A stretch of 64,000 nt of DNA from Parcubacteria group bacterium Gr01-1014_13 (GTDB lineage: Bacteria > Patescibacteriota > Patescibacteriia > Magasanikbacterales > GWA2-37-8): positions 5,030 through 69,029 of the forward strand of contig VMGB01000001.1 in the NCBI GenBank assembly GCA_007376295.1. Reading direction: 5' to 3'. The position numbers and the translations under genes were made by a program. Under the pieces are notes generated by a model. It did no database searches. It worked only from the letters and a program-made list of their open reading frames with translations, and was not told where the DNA came from. Position 1 is the stretch's first letter. Every line of letters begins with the position of its first letter. Shown piece after piece: positions 1 through 64,000 of this stretch.

Positions 1-369
1 AGGGGAGAGGTAGTTGTATTTAAATATCCAGAAAATCCAAAAGAATATTTCTTAAAAAGAATAATTGCTTTGCCGGGCGAGAGAGTAAAAGTTTCCGAAG
101 GACAGGTAACTATTTATAACAAAGAGCATCCGGAAGGAGTAATTTTAAATGAACCATATTTACCGCAGAATTTATTAACAGTTGGAAACGGTTTGCCGGT
201 GCAGCTCGATGAAAATAATTATTATGTGATGGGGGACAATCGCCCAAACAGTTTTGATTCACGTCGTTTCGGCGCTGTAGATAAAAGTTTAGTTGTTGGC
301 CGAGTGTTTTTCCGCGGCTGGCCACTCAATCGTGCTGAACTTATTCCAGAACCCAAATTAAATATTTAA
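1..369 (+). CDS. lepB: Signal peptidase I (S26 family), C-terminal part; the 5' end lies upstream of the window
   Basis: Frame 1 is open from nt 1 and reads GEVVVFKYPENPKEYFLKRIIALPGE... It carries the SPase I box-E motif GDNRPNSFDSRRFG. The listed ORF 70..369 is the in-frame tail of this longer frame. Confidence 0.85.
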   Translation, partial: RGEVVVFKYPENPKEYFLKRIIALPGERVKVSEGQVTIYNKEHPEGVILNEPYLPQNLLTVGNGLPVQLDENNYYVMGDNRPNSFDSRRFGAVDKSLVVGRVFFRGWPLNRAELIPEPKLNI

Positions 370-373
370 TTGT

Positions 374-1777
374 ATGTCTAAACAGAAAATCAAAGAAAAG
401 AAAAAAATTGTAAAAGCAAAACCAGGAAAAGAAAAGCCGCGTACTGATGCTGCGGCGGCAAATACAGGTAACAAGAAAACTTACGCCCTGCTTCGTGGTA
501 TGCACGATGTTTTGCCTAGAGAAGAAAAGTATTGGAAAAACTTTTATCACACAGCCGAACATTTAGCTGAGCATTTTCAGTTTAGCCGTATTGAAACTCC
601 GCTTCTAGAAGAAGCGAATTTATTTATCCGTTCTATTGGCAAAGGAACCGATGTGGTGGATAAAGAAATGTATGTCTTTGAAGATCGTGATGGAAACAAA
701 GTAGCTCTTCGTCCAGAAGTTACGGCTTCAGCTGTTCGCGCCTATATTATGCACGGCATGTGGAATATGACCCAGCCGGTGAAAATGTGGTATTGGGGAC
801 AGATGTTTCGCTATGACCGTCCGCAAGCCGGCAGATACAGACAGTTTTTTCAGGTTGGATTTGAAACTTTGGGTGATGCTGACCCGGTAGTAGATGCTGA
901 ATTAATTTTATTGGCGCATAATTTTTATAAAGATCTGGGTTTGCCGGTAGAAATTCACGTAAACAGTATCGGTCTTCCGGAAGAAAGACAAAAATACAAA
1001 ACAGCTTTGGTTGAGTACTACCGCAGCAAGCGCAGTTATTTGTGTGATGATTGCAAACAAAGATTAAACAAAAATCCGCTTCGTCTTTTGGATTGTAAAC
1101 AAGAAAGATGCCAGCCGGTAAAAGAAGATGCGCCACAGATTATTGATTGGCTGGAAGAAGAATCCAAAAATCATTTCATGAAAGTTTTGGAATATTTGGA
1201 CGAATTGGCTGTTCCATATGTACTACGCTCAACTTTAGTGCGCGGATTGGATTATTATACCCGCACAGTTTTTGAAGTTTATCCTGTTGTTAGTGATGTT
1301 AATGCGCTCGGCGCCCAAAGTGCGTTGGGTGGAGGCGGACGATATGATTTGCTTGTCCAGGAAATGGGCGGCAGACCATCTCCGGCAGCCGGATTTTCTT
1401 TGGGAATCGAGAGGTCAGTATCAGCCTTAAAACAATACATGGATGCAAATCAAATTAAACCCCCAGTACAGAAATTTGATGCCTACTTGGCTCAACTTGG
1501 TGATCAAGCTCGTCGCCGAGCTTTGAAAGCAATTAATGATTTGCGCAATTCTGGCTTGAAGATTGATTATAATTTTTCCAAAAATTCTTTGAAGAGCCAA
1601 TTGGAAGCGGCCAACAGTTTGCAGGTGCCGTATGCTCTAATTTTGGGCCAAAAGGAAGTTCAAGATGGCACTGTTATAATCAGAGATATGGAATCCGGTG
1701 TGCAAGAAATTGTTGATCAAAAGAAAGTCGAAAATGTATTAAAGAAAAAATTATCTCGGTTTGACGATGATAAGTAA
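374..1777 (+). CDS. hisS: Histidyl-tRNA synthetase with a Lys-rich N-terminal extension
   Basis: HisRS motifs are present: LRGMHDVLP, ALRPEVTAS, FRYDRPQAGRYRQFFQ and GGGRYD. The anticodon-binding C-terminus is present. Confidence 0.93.
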   Translation: MSKQKIKEKKKIVKAKPGKEKPRTDAAAANTGNKKTYALLRGMHDVLPREEKYWKNFYHTAEHLAEHFQFSRIETPLLEEANLFIRSIGKGTDVVDKEMYVFEDRDGNKVALRPEVTASAVRAYIMHGMWNMTQPVKMWYWGQMFRYDRPQAGRYRQFFQVGFETLGDADPVVDAELILLAHNFYKDLGLPVEIHVNSIGLPEERQKYKTALVEYYRSKRSYLCDDCKQRLNKNPLRLLDCKQERCQPVKEDAPQIIDWLEEESKNHFMKVLEYLDELAVPYVLRSTLVRGLDYYTRTVFEVYPVVSDVNALGAQSALGGGGRYDLLVQEMGGRPSPAAGFSLGIERSVSALKQYMDANQIKPPVQKFDAYLAQLGDQARRRALKAINDLRNSGLKIDYNFSKNSLKSQLEAANSLQVPYALILGQKEVQDGTVIIRDMESGVQEIVDQKKVENVLKKKLSRFDDDK

Positions 1778-1838
1778 AAAGTGGTATTATTAAACGTATA
1801 AATCAGTTAATATCTAATTTAGAAAGCGAGGTGGACTT

Positions 1839-2078
1839 ATGTCAGAAGTAAAACGAAAAAAGAATGAATCATTTGAGGCTTTTTTGCGACGCGTGAAGAA
1901 ACGCTGGCAGCAATCAGGAAAGATATTGCAAGTTAAGAAGATTCAGTTCTACGAACGTCCCAAAAACAAAAACATGCGCAAAAAGAGCGCTCTGCATCGT
2001 TTGGCAGTATCCCAAAAGATCGAGTACATGAAGAAAGTTGGGTTAATGCCGGAAGAAACAAAACGATTCGGAAGATAA
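1839..2078 (+). CDS. rpsU: 30S ribosomal protein S21
   Basis: 79-aa basic protein MSEVKRKKNESFEAFLRRVKKRW...FYERP, the typical S21 pattern. A GAGGTG SD lies 6 nt upstream. Confidence 0.9.
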   Translation: MSEVKRKKNESFEAFLRRVKKRWQQSGKILQVKKIQFYERPKNKNMRKKSALHRLAVSQKIEYMKKVGLMPEETKRFGR

Positions 2079-2102
2079 TTTTTTACTTAATTCCATTGTC
2101 CC

Positions 2103-4124
2103 ATGCTTCAATGGATGCAACGAAAATTTTTCTTAATTCTTAAAGCCGCTACAATAACGACTGTTGTTTTGTTAGCGGTTTTTTGTTTGCCTGATCTAGT
2201 TCGGGCGCAGAGTATTGTCGATCCAAGCAGTACTTTGCAAACTGGAGTCGCCGTTATTTCCCAGCCGTTAGGTTTGCCTGCTACCGATATCAGGCTGATT
2301 GTGGCCAATATAATACGAATAGCTTTGGGGCTTTTGGGAATTATCGCCGTGGCTTTATTGATTTATGCTGGCTATCTTTGGATGACAGCTGGAGGTAATG
2401 AGGAACAGATTGCTGATGCCAAGAAATTTTTAATTAACACTGCCATTGGTCTGGCTATTATTCTCAGCGCTTATGCAATCGTTAGTTTTGTTATTAGTAA
2501 ATTAACTGATGCCACTGGAGATGGGGGACAGTTCGGCGGCGGAAGTTTAGAAGCGCCGATTTCGGAAAATTTTCAAGGCAGTGGCGCTTTGGGTAAGATT
2601 ATAAAAGATCATTATCCAGCGCGTGATCAAGTAGCAGTACCGCGCAACACTAAAATTGTTGTAACTTTCCGTAAACCAATTAAAGCCGATAGTTTTATTG
2701 ACGACACTACTGGTGATGGAATTTTTGGAAATTGCAAAACTACTGTAGAAAATTGGTGGAATGACTGCGATCATGTAAAAAATATTAGTGATAATTTAAT
2801 TAATATAAAACGCGCAGATAATAACGAGAAAATTTTTGGCGCAGTCGCCTTAACATCACTTAGCACTGAAAATGGTGTGGCTGGTATTTATACAATTTTA
2901 ATTAAACCAATTACTGATGCTGGTAGTGCTAACGGGGGATATTTAGGCAGCGCCACCGAACCACTGGCGTATATTGTTCGTTTGGGTTCAGGCATGCTTT
3001 TGGATGACCCAGCTAACAGCAATCCTTCAGTATTTCAGGCTAGTATTTTAGGAAATAATTATTATGAATGGAAATTCACTAATAGTACCGCTTTAGATAC
3101 TGCCCCGCCTTCTGTGGAAAGTATTTTTCCAGACGCTGATACTACCGAAGATAAAAATAGTGTTTTGCAGATTCATTTTAGCGAACCTTTAGACCCAATT
3201 GGTATTCAAGGTAAATTTAATGCTGCCGCCGGACATTTTGTGCTTGATGGTGGAAATATTTTCTTAAAATCCGACAACAGTACTTTGCCTCAAGGTAATT
3301 TTAGTCTGACCAATGGTTACAGAACTTTGGAATTTACACCTTCTCAGGAATGCGGCAAAAATGCCTGTGGCAACAAAATTTATTGTTTGTCAGTCTGTGA
3401 TAAACCGGGCGCCAACTGCAGTCAGGATAATTATGAAGTCCTGCTTCGCGCGGCCAGAACAATTAATGCCAGCTCATTTGAATCTCTGCCGCTTTCAGGC
3501 ATTGCCGATTTGGCTGGCAATGCTTTGGATGGAAATAAAAATAATACTCCTAACTCTGCCCCGATCAGTTTGCCAGTATTTCCTAATCAAAAACAACCGG
3601 ATAATTTTTTCTGGGGCTTTAAAATTTCCGACAAAATCGATTCTTCCACTCCTTTTATACAGACAATATTGCCAGGCAAGGACGGTGAAAATATAACTCG
3701 TAATCAGGAATTAAGCATGGTCTGGAGCAAACGAATGCGCGCTGATTCGATGTATAATATAGGTATAGAAGAAAAACCAGCTCATCAAGTTCCCATTTGG
3801 AAAGTACCTTTCACATTATTTAATCCTAATAATACGAGCTATACCCGGATAAATCATGGTCCGTTTTTGGATGCAATCCGCCAGTATTATTTCCCAGTAG
3901 TAAGTTCTAGTGTTGAAGATTTACATTTCAATTGTTTCTATCCTGGCAAAGGTCCGAGTCGTCCAGTTGGCGCAGGTACGGTAGTCTCTCCGGATTGTGA
4001 TGATGTTAATCCGCAGAATTGTTGCCAAGTGATAAGCGCGCTGAACAAATCTCTTTGTTGCAACGGCGCGGTAGGTACAGTTGCTTCAGCCTGTTTAGAT
4101 TATCTGCGGCAAAATAGTCTTTAA
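2103..4124 (+). CDS. Large secreted/membrane-anchored protein with an N-terminal TrbC/VirB2-like pilin module fused to Ig-like (SbsA/Big_5-like) domains and a Cys-rich C-terminus
   Basis: Signal peptide followed by the ATDIRLIVANIIRIALGLLGIIAVALLIYAGYLWMTAGGNEEQIADAKKFLINTAIGLAIILSAYAIVSFVISKL two-helix pilin-like module, then a Gly-rich linker. The C-terminus is CC-rich (NCCQVISALNKSLCCNG). Confidence 0.8.
   Translation: MLQWMQRKFFLILKAATITTVVLLAVFCLPDLVRAQSIVDPSSTLQTGVAVISQPLGLPATDIRLIVANIIRIALGLLGIIAVALLIYAGYLWMTAGGNEEQIADAKKFLINTAIGLAIILSAYAIVSFVISKLTDATGDGGQFGGGSLEAPISENFQGSGALGKIIKDHYPARDQVAVPRNTKIVVTFRKPIKADSFIDDTTGDGIFGNCKTTVENWWNDCDHVKNISDNLINIKRADNNEKIFGAVALTSLSTENGVAGIYTILIKPITDAGSANGGYLGSATEPLAYIVRLGSGMLLDDPANSNPSVFQASILGNNYYEWKFTNSTALDTAPPSVESIFPDADTTEDKNSVLQIHFSEPLDPIGIQGKFNAAAGHFVLDGGNIFLKSDNSTLPQGNFSLTNGYRTLEFTPSQECGKNACGNKIYCLSVCDKPGANCSQDNYEVLLRAARTINASSFESLPLSGIADLAGNALDGNKNNTPNSAPISLPVFPNQKQPDNFFWGFKISDKIDSSTPFIQTILPGKDGENITRNQELSMVWSKRMRADSMYNIGIEEKPAHQVPIWKVPFTLFNPNNTSYTRINHGPFLDAIRQYYFPVVSSSVEDLHFNCFYPGKGPSRPVGAGTVVSPDCDDVNPQNCCQVISALNKSLCCNGAVGTVASACLDYLRQNSL
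2260..2530 (+). repeat. Copy 1 of the duplicated pilin-module coding segment (about 270 bp)
   Basis: About 75% nt and about 80% aa identity to 4265..4535, from GLPATDIRL to SKLTDAT. Confidence 0.8.
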
Positions 4125-4135
4125 CCCCAACCAAC

Positions 4136-7100
4136 ATGACCCAAAGGAGAGGAAAAATTTTAATCACACTTTTATTCGCGGTTTTGGCTACTGCTGCTTG
4201 TTTGTGGTTTGCGCCCGCAGTTCATGCTCAAACAACTAACGCTCCAGATTTGGGTTTGGCGCCAGTAGGCAGTTCTATCGGTCTGCCATCTACTGATATC
4301 CGTTTGGTAGTAGCCAATATTATTCGTGTTGCTTTGGGACTGCTGGGTATAGTCGCTTTAGTTTTAATAATTTATGCTGGCTTTGTTTGGATGACTGCCG
4401 GTGGTGAAGAAGAAAAAATTTCTCAAGCCAAGAAAATTATGGTCAATGCCGCTATTGGCTTGGCAATAATTTTATCATCATACGCTATTGCCAGTTTTGT
4501 AATTAGTAAATTAACTGACGCTACCACCGACAATGGCGGAATTGGCGGTCCTGGCGGCGGGGGAGACAACCCATATTTCCCAGGCGGAATTTTTTATGTT
4601 GATAGTTTGCCGTCCGGAGGACAGTTGTGTATTAGAAATGTTCACTTAGCGCTCACTTTTAATTTGAAAGCAGATATTTCCACCTTAAACGATAATGTGG
4701 TGGTACAAAAAGCCGACGGCACAGTTCAGCCTGGACAATGGGAATCGTTAAGTAATACAACAGTTGCTTTTGTGCCCAACGGAGATTGCGGAAGTGGCAC
4801 GCCGGATTGTTATGCTGCCAACACAGCTTACACTTTGCATTTCAAAAATGGCAGTGCAGTAAAATCTGCTAATGGTCAATTAGGTTTAAACTGTGCAATT
4901 AAAGCCGGTTGTGGTGATGTTCAGTTTACAACTGGTGATGGTGTGGATCGCAATCCGCCGCAAGTGAAAATAGAACCGATTGCCAGTGATCTGTTGCGGG
5001 TTGGAAATGTTGTGCCAGTAGAAGTTAGTTATACCGATGATAATGGCGTACAAAAAATAGATTTAACTGCTGATAACTTCTTTGTTAGTAGTCAGTCTGT
5101 TCCAGGTTGTCAAAAGTCAGGTTCGGTCACTCTCAATTGGCCTACAGTTGGAATTTCAGGCGGGGTACATGCTTTGGGAGCAACTGGCTTTGATTGGTCT
5201 GCGCTTAGCGATAGTACCAGTACAAATGTAAATCTGTTACCTCAACATTGTTTTGATAATACTTTGCAGGCGGATTTAGGAGAAGTCAAAGTTGGTCCTC
5301 CAGCTTGTGGTGGCGAATGTGGTGCTTGCGCTGGTTCTCCATGTACTACTAATACGCAGTGTGCCAGTGGTTTTTGTGATCAGGTGGCTGGTGTATGTGT
5401 GGACAAGATGCGTATCAATGGTGTCTCTCCATTATCCGGCGGTCCGGGAACTTTTGTTTCTATTAGTGGTGATTATTTTGGCAATACACCTGGTAAAGTT
5501 TTTATTGGTGCAACTCCAGCTCCGCTGGCAGCTTGTGCTATTGGCGCCTGGAAACCTTGGCAAATAATAATTCAGGTACCGCCCGGCGCAGTTAGCGGAC
5601 CAATATCAGTGGAAACAGCTCCGGACTCAGGAGGAAAAAATTTCACCGACGCTACCAATGATAGCTTTGGGCCAAGAATTAGTGATTTTACAGTAAATAA
5701 TTTAGTGCGTCCTGGTTTGTGCGGAATAAATCCAGTGGGTGATTTGCCTGGCGCAGAAGTGTCTCTATTAGGTCAGCGTTTTAGTAATGCTCCAGGGCAA
5801 GTATTTTTTGGCCAACAAAGTGTTTTGATAAGTTTGAGCAACTGGACAGACACTTTGATTAAAGCCAGAGTTCCTTTGCTTGATGTCGGCCCAGTAGCAG
5901 TAAAAGTTTCCAAAAATAATTTAGATAGCAATAGTGTTAAATTTTTTGTTGAGCAGGGATTAAGCGGTACAGCCCCATTTATTTCCAGCATCACTCCAGA
6001 TCGTGGCGGGAAAGGGGAATATATAACTATTACGGGAAATAATTTTGGTGATCAAACAGGAAGAATTTGGTTTAAAGAAAATATTAATGGCCAGCCTGGT
6101 GATGCGATAGATGGTAGTTTTACTTTCCCAGCCGGATGCCAAAACACTTGGACCGATAAACAGATTATTGTAAAGTTTCCAGCCAATAACGGCAGTGTGG
6201 GTAAATCTTATTTTGTACAGGTTCGTCCAGCTGATTCTAGTTTGGGCACCAGTCCGCTAGGTCCAATTTTTAATCTAGAAGCTGGTCTGCCTTCGCCGGG
6301 TATTTGTAATATCAATCCGGTTTCTAGCCCCGTACCTTTTGCCAGCGCAGCTCCGGATATGAAAATTATCGGAGAAAATTTTGGTGCAGCGCCATTAGTT
6401 TATTTCTGGGGACCAGCGGCGTCTTCTACTTCCATCACTGGTAGAATTCTCGGCAGTTCAAGCACTGTGACAAATATGCTTGTGGGCCAAACTATCTCTA
6501 CCCGTCCATTAGCCGGCACAATCAGCGGTCCGGTAGTAGTACAGAGAAAACCGGATAATAAATTAAGTAATCCGCAAAATTTTTCCGTAGTAGATTGTGT
6601 TAAAAATAATAATACTTGCACAGCTGTAAATACACATTGTTGTATGGCAGGAACAGAATCGGGCATGTGTAAGCCGGATACAGAGTTATGCGAAGGCGAA
6701 ACTTTGTCGACCGGATTCATTTGGCGTTTCAGCACAAAGGATATTCCAAAAATTCCCCAAGTAGTAGAAAGATGTGATAATAATACTGATTTGGGTTTGA
6801 ATATTCCTTCACCTTCACCTAGTACTTTGTGGGACACTTCCACCAGCGGTGTTCACCACAGTGTTTGTCGTACCGCTTCAGTCATGGTGGAGTTTAGTTT
6901 GCCAACGATGAATAATATTTCTCGTACTAATTTAGTAGTCAATGAATGTAATCCTAGCACTGTAAACGAAATTAACCGCACTTGTACTGCGGTGGGTCAA
7001 GTAAATCTTAAGGGTACAGGTGATTTTGTGCCCCAGCTGAGCACGGAAAGGACTGATTATTTACAATTAAATCCAGACGCTAGTTACAACAACGGAAAAT

Positions 7101-10100
7101 GGAAAGACAATACCTGGTATCAAGTTGTGCTCCGAAGCGGTATTACTGCTGGTGTCGGTACAAGCAGCGCTCCTTTGGCCAAGGATAAACCGTGCGGCGG
7201 AGACTCATCTTACTGTTTTGTTTTTAGGTCTGATTCCCAAGATTGTAAAATGAAACAAGTGGTAATTACTCCATACAGTTATTTTACTACTGTTTTAGAA
7301 GCGCCAATGAAACACAGGACTAATCCGGCAGATGATGGTGAAGACGTTGTTTATTCTGGACACGGATTAAGCACCCAGCATTGTATAATTATGGACACCA
7401 GCATGTTTACCTGGACTTGGGGCAGTAAAAACGCCTATTATGCCGATATTTTTTCTGCAAATAATTCTTCGGCCAAAGTTTCGGCCTTGGCCAACACTGT
7501 AGGTGTAGGTTTAACTAATCCGGAAAATGCTGTGAATGTAAACGCCACCGCCACATTGGCTTCGGCTAGTTTTGGTGGACGCAGTCCGCTCACCATAGAT
7601 TTAAGTAATCCCGAAGTGGTAGATTTCTGGCCAACTTGTTTGCAGTCTTGTACCAACGCTGAAGTGGGTGTGCGTTTTAGCACCACCATGTCGAATAAAA
7701 ATTTGCCGAGCGGTCCGATAAAATTATTAAAATGTGCTGATGAAAATTGTTTCAAGACTACTCCGGTTTTAGCAGATACAGATGTGTTTTTAGACAGCGC
7801 TACCGGATACAGAATTTTAAAACTTGCCAATTCCGGTCTTGGTTCATTAGAGCTGGAGCCAGATACTATTTATAAAGTTGTAATTTCTTCATCCACCAGC
7901 AATGTAAATTCGCCGGAGTTATTATGGTCTGCGGCCAGATTAGGTGATCCGACTACATTTTCGAAGCCATACAAAAAAGAGTTTACCTGGCGTTTTAAAA
8001 CTAAAAAAGAAAAATGTAAAATTCACCGCGTGGAGGTAGCACCGAAAAATTTCTTTGCTGAATTTGTAATTGATAGAGAACTATACAGCGCCCAACCATT
8101 TTCGTCTCCGGACACTTGTAGTGCAGCCGGACAAAAATTAAATCCTTGGATGGTAGGTTGGAACTGGACATCTTCCGCGCCTGCAGTGGCAAAGGTAACT
8201 ACTTTTAGCACCAAAGGAAGCAATCCTTACTGCACTTTGGGTTGTGTGCGTAAAGGTAGTAGTATTCCGGTCGGAGTGACAGGAATTCCAGTTTGCGGCA
8301 ATGGACAACTAGAAGCCGGGGAGGATTGTGATCCGCCGGGCAAAGGAGCTGGTTGTGGTTTAGATTGTCGAAGATTGGGAAATATTAGTACATCTACTTG
8401 TGGAAATGGAATTGTTGAGCCAAATCGCGGCGAAACATGTGACACCGGATCAGCTACTACTTCCATTGGTTGTGGCAGCAACTGTCTACGTCTTGGTTCT
8501 TCAGCGGCTACGGGCGCAACAGTTACGGGTGCCTCTATTTGCGGCAATGGTTCTATTGGTAGTGGTGAAGATTGTGATTTAGGAATTACAGCATCTTCAA
8601 CAGTGGCTATTTCAGCTATGCGTTGTTCAGACAACTGTTTACATTTAGGTACAAGATTATCTAATAACTGGTGTTTTACTAATAGTGTTGGTTTTGGCGG
8701 ATTTGCCCAAACAGAATTTCTATCTGCATGCCGGCTGGCTTTAAGCCGTTGCGGTGATGGGGTAAATAATCCAGATGAAGACACTGGATGTGATTTAGGT
8801 AATGGTAAGAAAGCTGCAAAGTGTAATGATTTTTGTTTGATTAATACTAGCAGCACTTCTCCTCTTGAATGCGTTGCCAACACCGAAGGCTGTGATCAAA
8901 ATGGTCAACATATAGGTTCTTCCTTGCTTTATAGCACACCATCGTTGTGTGGGAATGGACTGGCAGAAATTGGTGAGGATGCTTTTTGTGAAACTAATAT
9001 TATTACGATCCATACCGGATTTAACCCTTGGACTTTAGCTACTGGTATAGGCTTAGGTGTGGCTATTGGAGTTCCAGCAACTCAGCAAACGGATATAAAT
9101 GGTAGTACCAGCGAGCAAACTGCAGGTGGCGGCCCAGTAGGCAACAAAGGTAAATTTATTATTCCATGCGGATACAAAACTGATGCTGAATGTGAAGTGC
9201 GTCTGGGTAAGGGTTGGGGCGTGGCTTCGGACGGCTGTTGTTATGTGCGTCCGAAATTATCAAGTGTTTATCCGGGAAGTACTACCACAGTCCAAGCAAA
9301 TGTTTGCCCAAATACAGCTATCGAAGCTACTTTTGATGATGAGATAGATGTTTCGAGTTTAAAAAATAATATAGTATTGGCCCGCGGTGCCGGCGCCACA
9401 GCTACTTGTAGCGGCACCGAAGATGTTTCTAATTTAGTATTAAATAATCAACCAGTTGATGGAAGTAATTTGCCTTGGTACAAAAAGATTTTTGTAGTCG
9501 TAGTTAATTTCTTCAGAAATTTAGCGGGTCAAGATGTATCTGCGACCCATACCACTATCCAATCAACCAAGTGGTGCGCCGGAGAAGATCTTGGTCAAGG
9601 CGATGTGGTTGTAACCACCGGGACAGAAAGTAAAATTATTTTCAAATTAGATCAGCCGCTAGCTTTTGATACGGATTATTTTATTGCGTTAAAAGAAGGT
9701 TTACGTAGCAAGCGGGGGATAAGCATTGGGAAAAATAATACTACAAATAAACCATTAAGTTGGAAGTTTATTACCGGATCAAAAATTTGTGAGATTGATA
9801 GTGTGGCTGTAGATCCGTCACAAGTTTATTTAAACAAAGCGGGCGTCACCACCACTCTATTTGCCGATGCTTACAATGCTAGTGCGGCAAAGATTCAGGC
9901 TATACCGAGATTTTATGCCTGGCAATATTTATGGCAACCAGTCGGAAATCTTCTTGTAAATCTACAAGAGACAACCTCTTCCCGAAATATAATTTCGGCG
10001 CAAAATCGTAACGGTGAAATTGACTTGCGCGCTTCAGCGGTAATTACTGACAATATTTATTCTAACCAATTTGGCGCTGTGGCCACCGGCAAGTCCCACG

Positions 10101-10909
10101 CCATCGTCTTTTTGTGCGAAAATCCTTGGCCGCCAAAAGATTTATTCTTGGGCAATGCCGGTCCGTTTATTATTTTCCCTTATGAAGATAAGTTAGGAAA
10201 TAACGACGGCTATAGTTTGGCTGCCAGCACATTCAACAACACTCCTTTGCCACCTTCTCCTAGCGGCGGTTACTTTAATTTCAGATCTTATTACTGCGCG
10301 GATAGTGGTAGTTTTGGTACAGACGATGATTTGCCGTATTTGCGTCCGGCAGTTCAGGTGTCGAGCGCAATAGTTACTGATAGTCCTACGTCTAGTTTAA
10401 AACGATTTATTTTGACTAATACCAGAAACAACGATGCTATCGGAATGGCAGTCTTTTCTAATCCAAAACACTTAACTGTAGCCCAATGGTTTGCAACTGA
10501 CCGGGCTTTAGGCGGACAAGGATTCACTGGTAATATGCAGACTACAAAAATAGATGGCTATGATGCGCTTACGGATGGGAATAATATCTATGTAGATGCG
10601 CTTAATTATTCCGACACTGTTCCTCACAATCTTTACTCTAATATTTACTTATTTAGTATTAATGCTGATGCTCAGCCAGAGACAAAAAAAGTATTTGAAC
10701 AGATGATTGAAAATTTGCGCTTTAATGTCAATCTAACTAATTATGGTTACTGCGGCCCAACAATGGCCAACCCAGGGGCTTCCACCACTTGCCAAACTGA
10801 TTTGGATTGTTCTGGCACAGAAATTTGTTCGGTACAGACCGACAAATTAAAGAGAAATTACCAGAGACTCCGAGATCTAAATGAGATACAAAATTTATTG
10901 GGTATTTAA
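4136..10909 (+). CDS. Giant (2257 aa) secreted surface protein. It carries a TrbC/VirB2-like pilin module, Ig-like domains, about five IPT/TIG domains, Cys-rich CGNG..GE.CD (DUF4215/Myxococcus-type) repeats and further Ig-like domains.
   Basis: Signal peptide MTQRRGKILITLLFAVLATAACLWFAPAVHA, then a pilin module nearly identical to the upstream gene. TIG-like repeats are present (MRINGVSPLSGGPGTFVSISGDYFGN..., PFISSITPDRGGKGEYITITGNNFG...). Repeats CGNGQLEAGEDCDPPG / CGNGIVEPNRGETCD / CGNGSIGSGEDCD / CGDGVNNPDEDTGCD / CGNGLAEIGEDAFCE lie at nt about 8290-8990. Confidence 0.85.
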   Translation: MTQRRGKILITLLFAVLATAACLWFAPAVHAQTTNAPDLGLAPVGSSIGLPSTDIRLVVANIIRVALGLLGIVALVLIIYAGFVWMTAGGEEEKISQAKKIMVNAAIGLAIILSSYAIASFVISKLTDATTDNGGIGGPGGGGDNPYFPGGIFYVDSLPSGGQLCIRNVHLALTFNLKADISTLNDNVVVQKADGTVQPGQWESLSNTTVAFVPNGDCGSGTPDCYAANTAYTLHFKNGSAVKSANGQLGLNCAIKAGCGDVQFTTGDGVDRNPPQVKIEPIASDLLRVGNVVPVEVSYTDDNGVQKIDLTADNFFVSSQSVPGCQKSGSVTLNWPTVGISGGVHALGATGFDWSALSDSTSTNVNLLPQHCFDNTLQADLGEVKVGPPACGGECGACAGSPCTTNTQCASGFCDQVAGVCVDKMRINGVSPLSGGPGTFVSISGDYFGNTPGKVFIGATPAPLAACAIGAWKPWQIIIQVPPGAVSGPISVETAPDSGGKNFTDATNDSFGPRISDFTVNNLVRPGLCGINPVGDLPGAEVSLLGQRFSNAPGQVFFGQQSVLISLSNWTDTLIKARVPLLDVGPVAVKVSKNNLDSNSVKFFVEQGLSGTAPFISSITPDRGGKGEYITITGNNFGDQTGRIWFKENINGQPGDAIDGSFTFPAGCQNTWTDKQIIVKFPANNGSVGKSYFVQVRPADSSLGTSPLGPIFNLEAGLPSPGICNINPVSSPVPFASAAPDMKIIGENFGAAPLVYFWGPAASSTSITGRILGSSSTVTNMLVGQTISTRPLAGTISGPVVVQRKPDNKLSNPQNFSVVDCVKNNNTCTAVNTHCCMAGTESGMCKPDTELCEGETLSTGFIWRFSTKDIPKIPQVVERCDNNTDLGLNIPSPSPSTLWDTSTSGVHHSVCRTASVMVEFSLPTMNNISRTNLVVNECNPSTVNEINRTCTAVGQVNLKGTGDFVPQLSTERTDYLQLNPDASYNNGKWKDNTWYQVVLRSGITAGVGTSSAPLAKDKPCGGDSSYCFVFRSDSQDCKMKQVVITPYSYFTTVLEAPMKHRTNPADDGEDVVYSGHGLSTQHCIIMDTSMFTWTWGSKNAYYADIFSANNSSAKVSALANTVGVGLTNPENAVNVNATATLASASFGGRSPLTIDLSNPEVVDFWPTCLQSCTNAEVGVRFSTTMSNKNLPSGPIKLLKCADENCFKTTPVLADTDVFLDSATGYRILKLANSGLGSLELEPDTIYKVVISSSTSNVNSPELLWSAARLGDPTTFSKPYKKEFTWRFKTKKEKCKIHRVEVAPKNFFAEFVIDRELYSAQPFSSPDTCSAAGQKLNPWMVGWNWTSSAPAVAKVTTFSTKGSNPYCTLGCVRKGSSIPVGVTGIPVCGNGQLEAGEDCDPPGKGAGCGLDCRRLGNISTSTCGNGIVEPNRGETCDTGSATTSIGCGSNCLRLGSSAATGATVTGASICGNGSIGSGEDCDLGITASSTVAISAMRCSDNCLHLGTRLSNNWCFTNSVGFGGFAQTEFLSACRLALSRCGDGVNNPDEDTGCDLGNGKKAAKCNDFCLINTSSTSPLECVANTEGCDQNGQHIGSSLLYSTPSLCGNGLAEIGEDAFCETNIITIHTGFNPWTLATGIGLGVAIGVPATQQTDINGSTSEQTAGGGPVGNKGKFIIPCGYKTDAECEVRLGKGWGVASDGCCYVRPKLSSVYPGSTTTVQANVCPNTAIEATFDDEIDVSSLKNNIVLARGAGATATCSGTEDVSNLVLNNQPVDGSNLPWYKKIFVVVVNFFRNLAGQDVSATHTTIQSTKWCAGEDLGQGDVVVTTGTESKIIFKLDQPLAFDTDYFIALKEGLRSKRGISIGKNNTTNKPLSWKFITGSKICEIDSVAVDPSQVYLNKAGVTTTLFADAYNASAAKIQAIPRFYAWQYLWQPVGNLLVNLQETTSSRNIISAQNRNGEIDLRASAVITDNIYSNQFGAVATGKSHAIVFLCENPWPPKDLFLGNAGPFIIFPYEDKLGNNDGYSLAASTFNNTPLPPSPSGGYFNFRSYYCADSGSFGTDDDLPYLRPAVQVSSAIVTDSPTSSLKRFILTNTRNNDAIGMAVFSNPKHLTVAQWFATDRALGGQGFTGNMQTTKIDGYDALTDGNNIYVDALNYSDTVPHNLYSNIYLFSINADAQPETKKVFEQMIENLRFNVNLTNYGYCGPTMANPGASTTCQTDLDCSGTEICSVQTDKLKRNYQRLRDLNEIQNLLGI
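4265..4535 (+). repeat. Copy 2 of the duplicated pilin-module coding segment
   Basis: Aligns with 2260..2530 (STDIRLVVANIIRVALGLLGIVALVLIIYAGFVWMTAGGEEEKISQAKKIMVNAAIGLAIILSSYAIASFVISKLTDAT). Confidence 0.8.
8281..8998 (+). repeat. Tandem protein-level Cys-rich repeats (about five units of 35-60 aa, CGNG/CGDG...GE.CD...C..C) inside the giant gene
   Basis: Read directly from the translation. The copies have diverged at the nucleotide level. Confidence 0.7.
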
Positions 10910-10950
10910 GTAAAGTATGGTAAAATATTAGTGCAGATTCTCAAAATCGT

Positions 10951-13900
10951 ATGACAAAGAAAAAAATATTTTTGTTTTATTTATTCGCCATTATTTTAAC
11001 TTCGGCTTTTTTATCTCACGCAAAAGTAAAAGCTGCTAACGCGCCAGCTCTCAAAGAGGGGACATACTTAACCGGCCAAACCTTAAGCATCTGGCCTTCC
11101 TGGTCACTGCTAGGAAATTCTTTAGGCGTTAATTTACCTTCCGACCCTATAAATCAATTGGCTACTGCCGGCACCTGTGTTACCAGTACCAATAGATTCT
11201 GTATCAATGATGCCCAATGTCCGGCTGGCGAAACTTGTGTTTTACATGACCCGGAAACTGGCTGGAGCGTTGCCAACAGGCGCTTTACTTTTGCGTGCAA
11301 TAAAGATTCTTACGCTTATCGGTATATAGCTTCTACAACACCCGGTGCTTATACAGTGCGCGCTCATTTTGAAGATCCGGGGATTGCACCGGCAAATTTT
11401 AACAGTTTTGTTTCTAGTTTTGTCAGCACTAGCGTTTTTAAAATAAATGATAGTAGCGGTGTATGTAATTTTGATCAGGAAATTTCTTCCATGCAATCCG
11501 GTACTTGCGGAGATGGTAAACTTAATTTGAATAAAGGTGAACAGTGCGATCCGCCCGGCATAGTTGAATACGCTACTGGTTGTGTTGGAGCTATTAAAAA
11601 TTTAAATGTCTGCGGCAAAAATTGCAGATGGACCGCTTCTACCACTTTATGCAGCAATTTAAGTAAATGTGGTAATGGTTCCATAGAGTTTGGTGAAACC
11701 TGTGATGATGGTACTTTAAATGGAAAATATAATCATTGTAATGTTACTTGCAATGGTGTGAGTGCTTTGGGCAAGTGTGGAGATGGAACTTTACAGTCCA
11801 CTTATGAAATTTGTGATCCTAGTACGTCTGGAAAAGAAAAGTATGCTCTTAATAAAGCCGGATCTTGCAGTTGGGATTGCCAAAAATTCGGACCTTATTG
11901 TGGGGATACTATTGCCCAGACTCAATATGGTGAAGAATGTGATGGCTCGCAAGCTTGTTCGGTAGATGGAAATCCCGGTGTTCGAGTTTGTACAAATAAT
12001 TGCTTGCAACAAGACAGTAAAGCCGCAGCTTGGTGGCATTTGGAAAAGATGGTGGGTTATAAACCAGGATTAACTAACAAAACTGATGATGCTACGGTAA
12101 ATGGCAATTTGGCAATATGTCCAGTGGCTAATTGCCCGGCCACGAGTACAGGAAAATATGGTAATGGCCGTGAGTTTAATATTCCTTCTGGTGGAACAGG
12201 TGGTAAGTATTTAACTGTCGCAAGTAGCGCCAGTTTGGAAGCTACCAGCTCATTAACTGTAGAAGCATGGATTTTTCCAACTACCACTAGCAGTCTTTAT
12301 CAGAGAATTGTGGAAAAAGGAGGCCCCAGCACTGGTAAGGGTTATGATTTGGAATTTAACATTTCGGCCACTACATCTGTAGTAAGGTTTAATTTATGGA
12401 ATGGCACACAAACCTCAGTTGATTCAAAAAGTTCTATTTCTACAGGTACCTGGACGCATGTAGTTGGTACATATGTCCTAAATGGAACCAGCAATATTGC
12501 TAAAATTTATATTAATGGAGTTTTGGAAAATACAAATAGTATTATTAGGCCTACTCCGATAATGGCGAAAGATACTGGCAGTTTAGCAATTGGTAAATCT
12601 GCCGGTGCAGCTCTCACCAATTTTTTCTTTGGCAGTTTGGATGAAGTTAAAATTTATAATCACACTTTATCGGATGATGAGGTGAAAAATAATTATCAAA
12701 GCGGCTGGTATTGTACAGCTACTTCTACGCCAGTCACAGCCCCATCTGGTAGCTGTGGCGATAATATTGTAGATCCTAATGAAGCCTGTGATCGGGGAAC
12801 AGCCGATAATGGCCGCGCCTGCGCCCCAGCTTATGGCGTACCATGTTCTTATTGCTCGACAGATTGTCAGAATACTATTGAAGTCCAACCCATTGAATAT
12901 TGCGGCAACGGCATTATTGAAAGTTCAGAAAAATGCGAAGTGGCTGGCGCGAATATTTTCGCAGCCACTAACACTGTTGGCAGAACAGCTTCTGTAAAAA
13001 ATACTAGTTACAATGGTTATCAAGAGCTGGCGTGCGCGGATGAGACTCCGGTCGTTACGCATACTATAAAAAAAGGTACAAAGAGTTGCCCGGATTGTTC
13101 TTTGGGAATAATAAGAAATTGCGTGCAGTGCGGTGCGGATGTAAATGGGGTGGGCGTGGAGGGCGGTCTAATTAATGTTTTGGAAAACCCTATAACAAAC
13201 AGTTCCCGAGATCCGCTTTTTGCTAAAATTACAAGCAGCTCGCTTAGTTTATCGGTTAGCAACCGATTTCCAAGCCTTCCGCCTATCTGTAGTATAGTTG
13301 TGCCTCAGCTTCAACCGTCTGTATGCAAAGACAGGCTCACTGCTTCATCTCCGATAGTAGCTGTGGATAGGAAAAATGGAAATTCCTCAAACCTTGTTTC
13401 TTATGCCTTATTTAATCCTTACGTTAGCGGTTTTCCATCCGCTCTAGTCAATAGCGATCCCATTTGTTCCGTGAGTGATAGCTTTATTGATAAGTATCAA
13501 ATGTATGTTAATTATGACTGGTCCCGCCCGTTAAATTTCCCGGTGGTAGCCGAACCGCAATCTTGGCAATATGACTTAGTGTTTTCGCCGGTAGTTTCCA
13601 GCACTAAGCGTGCCAGAGATATAAGGGTGGTCGTAAGTTGGGTTGGATCCGGAGATTTTTATAGCGGAGTAGTTAATCCGTTTATTTCCAACCCTCAAAT
13701 AGAAGGAGCGAATTATGTTGCTCCGGGGCCATCCTATCAGTATGCTACCGGCATAAATTATTACAATTCACCAGCTGATTTCAAAAAATACGGTATCTGG
13801 TATCATGGTTTTAATGTTACTCCCGGCCAAACAAGCGCCGAGGCCTTTACAATTGATACGGCAAATATGAGTGGCAACACCTATGCATTTTATGTGCGCT

Positions 13901-14448
13901 CTCCAAGTTATCCGATCAGAATATATAAAAATACTGCTAAGTTAAAAGTGGATGTTTATTTGCCCGAACTAGACAACAGCCAGTATCATTTTGGCACTCC
14001 GGCCCGGACATATTACTTTATCTCTTCGGCTCCTTCGGATAACCAAAACGCCCGCTATTGGCAAGTGTTTAATATGAAATTTTCATCGTCAAGTTTATCC
14101 GTATCAGATATAATAGGTATAAATACGATAGTTACAGGGCCTACATACTTTAAATATACAAACCCTCTGGTTGCTAACCCCGCATGCACAGAGGCGGATT
14201 GGCGTGCGACTACACCTCTAGTATTTTGTGCGATAGGGTCAACAAAAACACTAACTTGGACAAAATTAACAAATTGTGTTGGTGGGGTACAGCATCCGCC
14301 CACAGAGGTTGTCTCTTGTGGCGATCCGCAACAATCTCCCACTACCCAACAGACCCAAACAACTCAAACAAGCCAACCGGCTATCGGCACTAAAAATGTT
14401 TCCCAACCCATTATTTCCCAACCTACCACCAATCAACAGAGCCCATAG
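10951..14448 (+). CDS. Large (1165 aa) secreted protein with DUF4215-type Cys-rich repeats, a LamG/concanavalin-like domain and a Thr/Gln-rich C-terminal tail
   Basis: Signal peptide MTKKKIFLFYLFAIILTSAFLSHAKVKA. Repeats CGDGKLNLNKGEQCDPPG / CGNGSIEFGETCDDG / CGDGTLQSTYEICDP / CGDNIVDPNEACD / CGNGIIESSEKCE. LamG-like block NGNLAICPV...YDLEFN...KIYINGV...SLDEVKIYNHTLSDDEV. The tail reads TTQQTQTTQTSQP. Confidence 0.8.
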   Translation: MTKKKIFLFYLFAIILTSAFLSHAKVKAANAPALKEGTYLTGQTLSIWPSWSLLGNSLGVNLPSDPINQLATAGTCVTSTNRFCINDAQCPAGETCVLHDPETGWSVANRRFTFACNKDSYAYRYIASTTPGAYTVRAHFEDPGIAPANFNSFVSSFVSTSVFKINDSSGVCNFDQEISSMQSGTCGDGKLNLNKGEQCDPPGIVEYATGCVGAIKNLNVCGKNCRWTASTTLCSNLSKCGNGSIEFGETCDDGTLNGKYNHCNVTCNGVSALGKCGDGTLQSTYEICDPSTSGKEKYALNKAGSCSWDCQKFGPYCGDTIAQTQYGEECDGSQACSVDGNPGVRVCTNNCLQQDSKAAAWWHLEKMVGYKPGLTNKTDDATVNGNLAICPVANCPATSTGKYGNGREFNIPSGGTGGKYLTVASSASLEATSSLTVEAWIFPTTTSSLYQRIVEKGGPSTGKGYDLEFNISATTSVVRFNLWNGTQTSVDSKSSISTGTWTHVVGTYVLNGTSNIAKIYINGVLENTNSIIRPTPIMAKDTGSLAIGKSAGAALTNFFFGSLDEVKIYNHTLSDDEVKNNYQSGWYCTATSTPVTAPSGSCGDNIVDPNEACDRGTADNGRACAPAYGVPCSYCSTDCQNTIEVQPIEYCGNGIIESSEKCEVAGANIFAATNTVGRTASVKNTSYNGYQELACADETPVVTHTIKKGTKSCPDCSLGIIRNCVQCGADVNGVGVEGGLINVLENPITNSSRDPLFAKITSSSLSLSVSNRFPSLPPICSIVVPQLQPSVCKDRLTASSPIVAVDRKNGNSSNLVSYALFNPYVSGFPSALVNSDPICSVSDSFIDKYQMYVNYDWSRPLNFPVVAEPQSWQYDLVFSPVVSSTKRARDIRVVVSWVGSGDFYSGVVNPFISNPQIEGANYVAPGPSYQYATGINYYNSPADFKKYGIWYHGFNVTPGQTSAEAFTIDTANMSGNTYAFYVRSPSYPIRIYKNTAKLKVDVYLPELDNSQYHFGTPARTYYFISSAPSDNQNARYWQVFNMKFSSSSLSVSDIIGINTIVTGPTYFKYTNPLVANPACTEADWRATTPLVFCAIGSTKTLTWTKLTNCVGGVQHPPTEVVSCGDPQQSPTTQQTQTTQTSQPAIGTKNVSQPIISQPTTNQQSP

Positions 14449-14494
14449 CGAGCTTTGCTGCATGGGAGTTTAAATAATATTATAAATAGCGCAT

Positions 14495-14890
14495 ATGATG
14501 GGAACAAATAAAAAAATTATAATCTTATTAGTTGTTTTGGCGCTGGGGGGAGCGGGGGTTTTGGCTTACAAAAAATTTATTTCATCCAAACAAGTGGATA
14601 AAAATTTAGCACCATCATCTAGTTCTTCTCTAGATGAAGCAAGACAGCAGGAATTTGACGATGCCATAAAGAAAACTTCTGCCTCGGATCAAGATATGGA
14701 TGGAATTCCAGATAATGAAGAAGCAAAATACAAAACCAGTGTTACATCTTCTGATACAGACGAAGACGGCTTACCAGATCATCAAGAAATTTTTAATTTT
14801 AAAACTGATCCGCTAAAAGCAGACACCGATGATGATGGTTCTGCAGATGGGTACGAAGTGCGTCGCGGCTCAGATCCTAAAAAGATTTAA
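14495..14890 (+). CDS. Small membrane-anchored protein with thrombospondin-type-3-like DxDxDG calcium-binding repeats
   Basis: N-terminal TM segment IIILLVVLALGGAGVLAY, then DQDMDGIPDNEE, DTDEDGLPDHQE and TDPLKADTDDDGSADGYE. Confidence 0.6.
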   Translation: MMGTNKKIIILLVVLALGGAGVLAYKKFISSKQVDKNLAPSSSSSLDEARQQEFDDAIKKTSASDQDMDGIPDNEEAKYKTSVTSSDTDEDGLPDHQEIFNFKTDPLKADTDDDGSADGYEVRRGSDPKKI

Positions 14891-14915
14891 TTTTTATCAT
14901 TTATTACTCGATTAT

Positions 14916-15689
14916 ATGTTTGATGAGCAAAACCAAAATTCAGGCGCGCCCAAAAATTTACCAGCCGAACCAGTAGATATGTTTGCTGGAGTAGAAAAAG
15001 ATGAAGGGAAGTTAGGGCAAATGCCGCCATCTAGCCCGGATGCTTTGTCTGCTGGCCGGTTGAGTCCTAAGGGGGCTCCTGCGATAAAAAAAGAAGAAGC
15101 GCCTATCTCACCTCATTTATCAAATGTCGGTCATGAACTAAAAATGAGTACGCCTATTTTGGGGAAAATATTATTATTTTTAGCGGTAGTTTTGTTATTA
15201 GGCGGTTTGGCCTACGGCGGTTGGTGGTTTATGTATGGTAGTAAAAATAAATCCGCTAAATTACCCGCAACGACCACCGAGCAGACTGTTCAAAATCAAA
15301 CTTCTGGCGTAACTAATACCACCAATATTCCTGCGCAGATAAATAATGATCAGATTTTATTTGGACAAGCAGTTGATAGCGATAAAGATGGGTTAGATGA
15401 TGTACGTGAAAAAGAGATTGGCACTGATCCGCAAAAATTAGATTCTGATATTGATGGTTTAAATGATGGTGATGAAGTTATTATATACAAGACTAATCCT
15501 TTATTTGCAGATACAGACACAGACGGTCTAAGCGATGGCGATGAGATTCTTATTTGGCGCTCTAACCCTTTGAATATGGATACCGATGGTGATAGTTATA
15601 AAGATGGTGAAGAAGTGAGAAATGGCTATAGTCCTGTTGGGCCTGGAAAACTATTTAGCGCACCGTCTTCCACAGCTACAGGCACTTAA
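14916..15689 (+). CDS. Membrane-anchored protein with TSP3-like DxDxDG repeats. The start is taken at the internal ATG of listed ORF 14829..15689.
   Basis: ATG at 14916 lies downstream of the previous stop at 14890. TM segment ILGKILLFLAVVLLLGGLAYGGWWF. Repeats DSDKDGLDDVRE, DSDIDGLNDGDE, TNPLFADTDTDGLSDGDE and SNPLNMDTDGDSYKDGEE. Confidence 0.65.
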   Translation: MFDEQNQNSGAPKNLPAEPVDMFAGVEKDEGKLGQMPPSSPDALSAGRLSPKGAPAIKKEEAPISPHLSNVGHELKMSTPILGKILLFLAVVLLLGGLAYGGWWFMYGSKNKSAKLPATTTEQTVQNQTSGVTNTTNIPAQINNDQILFGQAVDSDKDGLDDVREKEIGTDPQKLDSDIDGLNDGDEVIIYKTNPLFADTDTDGLSDGDEILIWRSNPLNMDTDGDSYKDGEEVRNGYSPVGPGKLFSAPSSTATGT

Positions 15690-15696
15690 ACTATAT

Positions 15697-16857
15697 ATGT
15701 TTGGAAAAAAAGAGGAAATAAGTACAAAAAATGATCCGATGAGTAAGGTTCCGAGTGATGGGCAAACTATAAGTGTGCAGACAATTCCTGCAGATTTTTA
15801 TGGCGGTGTAAATCCAGTCGTGAAATTTAAAAAAGTAGAAAAAGAAGTGTTGCTGGAATCAAAATCAAAGCTGACTCCGTCAGAAAAGAAAGTTCTTGAT
15901 AAAAGCACGGCTGCAGGCAAGGATTCGCTTTTGCATCCGGTCAATATTTTGACCAATAAAAAATATGCGATAATTTTTGGATCTTCTCTTTTCGTGCTTA
16001 TTGTGGCCGGGGTGAGCGTCTATTATTATCTACAACTTCGACAGCCAAAGATTTCTCTGCCGCCACAACCGGAAATTAGCATTCCTACTACCAGCGAGCT
16101 GACACCAGTAGCGGTAGAAAGTCCGACCGAAGAGCCCGCTGTTACTAGTACTGCGCCTCAATCTTTAGCAGAAGCGCCGATAGAATTTCCGTCCAGTCTT
16201 TTAGGAGATAGTCCGGATTTGGATAAAGACAGCCTGACAGACACTGCTGAAGAGTTGTTTGGTACCGACCCAAGCAAGCCAGATACTGATGAAGATAGTT
16301 ATAACGATGGCCATGAAGTTTTTTATCTGTATAATCCGGCTGGCAAAGAGCCCTTGAAATTAATCGACTCTGGTTTTGTAAAGGATTATAATAATCCAGT
16401 GTTTGGTTATAAAGTTTTTTATCCGTCAACTTGGGCTGTGGGCAATGTGGATGAAGGTTATCGAGATGTTTTGTTTAGTACGATTACCGGTGAGAACATA
16501 GAACTTCGGGTGTTTGATCGATTGTCAAACCAGACATTTGCAGACTGGTTTGCGCAGTGGGCGCCAACCGAGCAATATCAAAATTTGAAAGATTTTCAAA
16601 CTAAATTCGGACAGTCAGGTAAAAGCAGGGCAGATAGCTTGGTATATTATTTTATGGACGATAACCATGTATATGTGGTAGTTTACCATACCACAGATTC
16701 CAATGTGGTTAATTATCGGTCCGTAATGGCGATGATGGCAAGGAGTTTTAGAACTCCTGGGTTCACTGCTTCGGAAGCAGTCCCACCACCAAATGCGGAA
16801 ACAAATACTTTCCCTACTGAAATGCCTACCGCCATAAACGCTCCAGAATCCCAATAA
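15697..16857 (+). CDS. Membrane-anchored protein with TSP3-like repeats and a C-terminal domain resembling the PsbP/DUF1795 fold (tentative). The start is taken at the internal ATG of listed ORF 15622..16857.
   Basis: ATG at 15697 lies immediately after the upstream stop at 15687-15689. TM segment AIIFGSSLFVLIVAGVSVYYYL. Repeats DSPDLDKDSLTDTAEELFGTDPSKPDTDEDSYNDGHE. C-terminal block FGYKVFYPSTWAV... Confidence 0.6.
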   Translation: MFGKKEEISTKNDPMSKVPSDGQTISVQTIPADFYGGVNPVVKFKKVEKEVLLESKSKLTPSEKKVLDKSTAAGKDSLLHPVNILTNKKYAIIFGSSLFVLIVAGVSVYYYLQLRQPKISLPPQPEISIPTTSELTPVAVESPTEEPAVTSTAPQSLAEAPIEFPSSLLGDSPDLDKDSLTDTAEELFGTDPSKPDTDEDSYNDGHEVFYLYNPAGKEPLKLIDSGFVKDYNNPVFGYKVFYPSTWAVGNVDEGYRDVLFSTITGENIELRVFDRLSNQTFADWFAQWAPTEQYQNLKDFQTKFGQSGKSRADSLVYYFMDDNHVYVVVYHTTDSNVVNYRSVMAMMARSFRTPGFTASEAVPPPNAETNTFPTEMPTAINAPESQ

Positions 16858-16862
16858 TAAGT

Positions 16863-17288
16863 ATGTTATCTTTAGATTTTAATAAACGGGTAAAATGTCC
16901 GTGGACACAGAGTGAGATCGAAAAAATATTTAGAGTAATCGAAAAGAAAATAAAAGCCAGCGGAGACTTGGAGATAAATATAGTTGGCGACAAAGAAATA
17001 AAGGATTTGAATTTTAGATACAGAGGAAAAAATAAAGTAACGGACGTGCTCGCATTTGCCTGGCAGGAAGACGGAGTGATAAAAACAAACAGTTTAGGAC
17101 AGATTTATATTTGCTACCCCCAGATTGTTCGTCAGGCAAAAGAATTCAAGGTGAAAATCAAGGAAGAATTTGTCCGAATGTTGGCCCACGGATTTTTACA
17201 TATTATGGGGCACGATCATGAAAAAAAGAAAGAAGCGGAAATAATGTTTAAAATTCAGGAAGAAATAGTAGATGAATATCTTAACTAA
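16863..17288 (+). CDS. ybeY: rRNA maturation endoribonuclease YbeY
   Basis: HGFLHIMGHDH zinc-binding motif; 141 aa. Confidence 0.9.
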   Translation: MLSLDFNKRVKCPWTQSEIEKIFRVIEKKIKASGDLEINIVGDKEIKDLNFRYRGKNKVTDVLAFAWQEDGVIKTNSLGQIYICYPQIVRQAKEFKVKIKEEFVRMLAHGFLHIMGHDHEKKKEAEIMFKIQEEIVDEYLN

Positions 17289-17294
17289 CCCAGT

Positions 17295-17660
17295 ATGTCT
17301 TTGCGTAGATTGCTAAAAAGTTTTGTGGATGCAATACGGGGGTTAAAGCACGTTTTTAAATCAGAACAAAATTTTAGAATCCAAGTGCTGGTCGGTTTTT
17401 TGGTTTTGGCAGCGGCAGTTTATTTCCCTCTTCGTAGTTGGGAAGTAATACTCATTGTTTTATTGGTATTATTAGTTTTATTAGTCGAGATCTTGAATAC
17501 AGTTTTTGAATATTTTAGCGATTTGCTTAAGCCGCGTTTGCATCACTATGTGGGCGTTATAAAAGATGTTATGGCTGGAGCAGTTTTGCTTACATCGCTG
17601 GTGGCAACAGTTGTAGGAATAATAATCTTTTATCCATACTTGGAAAACTTGCTTAAGTAA
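17295..17660 (+). CDS. dgkA: Diacylglycerol/undecaprenol kinase family membrane protein
   Basis: 121 aa with 3 TM segments and the EILNTVFEYFSD motif of the prokaryotic DAGK family. It follows ybeY as in many bacteria. Confidence 0.8.
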   Translation: MSLRRLLKSFVDAIRGLKHVFKSEQNFRIQVLVGFLVLAAAVYFPLRSWEVILIVLLVLLVLLVEILNTVFEYFSDLLKPRLHHYVGVIKDVMAGAVLLTSLVATVVGIIIFYPYLENLLK

Positions 17661-17677
17661 TGATATAATGGTGTTGT

Positions 17678-18934
17678 ATGAAAAGTAGCCAAGGAAATTT
17701 AATTGGCGGTTTGGATATCGGATCAAATTCGGTACGCATGGCCGTAGGGCAATTGCTGGGAAAAGAAAACGGCAATCTTGAGTTACAAATTTTAGGCGCG
17801 GCTGAGTTTTCTTCCGAAGGGGTGCAAAAAGGAGTGGTAAACAGCATTGAAGATGTGGTTTCTTCTATTTCCGCCTGTCTGGAACGAGTCGAGAGAATGG
17901 TGGGAGTGCCTATAGACAGTGTTTGGGTAGGTATATCCGGATTACACATTTTATCTCAAAGCAGTAAGGGTGTTGTGGCCGTATCCAAAGCCAACAGTGA
18001 AATAACCGAAGAGGATGTAAATCGTGCTCTTGAGGCCGCTAGATCAATAGCTACACCTTTAAATTATGAAGTTCTTCATGTTTTGCCACGACATTACACG
18101 GTAGATGGGCAAACCAGCATTAAAGATCCAACATCAATGACCGGAGTACGTCTGGAAGTCGATACTCAAATTATTTTGGGTTCATCTTCGCAAATAAAAA
18201 ATTTGACTAAGGCCGTTTATCGAGCCGGCTTGGATATAGAGGATTTAGTTTTATCTATTATCGCTACCTCGGAAATCGTGGTTACCAAACGCCAGAAAGA
18301 ATTGGGCGTGATGGTCGTTAATGTGGGAGGAACCACTACTGCCATGGCAGTATTTGAAGAAGGAGAGTTGATTCATACCGCTATTATTCCTCTTGGTTCG
18401 CAAAATATTACTAATGATATCGCTATGGGACTACAGATACCGCCTGAAGATATTGCTGAACGAGTAAAAATAGAATACGGAGACTGTAATCCAGATTCAA
18501 CTAATAAAAGAGATGAAGTTGATTTGTTTGATATAGGGGCAGCGGATCACCAGATAGTAAAAAAGAAATTTTTAAGCGAAATAGTTTCTGCTCGCGTGGA
18601 AGAAATTTTACAAAAAGTTGATGATGAACTTCGAAAAATACAACGTTCCGGCATGTTGCCGGCGGGTGTAGTATTTACTGGCGCCGGAGCCAAGCTTCCG
18701 GGATTGGTAGGGTTGGCAAAGAAAGTTTTGCGATTGCCAGCGAATTTGGGCTATCCCCTTAATGTGGTAAGTGTAACTGACAAAGTTAACGATCTCGGTT
18801 TTGCAACAGCTGTAGGGCTGGTCAAATGGGGGAGTGAAATGCAAGGCAAAGCCCATGGCCAAAAGCCGGGTAGCAAAAAAATCGGTGATTTTTTTGGACG
18901 GCTTAAAAAAGGATTGAGCGACCTTATTCCTTAG
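17678..18934 (+). CDS. ftsA: Cell division protein FtsA
   Basis: Actin-like ATPase pattern LIGGLDIGSNSVRMAVGQ...VNVGGTTTAMAVFEEG, immediately upstream of ftsZ. Confidence 0.9.
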   Translation: MKSSQGNLIGGLDIGSNSVRMAVGQLLGKENGNLELQILGAAEFSSEGVQKGVVNSIEDVVSSISACLERVERMVGVPIDSVWVGISGLHILSQSSKGVVAVSKANSEITEEDVNRALEAARSIATPLNYEVLHVLPRHYTVDGQTSIKDPTSMTGVRLEVDTQIILGSSSQIKNLTKAVYRAGLDIEDLVLSIIATSEIVVTKRQKELGVMVVNVGGTTTAMAVFEEGELIHTAIIPLGSQNITNDIAMGLQIPPEDIAERVKIEYGDCNPDSTNKRDEVDLFDIGAADHQIVKKKFLSEIVSARVEEILQKVDDELRKIQRSGMLPAGVVFTGAGAKLPGLVGLAKKVLRLPANLGYPLNVVSVTDKVNDLGFATAVGLVKWGSEMQGKAHGQKPGSKKIGDFFGRLKKGLSDLIP

Positions 18935-19071
18935 TTGTGCATATTGGAAGGGATTTTTCTTGACAGTAAAAACTATTAACTATAAACTATACAACGGAGG
19001 TCACTCCGTTATTTTATTTATAAACGTATTGGATACAAAATTTGTTCAAGCACCTCTTTCATTCTTAATTA

Positions 19072-20301
19072 TTGAATATGCCTCAAGTAAAACCAGATAT
19101 AGAAACATTCGCCAAGATAAAAGTTATTGGCGTCGGTGGATCAGGAGGATCGGCAGTAAATCGAATGGTTGGAGGCCGCATTCGCGGAGTAGATTTTGTT
19201 GCCATGAACACAGATGTCCAGGCTTTGCATCATAGTTCGGCTCCGCAAAAATTACATATTGGAAAAAGCGTTACTCGCGGACTGGGCGCGGGTATGGATC
19301 CTGATGTTGGCCGAAAAGCTGCCGAAGAAACTCAGAATGAAATCAGAGATTTGGTAAAAGATGCAGATATGGTTTTTGTTACTTGTGGTTTGGGTGGAGG
19401 TACTGGTTCGGGAGCTGCGCCTGTCGTGGCTTCGGTAGCTAAAGAAGCTGGAGCGCTGACAATAGCCGTGGTTACAAAACCTTTTGGTTTTGAAGGTCCT
19501 CAACGCAGAGATATTGCCGATAAAGCATGGGAGCAGTTGGCTCGGAATGTGGATGCAATTATTACTATTCCTAATGATCGTATTTTGCAGATCATAGATA
19601 AAAAAACAACTCTGCTGGAATCATTTAAAATTGTTGATGATGTTTTGCGTCAAGGCGTCCAGGGAATCGCGGAACTCATTACTATTCCGGGACTTATTAA
19701 CGTAGATTTCGCAGACGTAAAAACAATTATGCGCGATGCGGGTTCTGCCTTGATGGGTATTGGAGTGGGTGAGGGTGAAAACAAAGCAGCTGACGCAGCC
19801 AAGTCTGCTATATCCAGTCCATTGCTCGAACTGTCCATAGATGGAGCCAGAGGCATACTATTTACTATTACTGGCGGTCCGGATATGACTATGACTGAAG
19901 TAAGCGAAGCGGCAAAAATAGTTACCAGCTCGGCAGCCGAAAATGCAAAAGTGATTTTTGGCGCTACGATTGATGAATCCATGAAAGATTGTATACGTAT
20001 TGCAGTTATTGCTACCGGCTTTGATGACCGCCGGCCTAGTTTGCCAGCGATTGAAGAGGAGCAGCCAACCCCTTCATTTTTTTCTGGTGGCAACAAATTT
20101 ATGTCCAGTAATTTCATGAGAAAAGTGCAAAAAGACGAAGAGGAAGAAGAAAAAAAGTTTAAACAAATTATCCATAACAATAATATTTCTTCCCAGCCAC
20201 CAATGCCCAAGTCTCCGCCACCCCAGCAACCCAAAGACAAGAATAATGGTGAAGATGAATTGGAGATACCCGCATTTATTAGAAAAAAGATGGGGATTTA
20301 A
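19072..20301 (+). CDS. ftsZ: Cell division GTPase FtsZ
   Basis: [28 protein letters not shown] and the C-terminal [12 protein letters not shown] peptide. Confidence 0.95.
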
Positions 20302-20315
20302 TTATCCGCTAAACT

Positions 20316-20346
20316 AAAACAACACCCATTCAGGGGTGTTGTTTTA
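20316..20346 (+). terminator. Rho-independent terminator after ftsZ
   Basis: Perfect 10-bp stem aacaacaccc/gggtgttgtt followed by a T-run. Confidence 0.7.
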
Positions 20347-20387
20347 ATAAAAAGCGCAGTGTATAATAGAAAGCGAAATGTTAAATT

Positions 20388-20840
20388 ATGCGTTGTCCTG
20401 TTTGTAATAATAGAGAAATTAGCGTGGTTGATACGCGCCCATCTGAGGACGATTTGTCTATTCGTCGTCGTCGGGAATGTGATAAATGCCAATCCCGTTT
20501 TTCTACCGTTGAAGAAATGGAATTATTGGACGTCATCGTGGTAAAAAGCGATGGGCATCGGGAAATTTATATGCGTGATAAATTAGAAAGTGGCATTAAA
20601 ATGGCTTTGACCAAACGATCATATACCAGAGATAATTTTCATCGTTTGATACACTCTATTGAACGTGATATCCAAAGAAAGAAATCGAAAGAAATATCTA
20701 GTAAGGAATTGGGTGAAGTAGTTATCAAGCATCTACGCAGTTTCGATAAAGTCGCCTATATTAGATTTGCCAGTGTCTACCGTGATTTTAGAGACGTGCG
20801 TACTTTTGAAAAGGAGCTAAAGAAGTTAGGAGCTAAATAA
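20388..20840 (+). CDS. nrdR: Transcriptional repressor NrdR
   Basis: MRCPVCNN...CDKCQSRF zinc ribbon plus ATP-cone; 150 aa. An extended -10 element TGTATAAT lies upstream at about 20359-20368. Confidence 0.92.
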   Translation: MRCPVCNNREISVVDTRPSEDDLSIRRRRECDKCQSRFSTVEEMELLDVIVVKSDGHREIYMRDKLESGIKMALTKRSYTRDNFHRLIHSIERDIQRKKSKEISSKELGEVVIKHLRSFDKVAYIRFASVYRDFRDVRTFEKELKKLGAK

Positions 20841-20852
20841 TTAGATAATAGT

Positions 20853-21299
20853 ATGTTTAGGCATCATAAAGAAACAACAACTGATGAAGCGACAAAAAAG
20901 ACAGAGCCAACTGTTGCTAATTCTGATTTGTCTACTTTTACCAACAAAGTTTCTGCGCCTGAGGCCGCAAAAGCAGAGCCGGGTCTAAAAGAACTGATAG
21001 AAAAAAATTTAAAATGGTCTCAAATTATTTATGAGCAGAACCGAAAAATAAACAATAAACTTTTGTGGACGGCTATTGCTAGCTGGCTCAAGGTGTTGTT
21101 GATATTAGTTCCACTTGTACTCGCGATTTGGTACCTTGGGCCTTTACTCAAAGACGTGATTTCTCAATATAGTGAGTTGCTAGGTAATAGTGGTCAAGCA
21201 ACTTCCGAAAGCCAAGAAAATTCTATGAGCAACCTTCTTCTGAAGTGGTCTAATTTAGACCCCGCCCAACAGGAACAGTTAAAAGCATTATTTAAGTAA
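20853..21299 (+). CDS. Hypothetical small membrane protein
   Basis: 148 aa with a single TM segment (LLWTAIASWLKVLLILVPLVLAIWYLG). No recognisable family. Confidence 0.5.
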   Translation: MFRHHKETTTDEATKKTEPTVANSDLSTFTNKVSAPEAAKAEPGLKELIEKNLKWSQIIYEQNRKINNKLLWTAIASWLKVLLILVPLVLAIWYLGPLLKDVISQYSELLGNSGQATSESQENSMSNLLLKWSNLDPAQQEQLKALFK

Positions 21300-21300
21300 T

Positions 21301-22740
21301 ATGTTTAAGAAAACAAAGATTTGCGCCACTATTGGTCCGGCTTGTGCGGATGTTGCTACTCTTACAGATATGGTAAAAGCAGGCATGAATATTGCCCGAT
21401 TAAATTTTTCTCATGGCGATTATGCAAGTCATAGCGCTCTTATAAAAAATATTAGAAAAGCTGAGGAAATCACCGGCGAGCCAATTGCTATAATGCAGGA
21501 TTTGCAAGGGCCAAAAATTAGAGTGGGAGGTTTGCCCGAAGTCGGCGTGTCTATAAAGGTTGGTGAGGAAGTGGTTTTTGATACCTCCTTAACTGAATAT
21601 AAAGGAAAAGAAATCCCTTTAGATTATCACGATCTGCATAAATTTCTTGAACCAGGCCAAAGGATTTTGGTAGATGATGGGCATATTGAAATAAAAGTAA
21701 AAAGTGTTGAAGGTACAAAAATAACAGGAGAAGTAGTGGAGGGTGCTACAATTTTATCTCACAAAGGTTTAAATTTACCGGATAGTGATTTAAATATTAC
21801 AGCCATAAGCGAAAAAGATAAAAAAGATTTAAAATTTGGCGTTGAGCAGGGTGTAGATTTAGTAGCGCTTTCATTTGTACGCAGCGCAAAAGATATTATT
21901 GACCTGCGATTTTTGGTCAAACAATTTGAAAATGAATTGGGCATAAGAAATCAACAGCCAATTCATTTAATCGCCAAAATAGAGCGACATGTGGCGGTAG
22001 AAAATTTAGAAGAAATTTTAGATGTCACCGACGGCATCATGGTAGCGCGCGGAGACCTAGGTTTGGAAATGTTGGCTGCTGAAGTTCCGCTAGTCCAGAA
22101 AAAAATGATAGATTCGGCCAATGCGCACGCCAAACCGGTAATTGTAGCTACACAAATGCTTGATTCCATGAGAGAGAACCGTCGTCCTACTCGTGCCGAA
22201 GTAAGTGATGTGGCTAATGCAGTAATAGATCACGCCGATACTTTGATGTTGTCCAATGAAACTGCCGCTGGGAAGCATCCAGTTTTAGTGGTAGAAACTA
22301 TGGCCGATATTATAGCTAGCACAGAAAAATCGCAGTATGATGATACTGCTTTACCATCCATTCATAAAGCCGGTACTACTATTGATGTGGCCATTACCGA
22401 ATTGTCGCGTATTTTGGCCGAAGAAGTAAAAGCCAAAATAGTTTTAGCCGCCTCAATTTCTGGAGAAACTGGCCGCATTATTAGTCATGTACGTCCGCCA
22501 CTGCCCATACTTGTGGGCACCAGCAGTCAAAGAGTGCAAAGACAATTAAATTTATCTTGGGGAGTGATACCGTTTATTTTGGAGACCTGTGCTTCTATAG
22601 AAGAATTGGTAGAGAGATCTATTGCTTATATAAAGAAACATAAAATTGCCAAAAATGGTGACAATATGGTGGTGGTGGCAGGTGAACCGGTTGGACAGGC
22701 TGGGAATGTGAATTTGGTGGAAGTGCGAAAGATAGAATAA
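21301..22740 (+). CDS. pyk: Pyruvate kinase
   Basis: TKICATIGPA, MNIARLNFSHGDY and the MVARGDLG motif. Confidence 0.93.
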   Translation: MFKKTKICATIGPACADVATLTDMVKAGMNIARLNFSHGDYASHSALIKNIRKAEEITGEPIAIMQDLQGPKIRVGGLPEVGVSIKVGEEVVFDTSLTEYKGKEIPLDYHDLHKFLEPGQRILVDDGHIEIKVKSVEGTKITGEVVEGATILSHKGLNLPDSDLNITAISEKDKKDLKFGVEQGVDLVALSFVRSAKDIIDLRFLVKQFENELGIRNQQPIHLIAKIERHVAVENLEEILDVTDGIMVARGDLGLEMLAAEVPLVQKKMIDSANAHAKPVIVATQMLDSMRENRRPTRAEVSDVANAVIDHADTLMLSNETAAGKHPVLVVETMADIIASTEKSQYDDTALPSIHKAGTTIDVAITELSRILAEEVKAKIVLAASISGETGRIISHVRPPLPILVGTSSQRVQRQLNLSWGVIPFILETCASIEELVERSIAYIKKHKIAKNGDNMVVVAGEPVGQAGNVNLVEVRKIE

Positions 22741-22828
22741 TTTCAGCTAAATTTTAATAATTTAAATCATCTCTTATCTTGACAGTCGCAACAAGTCCCA
22801 ATGCTTGGCATGGTGGTTACATTGGCGC

Positions 22829-22856
22829 TTGACAAAAGGCGTATTTGTGGTACAAT
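22829..22856 (+). promoter_or_regulatory. Sigma70-like promoter TTGACA-16-TACAAT upstream of the island gene
   Basis: ttgaca at 22829-22834 and tacaat at 22851-22856, followed by an AAGGAGG SD before the ATG at 22997. Confidence 0.5.
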
Positions 22857-22996
22857 ACGCCGCTCTTTTATTTCTCAGCTTTCTTTTGGCTCTGTTTACA
22901 GGTTCAAAAGAAGGCTGGGAAAACCAGCTAGAAGACAAGCCTTATGCTCTGCATGGTGTAGAGTGAGAGGTGAGTCATAAATCAAGGAGGTGCCAA

Positions 22997-23584
22997 ATGG
23001 CACGCACGAAGCAACAGAAGAGCGAGTTCGTTAGTGGTCTCGGCACAGGGTTCGAGTTCGTCAAGGCGATCTCAGATGAGGTCCGAAAATTGGGCGGTAG
23101 TGATGATGATCTTCGTAAGGTCATCACACAGACCGCTTTGCGTCGCAAGATTGCCGAGTCTATCATGGTGGGTCGAGATGGAAGCAAGTTTCCCTCTCTC
23201 GTCCATGCCGCAGAGCTCATCCCCGAGGGATGGACGGTCGTGGAGGATGTCGTTCTGTCGTCATTCGACGTGAGCGGTTTGAAGCCCCGTTCGTTCCTCA
23301 AAGAGCGTGAGACGTCAATCAGCAGCGAACAGATGCGTAAGCGCGCCGCGGAGTTCCACTGCAACCTCGGGCTCTCCGATGCTAAGCGCATGCTTGCCGA
23401 GCAGGATAAGATCCCTGTCGAGTTTCGGGATTTTTATATCCCATTTCCCGGCACGGTTTTGCGCGATCCGGGCGGCGACCTCAGCGTCCCTTACCTCTTC
23501 TTCTACGGCGGTCGTTGGCGCATGGACTTCGTCTGGCTCGGCAACGACTGGGACGTCAGCGATCGGTTCGCCTGTAGCGAGTAG
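22997..23584 (+). CDS. Hypothetical protein (195 aa), a member of a two-copy paralogous family in this window (paralog at 52405..52986)
   Basis: ATG at 22997 with a strong SD aaggaggtgccaaATG. Shares with the paralog: RKRAAEFHCNLGLSDAKRMLAE...IPVEFRDFY...VPYLFFYGGRWRMDFVWLGNDW versus RQRAIKLKANLGLADAQYILGH...IPNEFRKHY...VAFLYWHHSRWFLGFRPAGDSW. Confidence 0.6.
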   Translation: MARTKQQKSEFVSGLGTGFEFVKAISDEVRKLGGSDDDLRKVITQTALRRKIAESIMVGRDGSKFPSLVHAAELIPEGWTVVEDVVLSSFDVSGLKPRSFLKERETSISSEQMRKRAAEFHCNLGLSDAKRMLAEQDKIPVEFRDFYIPFPGTVLRDPGGDLSVPYLFFYGGRWRMDFVWLGNDWDVSDRFACSE

Positions 23585-23645
23585 GAAACTTGGTGACTCG
23601 GACACTTGGTACTAAACTGTTGTCTGTTCGGTCCTCGGTTTCTCG

Positions 23646-23705
23646 GACCCTCGGTCAGCGTTCACTGTAAAATGTGAATGTTTGGTCGAGGGTCTTTTTC
23701 TTTTC
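23646..23705 (+). terminator. Structured rho-independent terminator after the island gene
   Basis: Stem gaccctcg/cgagggtc around a loop containing the inner hairpin ttcac..gtgaa, then TTTTTCTTTT. Confidence 0.6.
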
Positions 23706-23762
23706 CAAAAAATTTGTTAAACGGTGATAGGTGGGTACTGGTGGTGGGGTAGAGTTTTTATT

Positions 23763-25010
23763 TTATTTCAATGTCGGATAAAGAGGAAAGTTTTTTGTAA
23801 GTTCAACAACCCGTTGTTTGATATCAGCCAATTTAGCATCATCCTGCCAATTCATTATCGCTTCATCAATCCAACCGGCAATAGTTTTCATCTCATTTTC
23901 TTTCATACCCCGAGTGGTAATGGCTGGTGTGCCCAAACGTATACCAGACGGATCCATTGGTGAACGAGGATCATCAGGAATCATATTTTTGTTTACGGTG
24001 ATACCAGCTTTGTCTAAGGCTATTTGCGCCTGTTTGCCAGACACACCTTTTGGAGTTACGTCGATTAGAAGCAAGTGATTATCCGAGCCGCCAAAACATA
24101 ATTTATATCCCATTTGGTTGAATTCTGCTTCCAAAATTTTGATATTCTTTTTTATTTGTTTGGCGTATTCTTTGAATTCCGGTTCCATGGCTTCTTTAAA
24201 AGCTATGGCTTTTGCGGCTATATTGTTTTCATGTGGGCCACCTTGAAATCCAGGAAACACTGCCTTATCTATATCTTTGGCAAATTTTTCTTTGCACATT
24301 ATCATGCCGCCGCGAGGGCCGCGTAGTGTTTTGTGGGTAGTCGTGGTTACGATATCAAAAATTGGTACCGGATTATTCATCTCGCCGCCAGCAATCAGTC
24401 CAGCGATGTGAGCAATATCGGCCATAGTAACGGCACCAACTTCGTCAGCAATCTCTTTTATTTTTGTATATTCAATTTCTCGGGAATAGGCGCTATAACC
24501 AACCAAAATTATTTTTGGTTTGTGTTCCAATGCCATTTGTCTTAAATTATCCAAATCAATCAAACCTTCGGCATTAGTTTTATAGCGTACAAAGTTATAT
24601 ATTTTGGCCATGTAGGTTACTGGATGTCCGTGAGTCAGGTGGCCGCCGTGGGATAGGTCCATACCTAACACCGTATCACCGGGTTTAAGCAGGGCAAAAT
24701 ATACAGCAATGTTGGCTGGAGCACCTGAAAGTGGTTGTACGTTTACGTGCTCAGCGCCAAAAATTTGTTTGGCGCGGTCTATGGCCAACTGCTCTACTTC
24801 ATCAATAAATTCACAGCCGCCGTAATATCTTTTTCCTGGGTAGCCCTCGGAATATTTATTGGTTAAAACAGATCCTAGCGCATCAAGTACAGCAGGGGAG
24901 ACAAAGTTTTCTGAAGGGATCATTTCTAAACCTTCTTCTTGGCGCTGTTGTTCGCGTTTAATGCTTTGGTAAATATCGTTATCAAATTCTTTTAAAGGTT
25001 GAGTGTGCAT
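23763..25010 (-). CDS. glyA: Serine hydroxymethyltransferase
   Basis: [35 protein letters not shown] and [11 protein letters not shown]. Confidence 0.95.
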
Positions 25011-25088
25011 AAAAAATATAAAATAAGTCAGTTATTTATTAAGGTCGATATTTGGAAGAAGGTAGTTAGATCATATCTAATTATGGTA

Positions 25089-26771
25089 CTATCTTTTTAG
25101 ATTTTTTACCATATAAGTATTTTCTAGAGTAAAGCCGAATTTTTTATAGTATTCACGCACGCCAACACCAGAAATTACCGCCAACTGGTAGGCTTTATTT
25201 TTTTTACAAATTTTTTCCGCTTCGGCGATTAATTTTTTACCCAAGCCAATATGCTGGCTGGCACCTTTGGATTTTTTACCAATGTTAATTAATTGGCCGT
25301 AGGTATGCAGTTCGCGAATAAAAGCTGGATAGCCCATCGCATCTAAAGCGGCCGCGCTAATTCCTTCACTAGGTAGGCCTTTTATAATTTTATCCTTAAC
25401 CACTTTGTCTTTTGATAAAACGCGCAAACGGCAAAAAGCATAAACCACATCGCGATTAGCGTCTTCAAAGCTCAAAAAGTATTCCTTGCCTCCGCTGGCT
25501 TCATATTCATCAATAAATAACTTTGGTTTGTGAGTAACCCCATTTTCAAAATGTTGGTGTCCTACTTCTCGGCAACGCAAGCATTTGCATTTTAATCCTT
25601 CCTTTGCCATTTCTGCTTGGATAACTTGTCTCAAGTTTGTCATGGTATTACCAGCTTGAATATGATGTCCGGGAATATCACGGATCAAGCGTGAGATACG
25701 TACGTATCCGGGCACCTTTGCTTTAAATTTTTTCAGCATGTTTATCAGTTCTCGGTCTGAATAAGTTTTGTATTCACCTCGTTTTAGCCAATCAAAAAGC
25801 TCGGAAGTTTTGATAACTGTGCAAGGATAAACTTTGATCATGTCCGGTCGGTAGTCAGAATTATCAAAAACTTCTAACATCATTTTTAAGTCCGTAGCTG
25901 GAGTGGCTCCGGGCAGTTGTGGCATGAGGTGGTAATCTACTTTGAAGCCATAATCCTTTAGCATTTTGGTGGCGTGTTTTACGGCCGCTATGCCATGACC
26001 GCGTTTGGTTATATCAAGGATTTTTTCATTAGTATTTTGCACACCAAGCTCTATTCGCGTTGTGCCCATTTCGCGCATAGCCGCGACAGTGCCTTTGTTT
26101 ATAAAATCAGGCCGTGTTTCTATAGTTAGACCGATGATGCGATGTTTACTTTTCTCATTTATTTTTTGAATTTTAAAACTAAGTTTACGTAAATCATCCA
26201 AAGAGAACATTTCATCTACTTGGCTATTTTCAAATTTGGCATCATTGCAAGCCTCAAAACATCTGGCAATAAACCAGTACTGGTATTTGATAGGGTAGGA
26301 GTTCCAGGTGCCGCCTTTTATAATCAATTCTACCTTGTCTGTGGGGTGGCCATTGGTAGTCAAAGCCTGGATACGTTGGGATACTTGTTGGTAGGGGTCA
26401 AAAGCCAAGCCTAAGGCGCGGGCTGCGGCTGGCTCGTCGGCTAGGTAGCTTTTTGGCATGCGGGCTTCGGTAGGGCAATAAATGCATTTTCCGGGGCAGG
26501 GGAATGGCTTGGTGAGTACGGTAATAATGCTAACACCAGACAAACTGCGCACAGCTCGGCGCATGAGCATTTTCTCTAAAGCTGGGCTTTTTTTAATCTT
26601 GTGTTGCTTGAGTAATTTATGATATGATTTAAGTAGTTCTGGCTTGGTAGGAATGTTAATTTGCGCATTTTTAGTCTGACGTAAAATTGTTCGCAGAACT
26701 TCGCCAAAATCAGCCGCCTTTGTGGGCGGATTAGAAGCCAGAGACTTAATCATTATTTCGGTAATAGACAT
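25089..26771 (-). CDS. Elp3-like radical SAM enzyme with a C-terminal GNAT acetyltransferase domain (tRNA-modification-type). The start is taken at internal Met47 of listed ORF 25089..26909.
   Basis: CPGKCIYCP radical-SAM cysteine triad, the Elp3 core GTTRIELGVQN and a C-terminal GNAT fold. Starting at 26771 avoids a 135-bp overlap with the divergent gene at 26775. The start position is uncertain. Confidence 0.8.
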   Translation of the reverse strand: MSITEIMIKSLASNPPTKAADFGEVLRTILRQTKNAQINIPTKPELLKSYHKLLKQHKIKKSPALEKMLMRRAVRSLSGVSIITVLTKPFPCPGKCIYCPTEARMPKSYLADEPAAARALGLAFDPYQQVSQRIQALTTNGHPTDKVELIIKGGTWNSYPIKYQYWFIARCFEACNDAKFENSQVDEMFSLDDLRKLSFKIQKINEKSKHRIIGLTIETRPDFINKGTVAAMREMGTTRIELGVQNTNEKILDITKRGHGIAAVKHATKMLKDYGFKVDYHLMPQLPGATPATDLKMMLEVFDNSDYRPDMIKVYPCTVIKTSELFDWLKRGEYKTYSDRELINMLKKFKAKVPGYVRISRLIRDIPGHHIQAGNTMTNLRQVIQAEMAKEGLKCKCLRCREVGHQHFENGVTHKPKLFIDEYEASGGKEYFLSFEDANRDVVYAFCRLRVLSKDKVVKDKIIKGLPSEGISAAALDAMGYPAFIRELHTYGQLINIGKKSKGASQHIGLGKKLIAEAEKICKKNKAYQLAVISGVGVREYYKKFGFTLENTYMVKNLKR

Positions 26772-26774
26772 AAT

Positions 26775-27485
26775 ATGGCAGGAAAAGATACAGCTACGAT
26801 TATACATAAAACCCGGAAAGATTACAACCGTATAGCTAAGTATTTTGATAGCACCAGAAATAACGCCGGTGAACTGGAAATTTTTAAGAAATTTATTAAA
26901 AATGGGCAAAATATTTTGGATTGGGGCTGTGGTAATGGAAGATTGATTTTTTTGTTACAGAATAAAAAAGTAAATTATTTTGGGACAGATCAGAGTGAAG
27001 GATTGTTAAAGATTGCTCGTAAAAATCATAAAAAAGCAGTAACAGAAGGTTGGGCAAAGTTTTTTTCTACAGCCAGCCGAAAGAAAATCTTCCCCAAAGG
27101 TTTTTTCGATCTAGTTTTCATGATTGCTTCGTTTCACCATTTGCCAGATAAACAGAGTCGATCGAAAATATTAGAGGATGTTTATAAACAATTAAAACCA
27201 GGCGGAAAATTAATTATTACGGTTTGGAATTTGGAGAGTGATTGGGCGAAAGATAAAATAGATACAAAATGGCAACAGATTGGAGAAAATGATTTTTTGG
27301 TTCCATGGAGTAATCCGCAGGGTGAAGTATTAGCCAATAGATATTACCATCATTTTCCGAAGGATGAATTAGCCGGACTTTTAAAAGAAACGGGATTCAG
27401 GATAAAAAAAATGGATTATGCTGAAAAAACAAATTGGACAGATAAAAAGGGTGGGAGAAATTTGGTAGTTATTGCTAGCAAATAG
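26775..27485 (+). CDS. Class I SAM-dependent methyltransferase (type 11-like)
   Basis: ILDWGCGNGR motif I and PGGKLIITVWN. Confidence 0.8.
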   Translation: MAGKDTATIIHKTRKDYNRIAKYFDSTRNNAGELEIFKKFIKNGQNILDWGCGNGRLIFLLQNKKVNYFGTDQSEGLLKIARKNHKKAVTEGWAKFFSTASRKKIFPKGFFDLVFMIASFHHLPDKQSRSKILEDVYKQLKPGGKLIITVWNLESDWAKDKIDTKWQQIGENDFLVPWSNPQGEVLANRYYHHFPKDELAGLLKETGFRIKKMDYAEKTNWTDKKGGRNLVVIASK

Positions 27486-27488
27486 AGT

Positions 27489-28703
27489 ATGCGTATTTTG
27501 CAAATAAATAAATTTTTTTATCGCCGGGGTGGAGTAGAGGTAGTTTTTTTTGACACTATCAAAGGTTTGCGTGAGCGCGGTCATGAAGTGAGTGAGTTTT
27601 CCATGATTTCTCCGGGCAATTTAGCGTCGGATTATTCGGCTTACTTCGCTTCCGCGATTCCAGAACTGGTTGGAAAAAATAATCTAGCAGCCCAGTGGAA
27701 AATTTTTAAACGTCTTTTTTATTCTGCTGAAATTGAAAAAAAGTTAAAAGCTCTTATTTTGGCAAATGAACCCCACGTAGCCCATCTGCATGGTGTTTAT
27801 CACCATTTATCAGCCAGTACTTTTACCGAGCTATATAATATGAAAATACCGATGGTTCTGACCCTGCATGATTTTTTTCCACTTTCTCCCAGTCGAAATT
27901 TCTTACATGGTGAAACTTTGGATGAAAGTATTTATAAAAATAAATTTTACAACTGTATCCGTTACCGGTGTATCAATAATAAATTGATACCCAGTGTGGC
28001 CGGTACTTTGGAAGCCTACTATTATCGTTTAAAAAAGATTTGGCAAAGAATAGATCTGTATGTTTGCCCCAGCCAATTTATGGCTGATAAATTTGTAGAA
28101 TATGGTTTTCCGGCAGAAAAAATGCGAGTTGTGCCAAATCCACTTAAATCGCAAGAGGTTGTGCCGCCACTAGGAAACAAAATTGTTTATCTGGGACGTA
28201 TTCATTATGAAAAGGGTATAAAAACTCTGATGGAAGCGGCCAAAGAATTGCGCGATTATAAAATGATGGTGGTAGGTAGTGGTCCCGAAGACGCGTGGGT
28301 GCAGGAGTTTGCGCGCAAAAATATTCTTTCCAATATAGAGAGAATCAGTTGGGTCGGCGGAGAGTCGTGGCAACAGGTGATGCGAGAAGCAAAAGTAATC
28401 GTGGTGCCATCTTTATTTTATGAAAATTGTTCGATGGGTATTTTGGAAGCCCTTAGTTATGGCCGGATTGTAGTAGCGGTGGATAGAGGCGGCAATCCCG
28501 AGCTTATAAAAGACGGTATTAACGGGTTTTTGTGCAAACCTGAAGATCCAACTGATTTAGCCAGAGTTATTCGTCGCGCTATGGATACAACTGACGAAGA
28601 AGCAGCGGTTATTTCTGGGAGTGCCATTAAGACTTTAAATCAAAACCATAATCCGGAAGATTACTTTAAGAAATTGGAGGCAATTTATGCAGAGGTAGTG
28701 TAA
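27489..28703 (+). CDS. Glycosyltransferase family 4 (GT-B fold)
   Basis: C-terminal EALSYGRIVVAVDRGGNPELIKDGINGFL, the E-x7-E-type GT4 motif. Confidence 0.85.
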   Translation: MRILQINKFFYRRGGVEVVFFDTIKGLRERGHEVSEFSMISPGNLASDYSAYFASAIPELVGKNNLAAQWKIFKRLFYSAEIEKKLKALILANEPHVAHLHGVYHHLSASTFTELYNMKIPMVLTLHDFFPLSPSRNFLHGETLDESIYKNKFYNCIRYRCINNKLIPSVAGTLEAYYYRLKKIWQRIDLYVCPSQFMADKFVEYGFPAEKMRVVPNPLKSQEVVPPLGNKIVYLGRIHYEKGIKTLMEAAKELRDYKMMVVGSGPEDAWVQEFARKNILSNIERISWVGGESWQQVMREAKVIVVPSLFYENCSMGILEALSYGRIVVAVDRGGNPELIKDGINGFLCKPEDPTDLARVIRRAMDTTDEEAAVISGSAIKTLNQNHNPEDYFKKLEAIYAEVV

Positions 28704-28711
28704 ACTAAATT

Positions 28712-28740
28712 AAAAAATCACTCATGATGAGTGATTTTTT
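28712..28740. terminator. Bidirectional rho-independent terminator between convergent GT4 genes
   Basis: AAAAAATCACTCATGATGAGTGATTTTTT: a perfect palindrome flanked by an A-run and a T-run. Confidence 0.75.
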
Positions 28741-29899
28741 AGGCCTTGATAGCTTGGAGTTTTTTGAGAACGCCTGGCTTTGCAGAAGAGTAAAGCGCTA
28801 TGGTTTGGCTAGTAATATCTTTCCAGTTATATTTTTTTTCTACCAGCGCTTTATTTTTTATTCCTCTTTCTTTCAACAGTTCTGGGTTTTGCATCAGTTC
28901 AGTAATTTTTTGCGCCAACGAAAGGATGTTGGTATTGCAGAACCAAAAATGTTCGTCGCTGATTACTTCTCTATGTTCGGAGATATCTGAAACTAGCACT
29001 GGTCGCGCATGACTCATGGCCTGCAAGACAGTAATTGGCAAACCTTCATTTTCTGATGGATGTACCAGCAAGGCGGAATTGGCGTACAGCTCTTCTAAGG
29101 TGCGGCCTTTTTGCCAGCCGGTAAATATAATACTGTTATCACCGCGGGCGATTTTTTGTAGTTGCATTACGTAATCGTCGGTAAAAGTGGAATCGCCAAC
29201 AATAACTAATTTGTAGTCCTTCAATAATTCAGGATTTTGCTGACGCACAAACTGCCATGCTTCCAATAAATAGTGCACGCCTTTATGTTTTACCAAACGA
29301 GAAACCATTAACAAATATTTTCCCGGCACAATATCCCACTGATCAAGCAGTGAGGAGTTTTGAGGTTCGGCCGGGGTTACCCCGTTGGGAATGTAAGTAG
29401 TTGCTTTTTGATACTCATTCAAACAATAATTTCTAATTGTTTTGGATACCGAAATAGTTTGGTGAGCAAAAGTGCATCCAGCCAATTCACCGATACGAAG
29501 CATTAAGCGGGCAAAAATTCCCCATTTTTGATGGTAGCGATCCAGACAATGTAGAGTTACTACTACCTTGGTTTTGGGAGTTAGAATTCTCGGTATCCAG
29601 CAAAGCAATGCTGGTCCCACACCGTGGTAGTGAATAACATCTAGCTTTTGGAAAAGCGCATGAATTGTAGAAGTAAAAGTATGGAAAATAGCGTCGAAAT
29701 TTTTGGCATGCAAAGTAGGCGTATGTACGATTTGTACACCGTGGTAATTAGTGATGTTTTTTGGCGTATACCAGGCTCGGGCGTATACCACAACATTATG
29801 GCCTTGTTTGGCCAATTCTAGCGACAATTCTTCTACATGGCGTTCTATGCCTCCGTAGACGGCTGGTATGCCTTTTTGTCCTATCATTGCTATACGCAT
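28739..29899 (-). CDS. Glycosyltransferase family 4
   Basis: MRIAMIGQKGIPAVYGGIERHVEEL N-terminus and a GT4 C-terminal motif (ENEGLPITVLQAMSHARPVLVSD). Confidence 0.85.
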   Translation of the reverse strand: MRIAMIGQKGIPAVYGGIERHVEELSLELAKQGHNVVVYARAWYTPKNITNYHGVQIVHTPTLHAKNFDAIFHTFTSTIHALFQKLDVIHYHGVGPALLCWIPRILTPKTKVVVTLHCLDRYHQKWGIFARLMLRIGELAGCTFAHQTISVSKTIRNYCLNEYQKATTYIPNGVTPAEPQNSSLLDQWDIVPGKYLLMVSRLVKHKGVHYLLEAWQFVRQQNPELLKDYKLVIVGDSTFTDDYVMQLQKIARGDNSIIFTGWQKGRTLEELYANSALLVHPSENEGLPITVLQAMSHARPVLVSDISEHREVISDEHFWFCNTNILSLAQKITELMQNPELLKERGIKNKALVEKKYNWKDITSQTIALYSSAKPGVLKKLQAIKA

Positions 29900-29919
29900 A
29901 TTTTTATATTTAACCGTAA

Positions 29920-29948
29920 ACTATATCATATTTTAGGGGTTTTGTCAA
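29920..29948 (-). promoter_or_regulatory. Sigma70-like promoter TTGACA-17-TATAGT for the minus-strand GT4 gene. The -35 element sits inside a 7-bp hairpin.
   Basis: Minus strand reads gggTTGACAaaacccctaaaatatgaTATAGT. The hairpin is aggggtt..aacccct. Confidence 0.5.
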
Positions 29949-29973
29949 CCCCTAAATCAGCGTGTTTTTAGTG

Positions 29974-30010
29974 AATTAAAAATCCATCCAGATTAGGTTC
30001 TGGATGGATT
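29974..30010 (-). terminator. Rho-independent terminator for the minus-strand small ORF pair
   Basis: 12-bp perfect stem aatccatccaga/tctggatggatt followed on the minus strand by TTTTT. Confidence 0.65.
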
Positions 30011-30023
30011 GAAAGCGGTGTAT

Positions 30024-30257
30024 TTATGTAAGTTGTAAGTTGGAAAATCGCACAAGGCGGTAGGTGTTGTCCCAGTCACGAACATCTGGGTAAGCGGTTA
30101 CACACCACCAAGTGACATTTTGTTTATTCATCCCTCGAATACGACCGTCTTCTTTTCCATCTTGGCCTGTTTTCCACATGGGAAAGAGGAGGATGTTTTT
30201 CGAGTACTTATCTGGAATTTGGTCTCTATGGCGCAACAAGATCTCGCCATCCTTCAT
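30024..30257 (-). CDS. Hypothetical small protein (77 aa), second ORF of an ATGA-overlapping pair
   Basis: ORF with its own downstream terminator. Its start codon overlaps the upstream ORF's stop codon (ATGA). No family recognised. Confidence 0.3.
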   Translation of the reverse strand: MKDGEILLRHRDQIPDKYSKNILLFPMWKTGQDGKEDGRIRGMNKQNVTWWCVTAYPDVRDWDNTYRLVRFSNLQLT

Positions 30258-30448
30258 AGTCTCATGCTTGCGCCGATTATTGTGGCCCGAGCGAGCATGG
30301 TTTGGGTATTAATTGGACCTTCTCCGGGTCCATGAATACGATAGATTTCACAGGTGCATCCGCCTATTGAAAATTTTCCGTCCATTGGTGGAAGTATAGT
30401 TTGAGAAGGCGGAGATGTTTTCGATTGTTTCGCAGGTGGCATGGCCAT
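30254..30448 (-). CDS. Hypothetical small protein (64 aa), first ORF of the overlapping pair
   Basis: A GGAG lies 5 nt upstream of the ATG. Possibly translationally coupled with 30024..30257, or both may be halves of a frameshifted gene. Confidence 0.3.
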   Translation of the reverse strand: MAMPPAKQSKTSPPSQTILPPMDGKFSIGGCTCEIYRIHGPGEGPINTQTMLARATIIGASMRL

Positions 30449-30576
30449 TTCTCCATTTTTCTTTTGTTGAAATTTCCAAAGGAGCTAGAGTAGTTTTATC
30501 ACAAGCGACCAGTTTGTCAAGTTGAAAGTTGGTTTTGTTCTGGATGCACCGGCAGTTATATGATAAAATTTATTAT

Positions 30577-31992
30577 ATGTCTAAAGATTTAAAACCTTTC
30601 CCTCCGTCGTTAAGTATAACAAAAATTTTAGGCCCTAGCTTTGTAATTTTGGCTCTTGGTTTAGGCTCTGGCGAGGTAATCCTCTGGCCATATTTGGTTG
30701 CCAATTATGGTTTGGGGATCGCTTGGGGTGCAATTTTGGGCATCACTTTTCAGTTTTTTATAAACATGGAAATAGAGCGCTATGCATTGGTAAAAGGAGA
30801 GAGTGTGTTTGTCGGCATAGCCAAAATTTTTCCACATTCTGTTTATTGGTTTATAATTTCTACTTTTATCGGTTTTGGTTTGCCGGGGATTGTGGCCGCT
30901 TCGGCCAAAGTTTTGGCGGCCGTGTTGGGTATAGTCAATTTTAAATGGTTGGCCATAGTGATGCTTTTAGTTATTGGCCTGTTACTAAGCGTTGGCAAAA
31001 CTGTATATGGAACAATGGAAAAAATCACTAAAGGTATTATTTTAATAGGCGTACCTTTTATATTTATACTCACCGTATTTTTAAGTTCCAAAAATGATTG
31101 GTCTTCTTTGGCCAGCGGCCTAATTGGTAATGGCGACGGTTTTTGGTTTTTGCCCGCAGGGATAAGCTTGGCTACATTTTTTGCCGCTTTTGCCTATTCG
31201 GGGGCAGGAGGCAATTTAAATCTTACTCAATCCATATATATAAAAGAAAAGGGTTATGGTATGGGTAAGTACTCCCAAAAAATAGCGGGTCTTTTTCGTG
31301 GCAATTCCAAAGAAGCAAGGCAGGTAAAGTTGTCCGGCGAGGATTTTGAGGCAAACGAAGAAAATATCTCCAGTTTTAAAGCATGGTGGAAAGTTATAAA
31401 TCAGGAGCACTTTATCGTATTTTTGTTTATTGGGGCTTTATCCATGATGTTGTTAATGCTCCTGTCTTTTACTACCACGTATGGTTTAAGCGGTAACGCC
31501 GAAGGAATTAACTTCGTGATAAATGAAGGCAGGGTAATCGGACAAAATTTAATACCAATAGCCGGCACCCTGTTTTTGTTAGTTGTATCCGTAATGCTGT
31601 TTCAAACCCAGCTTGGGGTGATGGACTCTACCAGCCGCATTATGGCCGAAAATGTGGCTATCGCCAGATTAAAAAAAATTCCTGATGGTAAAATTAATTT
31701 ATCCAAAATTTATTATTTATTTCTTTGGGCTCAAATTGCTTTTGGTATTGTTTTATTTTTACTGAATATTCATGAGCCCAAAACTTTGATTGTACTGGGC
31801 GCGGTTATTAATGCTTTTGCTATGTTTGTGCATACTGGTTTGGTGTACTGGTTAAACCATAAAAGTTTGCCGGTTATTTTTCGTCCCGGTTTATTTAGGA
31901 AAATAGCTATATTAGTAATATTTCTGTTTTTTGGTTTTTTCAGCGCCGTTGTTCTTTTAGATCAATTAGGATTATTTCATTTTAAAATATAG
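30577..31992 (+). CDS. Nramp/MntH-like divalent metal transporter (APC superfamily), about 11 TM segments
   Basis: N-terminal ILGPSFVILALGLGSGEVILWPYLVANYGLGIAWGAIL resembles the Nramp consensus. The start is taken at the ATG at 30577 (MSKDLKPF). Confidence 0.65.
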   Translation: MSKDLKPFPPSLSITKILGPSFVILALGLGSGEVILWPYLVANYGLGIAWGAILGITFQFFINMEIERYALVKGESVFVGIAKIFPHSVYWFIISTFIGFGLPGIVAASAKVLAAVLGIVNFKWLAIVMLLVIGLLLSVGKTVYGTMEKITKGIILIGVPFIFILTVFLSSKNDWSSLASGLIGNGDGFWFLPAGISLATFFAAFAYSGAGGNLNLTQSIYIKEKGYGMGKYSQKIAGLFRGNSKEARQVKLSGEDFEANEENISSFKAWWKVINQEHFIVFLFIGALSMMLLMLLSFTTTYGLSGNAEGINFVINEGRVIGQNLIPIAGTLFLLVVSVMLFQTQLGVMDSTSRIMAENVAIARLKKIPDGKINLSKIYYLFLWAQIAFGIVLFLLNIHEPKTLIVLGAVINAFAMFVHTGLVYWLNHKSLPVIFRPGLFRKIAILVIFLFFGFFSAVVLLDQLGLFHFKI

Positions 31993-32000
31993 TTCAATTT

Positions 32001-32930
32001 ATGGTGAATAGTTTATTTATTTTCATTGCAGCGCTTTTTTTGGTAATAAAAGGGGCTACCGTTGCCGCCAAATATGCCGCTCGGTTGGCGGAAAGTTTTC
32101 CGTTGTCAAAATATACAATTGGTTTTATTGTCATAGCCATCATTTCAATCTTGCCCGAGACTTTTATTGCTATCAATTCCTCTTTAGCCGGAATGCCTTC
32201 GTTTGGTTTGGGTACTCTGTTTGGGTCCAATGTTGCTGACATGACTTTAGTTTTTACAATAATCATTTTGTTTGCCGGTCGGGGCATAAAAATACGAAGC
32301 AGTATTTTGGGGAAAAATAAAGCTTATCCGTTTTTGCTCCTTTTGCCATTGGTATTGGGCATGGATGGATATTTTTCTAGACCGGAAGGAATAGCCCTGA
32401 TAATTTTTGGCGGAGCATTTTATTATACGGCCTTTAGAAACGGTATGGACAGGTCGGTTTCTTTAAGCAATAAAAATAACCGCTATAAAAATTTTTTCAT
32501 GCTTTTCCTCGGTATGGCTATATTACTAGTCGGGGCTCATTTTACCGTGAATTCGGCCGTGGTATTTGCTAATATGTTGAAAATAAATCCGATTCTTATC
32601 GGTATGTTGGTGGTAGGTTTGGGCACTACTATGCCGGAATTATTTTTTGCCTTAAAGTCTGTGAGGGAGCGCGATGACGATTTGGCGGTAGGAGATATTT
32701 TAGGTACAGTGTTGGCTGACTCCACCGTAGTGGTAGGTATTTTGGCAGTAATTAATCCATTTTCTTTCCCGCAAAGAATTATCTACATTACCGGCTTATT
32801 TATGGTGTTGGCCTCGGTTATTTTGTTTATCTGTATGCGTTCTGGACGGGTTCTTTCCAAACGGGAAAGTTACGCACTTTTGATTTTTTGGCTGACATTT
32901 GTTTTGGTGGAATTTTTGGCTAACAGGTAA
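32001..32930 (+). CDS. Na+/Ca2+ exchanger (CaCA/YrbG-like) membrane protein
   Basis: Two alpha-repeat motifs: GFIVIAIISILPETFIAI and GMLVVGLGTTMPELFFAL. Confidence 0.8.
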   Translation: MVNSLFIFIAALFLVIKGATVAAKYAARLAESFPLSKYTIGFIVIAIISILPETFIAINSSLAGMPSFGLGTLFGSNVADMTLVFTIIILFAGRGIKIRSSILGKNKAYPFLLLLPLVLGMDGYFSRPEGIALIIFGGAFYYTAFRNGMDRSVSLSNKNNRYKNFFMLFLGMAILLVGAHFTVNSAVVFANMLKINPILIGMLVVGLGTTMPELFFALKSVRERDDDLAVGDILGTVLADSTVVVGILAVINPFSFPQRIIYITGLFMVLASVILFICMRSGRVLSKRESYALLIFWLTFVLVEFLANR

Positions 32931-33000
32931 TTACTTGTTAATTTTGTCATCCTTGCTATACTATAACCTGTCTTAAATTTTAGTAGCTAATAGCTTTATT

Positions 33001-33921
33001 ATGGACGCTCAAACATCCCTGTGGATTTTATTCGCGGTTATAATCGTGGGTTTTTTAATTTTTGATCTTGGTTATGCCAACAGAAAAAGCCATAAGATTG
33101 AATTGAAACCGGCGCTTAACCAATCTTTATTTTGGATAGCAATTTCTCTCGGTTTCGGATTTTTGATTTTTATATTTCTAAGTAAAGAGCTGGCCGCTGA
33201 GTTTCTCAGCGCTTACGTTACTGAAAAGATGCTGTCCGTGGATAATTTATTTGTTATCATGCTTATTTTTAGTTATTTCAAGCTGGAAGAAAAATATCAT
33301 CACCGGGTATTGTTTTGGGGAATTATGGGCGCAGTAGTTTTCCGCGCGGTATTTATCGGGGCAGGTTCGATTATAATTAGCCAGTTTCACTGGGTGCTGT
33401 ATATTTTTGGCGCCCTGCTTATATACACCGGCATAAAATTGTTGCGTGATAAAAAAGAAGAGCATATTAATTTTGAAAATAATAAAATTATTAAGCTTGC
33501 CAAAAAATATCTTCCCTTTTCCGTCAATCATCACAATGGCAAGTTTTTTTGCAGAGAAACCGGGAAGTTTCTTTTTACTTCGTTATTTTTAATCATGTTG
33601 CTCGTAGAAGCTACGGATATAGTTTTTGCTGTTGATTCTATACCGGCGGTGTTTGCTATTTCTCAAAATATTTTCATTGTTTTTACTTCAAACATTTTTG
33701 CTATTATGGGTCTTCGTGCGCTGTTTTTTCTCATTGAGAGTGTTTTGCACAGGTTTCATCATTTGCAGAAAGGTTTGGCCTTTATACTTCTGTTTATTGG
33801 TTTAAAGATGCTGCTTGGCATATTTGATCTGCATATTTCTTCCCTTGTCTCATTTGGCATCATTATGTTGGCGCTGGGATTGTCTATGGTTTTGTCTGTA
33901 ATTTTCCCTAAGAAAATTTGA
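33001..33921 (+). CDS. TerC family integral membrane protein
   Basis: LSVDNLFVIMLIF and the duplicated DSIPAVFAISQNIFIVFTSNIFAIMGLRALFF pattern of TerC. Confidence 0.8.
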   Translation: MDAQTSLWILFAVIIVGFLIFDLGYANRKSHKIELKPALNQSLFWIAISLGFGFLIFIFLSKELAAEFLSAYVTEKMLSVDNLFVIMLIFSYFKLEEKYHHRVLFWGIMGAVVFRAVFIGAGSIIISQFHWVLYIFGALLIYTGIKLLRDKKEEHINFENNKIIKLAKKYLPFSVNHHNGKFFCRETGKFLFTSLFLIMLLVEATDIVFAVDSIPAVFAISQNIFIVFTSNIFAIMGLRALFFLIESVLHRFHHLQKGLAFILLFIGLKMLLGIFDLHISSLVSFGIIMLALGLSMVLSVIFPKKI

Positions 33922-33937
33922 TAATTACAATAAATAA

Positions 33938-33978
33938 TAAAAAAGAGCGGTCCCGATTAATTCGGGGCCGCTTGTTTT
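33938..33978. terminator. Bidirectional terminator hairpin between convergent TerC and metalloprotease genes
   Basis: agcggtcccga/ttcggggccgct stem flanked by an A-run and a T-run. Confidence 0.6.
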
Positions 33979-33998
33979 AAAGAACTATTTTTCGGTGG

Positions 33999-34982
33999 CT
34001 ATGGCGGATCCATCTGGCTCCGGCTGACTAGCCATTCCACGATATCTGGGTCGTTTCCGCCGAGTCGTAAGTACTCTTTGTAATGCCGGCTGGCTCGCTC
34101 TACATCGTGAGTTATTTCTTGATAAGCCTGGCCAATAAGTCTGTGTGTGAACTTTGGGTCTTTGGCAACAGCAATTGCTTTGGCAAAACGGTCTTCAGCA
34201 TCTTGTGGTTGGTTATGAAGGTAAAGTAGTCCAAAATTAAAATAAAGATTTGGTTTGTCATTTGATTTCTCTACAGCCCGCATCAAGTTTTCTGCAGCCT
34301 CTTTTTTTTGTCCAATATTTTTCAAGGCCATGCTTAAGCGACGGTAGTAGAGCGCTTCGTTTGGAGCCAGAGCAATTGCTTCGCGATACATAGCGATTGC
34401 CTGGTGAAAGTAGCGATAGAAAAACAAACCTTCTGCGAGAGCGAAACGCTCTTTCGCGCTTCCTGGCCGAACTTTTAATTCATGGTCTGCCCATTTTTGG
34501 CAATGTGTACACAGAATGTCGCTAGATTGTCTTTCGTTCATTGCACAGTCAGTATTAACGCAGTGTTTGAGGCAAAGAGTGTGGCCAAATTCATGTATGA
34601 TTAAGTGGCAGGAGAGAGCGTCTCGATGATGTTTTTTTTCGAATGGCGGTACGCTATAAACCGCTGACTTATTGCATGCGTCGGCGAAACCATGGCAGGG
34701 TTGATTATCAGAATTTTCTAGATTCTTTTCTGTAATCCCCATGATTCGTTGGGCATTTTCCGGTAATTGGGAAAATATAAAGCCCAATATCTCATGGCTC
34801 TGGTAGTAATTTCTTTCAGCGTTAAAGTATTGAGACGGAACCTTTGTTGCGGGTAGAATTACTGTATTTAGTCTAAAGTCACGTTCTAGAACTAATTTTG
34901 TTAATTTGATCTGCCAGTCAGAAATGTCGCCAAGAGGTAGAATAGCCACAGTAAATTGTGAAATAGCGTCTTTTGTACTCAT
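33999..34982 (-). CDS. Archaemetzincin-like zinc metalloprotease (peptidase M54) fused to C-terminal TPR repeats
   Basis: HEFGHTLCLKHCVNTDCAM, the HExxHxxGxxHCxxxxC archaemetzincin signature. The C-terminal half has TPR-like AIAMYREAIALAPNEALYYRRL and AEDRFAKAIAVA. Confidence 0.8.
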   Translation of the reverse strand: MSTKDAISQFTVAILPLGDISDWQIKLTKLVLERDFRLNTVILPATKVPSQYFNAERNYYQSHEILGFIFSQLPENAQRIMGITEKNLENSDNQPCHGFADACNKSAVYSVPPFEKKHHRDALSCHLIIHEFGHTLCLKHCVNTDCAMNERQSSDILCTHCQKWADHELKVRPGSAKERFALAEGLFFYRYFHQAIAMYREAIALAPNEALYYRRLSMALKNIGQKKEAAENLMRAVEKSNDKPNLYFNFGLLYLHNQPQDAEDRFAKAIAVAKDPKFTHRLIGQAYQEITHDVERASRHYKEYLRLGGNDPDIVEWLVSRSQMDPP

Positions 34983-35134
34983 TTTACTCCCACTTCTTTA
35001 CTTGTTAAGTATAGCGTAGTCCAGCTGCGTATTTTGTCAAATTTAGAGGCGCCCATTGACTTTTTGCTTAAAGAGGAGTAAGCTTGCCTATTCGGTATTA
35101 TTTACCCCGCCAAGGAGGGGATTTATCAATAGGT

Positions 35135-35713
35135 ATGAAGAATTTTTTTAAAGGCAATAAGCACGGTGGTAAAAGAGGATTTGGCGACCGAGACAGTGGC
35201 AGACCAGCAATGATGCACAAGGCTACTTGTAGCAACTGCAGTAAAGAATGCCAGCTTCCTTTCAGACCAAACGGCAACAGAGCTGTTTTTTGCAGCACCT
35301 GTTTTGAAGATCAAAAAAATGAGAATCCGGACAGAGCCGAAAGAAAAAGTTTTGGCAAACCAAGATTTGAGGACAAAAAAGTATTTGAGGCTGTCTGTGG
35401 TAACTGCGGTGATAACTGCTTGGTTCCATTTCGTCCATTCCCTGGCAAACCTGTTTTCTGCAAGAAATGTTTTGCCAAGGACGATAAGGTTGTAAATCAT
35501 ATTGTAAAGCCTGATAATTCCAGCAACAAAAATATTGAACAGCTCAAATCTCAAATCGAGATGTTAAATATCAAGCTTGATAGAATATTACGAATGCTGA
35601 CTCCAGAAACAGAACGCGCAGAAGAAGATGAAGGAGAGATGGATGAAGAAGAAGTTGAGTTGGAAAAAATGAAGAAAAAAGTTATTAAAAAGGCAAAGAA
35701 AGTAAAGGTGTAA
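35135..35713 (+). CDS. Tandem zinc-ribbon protein (two C-x2-C...PFRP...PVFC-x2-CF units, zf-trcl-like) with a coiled-coil and a Lys/Glu-rich tail
   Basis: ATCSNCSKECQLPFRPNGNRAVFCSTCF and AVCGNCGDNCLVPFRPFPGKPVFCKKCF. The start is taken at internal ATG 35135 (MKNFFKGNKHGG). The family assignment is tentative. Confidence 0.55.
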   Translation: MKNFFKGNKHGGKRGFGDRDSGRPAMMHKATCSNCSKECQLPFRPNGNRAVFCSTCFEDQKNENPDRAERKSFGKPRFEDKKVFEAVCGNCGDNCLVPFRPFPGKPVFCKKCFAKDDKVVNHIVKPDNSSNKNIEQLKSQIEMLNIKLDRILRMLTPETERAEEDEGEMDEEEVELEKMKKKVIKKAKKVKV

Positions 35714-35732
35714 AATTTAAAATTAAATAAAG

Positions 35733-35770
35733 AACCCGCCGGCGCAAAGCGTCGAGCGGGTTTTTTGTTT
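35733..35770. terminator. Terminator hairpin between convergent genes
   Basis: cccgcc(ggcgcaaagcgtcga)gcggg followed by TTTTTTGTTTT. Confidence 0.6.
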
Positions 35771-35776
35771 TCAAAT

Positions 35777-36415
35777 TTAGTTGTCAGCGAAAATTTTTTC
35801 TGAGTGGCGGAGACCGTCAAAGAGTTCTTTGACGATAGCCTTTCCTCTGTCTTCTTCAAATTTATAGCGTGTTTGTTTGGAAAGTTCTTTGTACCGTTGG
35901 TACCACTCTGTTTTATTGGCAGACAAGTCTGCGGCCAACATCTGCTGAAAGAGTTTTATACCATCTAGCGTATTGGCTCCTCCAAGTTGTGCCAAGCCCT
36001 CACATATTTCAAAGCCATCTGTTAGTAGGGAAGTGGCTTCTTTGGTTATTTTGCCGCCATTGTTGTCATAGATGTGGCCGTGAGCCAACGGTCTTGGGCA
36101 GGTGGGGTTGGTGCAGACTCCAAAGTTGAAAGACGACGAAAAGTTGGGTGGCATTGAAAATCGAATGATCTTGTTGTGTATGCCAGGTATGCTTTCTAGT
36201 TCGGCCATAAGCATATCTTTCAACATTCTTTGCACTTGATCTTCCGCGACCAATTTTTTTTCAAGGAGGTCCTCAAGCGCTATATTCCCAGCCTCAAGGC
36301 TACGGATAAGCCACACTTTTTTGGATTCGGCACCTAGAATCAATCCGTATGGTACGCCTACGGCATCCAGAAGTTTGCAGTGCTCATTATTTTTTACGAA
36401 TCTGATTTTTGCCAT
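35777..36415 (-). CDS. Hypothetical protein (about 213 aa)
   Basis: Long ORF. The start is taken at the ATG at 36415, which is preceded by a GTGAGG SD; the listed 36469 start is TTG. No confident family. Confidence 0.5.
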   Translation of the reverse strand: MAKIRFVKNNEHCKLLDAVGVPYGLILGAESKKVWLIRSLEAGNIALEDLLEKKLVAEDQVQRMLKDMLMAELESIPGIHNKIIRFSMPPNFSSSFNFGVCTNPTCPRPLAHGHIYDNNGGKITKEATSLLTDGFEICEGLAQLGGANTLDGIKLFQQMLAADLSANKTEWYQRYKELSKQTRYKFEEDRGKAIVKELFDGLRHSEKIFADN

Positions 36416-36475
36416 TATGGCCTCACTTGTAGTTAAAAGTAACCTATCATAGTTTAGGCTTTTGGTCAATGGAAG

Positions 36476-36937
36476 CTATTCTATTTTAACAATTTTATAT
36501 TCGACTTCTCTGGTGTTTGTTTTGATTTTAACAACTTCGCCAATTTTGCGCCCCATCAGCGCGGCACCGATAGGGGAGTTGTAGGAAATAATTCCTTTTT
36601 GTGGATTGGTTTCTACAGAGCCGAGGATTTGGTAGGTTTTTTCTTTGCTGCCAGTTTCAACTGTTACGGTGTGTCCCAGTTCAACTTTGTTACTTTGTTT
36701 TTGATGAGTGATAACTACCGCATTTTTTAATTGGTTTTCTATTTTTGTAATACTGTCGTTTATTCCCCGTAATCTGCCTTTGGCAATTTGATACTCCACG
36801 TTTTCCGAAAAATCTCCCAGTTCAGCCAATCTTTTTACTTCCTCCACTCCTCTCGGTCGGCTAATATTTTTTAGTCTATTCAGCTTATTTTTTAATTCCA
36901 AAATTTTCCCTTCAGTGAGAAGGGGGTCGGATTTCAT
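36476..36937 (-). CDS. greA: Transcription elongation factor GreA
   Basis: N-terminal coiled coil LTEGKILELKNKLNRLKN and C-terminal ISYNSPIGAALMGRKIGEVVKIK. The start is taken at internal Met (MKSDPLLT), giving about 153 aa. Confidence 0.88.
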   Translation of the reverse strand: MKSDPLLTEGKILELKNKLNRLKNISRPRGVEEVKRLAELGDFSENVEYQIAKGRLRGINDSITKIENQLKNAVVITHQKQSNKVELGHTVTVETGSKEKTYQILGSVETNPQKGIISYNSPIGAALMGRKIGEVVKIKTNTREVEYKIVKIE

Positions 36938-37033
36938 CTGGCTGTATTTCCCTGGTTTTCTGTAGGGGACTTGCATGGGGTGATTGTAGTCTATTTTGGG
37001 TGTTTTATCAAGATTTTTTTATAAATACGATCT

Positions 37034-37063
37034 TTGGCATTTTCCTGTATTATGTGGTATATT
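37034..37063 (+). promoter_or_regulatory. Putative sigma70 promoter TTGGCA-18-TATATT
   Basis: Read from the sequence upstream of the ATG at 37107. Confidence 0.35.
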
Positions 37064-37106
37064 CCATAATAACCTCCAAGAACTTAATTTATTTAATTAA
37101 TTTTGT

Positions 37107-38141
37107 ATGGAATTTTTTAAAAACCTCAACCTTAAGCCACTTAACATATTTAAAATAGCTGTTTTAGCTTTGTTTGGTATTTCTGCTCTAGTCTTTATTT
37201 TTAGCCTAATCAACTCTTCTTTGCGTCCGCTTTTAAACAATCGTATGGGAGGAGCTGTGTCTGTAGCCCCAACTTATTATGATTCTGGATCAAGTTTTCA
37301 GGGCGAGGTGGCTATGGGATACAAAGGTGGTATGCCAGCCGATCTTTCAGTAAGAAATATAATGCCTGTTCCGCCAACGCCCGGAACGGTTGGAAATAAC
37401 GCGGAAGATTTTGAGGTTACTGATTATTCTGCTTTAATAGAAACAAGAGATATACAAAAGACCTGTGCGGCTATTATCGGTCTTAAATCATTGAAGCATG
37501 TAATTTTTGAAAACTCTCAAGAATCAGACAAAAATTGCAATTATACATTTAAAGTTGAACATGCTCGTGCAGCCGAAATATTGGCAGTAATCAAAGATTT
37601 GGAACCAAAAAATCTTTCCGAGAATATTTATACAATTAAAAGTCAGTTGGACGACTTCACAAATCAAATAGAAATCTTAACAAAGAAAAGAGCTTCTATA
37701 GACGAAACTTTGCAAAAAGCTCTGGCCGCATATGATCAGATAACCGCTTTGGCTATTAAAACTCAAGACGCCTCCAGCTTGGCAAAAATTATTGATAGCA
37801 AAGTGCAAATAATTGAGCGGCTTACTCACGAGATAATAAATATAAATCAGCAGCTTGATTATTTAGCTAGAGCAAAAGCCGACCAGATGGACAGGCTTAA
37901 ATATACCTATTTTAATGTTAATGTTTACGAAAATAAATACCTCGATGTCAAAAATCTAAAAGATTCTTGGCGCGCGGCTATTAAAAATTTCGTCTCTACA
38001 GTTAATGAAGCTCTGCAGAACGCCTCAATCAATCTTCTCGCTATTCTCTTTATGGCAGTTCCGTTCGTTGTCTATGGTTTGTTGCTTTTGGTTGGCGCGA
38101 AATACGGCTGGAGGCTAGTAAAGTATATTTGGAATAAATAA
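37107..38141 (+). CDS. Hypothetical coiled-coil membrane protein with an N-terminal TM segment and a C-terminal TM hairpin (DUF4349-like topology)
   Basis: TM at aa 15-35, a long predicted coiled coil (aa 170-260) and a C-terminal AILFMAVPFVVYGLLLLVGAKYGW. Confidence 0.5.
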   Translation: MEFFKNLNLKPLNIFKIAVLALFGISALVFIFSLINSSLRPLLNNRMGGAVSVAPTYYDSGSSFQGEVAMGYKGGMPADLSVRNIMPVPPTPGTVGNNAEDFEVTDYSALIETRDIQKTCAAIIGLKSLKHVIFENSQESDKNCNYTFKVEHARAAEILAVIKDLEPKNLSENIYTIKSQLDDFTNQIEILTKKRASIDETLQKALAAYDQITALAIKTQDASSLAKIIDSKVQIIERLTHEIININQQLDYLARAKADQMDRLKYTYFNVNVYENKYLDVKNLKDSWRAAIKNFVSTVNEALQNASINLLAILFMAVPFVVYGLLLLVGAKYGWRLVKYIWNK

Positions 38142-38155
38142 TAATCCAGGTCAGC

Positions 38156-38182
38156 AAAAACAGCCCTATAGGGCTGTTTTTG
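38156..38182 (+). terminator. Rho-independent terminator
   Basis: Perfect palindrome cagccctatagggctg followed by TTTTT. Confidence 0.75.
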
Positions 38183-38191
38183 GCTTCTAAA

Positions 38192-38220
38192 TTGACTTTT
38201 CTCTCTTAAAGCAGTATAGT
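38192..38220 (+). promoter_or_regulatory. Sigma70-like promoter TTGACT-17-TATAGT upstream of infB (very short leader)
   Basis: ttgact at 38192-38197 and tatagt at 38215-38220. The ATG is at 38232. Confidence 0.45.
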
Positions 38221-38231
38221 ATTGGATACTT

Positions 38232-40247
38232 ATGAATGTATCAGAGCTAGCCAGACAACTAAAAGTTCACCCGCAAAAACTTTTGCAGACTTTGCCTGAG
38301 TTTGGTTTTGATATTGGCGCGAAGGCGATAAAAGTAGACGACCGCATAGCCCAACAGATAATCCGCCAATGGAAGCGCATTAAGTTTATTTTAGACGAAA
38401 GAGAACAGAAAGAAAAAGAAAAACAAAAAGAATTAGAAAAAGAAGCCCGCCAAAGCAGCGGCCTTAGCGTGGCTATCCCGCACAAAATTAGCGTCCGTGA
38501 ATTAGCTGATTTACTGCAAGTACCAGTTACCAGACTTATCATGGAATTCATGAAAAATGGTATTTTGGCTACTCAAAACGAAAACATCGATCATGATACT
38601 GCTGCGCTCGTGGCTCAAGATTTGGGATTTGGTGTTACCGAAGCGACCGCAGAAGCAAAGGAAGAGCCGGCAGAACACATGGTAAATTTGGAAAATATTT
38701 TAAATGGTGATGCAACTTCCGCTCGTCCACCTATAATCGTGGTAATGGGACACGTTGACCATGGTAAAACAAAATTACTTGATGCTATTCGCAGTACAAA
38801 CGTGATGGGTCAAGAAGCTGGCGGTATTACCCAGCACATCGGCGCTTACCAAGTTGTTTGGACAAATCCAAAAACAAAGGAAAAATCTCCGCTTACTTTT
38901 ATTGATACCCCTGGTCACGAAGCTTTTACTGTCATGCGCGGACGTGGTGCTAAAGTTGCCGATATCGCTGTGCTTGTTGTAGCAGCCGATGACAGCGTGA
39001 AGCCACAAACTGTAGAGGCGATAAATATTATTAAAGCGGTAAAGTTGCCGGTAGTAGTGGCGATAAACAAAATTGATAAAGAAGGCGCTGATGTAAAAAA
39101 AGTGCGCGCTGATTTGGCGCAGTATAATATAGTGGCAGAAGAATGGGGCGGAGAAACGCCAATGGTAGAAATTTCCGCTAAACAAAATTTAAATATAGAT
39201 AAACTTTTAGATGTTTTACTTTTGGTATCTGACATGCATGCTGAAGATGTAAAAGCCAATCCAGACAGAGCTGCCGCCGGTACTGTAATTGAGGCGCATG
39301 TAGATAAAGGTGAAGGCCCAGTGGCCACAATTTTAGTCCAAACCGGGACTTTAAAGTTAAATGATCCGTTAGTTGTGAACGGTGAAATTTATGGCAAAGT
39401 GCGCGCCATGAAAAATTATAAAGGAGAGAACATGAAAGAAGCTCCGCCAAGTTGTCCAGTGCGAATTTTGGGATTCAAAGTTGCTCCGCAGGTTGGAGAT
39501 ATTTTGGATGTGGGCAGCGCTGCCACGGCTAGCGATATAAATTTGAAAGAAAAAAGAAACAAGCAATCCGGCGCGGAGAAAAAAGTAGTTTCCGCTTCGG
39601 CTGACGTTGAGGAAGAAGAGAAAAAGAAAGTGTTAAACTTGGTTATTAAAGCTGACACGCTTGGTTCGCTAGAGGCAATTATCGGGTCACTGGAAAAAAT
39701 TAAAAATGACGAAGTTGGTGTCCGTATTATCGGCAAGGGCTTAGGAAATGTGATGTCCGATGATGTAGCCAAAGCCGAAACTGCTCAGGCTATTATCTGT
39801 GGGTTTAATGTTTCGCCAGCGTCGACAGCTCAACACATGATTCAAGATAAAAATATACAATTTCTACAATTTAGTGTAATATATGACTTGCTGGATTTTG
39901 TAAAAGCCGAATTAAAGAAGCTTTTGAATCCAGAAAAAATTGTTATCGAGTTAGGTAAACTTCGTGTAGCCGCAATTTTCCGCACCGCCAAAAACAGCAT
40001 GATTGTTGGAGGCCGGGTGGAGGGCGGAAAAATTAAAAAAGATGCTCGCGTCCGCGTACGCCGTGGCGGAGAAGTTATTGGCCAGGGTAAATTAGGCCAA
40101 TTGCAATCTGGAAAACAAACTGTAAATGAATTGCCAGAAGGCAACGAAGGCGGTCTTCAATTTGATGGTAAATTAAAATTGGAAGTAGGGGATGTTTTGG
40201 AAGCTTATACTGAAGAAGAAAAAGAAAAGAAGTTAATTTTGGAATAA
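38232..40247 (+). CDS. infB: Translation initiation factor IF-2
   Basis: G-domain VMGHVDHGKTKLLD, DTPGHEAF and NKIDK, plus a C-terminal beta-barrel. Confidence 0.95.
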   Translation: MNVSELARQLKVHPQKLLQTLPEFGFDIGAKAIKVDDRIAQQIIRQWKRIKFILDEREQKEKEKQKELEKEARQSSGLSVAIPHKISVRELADLLQVPVTRLIMEFMKNGILATQNENIDHDTAALVAQDLGFGVTEATAEAKEEPAEHMVNLENILNGDATSARPPIIVVMGHVDHGKTKLLDAIRSTNVMGQEAGGITQHIGAYQVVWTNPKTKEKSPLTFIDTPGHEAFTVMRGRGAKVADIAVLVVAADDSVKPQTVEAINIIKAVKLPVVVAINKIDKEGADVKKVRADLAQYNIVAEEWGGETPMVEISAKQNLNIDKLLDVLLLVSDMHAEDVKANPDRAAAGTVIEAHVDKGEGPVATILVQTGTLKLNDPLVVNGEIYGKVRAMKNYKGENMKEAPPSCPVRILGFKVAPQVGDILDVGSAATASDINLKEKRNKQSGAEKKVVSASADVEEEEKKKVLNLVIKADTLGSLEAIIGSLEKIKNDEVGVRIIGKGLGNVMSDDVAKAETAQAIICGFNVSPASTAQHMIQDKNIQFLQFSVIYDLLDFVKAELKKLLNPEKIVIELGKLRVAAIFRTAKNSMIVGGRVEGGKIKKDARVRVRRGGEVIGQGKLGQLQSGKQTVNELPEGNEGGLQFDGKLKLEVGDVLEAYTEEEKEKKLILE

Positions 40248-40277
40248 TTTAATAATTTTTTAAGCTTTATTATATAT

Positions 40278-40601
40278 ATGGAGCATGTTTTTACCGAAGC
40301 AAATTTTGATGAAGAGGTTTTGAAATCAAACATCCCGGTGTTTGTGGATTTTTGGGCAGTTTGGTGCGGCCCTTGCCAGATAATGGGTCCGATTGTGGAA
40401 GATTTGGCAAAAAAATATGAAGGTAAAAATATAAAAATCGGTAAATGCAATGTTGATGAAAATTCTGAAATATCTTCAAGATATAATATTTTGAGCATTC
40501 CTTCTTTTGTGGTGTTTAAAAACGGCGAAGTTGTAGATCAGATTGTGGGCGGAGTACAGAAAGAAAAGTTGCAGGCGATGATAGATAAGCACTTGGTTTA
40601 A
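40278..40601 (+). CDS. trxA: Thioredoxin
   Basis: WAVWCGPCQ active site; 107 aa. Confidence 0.9.
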   Translation: MEHVFTEANFDEEVLKSNIPVFVDFWAVWCGPCQIMGPIVEDLAKKYEGKNIKIGKCNVDENSEISSRYNILSIPSFVVFKNGEVVDQIVGGVQKEKLQAMIDKHLV

Positions 40602-40619
40602 ATTTAAAAATAAATTTTT

Positions 40620-40647
40620 AAAAACAGACCGTTCTGGTCTGTTTTTG
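40620..40647 (+). terminator. Rho-independent terminator after trxA
   Basis: cagaccgttctggtctg followed by TTTTTGTGTT. Confidence 0.7.
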
Positions 40648-40649
40648 TG

Positions 40650-40678
40650 TTGACGAAAAGTCTTTTTTGGTATATACT
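40650..40678 (+). promoter_or_regulatory. Strong sigma70-like promoter TTGACG-17-TATACT
   Basis: ttgacg at 40650-40655 and tatact at 40673-40678. An AAGGAG SD lies at about 40689. Confidence 0.5.
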
Positions 40679-40699
40679 ATAGTCCAGAAGGAGAACAAA

Positions 40700-41386
40700 A
40701 TGGATTCCAAACCAATTCGTGTTCCAGCAACAGTCAGAAAGGCGCAGGCGCGATATGCCAAGCTAGAGGCGCTTTATCCGCGCGATTTTGTGCGTGAGAT
40801 GGTAAAGGCGTACACGGACGCCCTTCCTCCGCCCGACGACGCTGTTTTTTTGCCAGACACAAGCCCCGAAGAGCTTGAAGCGGAGATGAAGGAAGACCCG
40901 GAAGATTTGGCGGCTGCGAGCCCCGATGAGCTAGCCGAGAACGAGAAGATGAAGCAGTTATTCCGTGATTTGCGTGGCAAGAAGTTGAGCGAACTGCCTG
41001 AGCCAACGCCAGAGGAAGATGCTGCTCACCTAGAGGAAGAGGTGGACACGGCCATTGCGAACGTGTTGAGTGCGTGGTTAAGCACCTTGCATATTGCCCA
41101 GAAACAGAGTGACCATCCGTTCGGAGTAGAGCTGAATCATACACTCGAGCCGGTTGTTCCAATCCGTTTTGGCGCTAACCCAGAGATGACATGGCAGGAA
41201 GCACCGTGTAATAGCATTTCGATGACTCCAGAACAAGTTGGGAAATTGCACGAAGCTTTTGCTGATAAGCTGCGTCTATTAATCGACGCCGCGCCACCAT
41301 GGGAAGGATATGTTGTGTCAGGTAAAGACCTGGTCATTTATAGATGGGGTAGTCAAAGCTATTGTCTTCGTAAGCCGGGCGTGTAG
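40700..41386 (+). CDS. Hypothetical acidic protein (228 aa) with a disordered Glu/Asp/Pro-rich middle
   Basis: ATG at 40700 after the AAGGAG SD. GC-rich. No family recognised. Confidence 0.5.
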   Translation: MDSKPIRVPATVRKAQARYAKLEALYPRDFVREMVKAYTDALPPPDDAVFLPDTSPEELEAEMKEDPEDLAAASPDELAENEKMKQLFRDLRGKKLSELPEPTPEEDAAHLEEEVDTAIANVLSAWLSTLHIAQKQSDHPFGVELNHTLEPVVPIRFGANPEMTWQEAPCNSISMTPEQVGKLHEAFADKLRLLIDAAPPWEGYVVSGKDLVIYRWGSQSYCLRKPGV

Positions 41387-41422
41387 GGAAATACAGACCA
41401 CTTCGAAATCAAGGAGCCGAAA

Positions 41423-41980
41423 ATGAGGAAAGTATTTCTTGTTTGCGTGTGCTTTATTGCGATTACGTGTAGCAGTGAGCGCAAAGCTGCTTTCGAGTAT
41501 GATGACGTATCAAATGGCCTTCATCTGCAGGTACCTAACCATAGCTGGATCATTCAGTATGATCCTAGTTGCAATAGACAGTTCTGTTGGGATCTGACAA
41601 AGCCGGAAAATGGTGCCAGGATCTATTTGGCAAAAATCAGTTGGCTCGATTCGCGGGGTCTTGTCGTTGAGAGTAATAAACTTAGAGACGAGCTATTGGT
41701 CAACCACGCCAAAGATCTGACACGTGTTTCAAACGTTTCTTGGCTTACTGTTACGCCCGGAGCGTCCTTTGTCTACTTTTCTTGGGATGTTGGTGCCAGC
41801 AAACTTCGGTTTCACGGCGCCTATCTGCAGTTGATTTCCGATTCCACGACTACAAAAGTATATTTGTTCGTGGCCGGGTCTCCTCTCAAGTATGGCGAGC
41901 AAACGGAGCAAGACTTTGTTGATTTTTTAAAAAACGTTGGGCCAGTTGTACCTAAGACGTTAAATCAGCAAACTCTTTAA
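41423..41980 (+). CDS. Hypothetical lipoprotein
   Basis: MRKVFLVCVCFIAITCSS signal with a lipobox-like ITC. Confidence 0.5.
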   Translation: MRKVFLVCVCFIAITCSSERKAAFEYDDVSNGLHLQVPNHSWIIQYDPSCNRQFCWDLTKPENGARIYLAKISWLDSRGLVVESNKLRDELLVNHAKDLTRVSNVSWLTVTPGASFVYFSWDVGASKLRFHGAYLQLISDSTTTKVYLFVAGSPLKYGEQTEQDFVDFLKNVGPVVPKTLNQQTL

Positions 41981-42001
41981 GAATCTCAGTTCATTATATT
42001 A

Positions 42002-42040
42002 GGCGGGCATTGATTTATCGGTGCCCGTTATTTATTTTAT
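42002..42040 (+). terminator. Terminator hairpin cgggca..tgcccg followed by a T-rich tract
   Basis: Read from the sequence. Confidence 0.5.
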
Positions 42041-42041
42041 C

Positions 42042-42070
42042 TTGATTATTTATCTCATTTTAGGTAAGAT
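42042..42070 (+). promoter_or_regulatory. Putative promoter TTGATT-17-TAAGAT for leuS
   Basis: Read from the sequence. Confidence 0.4.
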
Positions 42071-42085
42071 AGTTAGGCAATATTT

Positions 42086-44395
42086 ATGAAAAAATACAAC
42101 CCAAAGAAAATAGAAAAGAAGTGGCAAAAGTATTGGGAAAGCCATAAAACTTTTCAAGTTAAAGAAGATGTCAAAAAAGAAAAGTTTTATAGTCTGATTG
42201 AATTTCCTTATCCAAGCGGTGAGGGTTTACATGTAGGCCATCCGCGTCCATTTACGGCCATGGATGTAATTTCTCGTAAAAAACGCATGGAAGGCAAAAA
42301 TGTCTTGTTTCCTATTGGTTTTGATTCTTTTGGTTTGCCTACTGAAAATTATGCTATTAAAACCGGCAAAGCTCCGGCCGAAGTTACGAAAAAAAATATT
42401 GCCAATTTTACTCGCCAGCTAAAAATGTTGGGATATAGCTTTGATTGGTCTCGGCAGGTAGATACTTCCAATCCGAAATATTACAAATGGACACAGTGGC
42501 TATTTTTACAATTTTTTAAACACGATTTGGCTTACAAAAAAAATCAGCCAATAAATTGGTGTCCAAAGGATAAAATTGGTTTGGCCAATGAAGAAGTGGT
42601 TAACGGTTGTTGTGAACGTTGTGGCACGCCAGTAGAAAAAAGAAACAAAGAGCAGTGGATGCTGGCTATTACAAAGTATGCCGACAAACTTTTGGCTGGA
42701 CTCCAAAATGTAGATTATATAGAACGCGCGCGGGTGCAACAGGAAAATTGGATTGGCAAGAGTGAGGGTGCAGAAATTGTTTTTCCATTGCGGATGATTC
42801 CCGGACAGTCTGACGATAAACATAGCGTGACTGTATTTACCACTCGCCCGGACACGATTTTCGGTGCAACTTTTGTGGCTGTTTCTGCCGAGCTCGCCAA
42901 GAAATGGGTTGATGTTGGATGGCAGGCAAATGAAGATATAAAAAAATATATAGAAGATATTTTGGCGCATCGCAAATCTTCTCGCGAAGAAGAACCGGAA
43001 AAAACCGGTGTTGAGGCTGGAATTGTAGCTATTAATCCCGCGAATCAAAAAGAAATTCCGGTTTGGATTACCAATTATGTTCTTGGGGAAGTGGGAACTG
43101 GAGCAATAATGGGCGTGCCGGCTGATGATGACCGAGATAAAGAATTTGCCGAGAAATACAATTTGCCGATTATTGAAAATTATACCAAAGCAGGATTTGA
43201 AGATCATGGTAAAAGAGTCATACGTTACAAACTTCGCGACTGGGTATTTTCTCGTCAGCGTTATTGGGGTGAACCAATCCCGCTAGTAAATTGTGTACCT
43301 TGTGGTGGTTGGGTGCCATTGCCGGAAAGTGAATTACCCTTGGAATTACCAAAAGTAAAAAAATATCAACCAACAGATACTGGTGAGTCGCCGCTCGCGG
43401 CCATGGAAAAATGGGTCAACACCAAATGTCCACAGTGTGGCGGTCCGGCTAAACGAGAAACTGATACCATGCCGAATTGGGCTGGATCAAGCTGGTATTT
43501 TTTACGCTATGCCGATGCGCACAACGATAAAGAATTTGCTAGCCAAGAAAAATTAAAATATTGGATGCCGGTGGATTGGTACAATGGGGGAATGGAACAT
43601 GTTGTTTTGCACTTATTGTATTCTCGTTTTTGGAATATATTTTTGCATGATATTGGTCTGGTGCCAGTATCCGAGCCATATGCCAAACGTACAGCTCACG
43701 GGTTAATTCTAGCCAAGGGTGGAGAAAAGATGTCTAAATCTAAAGGAAATGTGGTAAACCCAGATGAAGTTGTCGCTCAGTATGGCGCCGATACTTTACG
43801 TACCTACATCATGTTTATGGGTCCGTTTGATCAGGCGGTAGAATGGGATGACAATGGACTAGTTGGAGTAAAAAGATTTTTGGATAAGGTTTGGAATTTG
43901 CAAGAAAAAGTTGTTCCAAAAACAGAGCTAAATTTGAAATTACAAACCTCACTACATCAAACAATTCAAAAGGTGGGGGAGGATATTGAAGGAATGAGAT
44001 TTAATACCGCCATTTCCAAGATGATGGAATTGGTAAATGAGATGTCAAAGGAGGAAAAACTTTCAGCAGACTATTATTCAGCACTTCTTAAAATTTTATC
44101 ACCTTTTGCTCCGCATATGACCGAAGAACTGTGGGGAAATTTGGGAAACAAAAAAACATTGGTTTACCAGTCATGGCCAGAATATAATCCGGAACTGACT
44201 AAGGAATCAACCTTAACTATTGCGATACAAATCAACGGTAAGGTGCGTGACGAAATAATGATTGACGCCGATACTGCCGAAGATGAAGTAAAAAAACTTG
44301 CACTTGCCAGCGAGAAAGTGCAAAAATGGCTGGAAGGCAAAGAACCAAAAAAAGTAATTTATGTAAAAGGAAAACTGGTAAGTATTGTTATATAG
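42086..44395 (+). CDS. leuS: Leucyl-tRNA synthetase (compact, 769 aa)
   Basis: HVGHPRPFTAMDV (HIGH-type) and KMSKSKGN. Confidence 0.95.
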   Translation: MKKYNPKKIEKKWQKYWESHKTFQVKEDVKKEKFYSLIEFPYPSGEGLHVGHPRPFTAMDVISRKKRMEGKNVLFPIGFDSFGLPTENYAIKTGKAPAEVTKKNIANFTRQLKMLGYSFDWSRQVDTSNPKYYKWTQWLFLQFFKHDLAYKKNQPINWCPKDKIGLANEEVVNGCCERCGTPVEKRNKEQWMLAITKYADKLLAGLQNVDYIERARVQQENWIGKSEGAEIVFPLRMIPGQSDDKHSVTVFTTRPDTIFGATFVAVSAELAKKWVDVGWQANEDIKKYIEDILAHRKSSREEEPEKTGVEAGIVAINPANQKEIPVWITNYVLGEVGTGAIMGVPADDDRDKEFAEKYNLPIIENYTKAGFEDHGKRVIRYKLRDWVFSRQRYWGEPIPLVNCVPCGGWVPLPESELPLELPKVKKYQPTDTGESPLAAMEKWVNTKCPQCGGPAKRETDTMPNWAGSSWYFLRYADAHNDKEFASQEKLKYWMPVDWYNGGMEHVVLHLLYSRFWNIFLHDIGLVPVSEPYAKRTAHGLILAKGGEKMSKSKGNVVNPDEVVAQYGADTLRTYIMFMGPFDQAVEWDDNGLVGVKRFLDKVWNLQEKVVPKTELNLKLQTSLHQTIQKVGEDIEGMRFNTAISKMMELVNEMSKEEKLSADYYSALLKILSPFAPHMTEELWGNLGNKKTLVYQSWPEYNPELTKESTLTIAIQINGKVRDEIMIDADTAEDEVKKLALASEKVQKWLEGKEPKKVIYVKGKLVSIVI

Positions 44396-44398
44396 ATT

Positions 44399-45925
44399 AT
44401 GCCGGAATGGCTGCAAAAGACCGTTAACTCAAAAAGCAAAACGTTTCTCACGTTTTGTTTTTGTTTTATTCTCGGGACCGGTTTGTTTTCTTTTTTGCAG
44501 GATCAGGGATTATTATTTTATACATATATTAGCCTATTTTTAATTTTATTTTTTTTAATCATATTTTGGAATCATAGAATTAAGCGGTTTTTAGTTTTAG
44601 GTCTGTTATTTTTTATTTTAGGAGGAATAAGGTTTTTAATCAGTATCCCGAATCATGATTCTTCCAGAATAGAATATTACAATGGGAATAAGATAAGTTT
44701 GCAAGGTTGGGTTTCACAGGAGCCGAGCATTGGTGTAAGTGATGCTAGATATATTATAAATGTTACTTGCAAGGGCGAGCCGTGTGAAAAAGTAGGCGGT
44801 AAAGTGATTATTAAAACCAGATTATATCCGCAATATCAATATGGAGAGGAGTTGGATATAAGTTGTTCGTTGCAAGAACCAGAAAATTTTATTGACAGCA
44901 ATTTTAATTATAAGAATTATTTAGCCAAGCAAGGCGTATGGTCTGTATGTGCTAATCCGAAAATAAATTCTTTGGGTGTAAATGAGGGAAATTCTTTATT
45001 TAAAACAATGTTTTTGGTGAAGTCGTACATACAAAACCAGATGGTTCGTCTTTGGCCCGAGCCAGCCAATAGTTTACTAGCTGGAATTTTGTATGGTAAT
45101 AGAAGCGGTTTGCCCAAAGAGATGGTAGATAATTTTACCCGCACAGGTGTCAGCCATATTGTGGCTGTTTCTGGGTATAATGTAAGTATAATTGTTTTGG
45201 TTTTAAATGGCCTTTTGATTTATATTGGTTTGTCACGTCGACAATCATTTTGGTTTTTATCTTTGTTTATTTTAGCTTTTGTATTTTTTAGCGGCGCTAG
45301 CGCTTCGGTGGTGCGGGCGGGAGTAATGGCGGCAATAGTTCTTGTTGCCCAGTATATTGGCCGGTTATCTGCGGCGGGCAGAACTCTGGTTTACGCGGCT
45401 GTAATCATGTTGTTATTTAATCCCTACGTTTTAATTTGGGACGCTGGTTTCCAACTTTCATTTTTATCTACTTTTGGGTTGGTGTATCTATCACCAATAT
45501 TTGAGAAGGCTATTTTTAATAAAATTAAAAATTTTCCAGGGCTAATGCCGCTGGTGGAAGTTTTAACTACCACCATTTCGGCAATTATTGCCACTTTGCC
45601 GTTAATTCTTTTTCAGTTTGGCAGATTGTCTATAGTAGCGCCGCTGGTAAATGTTCTGGTATTATGGCTTGTACCCTGGCTCATGCTGTTTGGTTTTATA
45701 GCGTTGATCATCAGTTGGGTATTTTTTCCTTTAGGACAAGTTGTGGCTTGGGTGGTTGGACTAGGATTAAATTATGTTATAATTATCGTGGATTGGTTTG
45801 GGAGGAAGTCTTGGAGTGCGGTAGATATTCATATCCCTGTCTGGCTGATGGCGGTCGTGTATTTATTATTAATACTTTTCGTAATCAAAAATTATGCCAA
45901 AAAAGATCAAAGTGCTCTCATCTGA
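44399..45925 (+). CDS. comEC: ComEC/Rec2 DNA-uptake channel protein (DUF4131 plus Competence domain). It lacks the C-terminal metallo-beta-lactamase domain.
   Basis: RTGVSHIVAVSGYNVSIIVLVL competence-domain motif and many TM segments. Confidence 0.85.
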   Translation: MPEWLQKTVNSKSKTFLTFCFCFILGTGLFSFLQDQGLLFYTYISLFLILFFLIIFWNHRIKRFLVLGLLFFILGGIRFLISIPNHDSSRIEYYNGNKISLQGWVSQEPSIGVSDARYIINVTCKGEPCEKVGGKVIIKTRLYPQYQYGEELDISCSLQEPENFIDSNFNYKNYLAKQGVWSVCANPKINSLGVNEGNSLFKTMFLVKSYIQNQMVRLWPEPANSLLAGILYGNRSGLPKEMVDNFTRTGVSHIVAVSGYNVSIIVLVLNGLLIYIGLSRRQSFWFLSLFILAFVFFSGASASVVRAGVMAAIVLVAQYIGRLSAAGRTLVYAAVIMLLFNPYVLIWDAGFQLSFLSTFGLVYLSPIFEKAIFNKIKNFPGLMPLVEVLTTTISAIIATLPLILFQFGRLSIVAPLVNVLVLWLVPWLMLFGFIALIISWVFFPLGQVVAWVVGLGLNYVIIIVDWFGRKSWSAVDIHIPVWLMAVVYLLLILFVIKNYAKKDQSALI

Positions 45926-46502
45926 AGATGGCTATAATTTGGCGGCCGATCTTTATGATGAGAATGAAAAATATTTGAATAGTTTTGAGCAAGGAGAGCT
46001 TATACCGTTATTAGCTGGCATAGCTGGTAAAAAAGTTTTAGATGTGGGGGCCGGAACTGGCCGTCTTTCCGTAGCTCTGGCTAATCGTGATGCCCAGGTG
46101 ACAGCTTTGGATGTCTCGCCAAAAATGTTAGAAAAAATTAAAAGAAAAAATGCTAAGATACAAACAGTAGTGGGTGATGCGGAAAGCTTGCCGTTTAAAA
46201 ACGAAACATTTGAAATTGTGTCGGCTGCATTTTTAATTGTGCATTTAAAAGACCCGACTAGATTTTTTGATGAAGTTTATCGGGTTTTGAAAGACGGCGG
46301 TATATTTGTAGTTACAAATATAAATCAAAAAGATCCGCCACTAGTAAAAACAAAAGAAGGACAAATTATTATAGAGTCTTTTTATCACCGTCCGGAAAAA
46401 ATAAAAGAAATTTTAGAGTCATTAGCCTTTAATATCGAAGAAGAAGTATTTGTGAAGGAAAAAGATCTGTGGGTGGATCAAATTGTCTTGGCGAGGAAAT
46501 AA
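45894..46502 (+). CDS. Class I SAM-dependent methyltransferase
   Basis: VLDVGAGTGRLS motif I and DGGIFVVT. Confidence 0.75.
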   Translation: MPKKIKVLSSEDGYNLAADLYDENEKYLNSFEQGELIPLLAGIAGKKVLDVGAGTGRLSVALANRDAQVTALDVSPKMLEKIKRKNAKIQTVVGDAESLPFKNETFEIVSAAFLIVHLKDPTRFFDEVYRVLKDGGIFVVTNINQKDPPLVKTKEGQIIIESFYHRPEKIKEILESLAFNIEEEVFVKEKDLWVDQIVLARK

Positions 46503-46519
46503 ATTTTTGTAAACAAAAA

Positions 46520-46577
46520 CACCTCCTTCTTCCTGTGTCCACAAAAGTTTTGTAGATACAGGAAGGCGAAGGAGGTG
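46520..46577. terminator. Long imperfect hairpin (about 20 bp stem) between convergent genes. On the minus strand it is followed by a T-run.
   Basis: acctccttcttcctgtgtc pairs with gatacaggaaggcgaaggaggt. Confidence 0.5.
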
Positions 46578-46598
46578 AATTATGTTCTCGCCAATGGT

Positions 46599-46907
46599 TT
46601 ATTTACGTTTTGGTTTAGGCGATGATGAAAGTTTGCGAGGAGGTTTGAGCACGAGTTTGGGCTTTGGATTCGAATATCCATTTAGGCATTGTGGACACTC
46701 ATCTCCCAGTTTATACCAATCGTCGCCAGCATCTTTCTGATTTGGTCCGTAGTAGGCGGTTTGACAGCTTTGACACCACAGCTCTTCGTCCATAAAGACA
46801 TCGTCTGATTTACATTTTGGACAGCCAGTATCGGCAGTTTTATTTTTAATAAAAACGCAGTTACAGGCTGCGCACCACCAAATTTTTGCTGGTTTAATTT
46901 TGGCCAT
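46599..46907 (-). CDS. Small Cys-rich (4x CxxC) zinc-ribbon protein with a basic Pro/Lys tail
   Basis: CAACNC, CPKC, CQSC and CPQC pairs; 102 aa. Confidence 0.5.
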   Translation of the reverse strand: MAKIKPAKIWWCAACNCVFIKNKTADTGCPKCKSDDVFMDEELWCQSCQTAYYGPNQKDAGDDWYKLGDECPQCLNGYSNPKPKLVLKPPRKLSSSPKPKRK

Positions 46908-46957
46908 TGGCTACCTTTCTTTTGCAGAAAAATTAACATACTTTTAAGCCCAAGTCA

Positions 46958-47833
46958 ATGTTTAGAGATCGAAAAATTATCTGGGTTGTTATAATATTTT
47001 TTACCCTGCTGCTAGGGTCTGTTTTTTATTTTTACTACAACCAACACCGTCCACATCGTTTTCAAGTAACTTTTTTTGATATCGGCCAAGGCGATGCTTC
47101 TTTAATCCAATTTAATAGTGGTCAAAAAATGTTGGTGGATTGTGGTGCAGACAAAAAAATCTTGGCCAAGCTGGGTCGGGCATTGCCTTTTTATGACCGC
47201 ACCATAGATTATTTATTGGCCACACATCCAGATCTGGATCACTATGGCGGCTGTGTGGATGTATTAAAAAATTATCAGGTAAAAGAAATTATTATAAATG
47301 GCCGAAAAAAAGAAAATGATCCCTATTGGCGTACTTGGGACAAAGCGGTAAAAGATGAACCGGGTGCAATCGTAAAAATAATGGATCAGCCACAAGTTTG
47401 GATAATTGCCAGCTCTACTTTGGAATTTTTGTCTCCCGACAGTTCTTTAGTTTTAGATGTGGCGGCCGATGACAGTAACAATTATTCTATAGTTTTTAGA
47501 TTAAAAAATGACCGAATAAGTTTTTTGTTCAGTGGTGATATGGAAGAACCTTTAGAAAAAGCACTCGTACACAAATATTGTTCACCCTCTTCAACTACTT
47601 GTCCGGCTCTTCAAGCTGATGTGCTTAAGGTCGGTCATCATGGTAGTGATAGTTCTTCGGGTGAAGAGCTTTTAAATTTAGTTCGTCCGCAAACCGCTAT
47701 TATCTCGTCCGGTAAAGATAACCATTACGGCCACCCGTCATTACGTGTATTAAAAAAGTTGCAAAGAGTTGGAGCCGAGATTTTGAGAACAGACCAGAAA
47801 GGTGATATAATGATACCTGTTGACAATAAGTAG
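46958..47833 (+). CDS. Stand-alone metallo-beta-lactamase-fold domain of ComEC type (ComEC C-terminal nuclease-like domain) with an N-terminal TM anchor
   Basis: VTFFDIGQGDASLIQ, LLATHPDLDHYGG, KVGHHGSDSS and NHYGHPS, the ComEC MBL-domain pattern. Confidence 0.8.
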   Translation: MFRDRKIIWVVIIFFTLLLGSVFYFYYNQHRPHRFQVTFFDIGQGDASLIQFNSGQKMLVDCGADKKILAKLGRALPFYDRTIDYLLATHPDLDHYGGCVDVLKNYQVKEIIINGRKKENDPYWRTWDKAVKDEPGAIVKIMDQPQVWIIASSTLEFLSPDSSLVLDVAADDSNNYSIVFRLKNDRISFLFSGDMEEPLEKALVHKYCSPSSTTCPALQADVLKVGHHGSDSSSGEELLNLVRPQTAIISSGKDNHYGHPSLRVLKKLQRVGAEILRTDQKGDIMIPVDNK

Positions 47834-47857
47834 TATCCATGATATTCTATTGATGTA

Positions 47858-47887
47858 AAGCGCTTCAATAAGAAGCTGCTTTTTTTA
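47858..47887 (+). terminator. Rho-independent terminator
   Basis: agcgcttc..gaagctgct hairpin followed by TTTTTTT. Confidence 0.55.
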
Positions 47888-47906
47888 AACCTAAAATTAA
47901 ATAAAT

Positions 47907-49109
47907 ATGTCCGAAATTACAAAAGCGATCCAATTTCTCTGCGACGAAAAAAACCTTCCTTACGACTCCGTAATGGAAGCTATTGAGTTTGCTTTAGCTG
48001 CCGCTTACCGCAAAGATTTCGGTAACAAACAGCAAAATATCAAAGTAAAATTTGATCCAGAATCTGGTGATATGAAAGCTTGGGATATAAAGACTGTGGT
48101 AGAAGATATTGCCGAGGATGTACTTGAAGCCGCTCAAGACGAACTGGCCAAGAGACGCGAAAAAGCCAAAGAAGAAGGCCGTGAATTAACCGAAGAGGAA
48201 ACGGCTGATTTGCCGCACTTTAATCCAAAAATGGAGTTGATGTTAAGTGCTGCTAAAGAAATAAATAAGAAAGTTAAAGTAGGAGAAGTAATGGAAATTC
48301 CTTTAGAAATCCCTAGCGAATTTGGCCGCATGGCTGCTCAAACTGCCAAGCAGGTTATTATCCAAAAAATTCGTGAAGCTGAAAGAGGTATTGTCTTTAA
48401 TGACTTCAAAGGACAAGAAGGACAATTAATAATGGGCACTATTCAACGAGCCGAAGCCCGCAAAGTATTAGTAGATTTCGGTAAAGTTACCGGCGTACTT
48501 TTGGCTGACCAGCAAAATAGTCGAGATCATTATCGCCCTGGCGCTCGCATGAAATTTTTATTGTTAGCTGTACAGATGACTCCGCGCGGTCCAGAAATAC
48601 TTTTGTCACGCAGTGATGTTGGTATGGTACGAGAAATTTTCAAGCAGGAAATTCCCGAAATTAATGATGGCTTGATAGAAATAAAAGGTATTGCCCGCGA
48701 ACCAGGATTCCGCTCCAAGGTTGCGGTTTCTACCAGCGATGAATCAATTGACCCGATTGGTTCTTGTATTGGCCAAAGAGGTAGTAGAATAAATACTATT
48801 ATTGAAGAGTTGGGTGGAGAGAAAATAGATGTTATCCAATACAGCGAGGACGCAAAGACTTACATTTCTCACGCTTTGTCTCCAGCTAAAGTTTTAGATG
48901 TTAAATTGGATGAATCAAACAAGGTGGCCGAAGTCAGCGTGGCCTCAGAACAATTTTCTTTGGCTATTGGACGCAATGGACAGAATGTACGTTTGGCTGC
49001 CCAGCTTACTGGATGGAAAATAAATGTGGTAGACGAGGGTGGCAAGCAAGAAGTTTCCAGTGAAGAAGTAAAAGCCGAAGAAGCAGCCGCAGAAGAAAAA
49101 TCAGAATAA
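47907..49109 (+). CDS. nusA: Transcription termination/antitermination factor NusA
   Basis: N-terminal domain, S1 and two KH domains (IDPIGSCIGQRGSRINTIIEELGGEKIDVIQYSED). Confidence 0.92.
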   Translation: MSEITKAIQFLCDEKNLPYDSVMEAIEFALAAAYRKDFGNKQQNIKVKFDPESGDMKAWDIKTVVEDIAEDVLEAAQDELAKRREKAKEEGRELTEEETADLPHFNPKMELMLSAAKEINKKVKVGEVMEIPLEIPSEFGRMAAQTAKQVIIQKIREAERGIVFNDFKGQEGQLIMGTIQRAEARKVLVDFGKVTGVLLADQQNSRDHYRPGARMKFLLLAVQMTPRGPEILLSRSDVGMVREIFKQEIPEINDGLIEIKGIAREPGFRSKVAVSTSDESIDPIGSCIGQRGSRINTIIEELGGEKIDVIQYSEDAKTYISHALSPAKVLDVKLDESNKVAEVSVASEQFSLAIGRNGQNVRLAAQLTGWKINVVDEGGKQEVSSEEVKAEEAAAEEKSE

Positions 49110-49118
49110 AATAAATAT

Positions 49119-49862
49119 ATGTTTCACACAATCTTATATCAGCCAATATTTAATATCTTTGTCTTTTTGTATAATATTATTCCGGGTCATGATGTGGGAC
49201 TTGTAATTTTGGCTATTACAATATTGGTACGTCTGGCGTTGTATCCGCTTACCGGTTCTTCTATCAAAGCTCAACGGGCTATGCAAGAATTGCAGCCAAA
49301 AATGGCCGCGATAAAAAAACAATACGCTGATGATAAGCAAAAACAGACTCAGGCAATCATGGAGTTGTACAAAACCAACAAAGTAAATCCGATTACTTCT
49401 TGTTTGCCTATGTTAGTCCAATTGCCGATTTTAATCGCTTTGTATATGGTTTTGCAAGACGGGCTAGCTTCGAAGGATTTAGCAAAGTCTTTATACTCCT
49501 TCGTCAGCAATCCAGGCACTATCAATCAGATTTCCTTAGGATTTTTTAATATGGCCAAGCCAAATTACGCTCTGGCCGTTTTGGCCGGTTTGGCTCAATA
49601 CTGGCAAGCCAAAACCTTGAATAGGCAAAATCCACCTAAGGAAGCTGGTGAAGGATCTAAAGATGAAGCGATGATGTCGATGATGAATAAACAAATGCTT
49701 TATTTTATGCCGATCATGACCGTTGTTATTGGTTTTACTCTTCCTGCCGGACTTACTCTGTATTGGTTCTTCAGTACATTACTGATGGCTCTGCAGCAAG
49801 TATGGATGTTCAAAAAATCTAAAACTGATGATAAAATAATCGAGGGTAAAATCATTAAGTAA
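49119..49862 (+). CDS. yidC: Membrane protein insertase YidC/Oxa1 (short form)
   Basis: GLVILAITILVRLALYPLT, SCLPMLVQLPILIALY and a C-terminal basic tail. Confidence 0.9.
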   Translation: MFHTILYQPIFNIFVFLYNIIPGHDVGLVILAITILVRLALYPLTGSSIKAQRAMQELQPKMAAIKKQYADDKQKQTQAIMELYKTNKVNPITSCLPMLVQLPILIALYMVLQDGLASKDLAKSLYSFVSNPGTINQISLGFFNMAKPNYALAVLAGLAQYWQAKTLNRQNPPKEAGEGSKDEAMMSMMNKQMLYFMPIMTVVIGFTLPAGLTLYWFFSTLLMALQQVWMFKKSKTDDKIIEGKIIK

Positions 49863-49871
49863 TAGCTTAAC

Positions 49872-50129
49872 ATGGTTATCAATCTTCATGAATTGTTACA
49901 TCTGCCGGTTTATACAGAATCGGAAGTAAAATTAGGGCGAATTTTTGATTTGGAACTAGATGTTAATACGCAAACTGTAATGCGTTATCTGGTTCGGCAG
50001 AATTTTTTAAGCGCCAGTTATCTTTTGGTTGCCAGCGCACAAGTTAAAGAAATTAAACACGACCGTGTAGTTGTATACGATAGCGTTCTCAAGGCAGAGG
50101 CCGGGGGAGAGCTGGCTTTAGAAGAATAA
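49872..50129 (+). CDS. Small PRC-barrel-like protein (YlmC/YmxH-like), tentative
   Basis: 85 aa in the position after yidC. The pattern ...GRIFDLELDVNTQTVMRYLV is weak evidence. Confidence 0.4.
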   Translation: MVINLHELLHLPVYTESEVKLGRIFDLELDVNTQTVMRYLVRQNFLSASYLLVASAQVKEIKHDRVVVYDSVLKAEAGGELALEE

Positions 50130-50133
50130 GTCT

Positions 50134-51069
50134 ATGGAATCTTCTTCTCTTCATCAATCGGTGGTAAAAACTCTGGCGTATTTTGATTTGGCCGATTATC
50201 CTCTTACCAAAGAGGAACTTTTTTATTTTCTTTGGCAACCACCCGCAATCAGCTATGCAGATTTTTTAAACACTCTAGCCAGTTTAAATTTAGAATCTAA
50301 ATTTGGCTATTATTTTTTGTCCGGACGAGAACAGATTGCCGAAATTCGTCGGCGTAAACTTTTGATTTCGGAACGAAAATTGAAAATCGCCCGTCGGGCA
50401 ATAAAAATTATCCGGTCAGTTCCGTATCTGCGGGCTGTTTTTGTTTGTAATACGGTGGGCGCCCAACAAGCGGATGAAGCTAGCGATATAGATTTTTTTA
50501 TCGTCACGGAAAAAAACAGAATTTGGATCACCAGATTATTTGTCACTTTTTTATTATCATTATTTGGTTTGCGACGTACTGGCAAGCGAGTCAAAGACAA
50601 AATTTGCCTAAGTTTTTATGCGACCACCTCCGGTTTGGATTTGGCCAAGTGGCGAGTGGCGGACGACGATGTGCATTTTGCCTATTGGATAAATCAGATG
50701 CTACCAGTTTTTGACCCGGATAATTATTACACCAAGTTTTTGGAAGCAAATTCATGGACAAAGACATATTTGCCAAATTTAAATCCAGCGCAAACCTCTT
50801 CGTATTTGTCAAAAATTTTTGAATCTAGATTTGGCAAAATCTGGAAAAAAGCTTGGGAAAAAATGTGGGAAGGGAACTATGGAGATATGATAAATAATCA
50901 AGCCAAACAGATACAGTTATCCAAGATGAAATTTTCTGGCAAAGATATTAATAGGGGCGAAGATAAAGGCGTGGTGATATCAGACGACGTTTTAAAATTT
51001 CACGAGAAAGATACGCGTATTGCATATAGGGAACAGTGGAAACAAAAAATTTATGCTGCGCAAAATTGA
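50134..51069 (+). CDS. Hypothetical protein with a nucleotidyltransferase-fold motif
   Basis: GAQQADEASDIDFFIV fits G[SA]x9DxD of Pol-beta-type NTases. No further assignment. Confidence 0.45.
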   Translation: MESSSLHQSVVKTLAYFDLADYPLTKEELFYFLWQPPAISYADFLNTLASLNLESKFGYYFLSGREQIAEIRRRKLLISERKLKIARRAIKIIRSVPYLRAVFVCNTVGAQQADEASDIDFFIVTEKNRIWITRLFVTFLLSLFGLRRTGKRVKDKICLSFYATTSGLDLAKWRVADDDVHFAYWINQMLPVFDPDNYYTKFLEANSWTKTYLPNLNPAQTSSYLSKIFESRFGKIWKKAWEKMWEGNYGDMINNQAKQIQLSKMKFSGKDINRGEDKGVVISDDVLKFHEKDTRIAYREQWKQKIYAAQN

Positions 51070-52324
51070 GAATCTATTAATCCTGTTATTTTTGTTTCTG
51101 TTGCCCTGGCAAACCAGATATATTTGGCAATATGGCCAAATAAATTCTGGCTATTGGGAATATGGAACTTTTAGTATTTACGCCACGGAAATTCTGTTAT
51201 GGGGTATTTTGATTCTGTTTTTTATCCAGCATTTTGTAAAAAAAGAATTTTGGATAAGTTTAAAACAAAAGCCGCCGCGGGGTTTTTTAATGGTACTATT
51301 ATTATCTTTAGCGCTTTCGGTAGCTCTAAGCAGTAATTTTTGGATTTCATATAATTATATATTTCATATTTTAGAGGCGATGGCCCTGATGACAGTGCTG
51401 GTCCGGCAAAATGAAAAAATAAAACTTCAAATTGCTCTTTGGGCTGGAGCGGTAGTGCAGGGTGCGCTAGCTATTTGGCAATTCTTGACCCAACATGTTT
51501 GGGCCAGTAAATGGCTTGGCATGGCTAGCCAGGAAGCTCAAAATTTAGGTCCGAGCGTGATTGAGTTTGCCGACCAAAGATGGTTGCGCGCCTATGGCAG
51601 TTTTGGTTCGCCAAATTCATTGGGTATTTATTTAGCGATTTTGTTTGTGTTGGGCCTAGTTTTGTATCTAAAAGCAGATTCGGCCAAGAAAAAAATTATT
51701 ATTAGCGCCGGACAGCTTTTAATTTTATCTGGATTGCTGGTTTCTTTTTCTCGCGGCGCTTGGCTGGCGGCCGTGGCAGGGGCATTATGTCTGCTAGTCT
51801 TAATATTTTTTAAGCAGAGGCAGTGGCTACAAAGTTTTGGCAAACAAATTGGTTTTGCTTTGGCCGTGATTGTTTTTTGGCTGGTAATTTTTTATCCGGT
51901 TTTTAATGCCAGATTTAATTTTGGTAATCGTTTGGAAGTAAAGTCAATTTCCGAAAGAAAGGGGCAGTATGCCGAGGCAATATCTTTTATCAAATCAAAT
52001 CCGATTTTGGGAGTTGGGCCCGGCGCTTACACTGATGCTTTATATAAAAAATATCCAACTTTGCAGTCTTGGGAGTATCAGCTGATTCATAACATTTATT
52101 TGTTAGCCTTGGTAGAAATTGGTTCGGCGGGTGCTTTATTGTTATTTTTTTTACTTAAACAGCTATTTTCGTTGATTTTAAAAAACAATCTTCTTTATAC
52201 CTCGGTGGTTATAGCTCTGGCCTTGGCCGGGCTGTTCGACCATTGGCTTTGGAGTATGTATACAGGCCTCATATTTTTCTGGGTAATTATAGGGGCCCTA
52301 GTCTTGACAAAACAGGCTGATTAA
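51053..52324 (+). CDS. O-antigen ligase/polymerase (Wzy_C) family membrane protein
   Basis: About 11 TM segments and VSFSRGAWLAAVAGALCLLVL, the Wzy_C signature. The start is taken at the ATG at 51053. Confidence 0.7.
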   Translation: MLRKIENLLILLFLFLLPWQTRYIWQYGQINSGYWEYGTFSIYATEILLWGILILFFIQHFVKKEFWISLKQKPPRGFLMVLLLSLALSVALSSNFWISYNYIFHILEAMALMTVLVRQNEKIKLQIALWAGAVVQGALAIWQFLTQHVWASKWLGMASQEAQNLGPSVIEFADQRWLRAYGSFGSPNSLGIYLAILFVLGLVLYLKADSAKKKIIISAGQLLILSGLLVSFSRGAWLAAVAGALCLLVLIFFKQRQWLQSFGKQIGFALAVIVFWLVIFYPVFNARFNFGNRLEVKSISERKGQYAEAISFIKSNPILGVGPGAYTDALYKKYPTLQSWEYQLIHNIYLLALVEIGSAGALLLFFLLKQLFSLILKNNLLYTSVVIALALAGLFDHWLWSMYTGLIFFWVIIGALVLTKQAD

Positions 52325-52404
52325 TGATATAAAATTTGAGGTCAAAACGTGTCCATTTTGGACCTTTGCTACGTTGGCATTAGGCCCAATGTATTAAAGG
52401 GCCG

Positions 52405-52986
52405 ATGGATGCTAGGGAGCAAAGACAAGTGGATCCGACATTGGGCCAGATAAGCGAGCTTTTCGAACAAATTAAGGCAAAACGGATTAATCAGGAGAAT
52501 CTCCAGGCTTTTCTGCGTAATCCAGATTTGTATCTGAAAAGCGATGTCCCTGTTCCAATCAATGCTGCAAATTTGGTTCCCGGTGATTTGGAAGTTATTC
52601 AGGAAGTCGAACCATCAAAGTTTGAAATTTGGCGTCTCGAGGCAGTTCCTTTTTTTGGACAAGACAAAGATACTAATGCAGAAGAAGAAATTACCACTGA
52701 GGTCTTACGCCAGCGCGCAATTAAACTCAAAGCCAATCTGGGCTTGGCCGACGCGCAGTACATTCTGGGCCATCAAGCTGGTATACCCAACGAGTTTAGG
52801 AAGCACTACTTTGTATTTCTAGGTGCGCACCTGAGGGTGCCTGAAAATGGTTTGGTAGTGGCATTTCTCTATTGGCACCACAGTCGTTGGTTTCTCGGGT
52901 TTCGCCCAGCTGGCGATAGCTGGACAAGAAACGGCAGGCTCCTTCGTATTAAACCTGTTAAATCTACCAATAAAGTCCGACCCTAG
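52405..52986 (+). CDS. Hypothetical protein (193 aa), paralog of 22997..23584
   Basis: Shared motifs NLGL(S/A)DA, IP(V/N)EFR and the aromatic-rich C-terminal block. Confidence 0.55.
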   Translation: MDAREQRQVDPTLGQISELFEQIKAKRINQENLQAFLRNPDLYLKSDVPVPINAANLVPGDLEVIQEVEPSKFEIWRLEAVPFFGQDKDTNAEEEITTEVLRQRAIKLKANLGLADAQYILGHQAGIPNEFRKHYFVFLGAHLRVPENGLVVAFLYWHHSRWFLGFRPAGDSWTRNGRLLRIKPVKSTNKVRP

Positions 52987-53030
52987 TTCGGCGTTCACTT
53001 AGGTGTATAGCCGTTCCAGGGTCTTTTTAT
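52979..53030 (+). terminator. Rho-independent terminator homologous to the one after the paralog
   Basis: Stem gaccct/agggtc with a loop containing gcgttcact (compare cagcgttcact in the 23646..23705 terminator), followed by TTTTT. Confidence 0.55.
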
Positions 53031-53103
53031 TTACCCTTGACAATTTGGCTGTGTTTATAGTAAAATGGCCTCACATTCAGTTATTTTTTAATCTTTAATA
53101 AAT

Positions 53104-55043
<1,940 letters not shown>

Positions 55044-55063
55044 AAATTAAATTAAAAATATTA

Positions 55064-55100
55064 AGGGCATCGACGTTAAGTCGGTGCCCTTTTGTTTTTC
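55064..55100 (+). terminator. Rho-independent terminator after groEL
   Basis: agggcatcgac..gtcggtgccct followed by TTTTGTTTTT. Confidence 0.7.
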
Positions 55101-55106
55101 TCCTTT

Positions 55107-55229
55107 TTAATCCGTTACGCTTTCGTGGCGAACTGGCGTTTGGAAGATCTTTGCGATGATCTGCCAGAAGAGTGAAGCCAGTATTGCCGATAGCATGCCG
55201 ACAGCCAGGATTCCAAGTCCGACCAACAT
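55107..55229 (-). CDS. Possible small hydrophobic peptide (40 aa) with a strong SD. It is below the ORF-track size cutoff.
   Basis: Minus strand reads aaggaggcgatATG TTG GTC GGA CTT...: MLVGLGILAVGMLSAILASLFWQIIAKIFQTPVRHESVTD. Sits in an otherwise unannotated 280-bp gap. Confidence 0.25.
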   Translation of the reverse strand: MLVGLGILAVGMLSAILASLFWQIIAKIFQTPVRHESVTD

Positions 55230-55324
55230 ATCGCCTCCTTGTGCTTTAGAAATTACCACAGAGCCGTAATTGTGTCAAAAGACCCGATTGCCAAGCATAA
55301 AATTATGATGTAAAATTACAACGT

Positions 55325-55816
55325 ATGTTTCAATCTGTAATTTCAGCATTTTCCGGTTTTCCTCCTGAGCTAGCCGTATTTTTGGTAGCTATGACTCCTG
55401 TTTTGGAACAAAGAGTAGCTTTGCCAATGGCCATTATTGCTTTTAACATGCCTGTTTGGGAGGCCCTGCTCATTACTTTGGCCGGCAATCTTTTGCCTAT
55501 AACCGCATTGCTGTATTTTGCCGATAATTTTCATGAATGGGTGAACAAAAATTCCGGCACATTTTTTGGTAAATCTTGGCTAAAGAGTTTACACCACGCT
55601 CAGCAAAAGTTCGCCCGTTATGAAAAATATGGATTACTTGGGCTAGCCTTGTTTATTGCCCTGCCAATTCCGGGGAGCGGAATTTTTACCGGCACGATGA
55701 TCGCGTTTTTAATGGGTGTGCCTTTCAAACATTCTCTGCCATATATCTGGGCAGCGGTAATCGGCTCATCATTTGTAACGATGTTTATCTCAATAGGCAT
55801 TGATAAAGTATTTTAG
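55325..55816 (+). CDS. Small membrane protein of the COG2426 / putative small multidrug export (Sm_multidrug_ex) family
   Basis: PELAVFLVAMTPVLEQRVALPMAIIAF and 4 TM segments. Confidence 0.65.
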   Translation: MFQSVISAFSGFPPELAVFLVAMTPVLEQRVALPMAIIAFNMPVWEALLITLAGNLLPITALLYFADNFHEWVNKNSGTFFGKSWLKSLHHAQQKFARYEKYGLLGLALFIALPIPGSGIFTGTMIAFLMGVPFKHSLPYIWAAVIGSSFVTMFISIGIDKVF

Positions 55817-55819
55817 AAT

Positions 55820-56896
55820 ATGTCCTTAGAAGACCTGAAGGAGCTGCAGGTGAAAATAACAGACACAAAAAAACTTCTCAATATCGAAGATTTGCAAAAA
55901 AAATTAGAGCAACTGGCAAATGAAATGAATGCGCCAGATTTTTGGAATAACCAAGAAAACGCGCAGGCGATAAGCCAAGATTATCAGGATATAAAAAAAG
56001 AAGTAGAAAAATTTGTTGATCTGGAAAAAAGGACAAATGATTTGTTGGAGTTGGCAAGTTCAGGAGATGAGTCTTTGTCCGATGAAATAGTCCAGCAGAC
56101 AAAGAAATTGGCCAAAGAATTTTCCGAGTATGAATTGTACGTCTTATTAAACGGTCCATATGATAAAAATAGCGCCATTATCGCTATCCATGCCGGCAGC
56201 GGCGGCACTGAAGCTCAAGACTGGGCCGAAATGTTGTTGCGGATGGTAATGCGATTTTGTGACAAGATGGGTTGGAAAACAAAAGTGGTAGATGAATCAC
56301 GCGGCGCTGAGGCTGGGTACAAATCTATTATGTTTGAAGTCAAAGGACGTTTTGCTTTTGGTTATTTAAAATCCGAACATGGCGTGCATCGTCTAGTGCG
56401 TATCTCTCCTTTTGATGCGGAAAAAATGCGCCATACTTCTTTTGCGCTGATTGAAGTTTTGCCCGAGCTGGATGATGCTATTAAAATCGATATCGATCCT
56501 AAAGATATTCGTATAGACACTTTTATGGCCGGTGGCCACGGCGGACAAAGCGTTAACACCACTTATTCGGCGGTACGCATTGTGCACGTGCCAACTGGTA
56601 TTACCGTTTCTTGTCAAAACGAAAGATCTCAACAGCAAAACAAAGACATGGCCATGAAGGTTTTGAAAGCTAAACTCCATCGCTTAGAAGAAGAACAAAA
56701 AGCCAAAGAACGCAAAGAGTTACGCGGCGAATATAAATCAGCTGAATGGGGAAATCAGATCCGTTCATATGTTTTGCATCCATATCATTTGGTAAAAGAT
56801 CATCGCACCGAATATGAGTCTGCTGATCCCGAGTCTGTGTTAGAAGGTGAGCTGTTGCCGCTATCTGAAGCGTATTTGCGTTGGATAAAGAAATAG
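55820..56896 (+). CDS. prfB: Peptide chain release factor 2, a single uninterrupted ORF with no programmed +1 frameshift
   Basis: RISPFD (SPF motif) and GGHGGQSVNTT (GGQ). The N-terminal region is continuous in frame. Confidence 0.92.
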   Translation: MSLEDLKELQVKITDTKKLLNIEDLQKKLEQLANEMNAPDFWNNQENAQAISQDYQDIKKEVEKFVDLEKRTNDLLELASSGDESLSDEIVQQTKKLAKEFSEYELYVLLNGPYDKNSAIIAIHAGSGGTEAQDWAEMLLRMVMRFCDKMGWKTKVVDESRGAEAGYKSIMFEVKGRFAFGYLKSEHGVHRLVRISPFDAEKMRHTSFALIEVLPELDDAIKIDIDPKDIRIDTFMAGGHGGQSVNTTYSAVRIVHVPTGITVSCQNERSQQQNKDMAMKVLKAKLHRLEEEQKAKERKELRGEYKSAEWGNQIRSYVLHPYHLVKDHRTEYESADPESVLEGELLPLSEAYLRWIKK

Positions 56897-56900
56897 TTTT

Positions 56901-57500
56901 GTGAAAATTGTTGATCAAGAAAATTTATCTGAAGCAGTCGAGGCTTTGCAAAATGGTCAGACTGTTGTTTTTCCCACCGAAACTTCATATGGACTGGGTT
57001 GTGATGCGACCAATCAAGATGCGGTAGATGAAATTTTTAAAATAAAACAAAGAAAAAGTGATAAACCACTTTTAGTTGTTGTTCCTAATATCGAAATGGC
57101 AAAAAAATATTTAGTGTGGAATGATTTGTTGGAAGATTTATCAAAAAAATATTGGCCCGGTCCGCTTACGATAGTAGGGGAATGGAATAAAAAAGAAAAT
57201 TTGGCTACAGGTGTGGTTGCTGCGGATAATACCATTGCGGTACGTGTCACTAATTTTCCGCTTACCAAATTTTTATCTGAAAAATTAAACAAACCTCTAG
57301 TAGCCACTTCGGCCAATCTGGCCGATGCCGGCGATGTCTATGATTCCAAGCAGATTTTGGCTATGTTTTCGGATAAATCTGTTAAACCTGATATACTTAT
57401 AGATGGGGGAGAATTACCCCAAAATCCGCCCACTACCATCGTGAGCGTGATTGATAATAATTTAAAAATTTTACGACAGGGCCAGATCAAAATCAATTAA
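56901..57500 (+). CDS. tsaC: L-threonylcarbamoyladenylate synthase (YrdC/TsaC), GTG start
   Basis: VVFPTETSYGLGCDA and PLLVVV. Confidence 0.85.
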   Translation: MKIVDQENLSEAVEALQNGQTVVFPTETSYGLGCDATNQDAVDEIFKIKQRKSDKPLLVVVPNIEMAKKYLVWNDLLEDLSKKYWPGPLTIVGEWNKKENLATGVVAADNTIAVRVTNFPLTKFLSEKLNKPLVATSANLADAGDVYDSKQILAMFSDKSVKPDILIDGGELPQNPPTTIVSVIDNNLKILRQGQIKIN

Positions 57501-57550
57501 ATCCGGGCATAAATAGAATTAAATTCGGGGATAAACACCCTCGACTGTTT

Positions 57551-58666
57551 TTGATTTTAGTAGTAGGAGCTTTTATTTTTGCCTGCATTATCATTTGGTG
57601 GGCCTGGACTGAAACAGTGCATACTATAAAAACCTCTATCGTTTTATCAGGCGATGTGTCGGACAACAAAACAGAATTATTGGCCAGAGAAAAATCGGCG
57701 CTGATAAAAGTTAAAGGACTGTATCTCACAGCCTATTCGGCCGGCAATCCGAAAAAAGTGGATGAAATTATAAGTTTAATCGATAAGACCGAGTTAAACG
57801 CTGTGGTTATAGATATTAAGGATTATAGCGGCAAAGTTTTATACGATAGCCGGGTAAAACTAGTAAATGATTTGAAAATAGATGAAAATCGTTTGGGAAA
57901 TGTGCAGAATTTGATAAAAAAATTTCATGCCAAAAATATTTATGTAATAGCGCGTCAAACTGTATTCCAGGATCCGATTTTGGCAGAAAAAAAGCCCGAA
58001 TGGGCGATAAAAAATAAATCGGGAAATTTGTGGAGAGACCATAAAGGTTTGGCTTGGGTTGATCCGAGCAAAAAAGAAGTTTGGTCGTACAATGTCGCCA
58101 TCGCCAAAGAGGCGATTGGCTTTGGTTTTGATGAAATAAATTTTGATTATGTTCGTTTTCCTTCCGATGGCGATATGTCGCAGGCAGTTTATGCTATTGG
58201 TAATGAAAAAAAATATGAGGTAATGGGTAAGTTTTATCATTTTCTTAATATAAAGCTAGAAGATCAGCCGGCCTGGATATCTTTAGATATGTTTGGCTTG
58301 GTGATGGAAAAGCACGGCGAAGACGATATGCGTATCGGACAAAGATTGGCTGATGCCGTGGGTGAAGTCGATTATATCTCGCCAATGATGTATCCGTCGC
58401 ATTATCCCAGCGGCCATTTGGGTCTAACCAATCCGGCTGATCATCCCGCAGCAGTATTTAAACATGGAATGAAGCTGGGCACGCCAAAGTTCGTGGGCAA
58501 ACGCGCCAAAGTTCGTCCGTGGATACAAGCGTTTAATGTGGGTGCTATATATGATGCCGGCAAAATGAGGGCGCAGATAGATGAAATAGAAAAATATCCG
58601 GAAAATGCCGGTTGGTTGGCATGGAACGCAGCAAACAGGTATACAGCTAGCGGATTAAACAAATAA
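57551..58666 (+). CDS. Putative glycoside hydrolase-like TIM-barrel protein (DUF4015/GHL10-like) with an N-terminal TM anchor
   Basis: Pattern KGLYLTAYSAG...LNAVVIDIKD...FDEINFDYVRFP is typical of DUF4015. Confidence 0.6.
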   Translation: MILVVGAFIFACIIIWWAWTETVHTIKTSIVLSGDVSDNKTELLAREKSALIKVKGLYLTAYSAGNPKKVDEIISLIDKTELNAVVIDIKDYSGKVLYDSRVKLVNDLKIDENRLGNVQNLIKKFHAKNIYVIARQTVFQDPILAEKKPEWAIKNKSGNLWRDHKGLAWVDPSKKEVWSYNVAIAKEAIGFGFDEINFDYVRFPSDGDMSQAVYAIGNEKKYEVMGKFYHFLNIKLEDQPAWISLDMFGLVMEKHGEDDMRIGQRLADAVGEVDYISPMMYPSHYPSGHLGLTNPADHPAAVFKHGMKLGTPKFVGKRAKVRPWIQAFNVGAIYDAGKMRAQIDEIEKYPENAGWLAWNAANRYTASGLNK

Positions 58667-58668
58667 TT

Positions 58669-59490
58669 ATGACTTCTTTATATAATATCAATTATTTACA
58701 ACATCTTTGTCAGAAATACGGCCTTATTCCTTCCAAGAAATATGGCCAAAATTTTTTAGTTAACGAAGAGCCGATAGCGGCCATGTTGGAAGCAGGCGAG
58801 ATAAAAAAAGATGATGTAGTAGTAGAAGTTGGTCCTGGGTTTGGGGTGCTTACCTTAGCTCTCTCAGAGCAAGCAAAAAAAGTAATGGCCTTTGAAATTG
58901 AAAAAAAATTAGAATCATATTGGACGGAACAAATATCCAGACATCAGAATATAGAAATTGTTTGGGGTAATATTTTGTATCAGAATGTAAATCTGGAAAA
59001 ATACAAAGTTATTGCTAATGTGCCGTATCAAATCACCTCAAATATTATTCGGAAATTTTTGGAAGCCGAAAATAAGCCTGAATTTATGATTTTAATGGTC
59101 CAAAAAGAAGTGGCGCAAAGAATCTGCGCCAGTCCGGGTGATATGTCGGTATTAGCCGTTTCAGTTCAGTGTTATGCGGAGCCAAAAATAGTTATGAATG
59201 TGCCAAAATCATATTTTTGGCCAGTGCCAGCAGTTGATTCGGCGGTTATAAAAATAAAAAATATAAAATCAGACAAAATCAGCGAAGAATTCTTTAAAAT
59301 TGTCAAAGCCGGTTTTGCCAACCGTCGAAAAATGTTGATTAAAAATTTGGAATCTATAGTTGGCAAAGATAACAAAGCCAAGTTAAAAATTATCTTTAAC
59401 GGGTTGGGAATTAATGAAAAAGTCCGGGCTCAGGAGCTATCCATAGAGCAGTGGCAAGGTTTGGTGCGCCAAATGGAAAGTATGCGGTAG
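58669..59490 (+). CDS. rsmA: 16S rRNA (adenine1518/1519-N6)-dimethyltransferase
   Basis: KKYGQNFLVN, VVEVGPGFGVLT and NVPYQITS. Confidence 0.9.
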   Translation: MTSLYNINYLQHLCQKYGLIPSKKYGQNFLVNEEPIAAMLEAGEIKKDDVVVEVGPGFGVLTLALSEQAKKVMAFEIEKKLESYWTEQISRHQNIEIVWGNILYQNVNLEKYKVIANVPYQITSNIIRKFLEAENKPEFMILMVQKEVAQRICASPGDMSVLAVSVQCYAEPKIVMNVPKSYFWPVPAVDSAVIKIKNIKSDKISEEFFKIVKAGFANRRKMLIKNLESIVGKDNKAKLKIIFNGLGINEKVRAQELSIEQWQGLVRQMESMR

Positions 59491-59550
59491 TTATCCCCAT
59501 GAAGTTTATTTCCGGTTGTGATACAATATATACAACATAGTGAAGTAAAT

Positions 59551-60141
59551 ATGGTAGAGGAACAGGCAAGTGCAGGACTATCAAAAGAACAAAAGATAGG
59601 AGTGATTTTACTATCTGTTTTTTCTGTTTTTGCTATCGGTTTAGGTATTTTGCAAATCAGAAATACGATGTACGCGCCTTTTTCTCTTAGTAAAAAAATT
59701 CCTCCTTTGATTAGGGATGATATAAACAGTACCGAAGCTTTGATGTATCGCGATACTGATAAAGACGGGTTAAACGATTTTGATGAATTGTATGTTTATG
59801 CTACCAGTCCTTATTTGGCTGATACTGATTCTGATGGTCTGGAAGACAAAGCTGAAGTTGATAAAGGTTCAGATCCGCTGTGTGCAGAAGGTCAGAGTTG
59901 TGGCGAAGTGGGTGTGAGTGAAGATGTTTTGCTCGGCGCTCCTATTATTCCTTCCGTCACTTCTACTTTGGGTCCAGAGCCTTCGCCAGAGGATATTAAT
60001 AAAATTTTAAGCGATCCGGCGCAGGTCCGCAAGATATTATTGGATTCAGGTTTGGATAAAAAAATAATAGACGCAACTTCCGATGCTGATTTGATGAAAA
60101 TGGTAAAAGATATTCTAAGTGCTAGTAGCACTGAGCTATAA
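59551..60141 (+). CDS. Membrane-anchored protein with TSP3-like DxDxDG calcium-binding repeats, the fourth member of this type in the window
   Basis: TM segment IGVILLSVFSVFAIGLGIL, then DTDKDGLNDFDE and SPYLADTDSDGLEDKAEVDKGSDPLC. The start is taken at the ATG at 59551, downstream of an extended -10 element TGTGATACAAT. Confidence 0.55.
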   Translation: MVEEQASAGLSKEQKIGVILLSVFSVFAIGLGILQIRNTMYAPFSLSKKIPPLIRDDINSTEALMYRDTDKDGLNDFDELYVYATSPYLADTDSDGLEDKAEVDKGSDPLCAEGQSCGEVGVSEDVLLGAPIIPSVTSTLGPEPSPEDINKILSDPAQVRKILLDSGLDKKIIDATSDADLMKMVKDILSASSTEL

Positions 60142-60146
60142 AGTTT

Positions 60147-63100
60147 ATGCCTAAGTTTCAAAAATTTGCAATTAAAATTTTAGCAGTAATTTTTATTTTT
60201 GTAACTGTAGTCGGCTCCCTTTCTTCTGCTCAGCCAGCCCAAGCACTTCTTCCGGTGGCAGTTGTTGCTGATGCGCCGACGATAGGTTTTAGAATACTTG
60301 ATGTAATTAAAGAATTTTTAAAAACTGCCACTGTAAGCATAGTCGTTCAATCTGCTTCATATATTATGCGCCGGGTAGCATATGATTCAGCGGTTTGGTT
60401 AGCCTCGGGAGGTAAAGGAGAAACGCCATTTGCTCACCAAAAAGATTTTGGCAGTTACCTAAAAGACGTCGCTGACAACACAGCCGGAGTGGCCATAGAT
60501 GCTTTGGGCGCGCCGTATGGTTTAAATTTGTGTAAAATCCCTGATCCAAAAATTGATTTGGCCATGCGTATTGGTTTGACCAATAAATTTATGGATATAA
60601 ATCAGACACAGGGTGTGCTGAAACCAAATTGTACCTGGTCGAGTTTTCAAAAAGATGTTTTAAGCACCGATAATTGGAAGAGCCAATTCGGTAGCACAGA
60701 CGATATAGCCAAAAAATTTAACGTGGCCTTTTCTGTAGAGCAGAGTGATGTCGGTATTGTGATGAGCGCCACCGAAAAAATTAATAATTTAGTACTCAAA
60801 CAAACAGAAGCCTCTAAGTTGCAAAGACAGGAAGGCCAGGGCTATAAACCAAAAACAACTCCAATCTCCGGCAACATTGTTACTCCAGCTAAGGATATTG
60901 CTAAAGAGGCAGAGGCAATAAGTCCAAGCGAGCAGCAAAAGAAGGCCGAAAGAAGTTTTGGGGATACTCTTGGCACTGGATTGACTGGAGCTATAGTGCC
61001 AGCGCTTTCACTTTTTGCAAATACCCTGCTCTCCAAAATGGTTGAAAATTACCGCACAAAAGGCATGTTTCCTTTTGGAGTATGTATCGGTGATCATGGA
61101 GATACAAGCTGTAAGTCGCTTCAAGATACTCTTACTAACTTAGAAGGCCAAGTAAGTGTGGGTGGACGTCAGGTGGCTGAAGCTTTGTTTGCTGATTTTC
61201 TTACCCCGCCAAATATACAGGTTGATGAGTATAATGTTTTGGGAAATTTTTCTAGTTGTCCACCTACATCACGAGGACCGGAAAATTGTGTCGCTGATGG
61301 CGGTTTGTCTCAAGCGGCTCAGGAAACAAATATTGGCAAGCCAGTTACGGTTGCGGAAGCTTTGGCCAAAAATTGGCTGCATGGGGATTGGAAATTAATT
61401 CCTCCCGAACGTGCTGCTGATCAAACGGACATGAATTGCTATCAAAGAGCTTACTGCTATGCCAATATTGCCAAGTTGCGTAAAGCCAGAGTTTTACCAC
61501 TAGGTTTTGAAATTGCGGCTTTAAACAGCAATCCGGATACTCCTTGGACATTAAAACAAGTCGTGGAAGGTTTTAATGATTGTAATTTTATAAAAGATAT
61601 AAATGGAAAAGTGGTAGGGGTAGATAATGATCCTATAAACAAACCTTTTTGTCATTTAATTGATCCGAACTGGGTATTAAAAGCGCCGCCATCAAAATGT
61701 AATTTTTTGGCCTTTGGTTCTTCGCCGTTCTTTAATGCGGCGCCAAACCGCGCTCAAGAATGCACTGACTTAAGCACTTGTGTGGCTTATGATAAAAATG
61801 GCAATTGTTCAAACCAAGGTTACTGCACCAGAGAACGCAATGTCTGGAAAATAGATGCGGCCAAATGCGATTCCCAATTTCGTACTTGCCGGTCGTTCCA
61901 GGATATTAATGGCAAGACTGTAAGTTATCTTTATCGCACTCTTGATACTGGTTATTGTACTCAAGACAATGTTGGTTGCGCTGCGTATAGTTTAAAACAG
62001 GATAATTCTGGAAATTGGACAGGCTATTCCAAGAACGATATAAATATTGGTGAGAATTCAGCTATCTATTTAAATAACAAAATTTCAACAAATTGTTCCG
62101 TTGGTTCTGATGGTTGTTCGTCTTTCCAAACAGCCAGTACATCAGATCAGCTATACTTACGCCAAGCCCCGTATTATTTAGGATGCTACGATACAAACAC
62201 CGCTACACTAGCAATAGATTGGCCTCAAAGTACTTCTGATCTTAGCAGATTAACTGAAAATCCAAAATGTGATAGTTATTCGTCTGTCTGTATTCCTAGT
62301 GAAGTAAATTGTAATTGGTATGAGCCGGTCAGTTATGCCGGAGATAGTATTCCGGGTAAGTTTGAGCCAGCTAAGATTGTGGAGAGTCAGATAGTTTGGA
62401 ATGATCAATGTGACAAAAGATGTGTTGGTTACGCTGGTTACCGAGAAATGCCAAGCAACTATTCTGATGGCCGAGCTTTAGCTTATATCATCCCATCCTC
62501 AGGTTCAAAATGTAGCGCTGTCGACGAAGGTTGTGCCAGTTTTACCAACCTAAGCGCTACTGTGGGCGGATTAGAAAAAGTAGAACATTATTCTTACTTG
62601 CGTCCTTGTATTTTGCCAGACGAAACCAGACAGAAAAATTTCTATACTTACGAAGGATCAGTAGTGGGTGGTTACCAATTAAAAGGATTTATTTTGGAAA
62701 AAGACACCGATGGCAGTCCTAAATATTTCTATCGCACTAACGAAGATTTGCTTAACTATAACGCCACTTGCAGTGAAGCTTTGTATAAGCAAGGTTTATC
62801 TAGTCCGGATTGTCGTCAGTTTAATGATGACAAAGGAACTGTATACTACAAATTATTGTCAAAAACTATTGCCGTTTCTGGTTCCTGTACGCCGTATAGA
62901 TTAAATGATACTGAGTTGCGTCCGGTAAGTTTAACGCAAGCGCAATGTACTGCTCAAAAAGGATTCTGGGATACTACACAAAACAAATGTAGTGTTTGTT
63001 TCCAAAACGGTGAGTATCGAGACGGACAATGTTTCTATAATGGTCTGCCTAGTGGTGTAGCAAATACAGCAGGAAGTAGTAATGGCTGCGCACCGGAAGT

Positions 63101-64000
63101 AAATACTTGTCGCGCTTACAAAGGCAATGCAGGCAATAATGTTAGAAATATTTTTAGTAATAATTTTGAAGGAGCTTCCGCCTCTGCCTTAGAAGCCTGG
63201 GAACCAGTTGCAAATATTTCTCAGTCTTTGGAATCTACTCATGCTGGCGAACATTCTTTGTCATACAATAGTTCCGGAGCTTCCGCTCTCTCCAAAAATT
63301 TATCTTTAAATCCCGGCCAAAGTTATGATTTGAGTTTTTGGGCTAAAGGCAGCGCTGGAGCCAGTGTTACAGTCACTTTAGACAACGGCACGGCTTCGAC
63401 TTTGGGAACAGTGAGTGTGGGTGATGTTTGGCAGTTTTATCACTTAGGGCCAGTAGAATTTGGTGGAAATACCAGTACCGCACAACTTAAATTTACTATC
63501 AATGGTCAATTATTCTTGGATAATGTCAGTCTAAAAGAGGTGGCAGATTATATTTATCTGGTTAAAAACACTTTAAAAGTTGATCCGGTTTGCGATAGTA
63601 ATTTAACCGATAATTTACCAGGCGAAGCTTTGGGTTGTTCCGAATACAAGACTTCCGATAACAAGCCTATCTATCTTACCAAGTTCAATTCTCTTTGCCG
63701 TGAAAAAGCGATTGGCTGTACTGCGCTTTATGATACGCGCAAGACTCCGGATGAACCTGGTCCACGCGCTTACAATGTTTGGTTGGCAGGAGTAGCTGGC
63801 AACAGCATTACCAAAACTATTGGAGATCAGGATTATACTTGTCAGGTTCCAGTAGGTCAGTATGGTTGTTATGTAAATGTTGTTGGTTCAACCTTAGGCG
63901 AAATTGTGGCCAGCGGCGGAACTATCGTAACTTCTACTATTTTTGTTCAGCCAGATACTTCTTCTACTCTGCCTATTTATTTAGTTGCTAACCAACAAGC
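60147..64000 (+). CDS. Giant secreted Cys-rich protein, 5' part only (more than 1284 aa; runs off the window) with a CBM4/9-like carbohydrate-binding module
   Basis: Open frame from the ATG at 60147 to the window end, verified codon by codon. Signal peptide MPKFQKFAIKILAVIFIFVTVVGSLSSAQPAQA. Many spaced Cys. At nt about 63150-63545 the block NFEGASASALEAWEP...HAGEHSLSY...GQSYDLSFWAKG...LFLDNVSL resembles CBM_4_9. Confidence 0.7.
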   Translation, partial: MPKFQKFAIKILAVIFIFVTVVGSLSSAQPAQALLPVAVVADAPTIGFRILDVIKEFLKTATVSIVVQSASYIMRRVAYDSAVWLASGGKGETPFAHQKDFGSYLKDVADNTAGVAIDALGAPYGLNLCKIPDPKIDLAMRIGLTNKFMDINQTQGVLKPNCTWSSFQKDVLSTDNWKSQFGSTDDIAKKFNVAFSVEQSDVGIVMSATEKINNLVLKQTEASKLQRQEGQGYKPKTTPISGNIVTPAKDIAKEAEAISPSEQQKKAERSFGDTLGTGLTGAIVPALSLFANTLLSKMVENYRTKGMFPFGVCIGDHGDTSCKSLQDTLTNLEGQVSVGGRQVAEALFADFLTPPNIQVDEYNVLGNFSSCPPTSRGPENCVADGGLSQAAQETNIGKPVTVAEALAKNWLHGDWKLIPPERAADQTDMNCYQRAYCYANIAKLRKARVLPLGFEIAALNSNPDTPWTLKQVVEGFNDCNFIKDINGKVVGVDNDPINKPFCHLIDPNWVLKAPPSKCNFLAFGSSPFFNAAPNRAQECTDLSTCVAYDKNGNCSNQGYCTRERNVWKIDAAKCDSQFRTCRSFQDINGKTVSYLYRTLDTGYCTQDNVGCAAYSLKQDNSGNWTGYSKNDINIGENSAIYLNNKISTNCSVGSDGCSSFQTASTSDQLYLRQAPYYLGCYDTNTATLAIDWPQSTSDLSRLTENPKCDSYSSVCIPSEVNCNWYEPVSYAGDSIPGKFEPAKIVESQIVWNDQCDKRCVGYAGYREMPSNYSDGRALAYIIPSSGSKCSAVDEGCASFTNLSATVGGLEKVEHYSYLRPCILPDETRQKNFYTYEGSVVGGYQLKGFILEKDTDGSPKYFYRTNEDLLNYNATCSEALYKQGLSSPDCRQFNDDKGTVYYKLLSKTIAVSGSCTPYRLNDTELRPVSLTQAQCTAQKGFWDTTQNKCSVCFQNGEYRDGQCFYNGLPSGVANTAGSSNGCAPEVNTCRAYKGNAGNNVRNIFSNNFEGASASALEAWEPVANISQSLESTHAGEHSLSYNSSGASALSKNLSLNPGQSYDLSFWAKGSAGASVTVTLDNGTASTLGTVSVGDVWQFYHLGPVEFGGNTSTAQLKFTINGQLFLDNVSLKEVADYIYLVKNTLKVDPVCDSNLTDNLPGEALGCSEYKTSDNKPIYLTKFNSLCREKAIGCTALYDTRKTPDEPGPRAYNVWLAGVAGNSITKTIGDQDYTCQVPVGQYGCYVNVVGSTLGEIVASGGTIVTSTIFVQPDTSSTLPIYLVANQQ

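Follow-up and report, generated by a model that had tools for sequence, protein, structure and literature searches.

The window, by which we mean the whole 64,000-nucleotide stretch of DNA that was analysed, ends inside the gene of a giant, secreted, cysteine-rich protein that directly follows the gene of a small membrane protein with thrombospondin type 3 (TSP3) repeats. The giant protein has no anchor of its own, and in our preferred reading, to which we give a probability of about one half, it is held by its TSP3 partner and works in contact at the cell surface or with a host, perhaps in concert with a type IV secretion system (T4SS). Patescibacteria account for much of bacterial diversity, and those in culture are attached to host cells; to our knowledge, the mode of attachment is known for a minority of them. 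Conserved in hundreds of species, the giant gene would occupy some 0.7% of a ~1 Mb genome, a size that we take to be typical of Patescibacteria. The TSP3–giant cassette is a concrete candidate for a T4SS-linked adhesin that is open to testing, and even without a link to T4SS, the pair formed by a membrane TSP3 protein and an anchorless giant of 100 cysteines is a defined surface module that merits structural and genetic work. The features of the two genes are the following.

59551–60141, + strand: small partner protein gene, 196 residues from the ATG at 59551 (Pfam TSP3_bac)
59587–59664, + strand: partner TM helix (aa 13–38 in 196-residue numbering; Kyte–Doolittle 19-residue window >1.6, same position in homologs)
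59752–59886, + strand: two bacterial thrombospondin type 3 (DxDxDG) repeats, D.D.DG[LIVMF].D at aa 68 and 91
60147–64000, + strand: 5' part of the giant secreted Cys-rich protein gene, 1284 of ~2530 codons, frame open and running off the window
60147–60245, + strand: Sec-type signal peptide (aa 1–33) with K-rich n-region, hydrophobic core and A-Q-A, predicted cleavage after A33
60246–61211, + strand: conserved, mostly helical N-terminal domain (aa 34–355; alignment A4)
61212–63143, + strand: Cys-rich, mostly beta region (aa 356–999) with repeated C-x6-C-x-x-[FY] loops, no known domain matched
63144–63569, + strand: CBM4/9/16/22-type beta-jelly-roll module (aa 1000–1141; Pfam, Foldseek, family profile)
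63570–64000, + strand: start of a second Cys-rich region (aa 1142–1284), with C1149, C1164, C1184 and C1191 conserved

The two-gene cassette

Retranslation of 60147–64000 (+) gave 1284 codons with neither a stop nor a frameshift, so that the uninterrupted frame proposed in the sequence-only reading stands. An in-frame TGA ends at 60134 and is followed by GCT ATA AAG TTT before the ATG at 60147; since none of these four codons is a start codon, the ATG is the unambiguous start. That the ORF list lacks the gene is due solely to its frame exceeding the window, as that reading had also supposed. A full-length homolog, P0007, is 90% identical, shares the gene order and is 2528 residues long; we therefore put the giant protein at ~2530 residues, of which the window holds the first 51% of the gene. 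The second Cys-rich region goes on past the end of the window in P0007 and in alignment A2.

The giant protein begins MPKFQKF-AIKILAVIFIFVTVVGSLSS-AQPAQA/L (the slash marks the predicted cleavage site) and by inspection has the features of a signal peptidase I substrate. Hydropathy exceeds 1.5 in windows starting at residues 1–13, and the n-region, h-region and AxA of the signal peptide claimed earlier are all present. The P-A-x-A motif is kept in the N-terminal alignment A4 (38 sequences), and 166 of 208 family members have an AxA inside residues 19–60. The N-terminal domain that follows is marked by the motifs AYDSAVWLASGGKGQ, NLCKIPDPKIDLA, QRQEG.G and ISG.I.TPA in the same alignment. It has no match among PDB sequences, and AlphaFold models it as helical with pLDDT mostly <50, its fold not being confidently predicted. 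A T4SS_pilin (PF18895) domain at this end of the protein was considered and rejected: there is no Pfam match, hydropathy reveals no second hydrophobic helix after the signal peptide, and hhalign of A4 against the pilin domains of two proteins of the window returned probabilities of 0.9% and 0.7%, both below 1%. At the other end, LPXTG-like motifs are absent from the last 60 residues of all 208 full-length members, as are C-terminal TM segments, and a strongly hydrophobic 19-mer after residue 60 is found in only 6.

The partner gene, listed mechanically as an ORF of 207 residues from a GTG at 59518 (59518–60141), is called as 196 residues where the identical gene occurs in the loci L001 and L004, and it ends 5 nt before the giant gene. 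In the protein, a short N-terminus on the cytoplasmic side leads into a single TM helix, beyond which come two TSP3 repeats, a C-x5-C loop, a linker rich in Pro, Ser and Thr and, at the C-terminus, a conserved helical motif. The match to TSP3_bac (PF18884) is marginal at 25.5 bits against a cutoff of 25 and covers the stretch 102–121 in 207-residue numbering. The positions of the DxDxDG motifs are kept across loci, and from their sequence the repeats are expected to bind calcium. The earlier description of a TSP3-repeat anchor protein upstream is borne out as regards the repeats and the TM helix, whereas the word "anchor" goes beyond what is observed to what such a protein may reasonably be supposed to do. 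The partner shares calcium-binding-type DxDxDG repeats with other bacterial TSP3-repeat proteins (PF18884; myxobacterial MtsC/MtsD and CglD) but differs from them in being a single-pass membrane protein of 196 residues with two repeats only; its NCBIfam matches to MtsD and CglD are weak, all scores falling far under the cutoffs.

The pairing itself is highly regular. In 68 of 71 loci, rearranged ones among them, a partner gene precedes the giant gene by no more than 1.3 kb, and the gap between the two, in nine loci, is 0–8 nt in five and at most 99 nt. The architecture of the partner is uniform (45 of the 62 recovered upstream ORFs listed); one outlier ORF of 131 residues (L051) has neither TM helix nor TSP3 repeat. 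The partner is kept, at ~30% identity, in two loci with wholly different gene contexts (L089 and L090).

A disulfide-rich scaffold and a CBM-type module

The fragment encoded in the window contains 45 cysteines (3.5%), against 0–1.1% in nine of ten neighbouring non-giant proteins; the tenth, a 673-residue T4SS_pilin protein (2103–4124), has 2.2%. Dozens of spaced cysteines had been claimed, correctly, but the Cys-x-x-Cys and Cys pairs said to be frequent among them are not what is found: the fragment has one CxxC and no CC, and the recurrent spacing is C-x6-C (8 of 44 gaps), giving loops of hairpin type. The pattern C-x5-7-C-x-x-[FYWL] occurs 8 times where shuffled sequences predict 0.87. Thirty-five of the 45 cysteines are invariant in a 6-sequence alignment, and most are invariant or ≥90% conserved in 68 sequences with identity down to about 32%. 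In the family as a whole the median cysteine content is 3.64%, and 178 of the 208 full-length members (86%) have an even number of cysteines, compared with 104 expected by chance. The best reading is of an extracellular protein whose cysteines would be fully disulfide-bonded. The structural model reaches a pLDDT of 75–92 at residues 360–520 and 660–1000, and its compact PDB matches are to the CBM part only.

For that part, a CBM-like block had been proposed near 63150–63545, and the Pfam model CBM_4_9 (PF02018) falls in the same place (aa 1002–1082, nt 63150–63392, E=4.4e-6, profile positions 4–89 of 136). The score of 27.5 bits passes the gathering score of 25.9, marginally, by 1.6 bits, and structure and family profile agree with it. 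Foldseek aligns the module, modelled at a pLDDT of about 80–90, with CBM16 structures (2zey, 2zew, 3oea and 3oeb) at TM 0.59–0.66 and rmsd 3.9–4.8 Å over about 150 columns, and with CBM61 (2xom) at TM 0.63; identity in the structural alignments is 24–26% for CBM16 and 15–18% for CBM61. The profile of alignment A3 finds 1gui, the laminarinase 16A CBM4, with E=8.9e-5; CBM16 (about 6e-3) and 1k42, a xylanase CBM4 (9e-3), come next. Its hits all lie at profile positions of about 1000–1141. The conserved residues F1007, W1018, F1064, W1065, W1095 and D1125 resemble core or edge positions. Residues 1000–1141 thus have a CBM4/16-type fold, the same beta-jelly-roll as in CBM4, CBM9, CBM16 and CBM22 modules. 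Unlike those modules, it is joined to no recognisable glycoside hydrolase; it contributes some 5% of the length of a Cys-rich protein of 2,500 residues. Most members of the giant family score under the Pfam threshold for CBM_4_9: P0007 and P0002 also pass the gathering score, P0004 and P0116 fall under it, and P0001, P0003, P0005 and P0101 have no match at E≤0.1. Among the homologs listed, 18 of 120 have a precomputed match. The module is less conserved than its flanks.

About 95% of the giant protein, including its confidently modelled C-terminal half, has no match in Pfam or among solved structures. Towards the C-terminal end, which only full-length homologs cover, the consensus carries a signature like WGDG...F.F.H.Y...V.V.D..G that may be of PKD type; this end has no Pfam PKD match, and its Foldseek match to the PKD domain 1wgo is weak (E=1.6).

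The family and its gene neighbourhood

The size of the family, the retention of the two-gene cassette and the presence of a T4SS cluster nearby are not visible from the window alone. The family comprises 1457 clusters at 50% identity and occurs in 354 GTDB species genomes, its members belonging to Magasanikbacteria- and Kaiserbacteria-type Patescibacteria. There is no named homolog, and this large family is unnamed and has neither annotation nor literature. The scaffold is conserved over residues 1–1900; a variable, Cys-poor region follows at about 1900–2300, outside the window. High conservation over 1900 residues suits a structural role in the envelope as well as an adhesin.

Since the window ends inside the giant gene, before any T4SS gene, adjacency to T4SS is known from relatives. 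In 39 of 52 loci a VirB6-like gene follows the giant gene within 4 kb; the secretion cluster in relatives runs VirB6–PrgI–TrsD–VirB4, on the same strand as the cassette. One homolog passes the Pfam TrbL threshold (28.4 against 25.9 bits), and in L004 and L088 the VirB6-like gene is followed by PrgI, a TraC-like gene and VirB4. L072 and L073, where tblastn found no TSP3 or KsgA match (E≤1e-5), have a VirB6-like gene on the upstream side of the giant gene, followed in L072 by its 300-residue partner. T4SS genes are absent near the giant gene in L005, L089 and L090. On the other side, KsgA lies upstream of the cassette in 69 of 71 loci, and GroEL, RF-1, Sua5 and KsgA are neighbours in nearly all. 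Synteny of these upstream housekeeping genes equals or exceeds that of the T4SS genes, so that inherited gene order, not functional coupling, could account for much of the T4SS adjacency. A survey of T4SSs in the CPR noted KsgA near virB4, found no PrgB-type adhesin and left unannotated neighbour genes unexplained (10.1101/2025.01.22.634366).

Possible roles and related systems

In the mechanism that we favour, the giant protein would be exported by the Sec pathway with removal of its signal peptide and would fold extracellularly as a long scaffold, largely of beta structure, with about 50 disulfide bonds, many of them closing short C-x6-C loops. The same operon would yield the small single-pass membrane protein, with its two calcium-binding TSP3 repeats and C-terminal helix outside, and this partner most likely tethers the giant to the cell surface, perhaps through the giant's helical N-terminal domain, itself a low-confidence model. 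The scaffold would present the sugar-binding-like module and, further along, the hypervariable region, so that the complex is most likely for contact with a host or with substrate glycans. As the cassette lies directly upstream of VirB6–PrgI–TrsD–VirB4 in most genomes of the family, it may act as a contact arm of the T4SS. The pairing with a TSP3 partner and the usual T4SS adjacency thus make it a good candidate for host-cell contact.

A stronger version, which we put forward tentatively and consider unlikely as a whole, is that the Patescibacteria T4SS has in this cassette its missing extracellular contact arm, a disulfide-locked and calcium-dependent surface complex that recognises glycans of host cells and positions the VirB6/VirB4 translocon against the host. 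If true, the cassette would take the role of the PrgB-type adhesin of Gram-positive conjugation with an unrelated and largely novel fold. On pCF10, the genes of the surface proteins PrgA, PrgB and PrgC (MPF_FATA) lie directly upstream of the T4SS genes; in relatives of the window the gene of the large secreted surface protein likewise stands directly upstream, on the same strand, of the VirB6-like, PrgI (VirB3) and VirB4 genes of an MPF_FATA-like system. By contrast, the giant protein is 2–3 times the size, is rich in disulfides and has a TSP3 membrane protein as its partner, and its T4SS adjacency is not universal; compared with PrgB it has no sequence or fold similarity and no LPXTG anchor (0 of 208). 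Searches of the fragment and P0007 against Pfam and NCBIfam found no domain of PrgB or of other T4SS adhesins, and no PDB adhesin was matched.

The giant protein might instead be a structural component of the cell envelope, S-layer-like or a surface scaffold, held by its calcium-binding membrane partner and without a specific part in recognising hosts or in secretion. The core housekeeping surroundings in nearly all loci, the strong conservation of about 1900 residues in a very widespread family, and TSP3 repeats whose calcium binding would fit lattice stabilisation all agree with this. We nevertheless hold it to be improbable, though a serious contender: no SLH or known S-layer domain was found, S-layer proteins are as a rule far smaller and poor in cysteine, the hypervariable region and lectin-like module point to ligand recognition, and the link with the VirB6-like gene persists through rearrangement. 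That link could also mean that the giant is no accessory adhesin but an integral extracellular part of the T4SS machine (conduit, stalk or tip): its gene stands directly upstream of the VirB6-like, PrgI, TrsD-like and VirB4 genes, on their strand, in 39 of 52 loci, the adjacency persists in L072 and L073, and the monoderm-type T4SS has no known extracellular parts, none having been found in CPR. This seems to us distinctly unlikely, as divergent members retain the TSP3 partner with no T4SS genes nearby, export by a Sec signal peptide is independent of the T4SS, and there is no homology to T4SS components in Pfam, NCBIfam or the hhalign comparison with the pilin domain. A secreted polysaccharide-degrading enzyme, in which the CBM4/16-type module would target an unrecognised catalytic domain to its glycan, is very improbable: a putative glycosyl hydrolase (DUF4015) is indeed encoded two genes upstream, both in the window and in many further loci, but its gene is missing from many, including all rearranged ones, and neither half of the giant protein has a catalytic domain detectable with Pfam, NCBIfam, PDB sequence profiles or Foldseek.

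The cassette had also been said to mirror the locus at 2.1–16.9 kb of the window. The two are not homologous: BLASTP against the 2257- and 1165-residue proteins gave only a marginal N-terminal match of 86 residues (E=0.006), to which hhalign lends no support (probability <1%), and the TSP3 genes there come after the giants, not before. The T4SS_pilin-fused giants of that locus (PF18895; 2103–4124 and 4136–10909) resemble the protein at 60147 in being secreted, beta-rich and Cys-rich (2.2–3.4%) and in having, in the same genome, TSP3-repeat membrane proteins nearby; they carry Big_5 and TIG domains where it carries a CBM, and their TSP3 genes lie downstream where its own lies upstream.

The open frame and its cysteines

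Retranslation of the + strand from 60147 to 64000 gave 1284 sense codons and zero stops, and the uninterrupted frame proposed by the sequence-only reading therefore stands. Its start codon is unambiguous. Upstream, the frame is closed by a TGA whose last base is 60134, and the four codons that follow, up to the ATG at 60147, include no possible initiator; the ATG lies 5 nt past the stop of the upstream gene. The sole reason for its absence from the ORF list is that it runs off the window. In exact-match look-ups of neighbouring genes, meant to reach the 3' end, the 207-aa ORF just upstream was not on record and KsgA matched only a 3.5-kb Logan contig, which stops short of the window end. For the part beyond the window, we took as proxy the closest full-length relative, P0007 in locus L004 (90% identity, same gene order), from whose length of 2528 aa the window carries about 51% of the gene.

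The predicted product begins with a Sec-type signal peptide, as had been claimed, and its P-A-x-A site is conserved in the family. The dozens of spaced cysteines are also borne out (45, or 3.5% of the fragment). The Cys-x-x-Cys and Cys-pair pattern is not: the fragment has one CxxC and zero CC, and C-x6-C dominates. Shuffled sequences would be expected to contain 0.87 copies of the motif C-x5-7-C-x-x-[FYWL]; the fragment has 8, at positions kept among homologs. For comparison, cysteine makes up 0–1.1% of nine out of ten non-giant neighbours and 2.2% of the other, the 673-aa T4SS_pilin protein at 2103–4124.

Across 68 sequences nearly all cysteines are invariant or at least 90% conserved, and the median content in 208 full-length members is 3.64%. 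The count is even in 178 of these 208, compared with 104 by chance, which argues that essentially all of the cysteines would be paired. All 208 lack both an LPXTG-like motif and a hydrophobic segment at the C-terminus, and the giant protein thus has no anchor of its own; a strongly hydrophobic 19-mer past residue 60 occurs in only six.

The family and its folds

The 138 relatives returned by a profile search are about 2300–3760 aa long, and every one is annotated as hypothetical. Exhaustive scanning of 1.84 billion representatives with HMMER gave 1457 clusters at E ≤ 1e-3 (1105 of them at 1e-30 or better), and among GTDB species representatives relatives occur in 354 stretches. Those with sensible record titles belong to Candidatus Magasanikbacteria, 'Patescibacteria group' or Kaiserbacteria. 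Among loci L008–L087, many contigs with clear Patescibacteria gene content and a gene of this family bear the record title 'uncultured Gammaproteobacteria bacterium', and one goes under 'Candidatus Udaeobacter sp.'; these seem to be public MAG records with wrong labels.

Residues 34–355 form a conserved helical domain, predicted with low confidence, whose profile found no match among PDB sequences. Residues 360–1200 are mostly beta (pLDDT about 75–92, with a weaker stretch at 520–660). The carbohydrate-binding-module (CBM)-like block suggested near 63150–63545 is supported by Pfam, CBM_4_9 scoring 27.5 bits (gathering score 25.9) over residues 1002–1082 (nt 63150–63392). The only compact structural matches of the model are CBM16, CBM61 and related modules (TM 0.58–0.66, rmsd 3.3–5 Å, identity ≤ 26%), and the family profile of 2342 positions, searched against all PDB sequences, matched only CBM4, CBM16 and related modules at positions about 1000–1141 (best match 1gui, E = 8.9e-5). 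Taken together, the modelled structure and the profile matches make a predicted CBM fold at residues about 1000–1141 a sound assignment, with putative ligand binding. Toxin matches (iota toxin Ib, Cry) for model 1, the window-side half, were discarded at rmsd > 20 Å.

Elsewhere, the last 1200 residues of P0007 were modelled coherently (pLDDT 74, pTM 0.67), and the model matched nothing in the PDB or the viral BFVD at E ≤ 0.001, with no enzymatic or toxin fold; the C-terminal end has a PKD-like sequence signature, which Pfam does not confirm. In Pfam and NCBIfam, P0007 has nothing recognised beyond the CBM-like module, NCBIfam offering only a sub-threshold choice-of-anchor C match over that region, and PADLOC defence models gave no match. 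Sequence conservation is high over residues 1–1900, falls steeply at ~1900–2300, which is Cys-poor and indel-rich, and rises again over the Cys-rich C-terminal end. The sequences flanking the CBM are better conserved than the CBM itself. The family is very large, yet without a Pfam model and with folds mostly unmatched.

A two-gene cassette with a TSP3 partner

The gene preceding the giant gene had been described as a TSP3-repeat protein, and TSP3_bac does recognise it, at 25.5 bits for a cutoff of 25. In the loci examined this partner is uniform, apart from the outlier L051. It is 196–230 aa long, with one transmembrane helix at ~13–40, exactly two cysteines, a conserved motif at the C-terminus and, always at the same positions, one or two DxDxDG repeats. 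Of 71 loci, 68 have it at most 1.3 kb ahead of the giant gene, and the gap is 0–8 nt in five of nine loci measured (maximum 99 nt). The most divergent members, P0114 and P0116 (about 30% identity), lie among an entirely different set of genes, with the TSP3 gene still immediately upstream; VanW and HSP20 occur on the upstream side in L089 and L090 alike, and L090 has NusA and YidC downstream. Retention of the TSP3 gene among wholly changed neighbours identifies the pair as the invariant unit.

We read the giant protein as a surface protein, extracellular and rich in disulfides, that belongs to a two-gene cassette (probability about 0.85). The observations fit an exported, disulfide-stabilised, anchorless giant made with a single-pass membrane protein with predicted calcium-binding repeats. 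The partner may tether it at the cell surface, for which we judge the chances to be even. Slightly less probably, the CBM-like module and the variable region would make the contact with a surface that displays glycans, a host cell being the most plausible candidate. A purely structural envelope protein is a rival reading.

Large secreted surface proteins are known from CPR genomes, and predicted-adhesin surface proteins are essential in a cultivated Saccharibacterium (PMC11665869); the general kind of protein is therefore already known. Neither this family nor the pairing of giant proteins with TSP3 proteins in CPR was described in the literature searched. The family has an obligatory TSP3 partner and is frequently found beside a type IV secretion system (T4SS).

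Type IV secretion genes and other neighbours

Of 52 loci, 39 have a gene for a polytopic protein of ~1000 aa at ≤ 4 kb downstream of the giant gene. Its L006 homolog has about 6–7 transmembrane segments and matches Pfam TrbL/VirB6 (28.4 bits against 25.9). L004 and L088 continue with two unannotated proteins, PrgI (VirB3), a TraC/TrsD-like protein and a VirB4 ATPase, a series matching the MPF_FATA-like T4SS described for Patescibacteria (10.1101/2025.01.22.634366, PMC12102498). In L072 and L073 the VirB6-like gene is upstream of the giant gene, and TSP3 and KsgA gave no tblastn match there at E ≤ 1e-5; after the L072 copy comes its 300-aa partner, and no T4SS gene lies downstream of the giant gene there. 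Also in L072, the slot usually taken by the TSP3 partner, after the VirB6-like operon and before the giant gene, is occupied by a 134-aa '23S rRNA-intervening sequence protein' family member (PF05635; 9355–9759, +).

In most lineages, the contact might act together with the adjacent T4SS, a role that we consider less likely than not. KsgA is present in 69 of 71 loci, the upstream housekeeping genes are at least as syntenic as the T4SS genes, and L005, L089 and L090 have no T4SS genes nearby; such synteny and the T4SS-free loci count against a functional link. The T4SS-free loci also count against the rival in which the giant is an integral extracellular part of the T4SS. In a T4SS survey, KsgA was frequent in the vicinity of virB4, CPR yielded no adhesins of the PrgB type, and unannotated neighbours were drawn only as grey genes (10.1101/2025.01.22.634366). 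A third rival is a glycan-degrading enzyme with an unrecognised catalytic domain; the CBM-like module would suit it, and Pfam, NCBIfam and PDB searches detected no catalytic domain in either half of the protein.

The window is ordinary chromosome of low GC (about 40%), with genes almost all on one strand (HisRS, FtsA, FtsZ, pyruvate kinase, IF-2, LeuRS, ComEC, NusA, GroEL, RF-1, Sua5 and KsgA among them). No T4SS machinery was found within it, the other large ORFs being housekeeping genes. The 2–17 kb locus and one gene near the giant gene comprise:

2103–4124 and 4136–10909, + strand: 673-aa and 2257-aa secreted proteins, each a VirB2-like T4SS_pilin (PF18895) N-terminus fused to Big_5/TIG Ig-like domains
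10951–14448, + strand: 1165-aa Laminin_G_3 protein, downstream of the pilin-fused giants
14495–14890, 14829–15689 and 15622–16857, + strand: three consecutive single-pass membrane protein ORFs, overlapping by about 60–70 nt
57551–58666, + strand: DUF4015/GHL6 putative glycosyl-hydrolase, flanked by Sua5 and KsgA and two genes upstream of the giant

Of the three overlapping ORFs, the first two carry TSP3_bac and the third only TSP3-like DxDxD motifs with no Pfam match; the overlaps may come from mis-chosen starts. The pilin-fused giants might represent a further surface system related to the T4SS in this genome. The proposal that our gene mirrors the 2.1–16.9 kb locus does not hold in the sense of homology, the sole similarity to the other giants being an 86-residue N-terminal match (E = 0.006) that profile comparison with hhalign does not back (probability < 1%). 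A divergent T4SS_pilin domain at its N-terminus was likewise rejected (hhalign probability < 1%). The motif Y-x-x-x-V-W-[ML]-x-[AS]-GG occurs at residues 76–92 of the giant and 77–93 of the 4136–10909 protein, at the same distance from the signal peptide, a similarity with no statistical backing (hhalign probability < 1%). The DUF4015 gene holds its slot in many, not all, syntenic loci.

The giant gene is often followed by a small convergent gene for a lipoprotein-like product:

L004, 17753–18328, − strand
L005, 16989–17630, − strand
L072, 18128–18700, − strand
L091, 20160–20849, − strand

These four proteins have a hydrophobic stretch ending in Cys and are acidic (13–26% D+E) and Cys-rich (6–14 cysteines), with no detectable mutual homology. 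In a Kaiserbacteria relative (L002 5925–6965 and L003 4214–5254), Sua5/YrdC is 346 aa long against 199 aa, its domain interrupted by DUF559/MTES_1575 (Vsr-like endonuclease) matches, which looks like an inserted mobile endonuclease domain.
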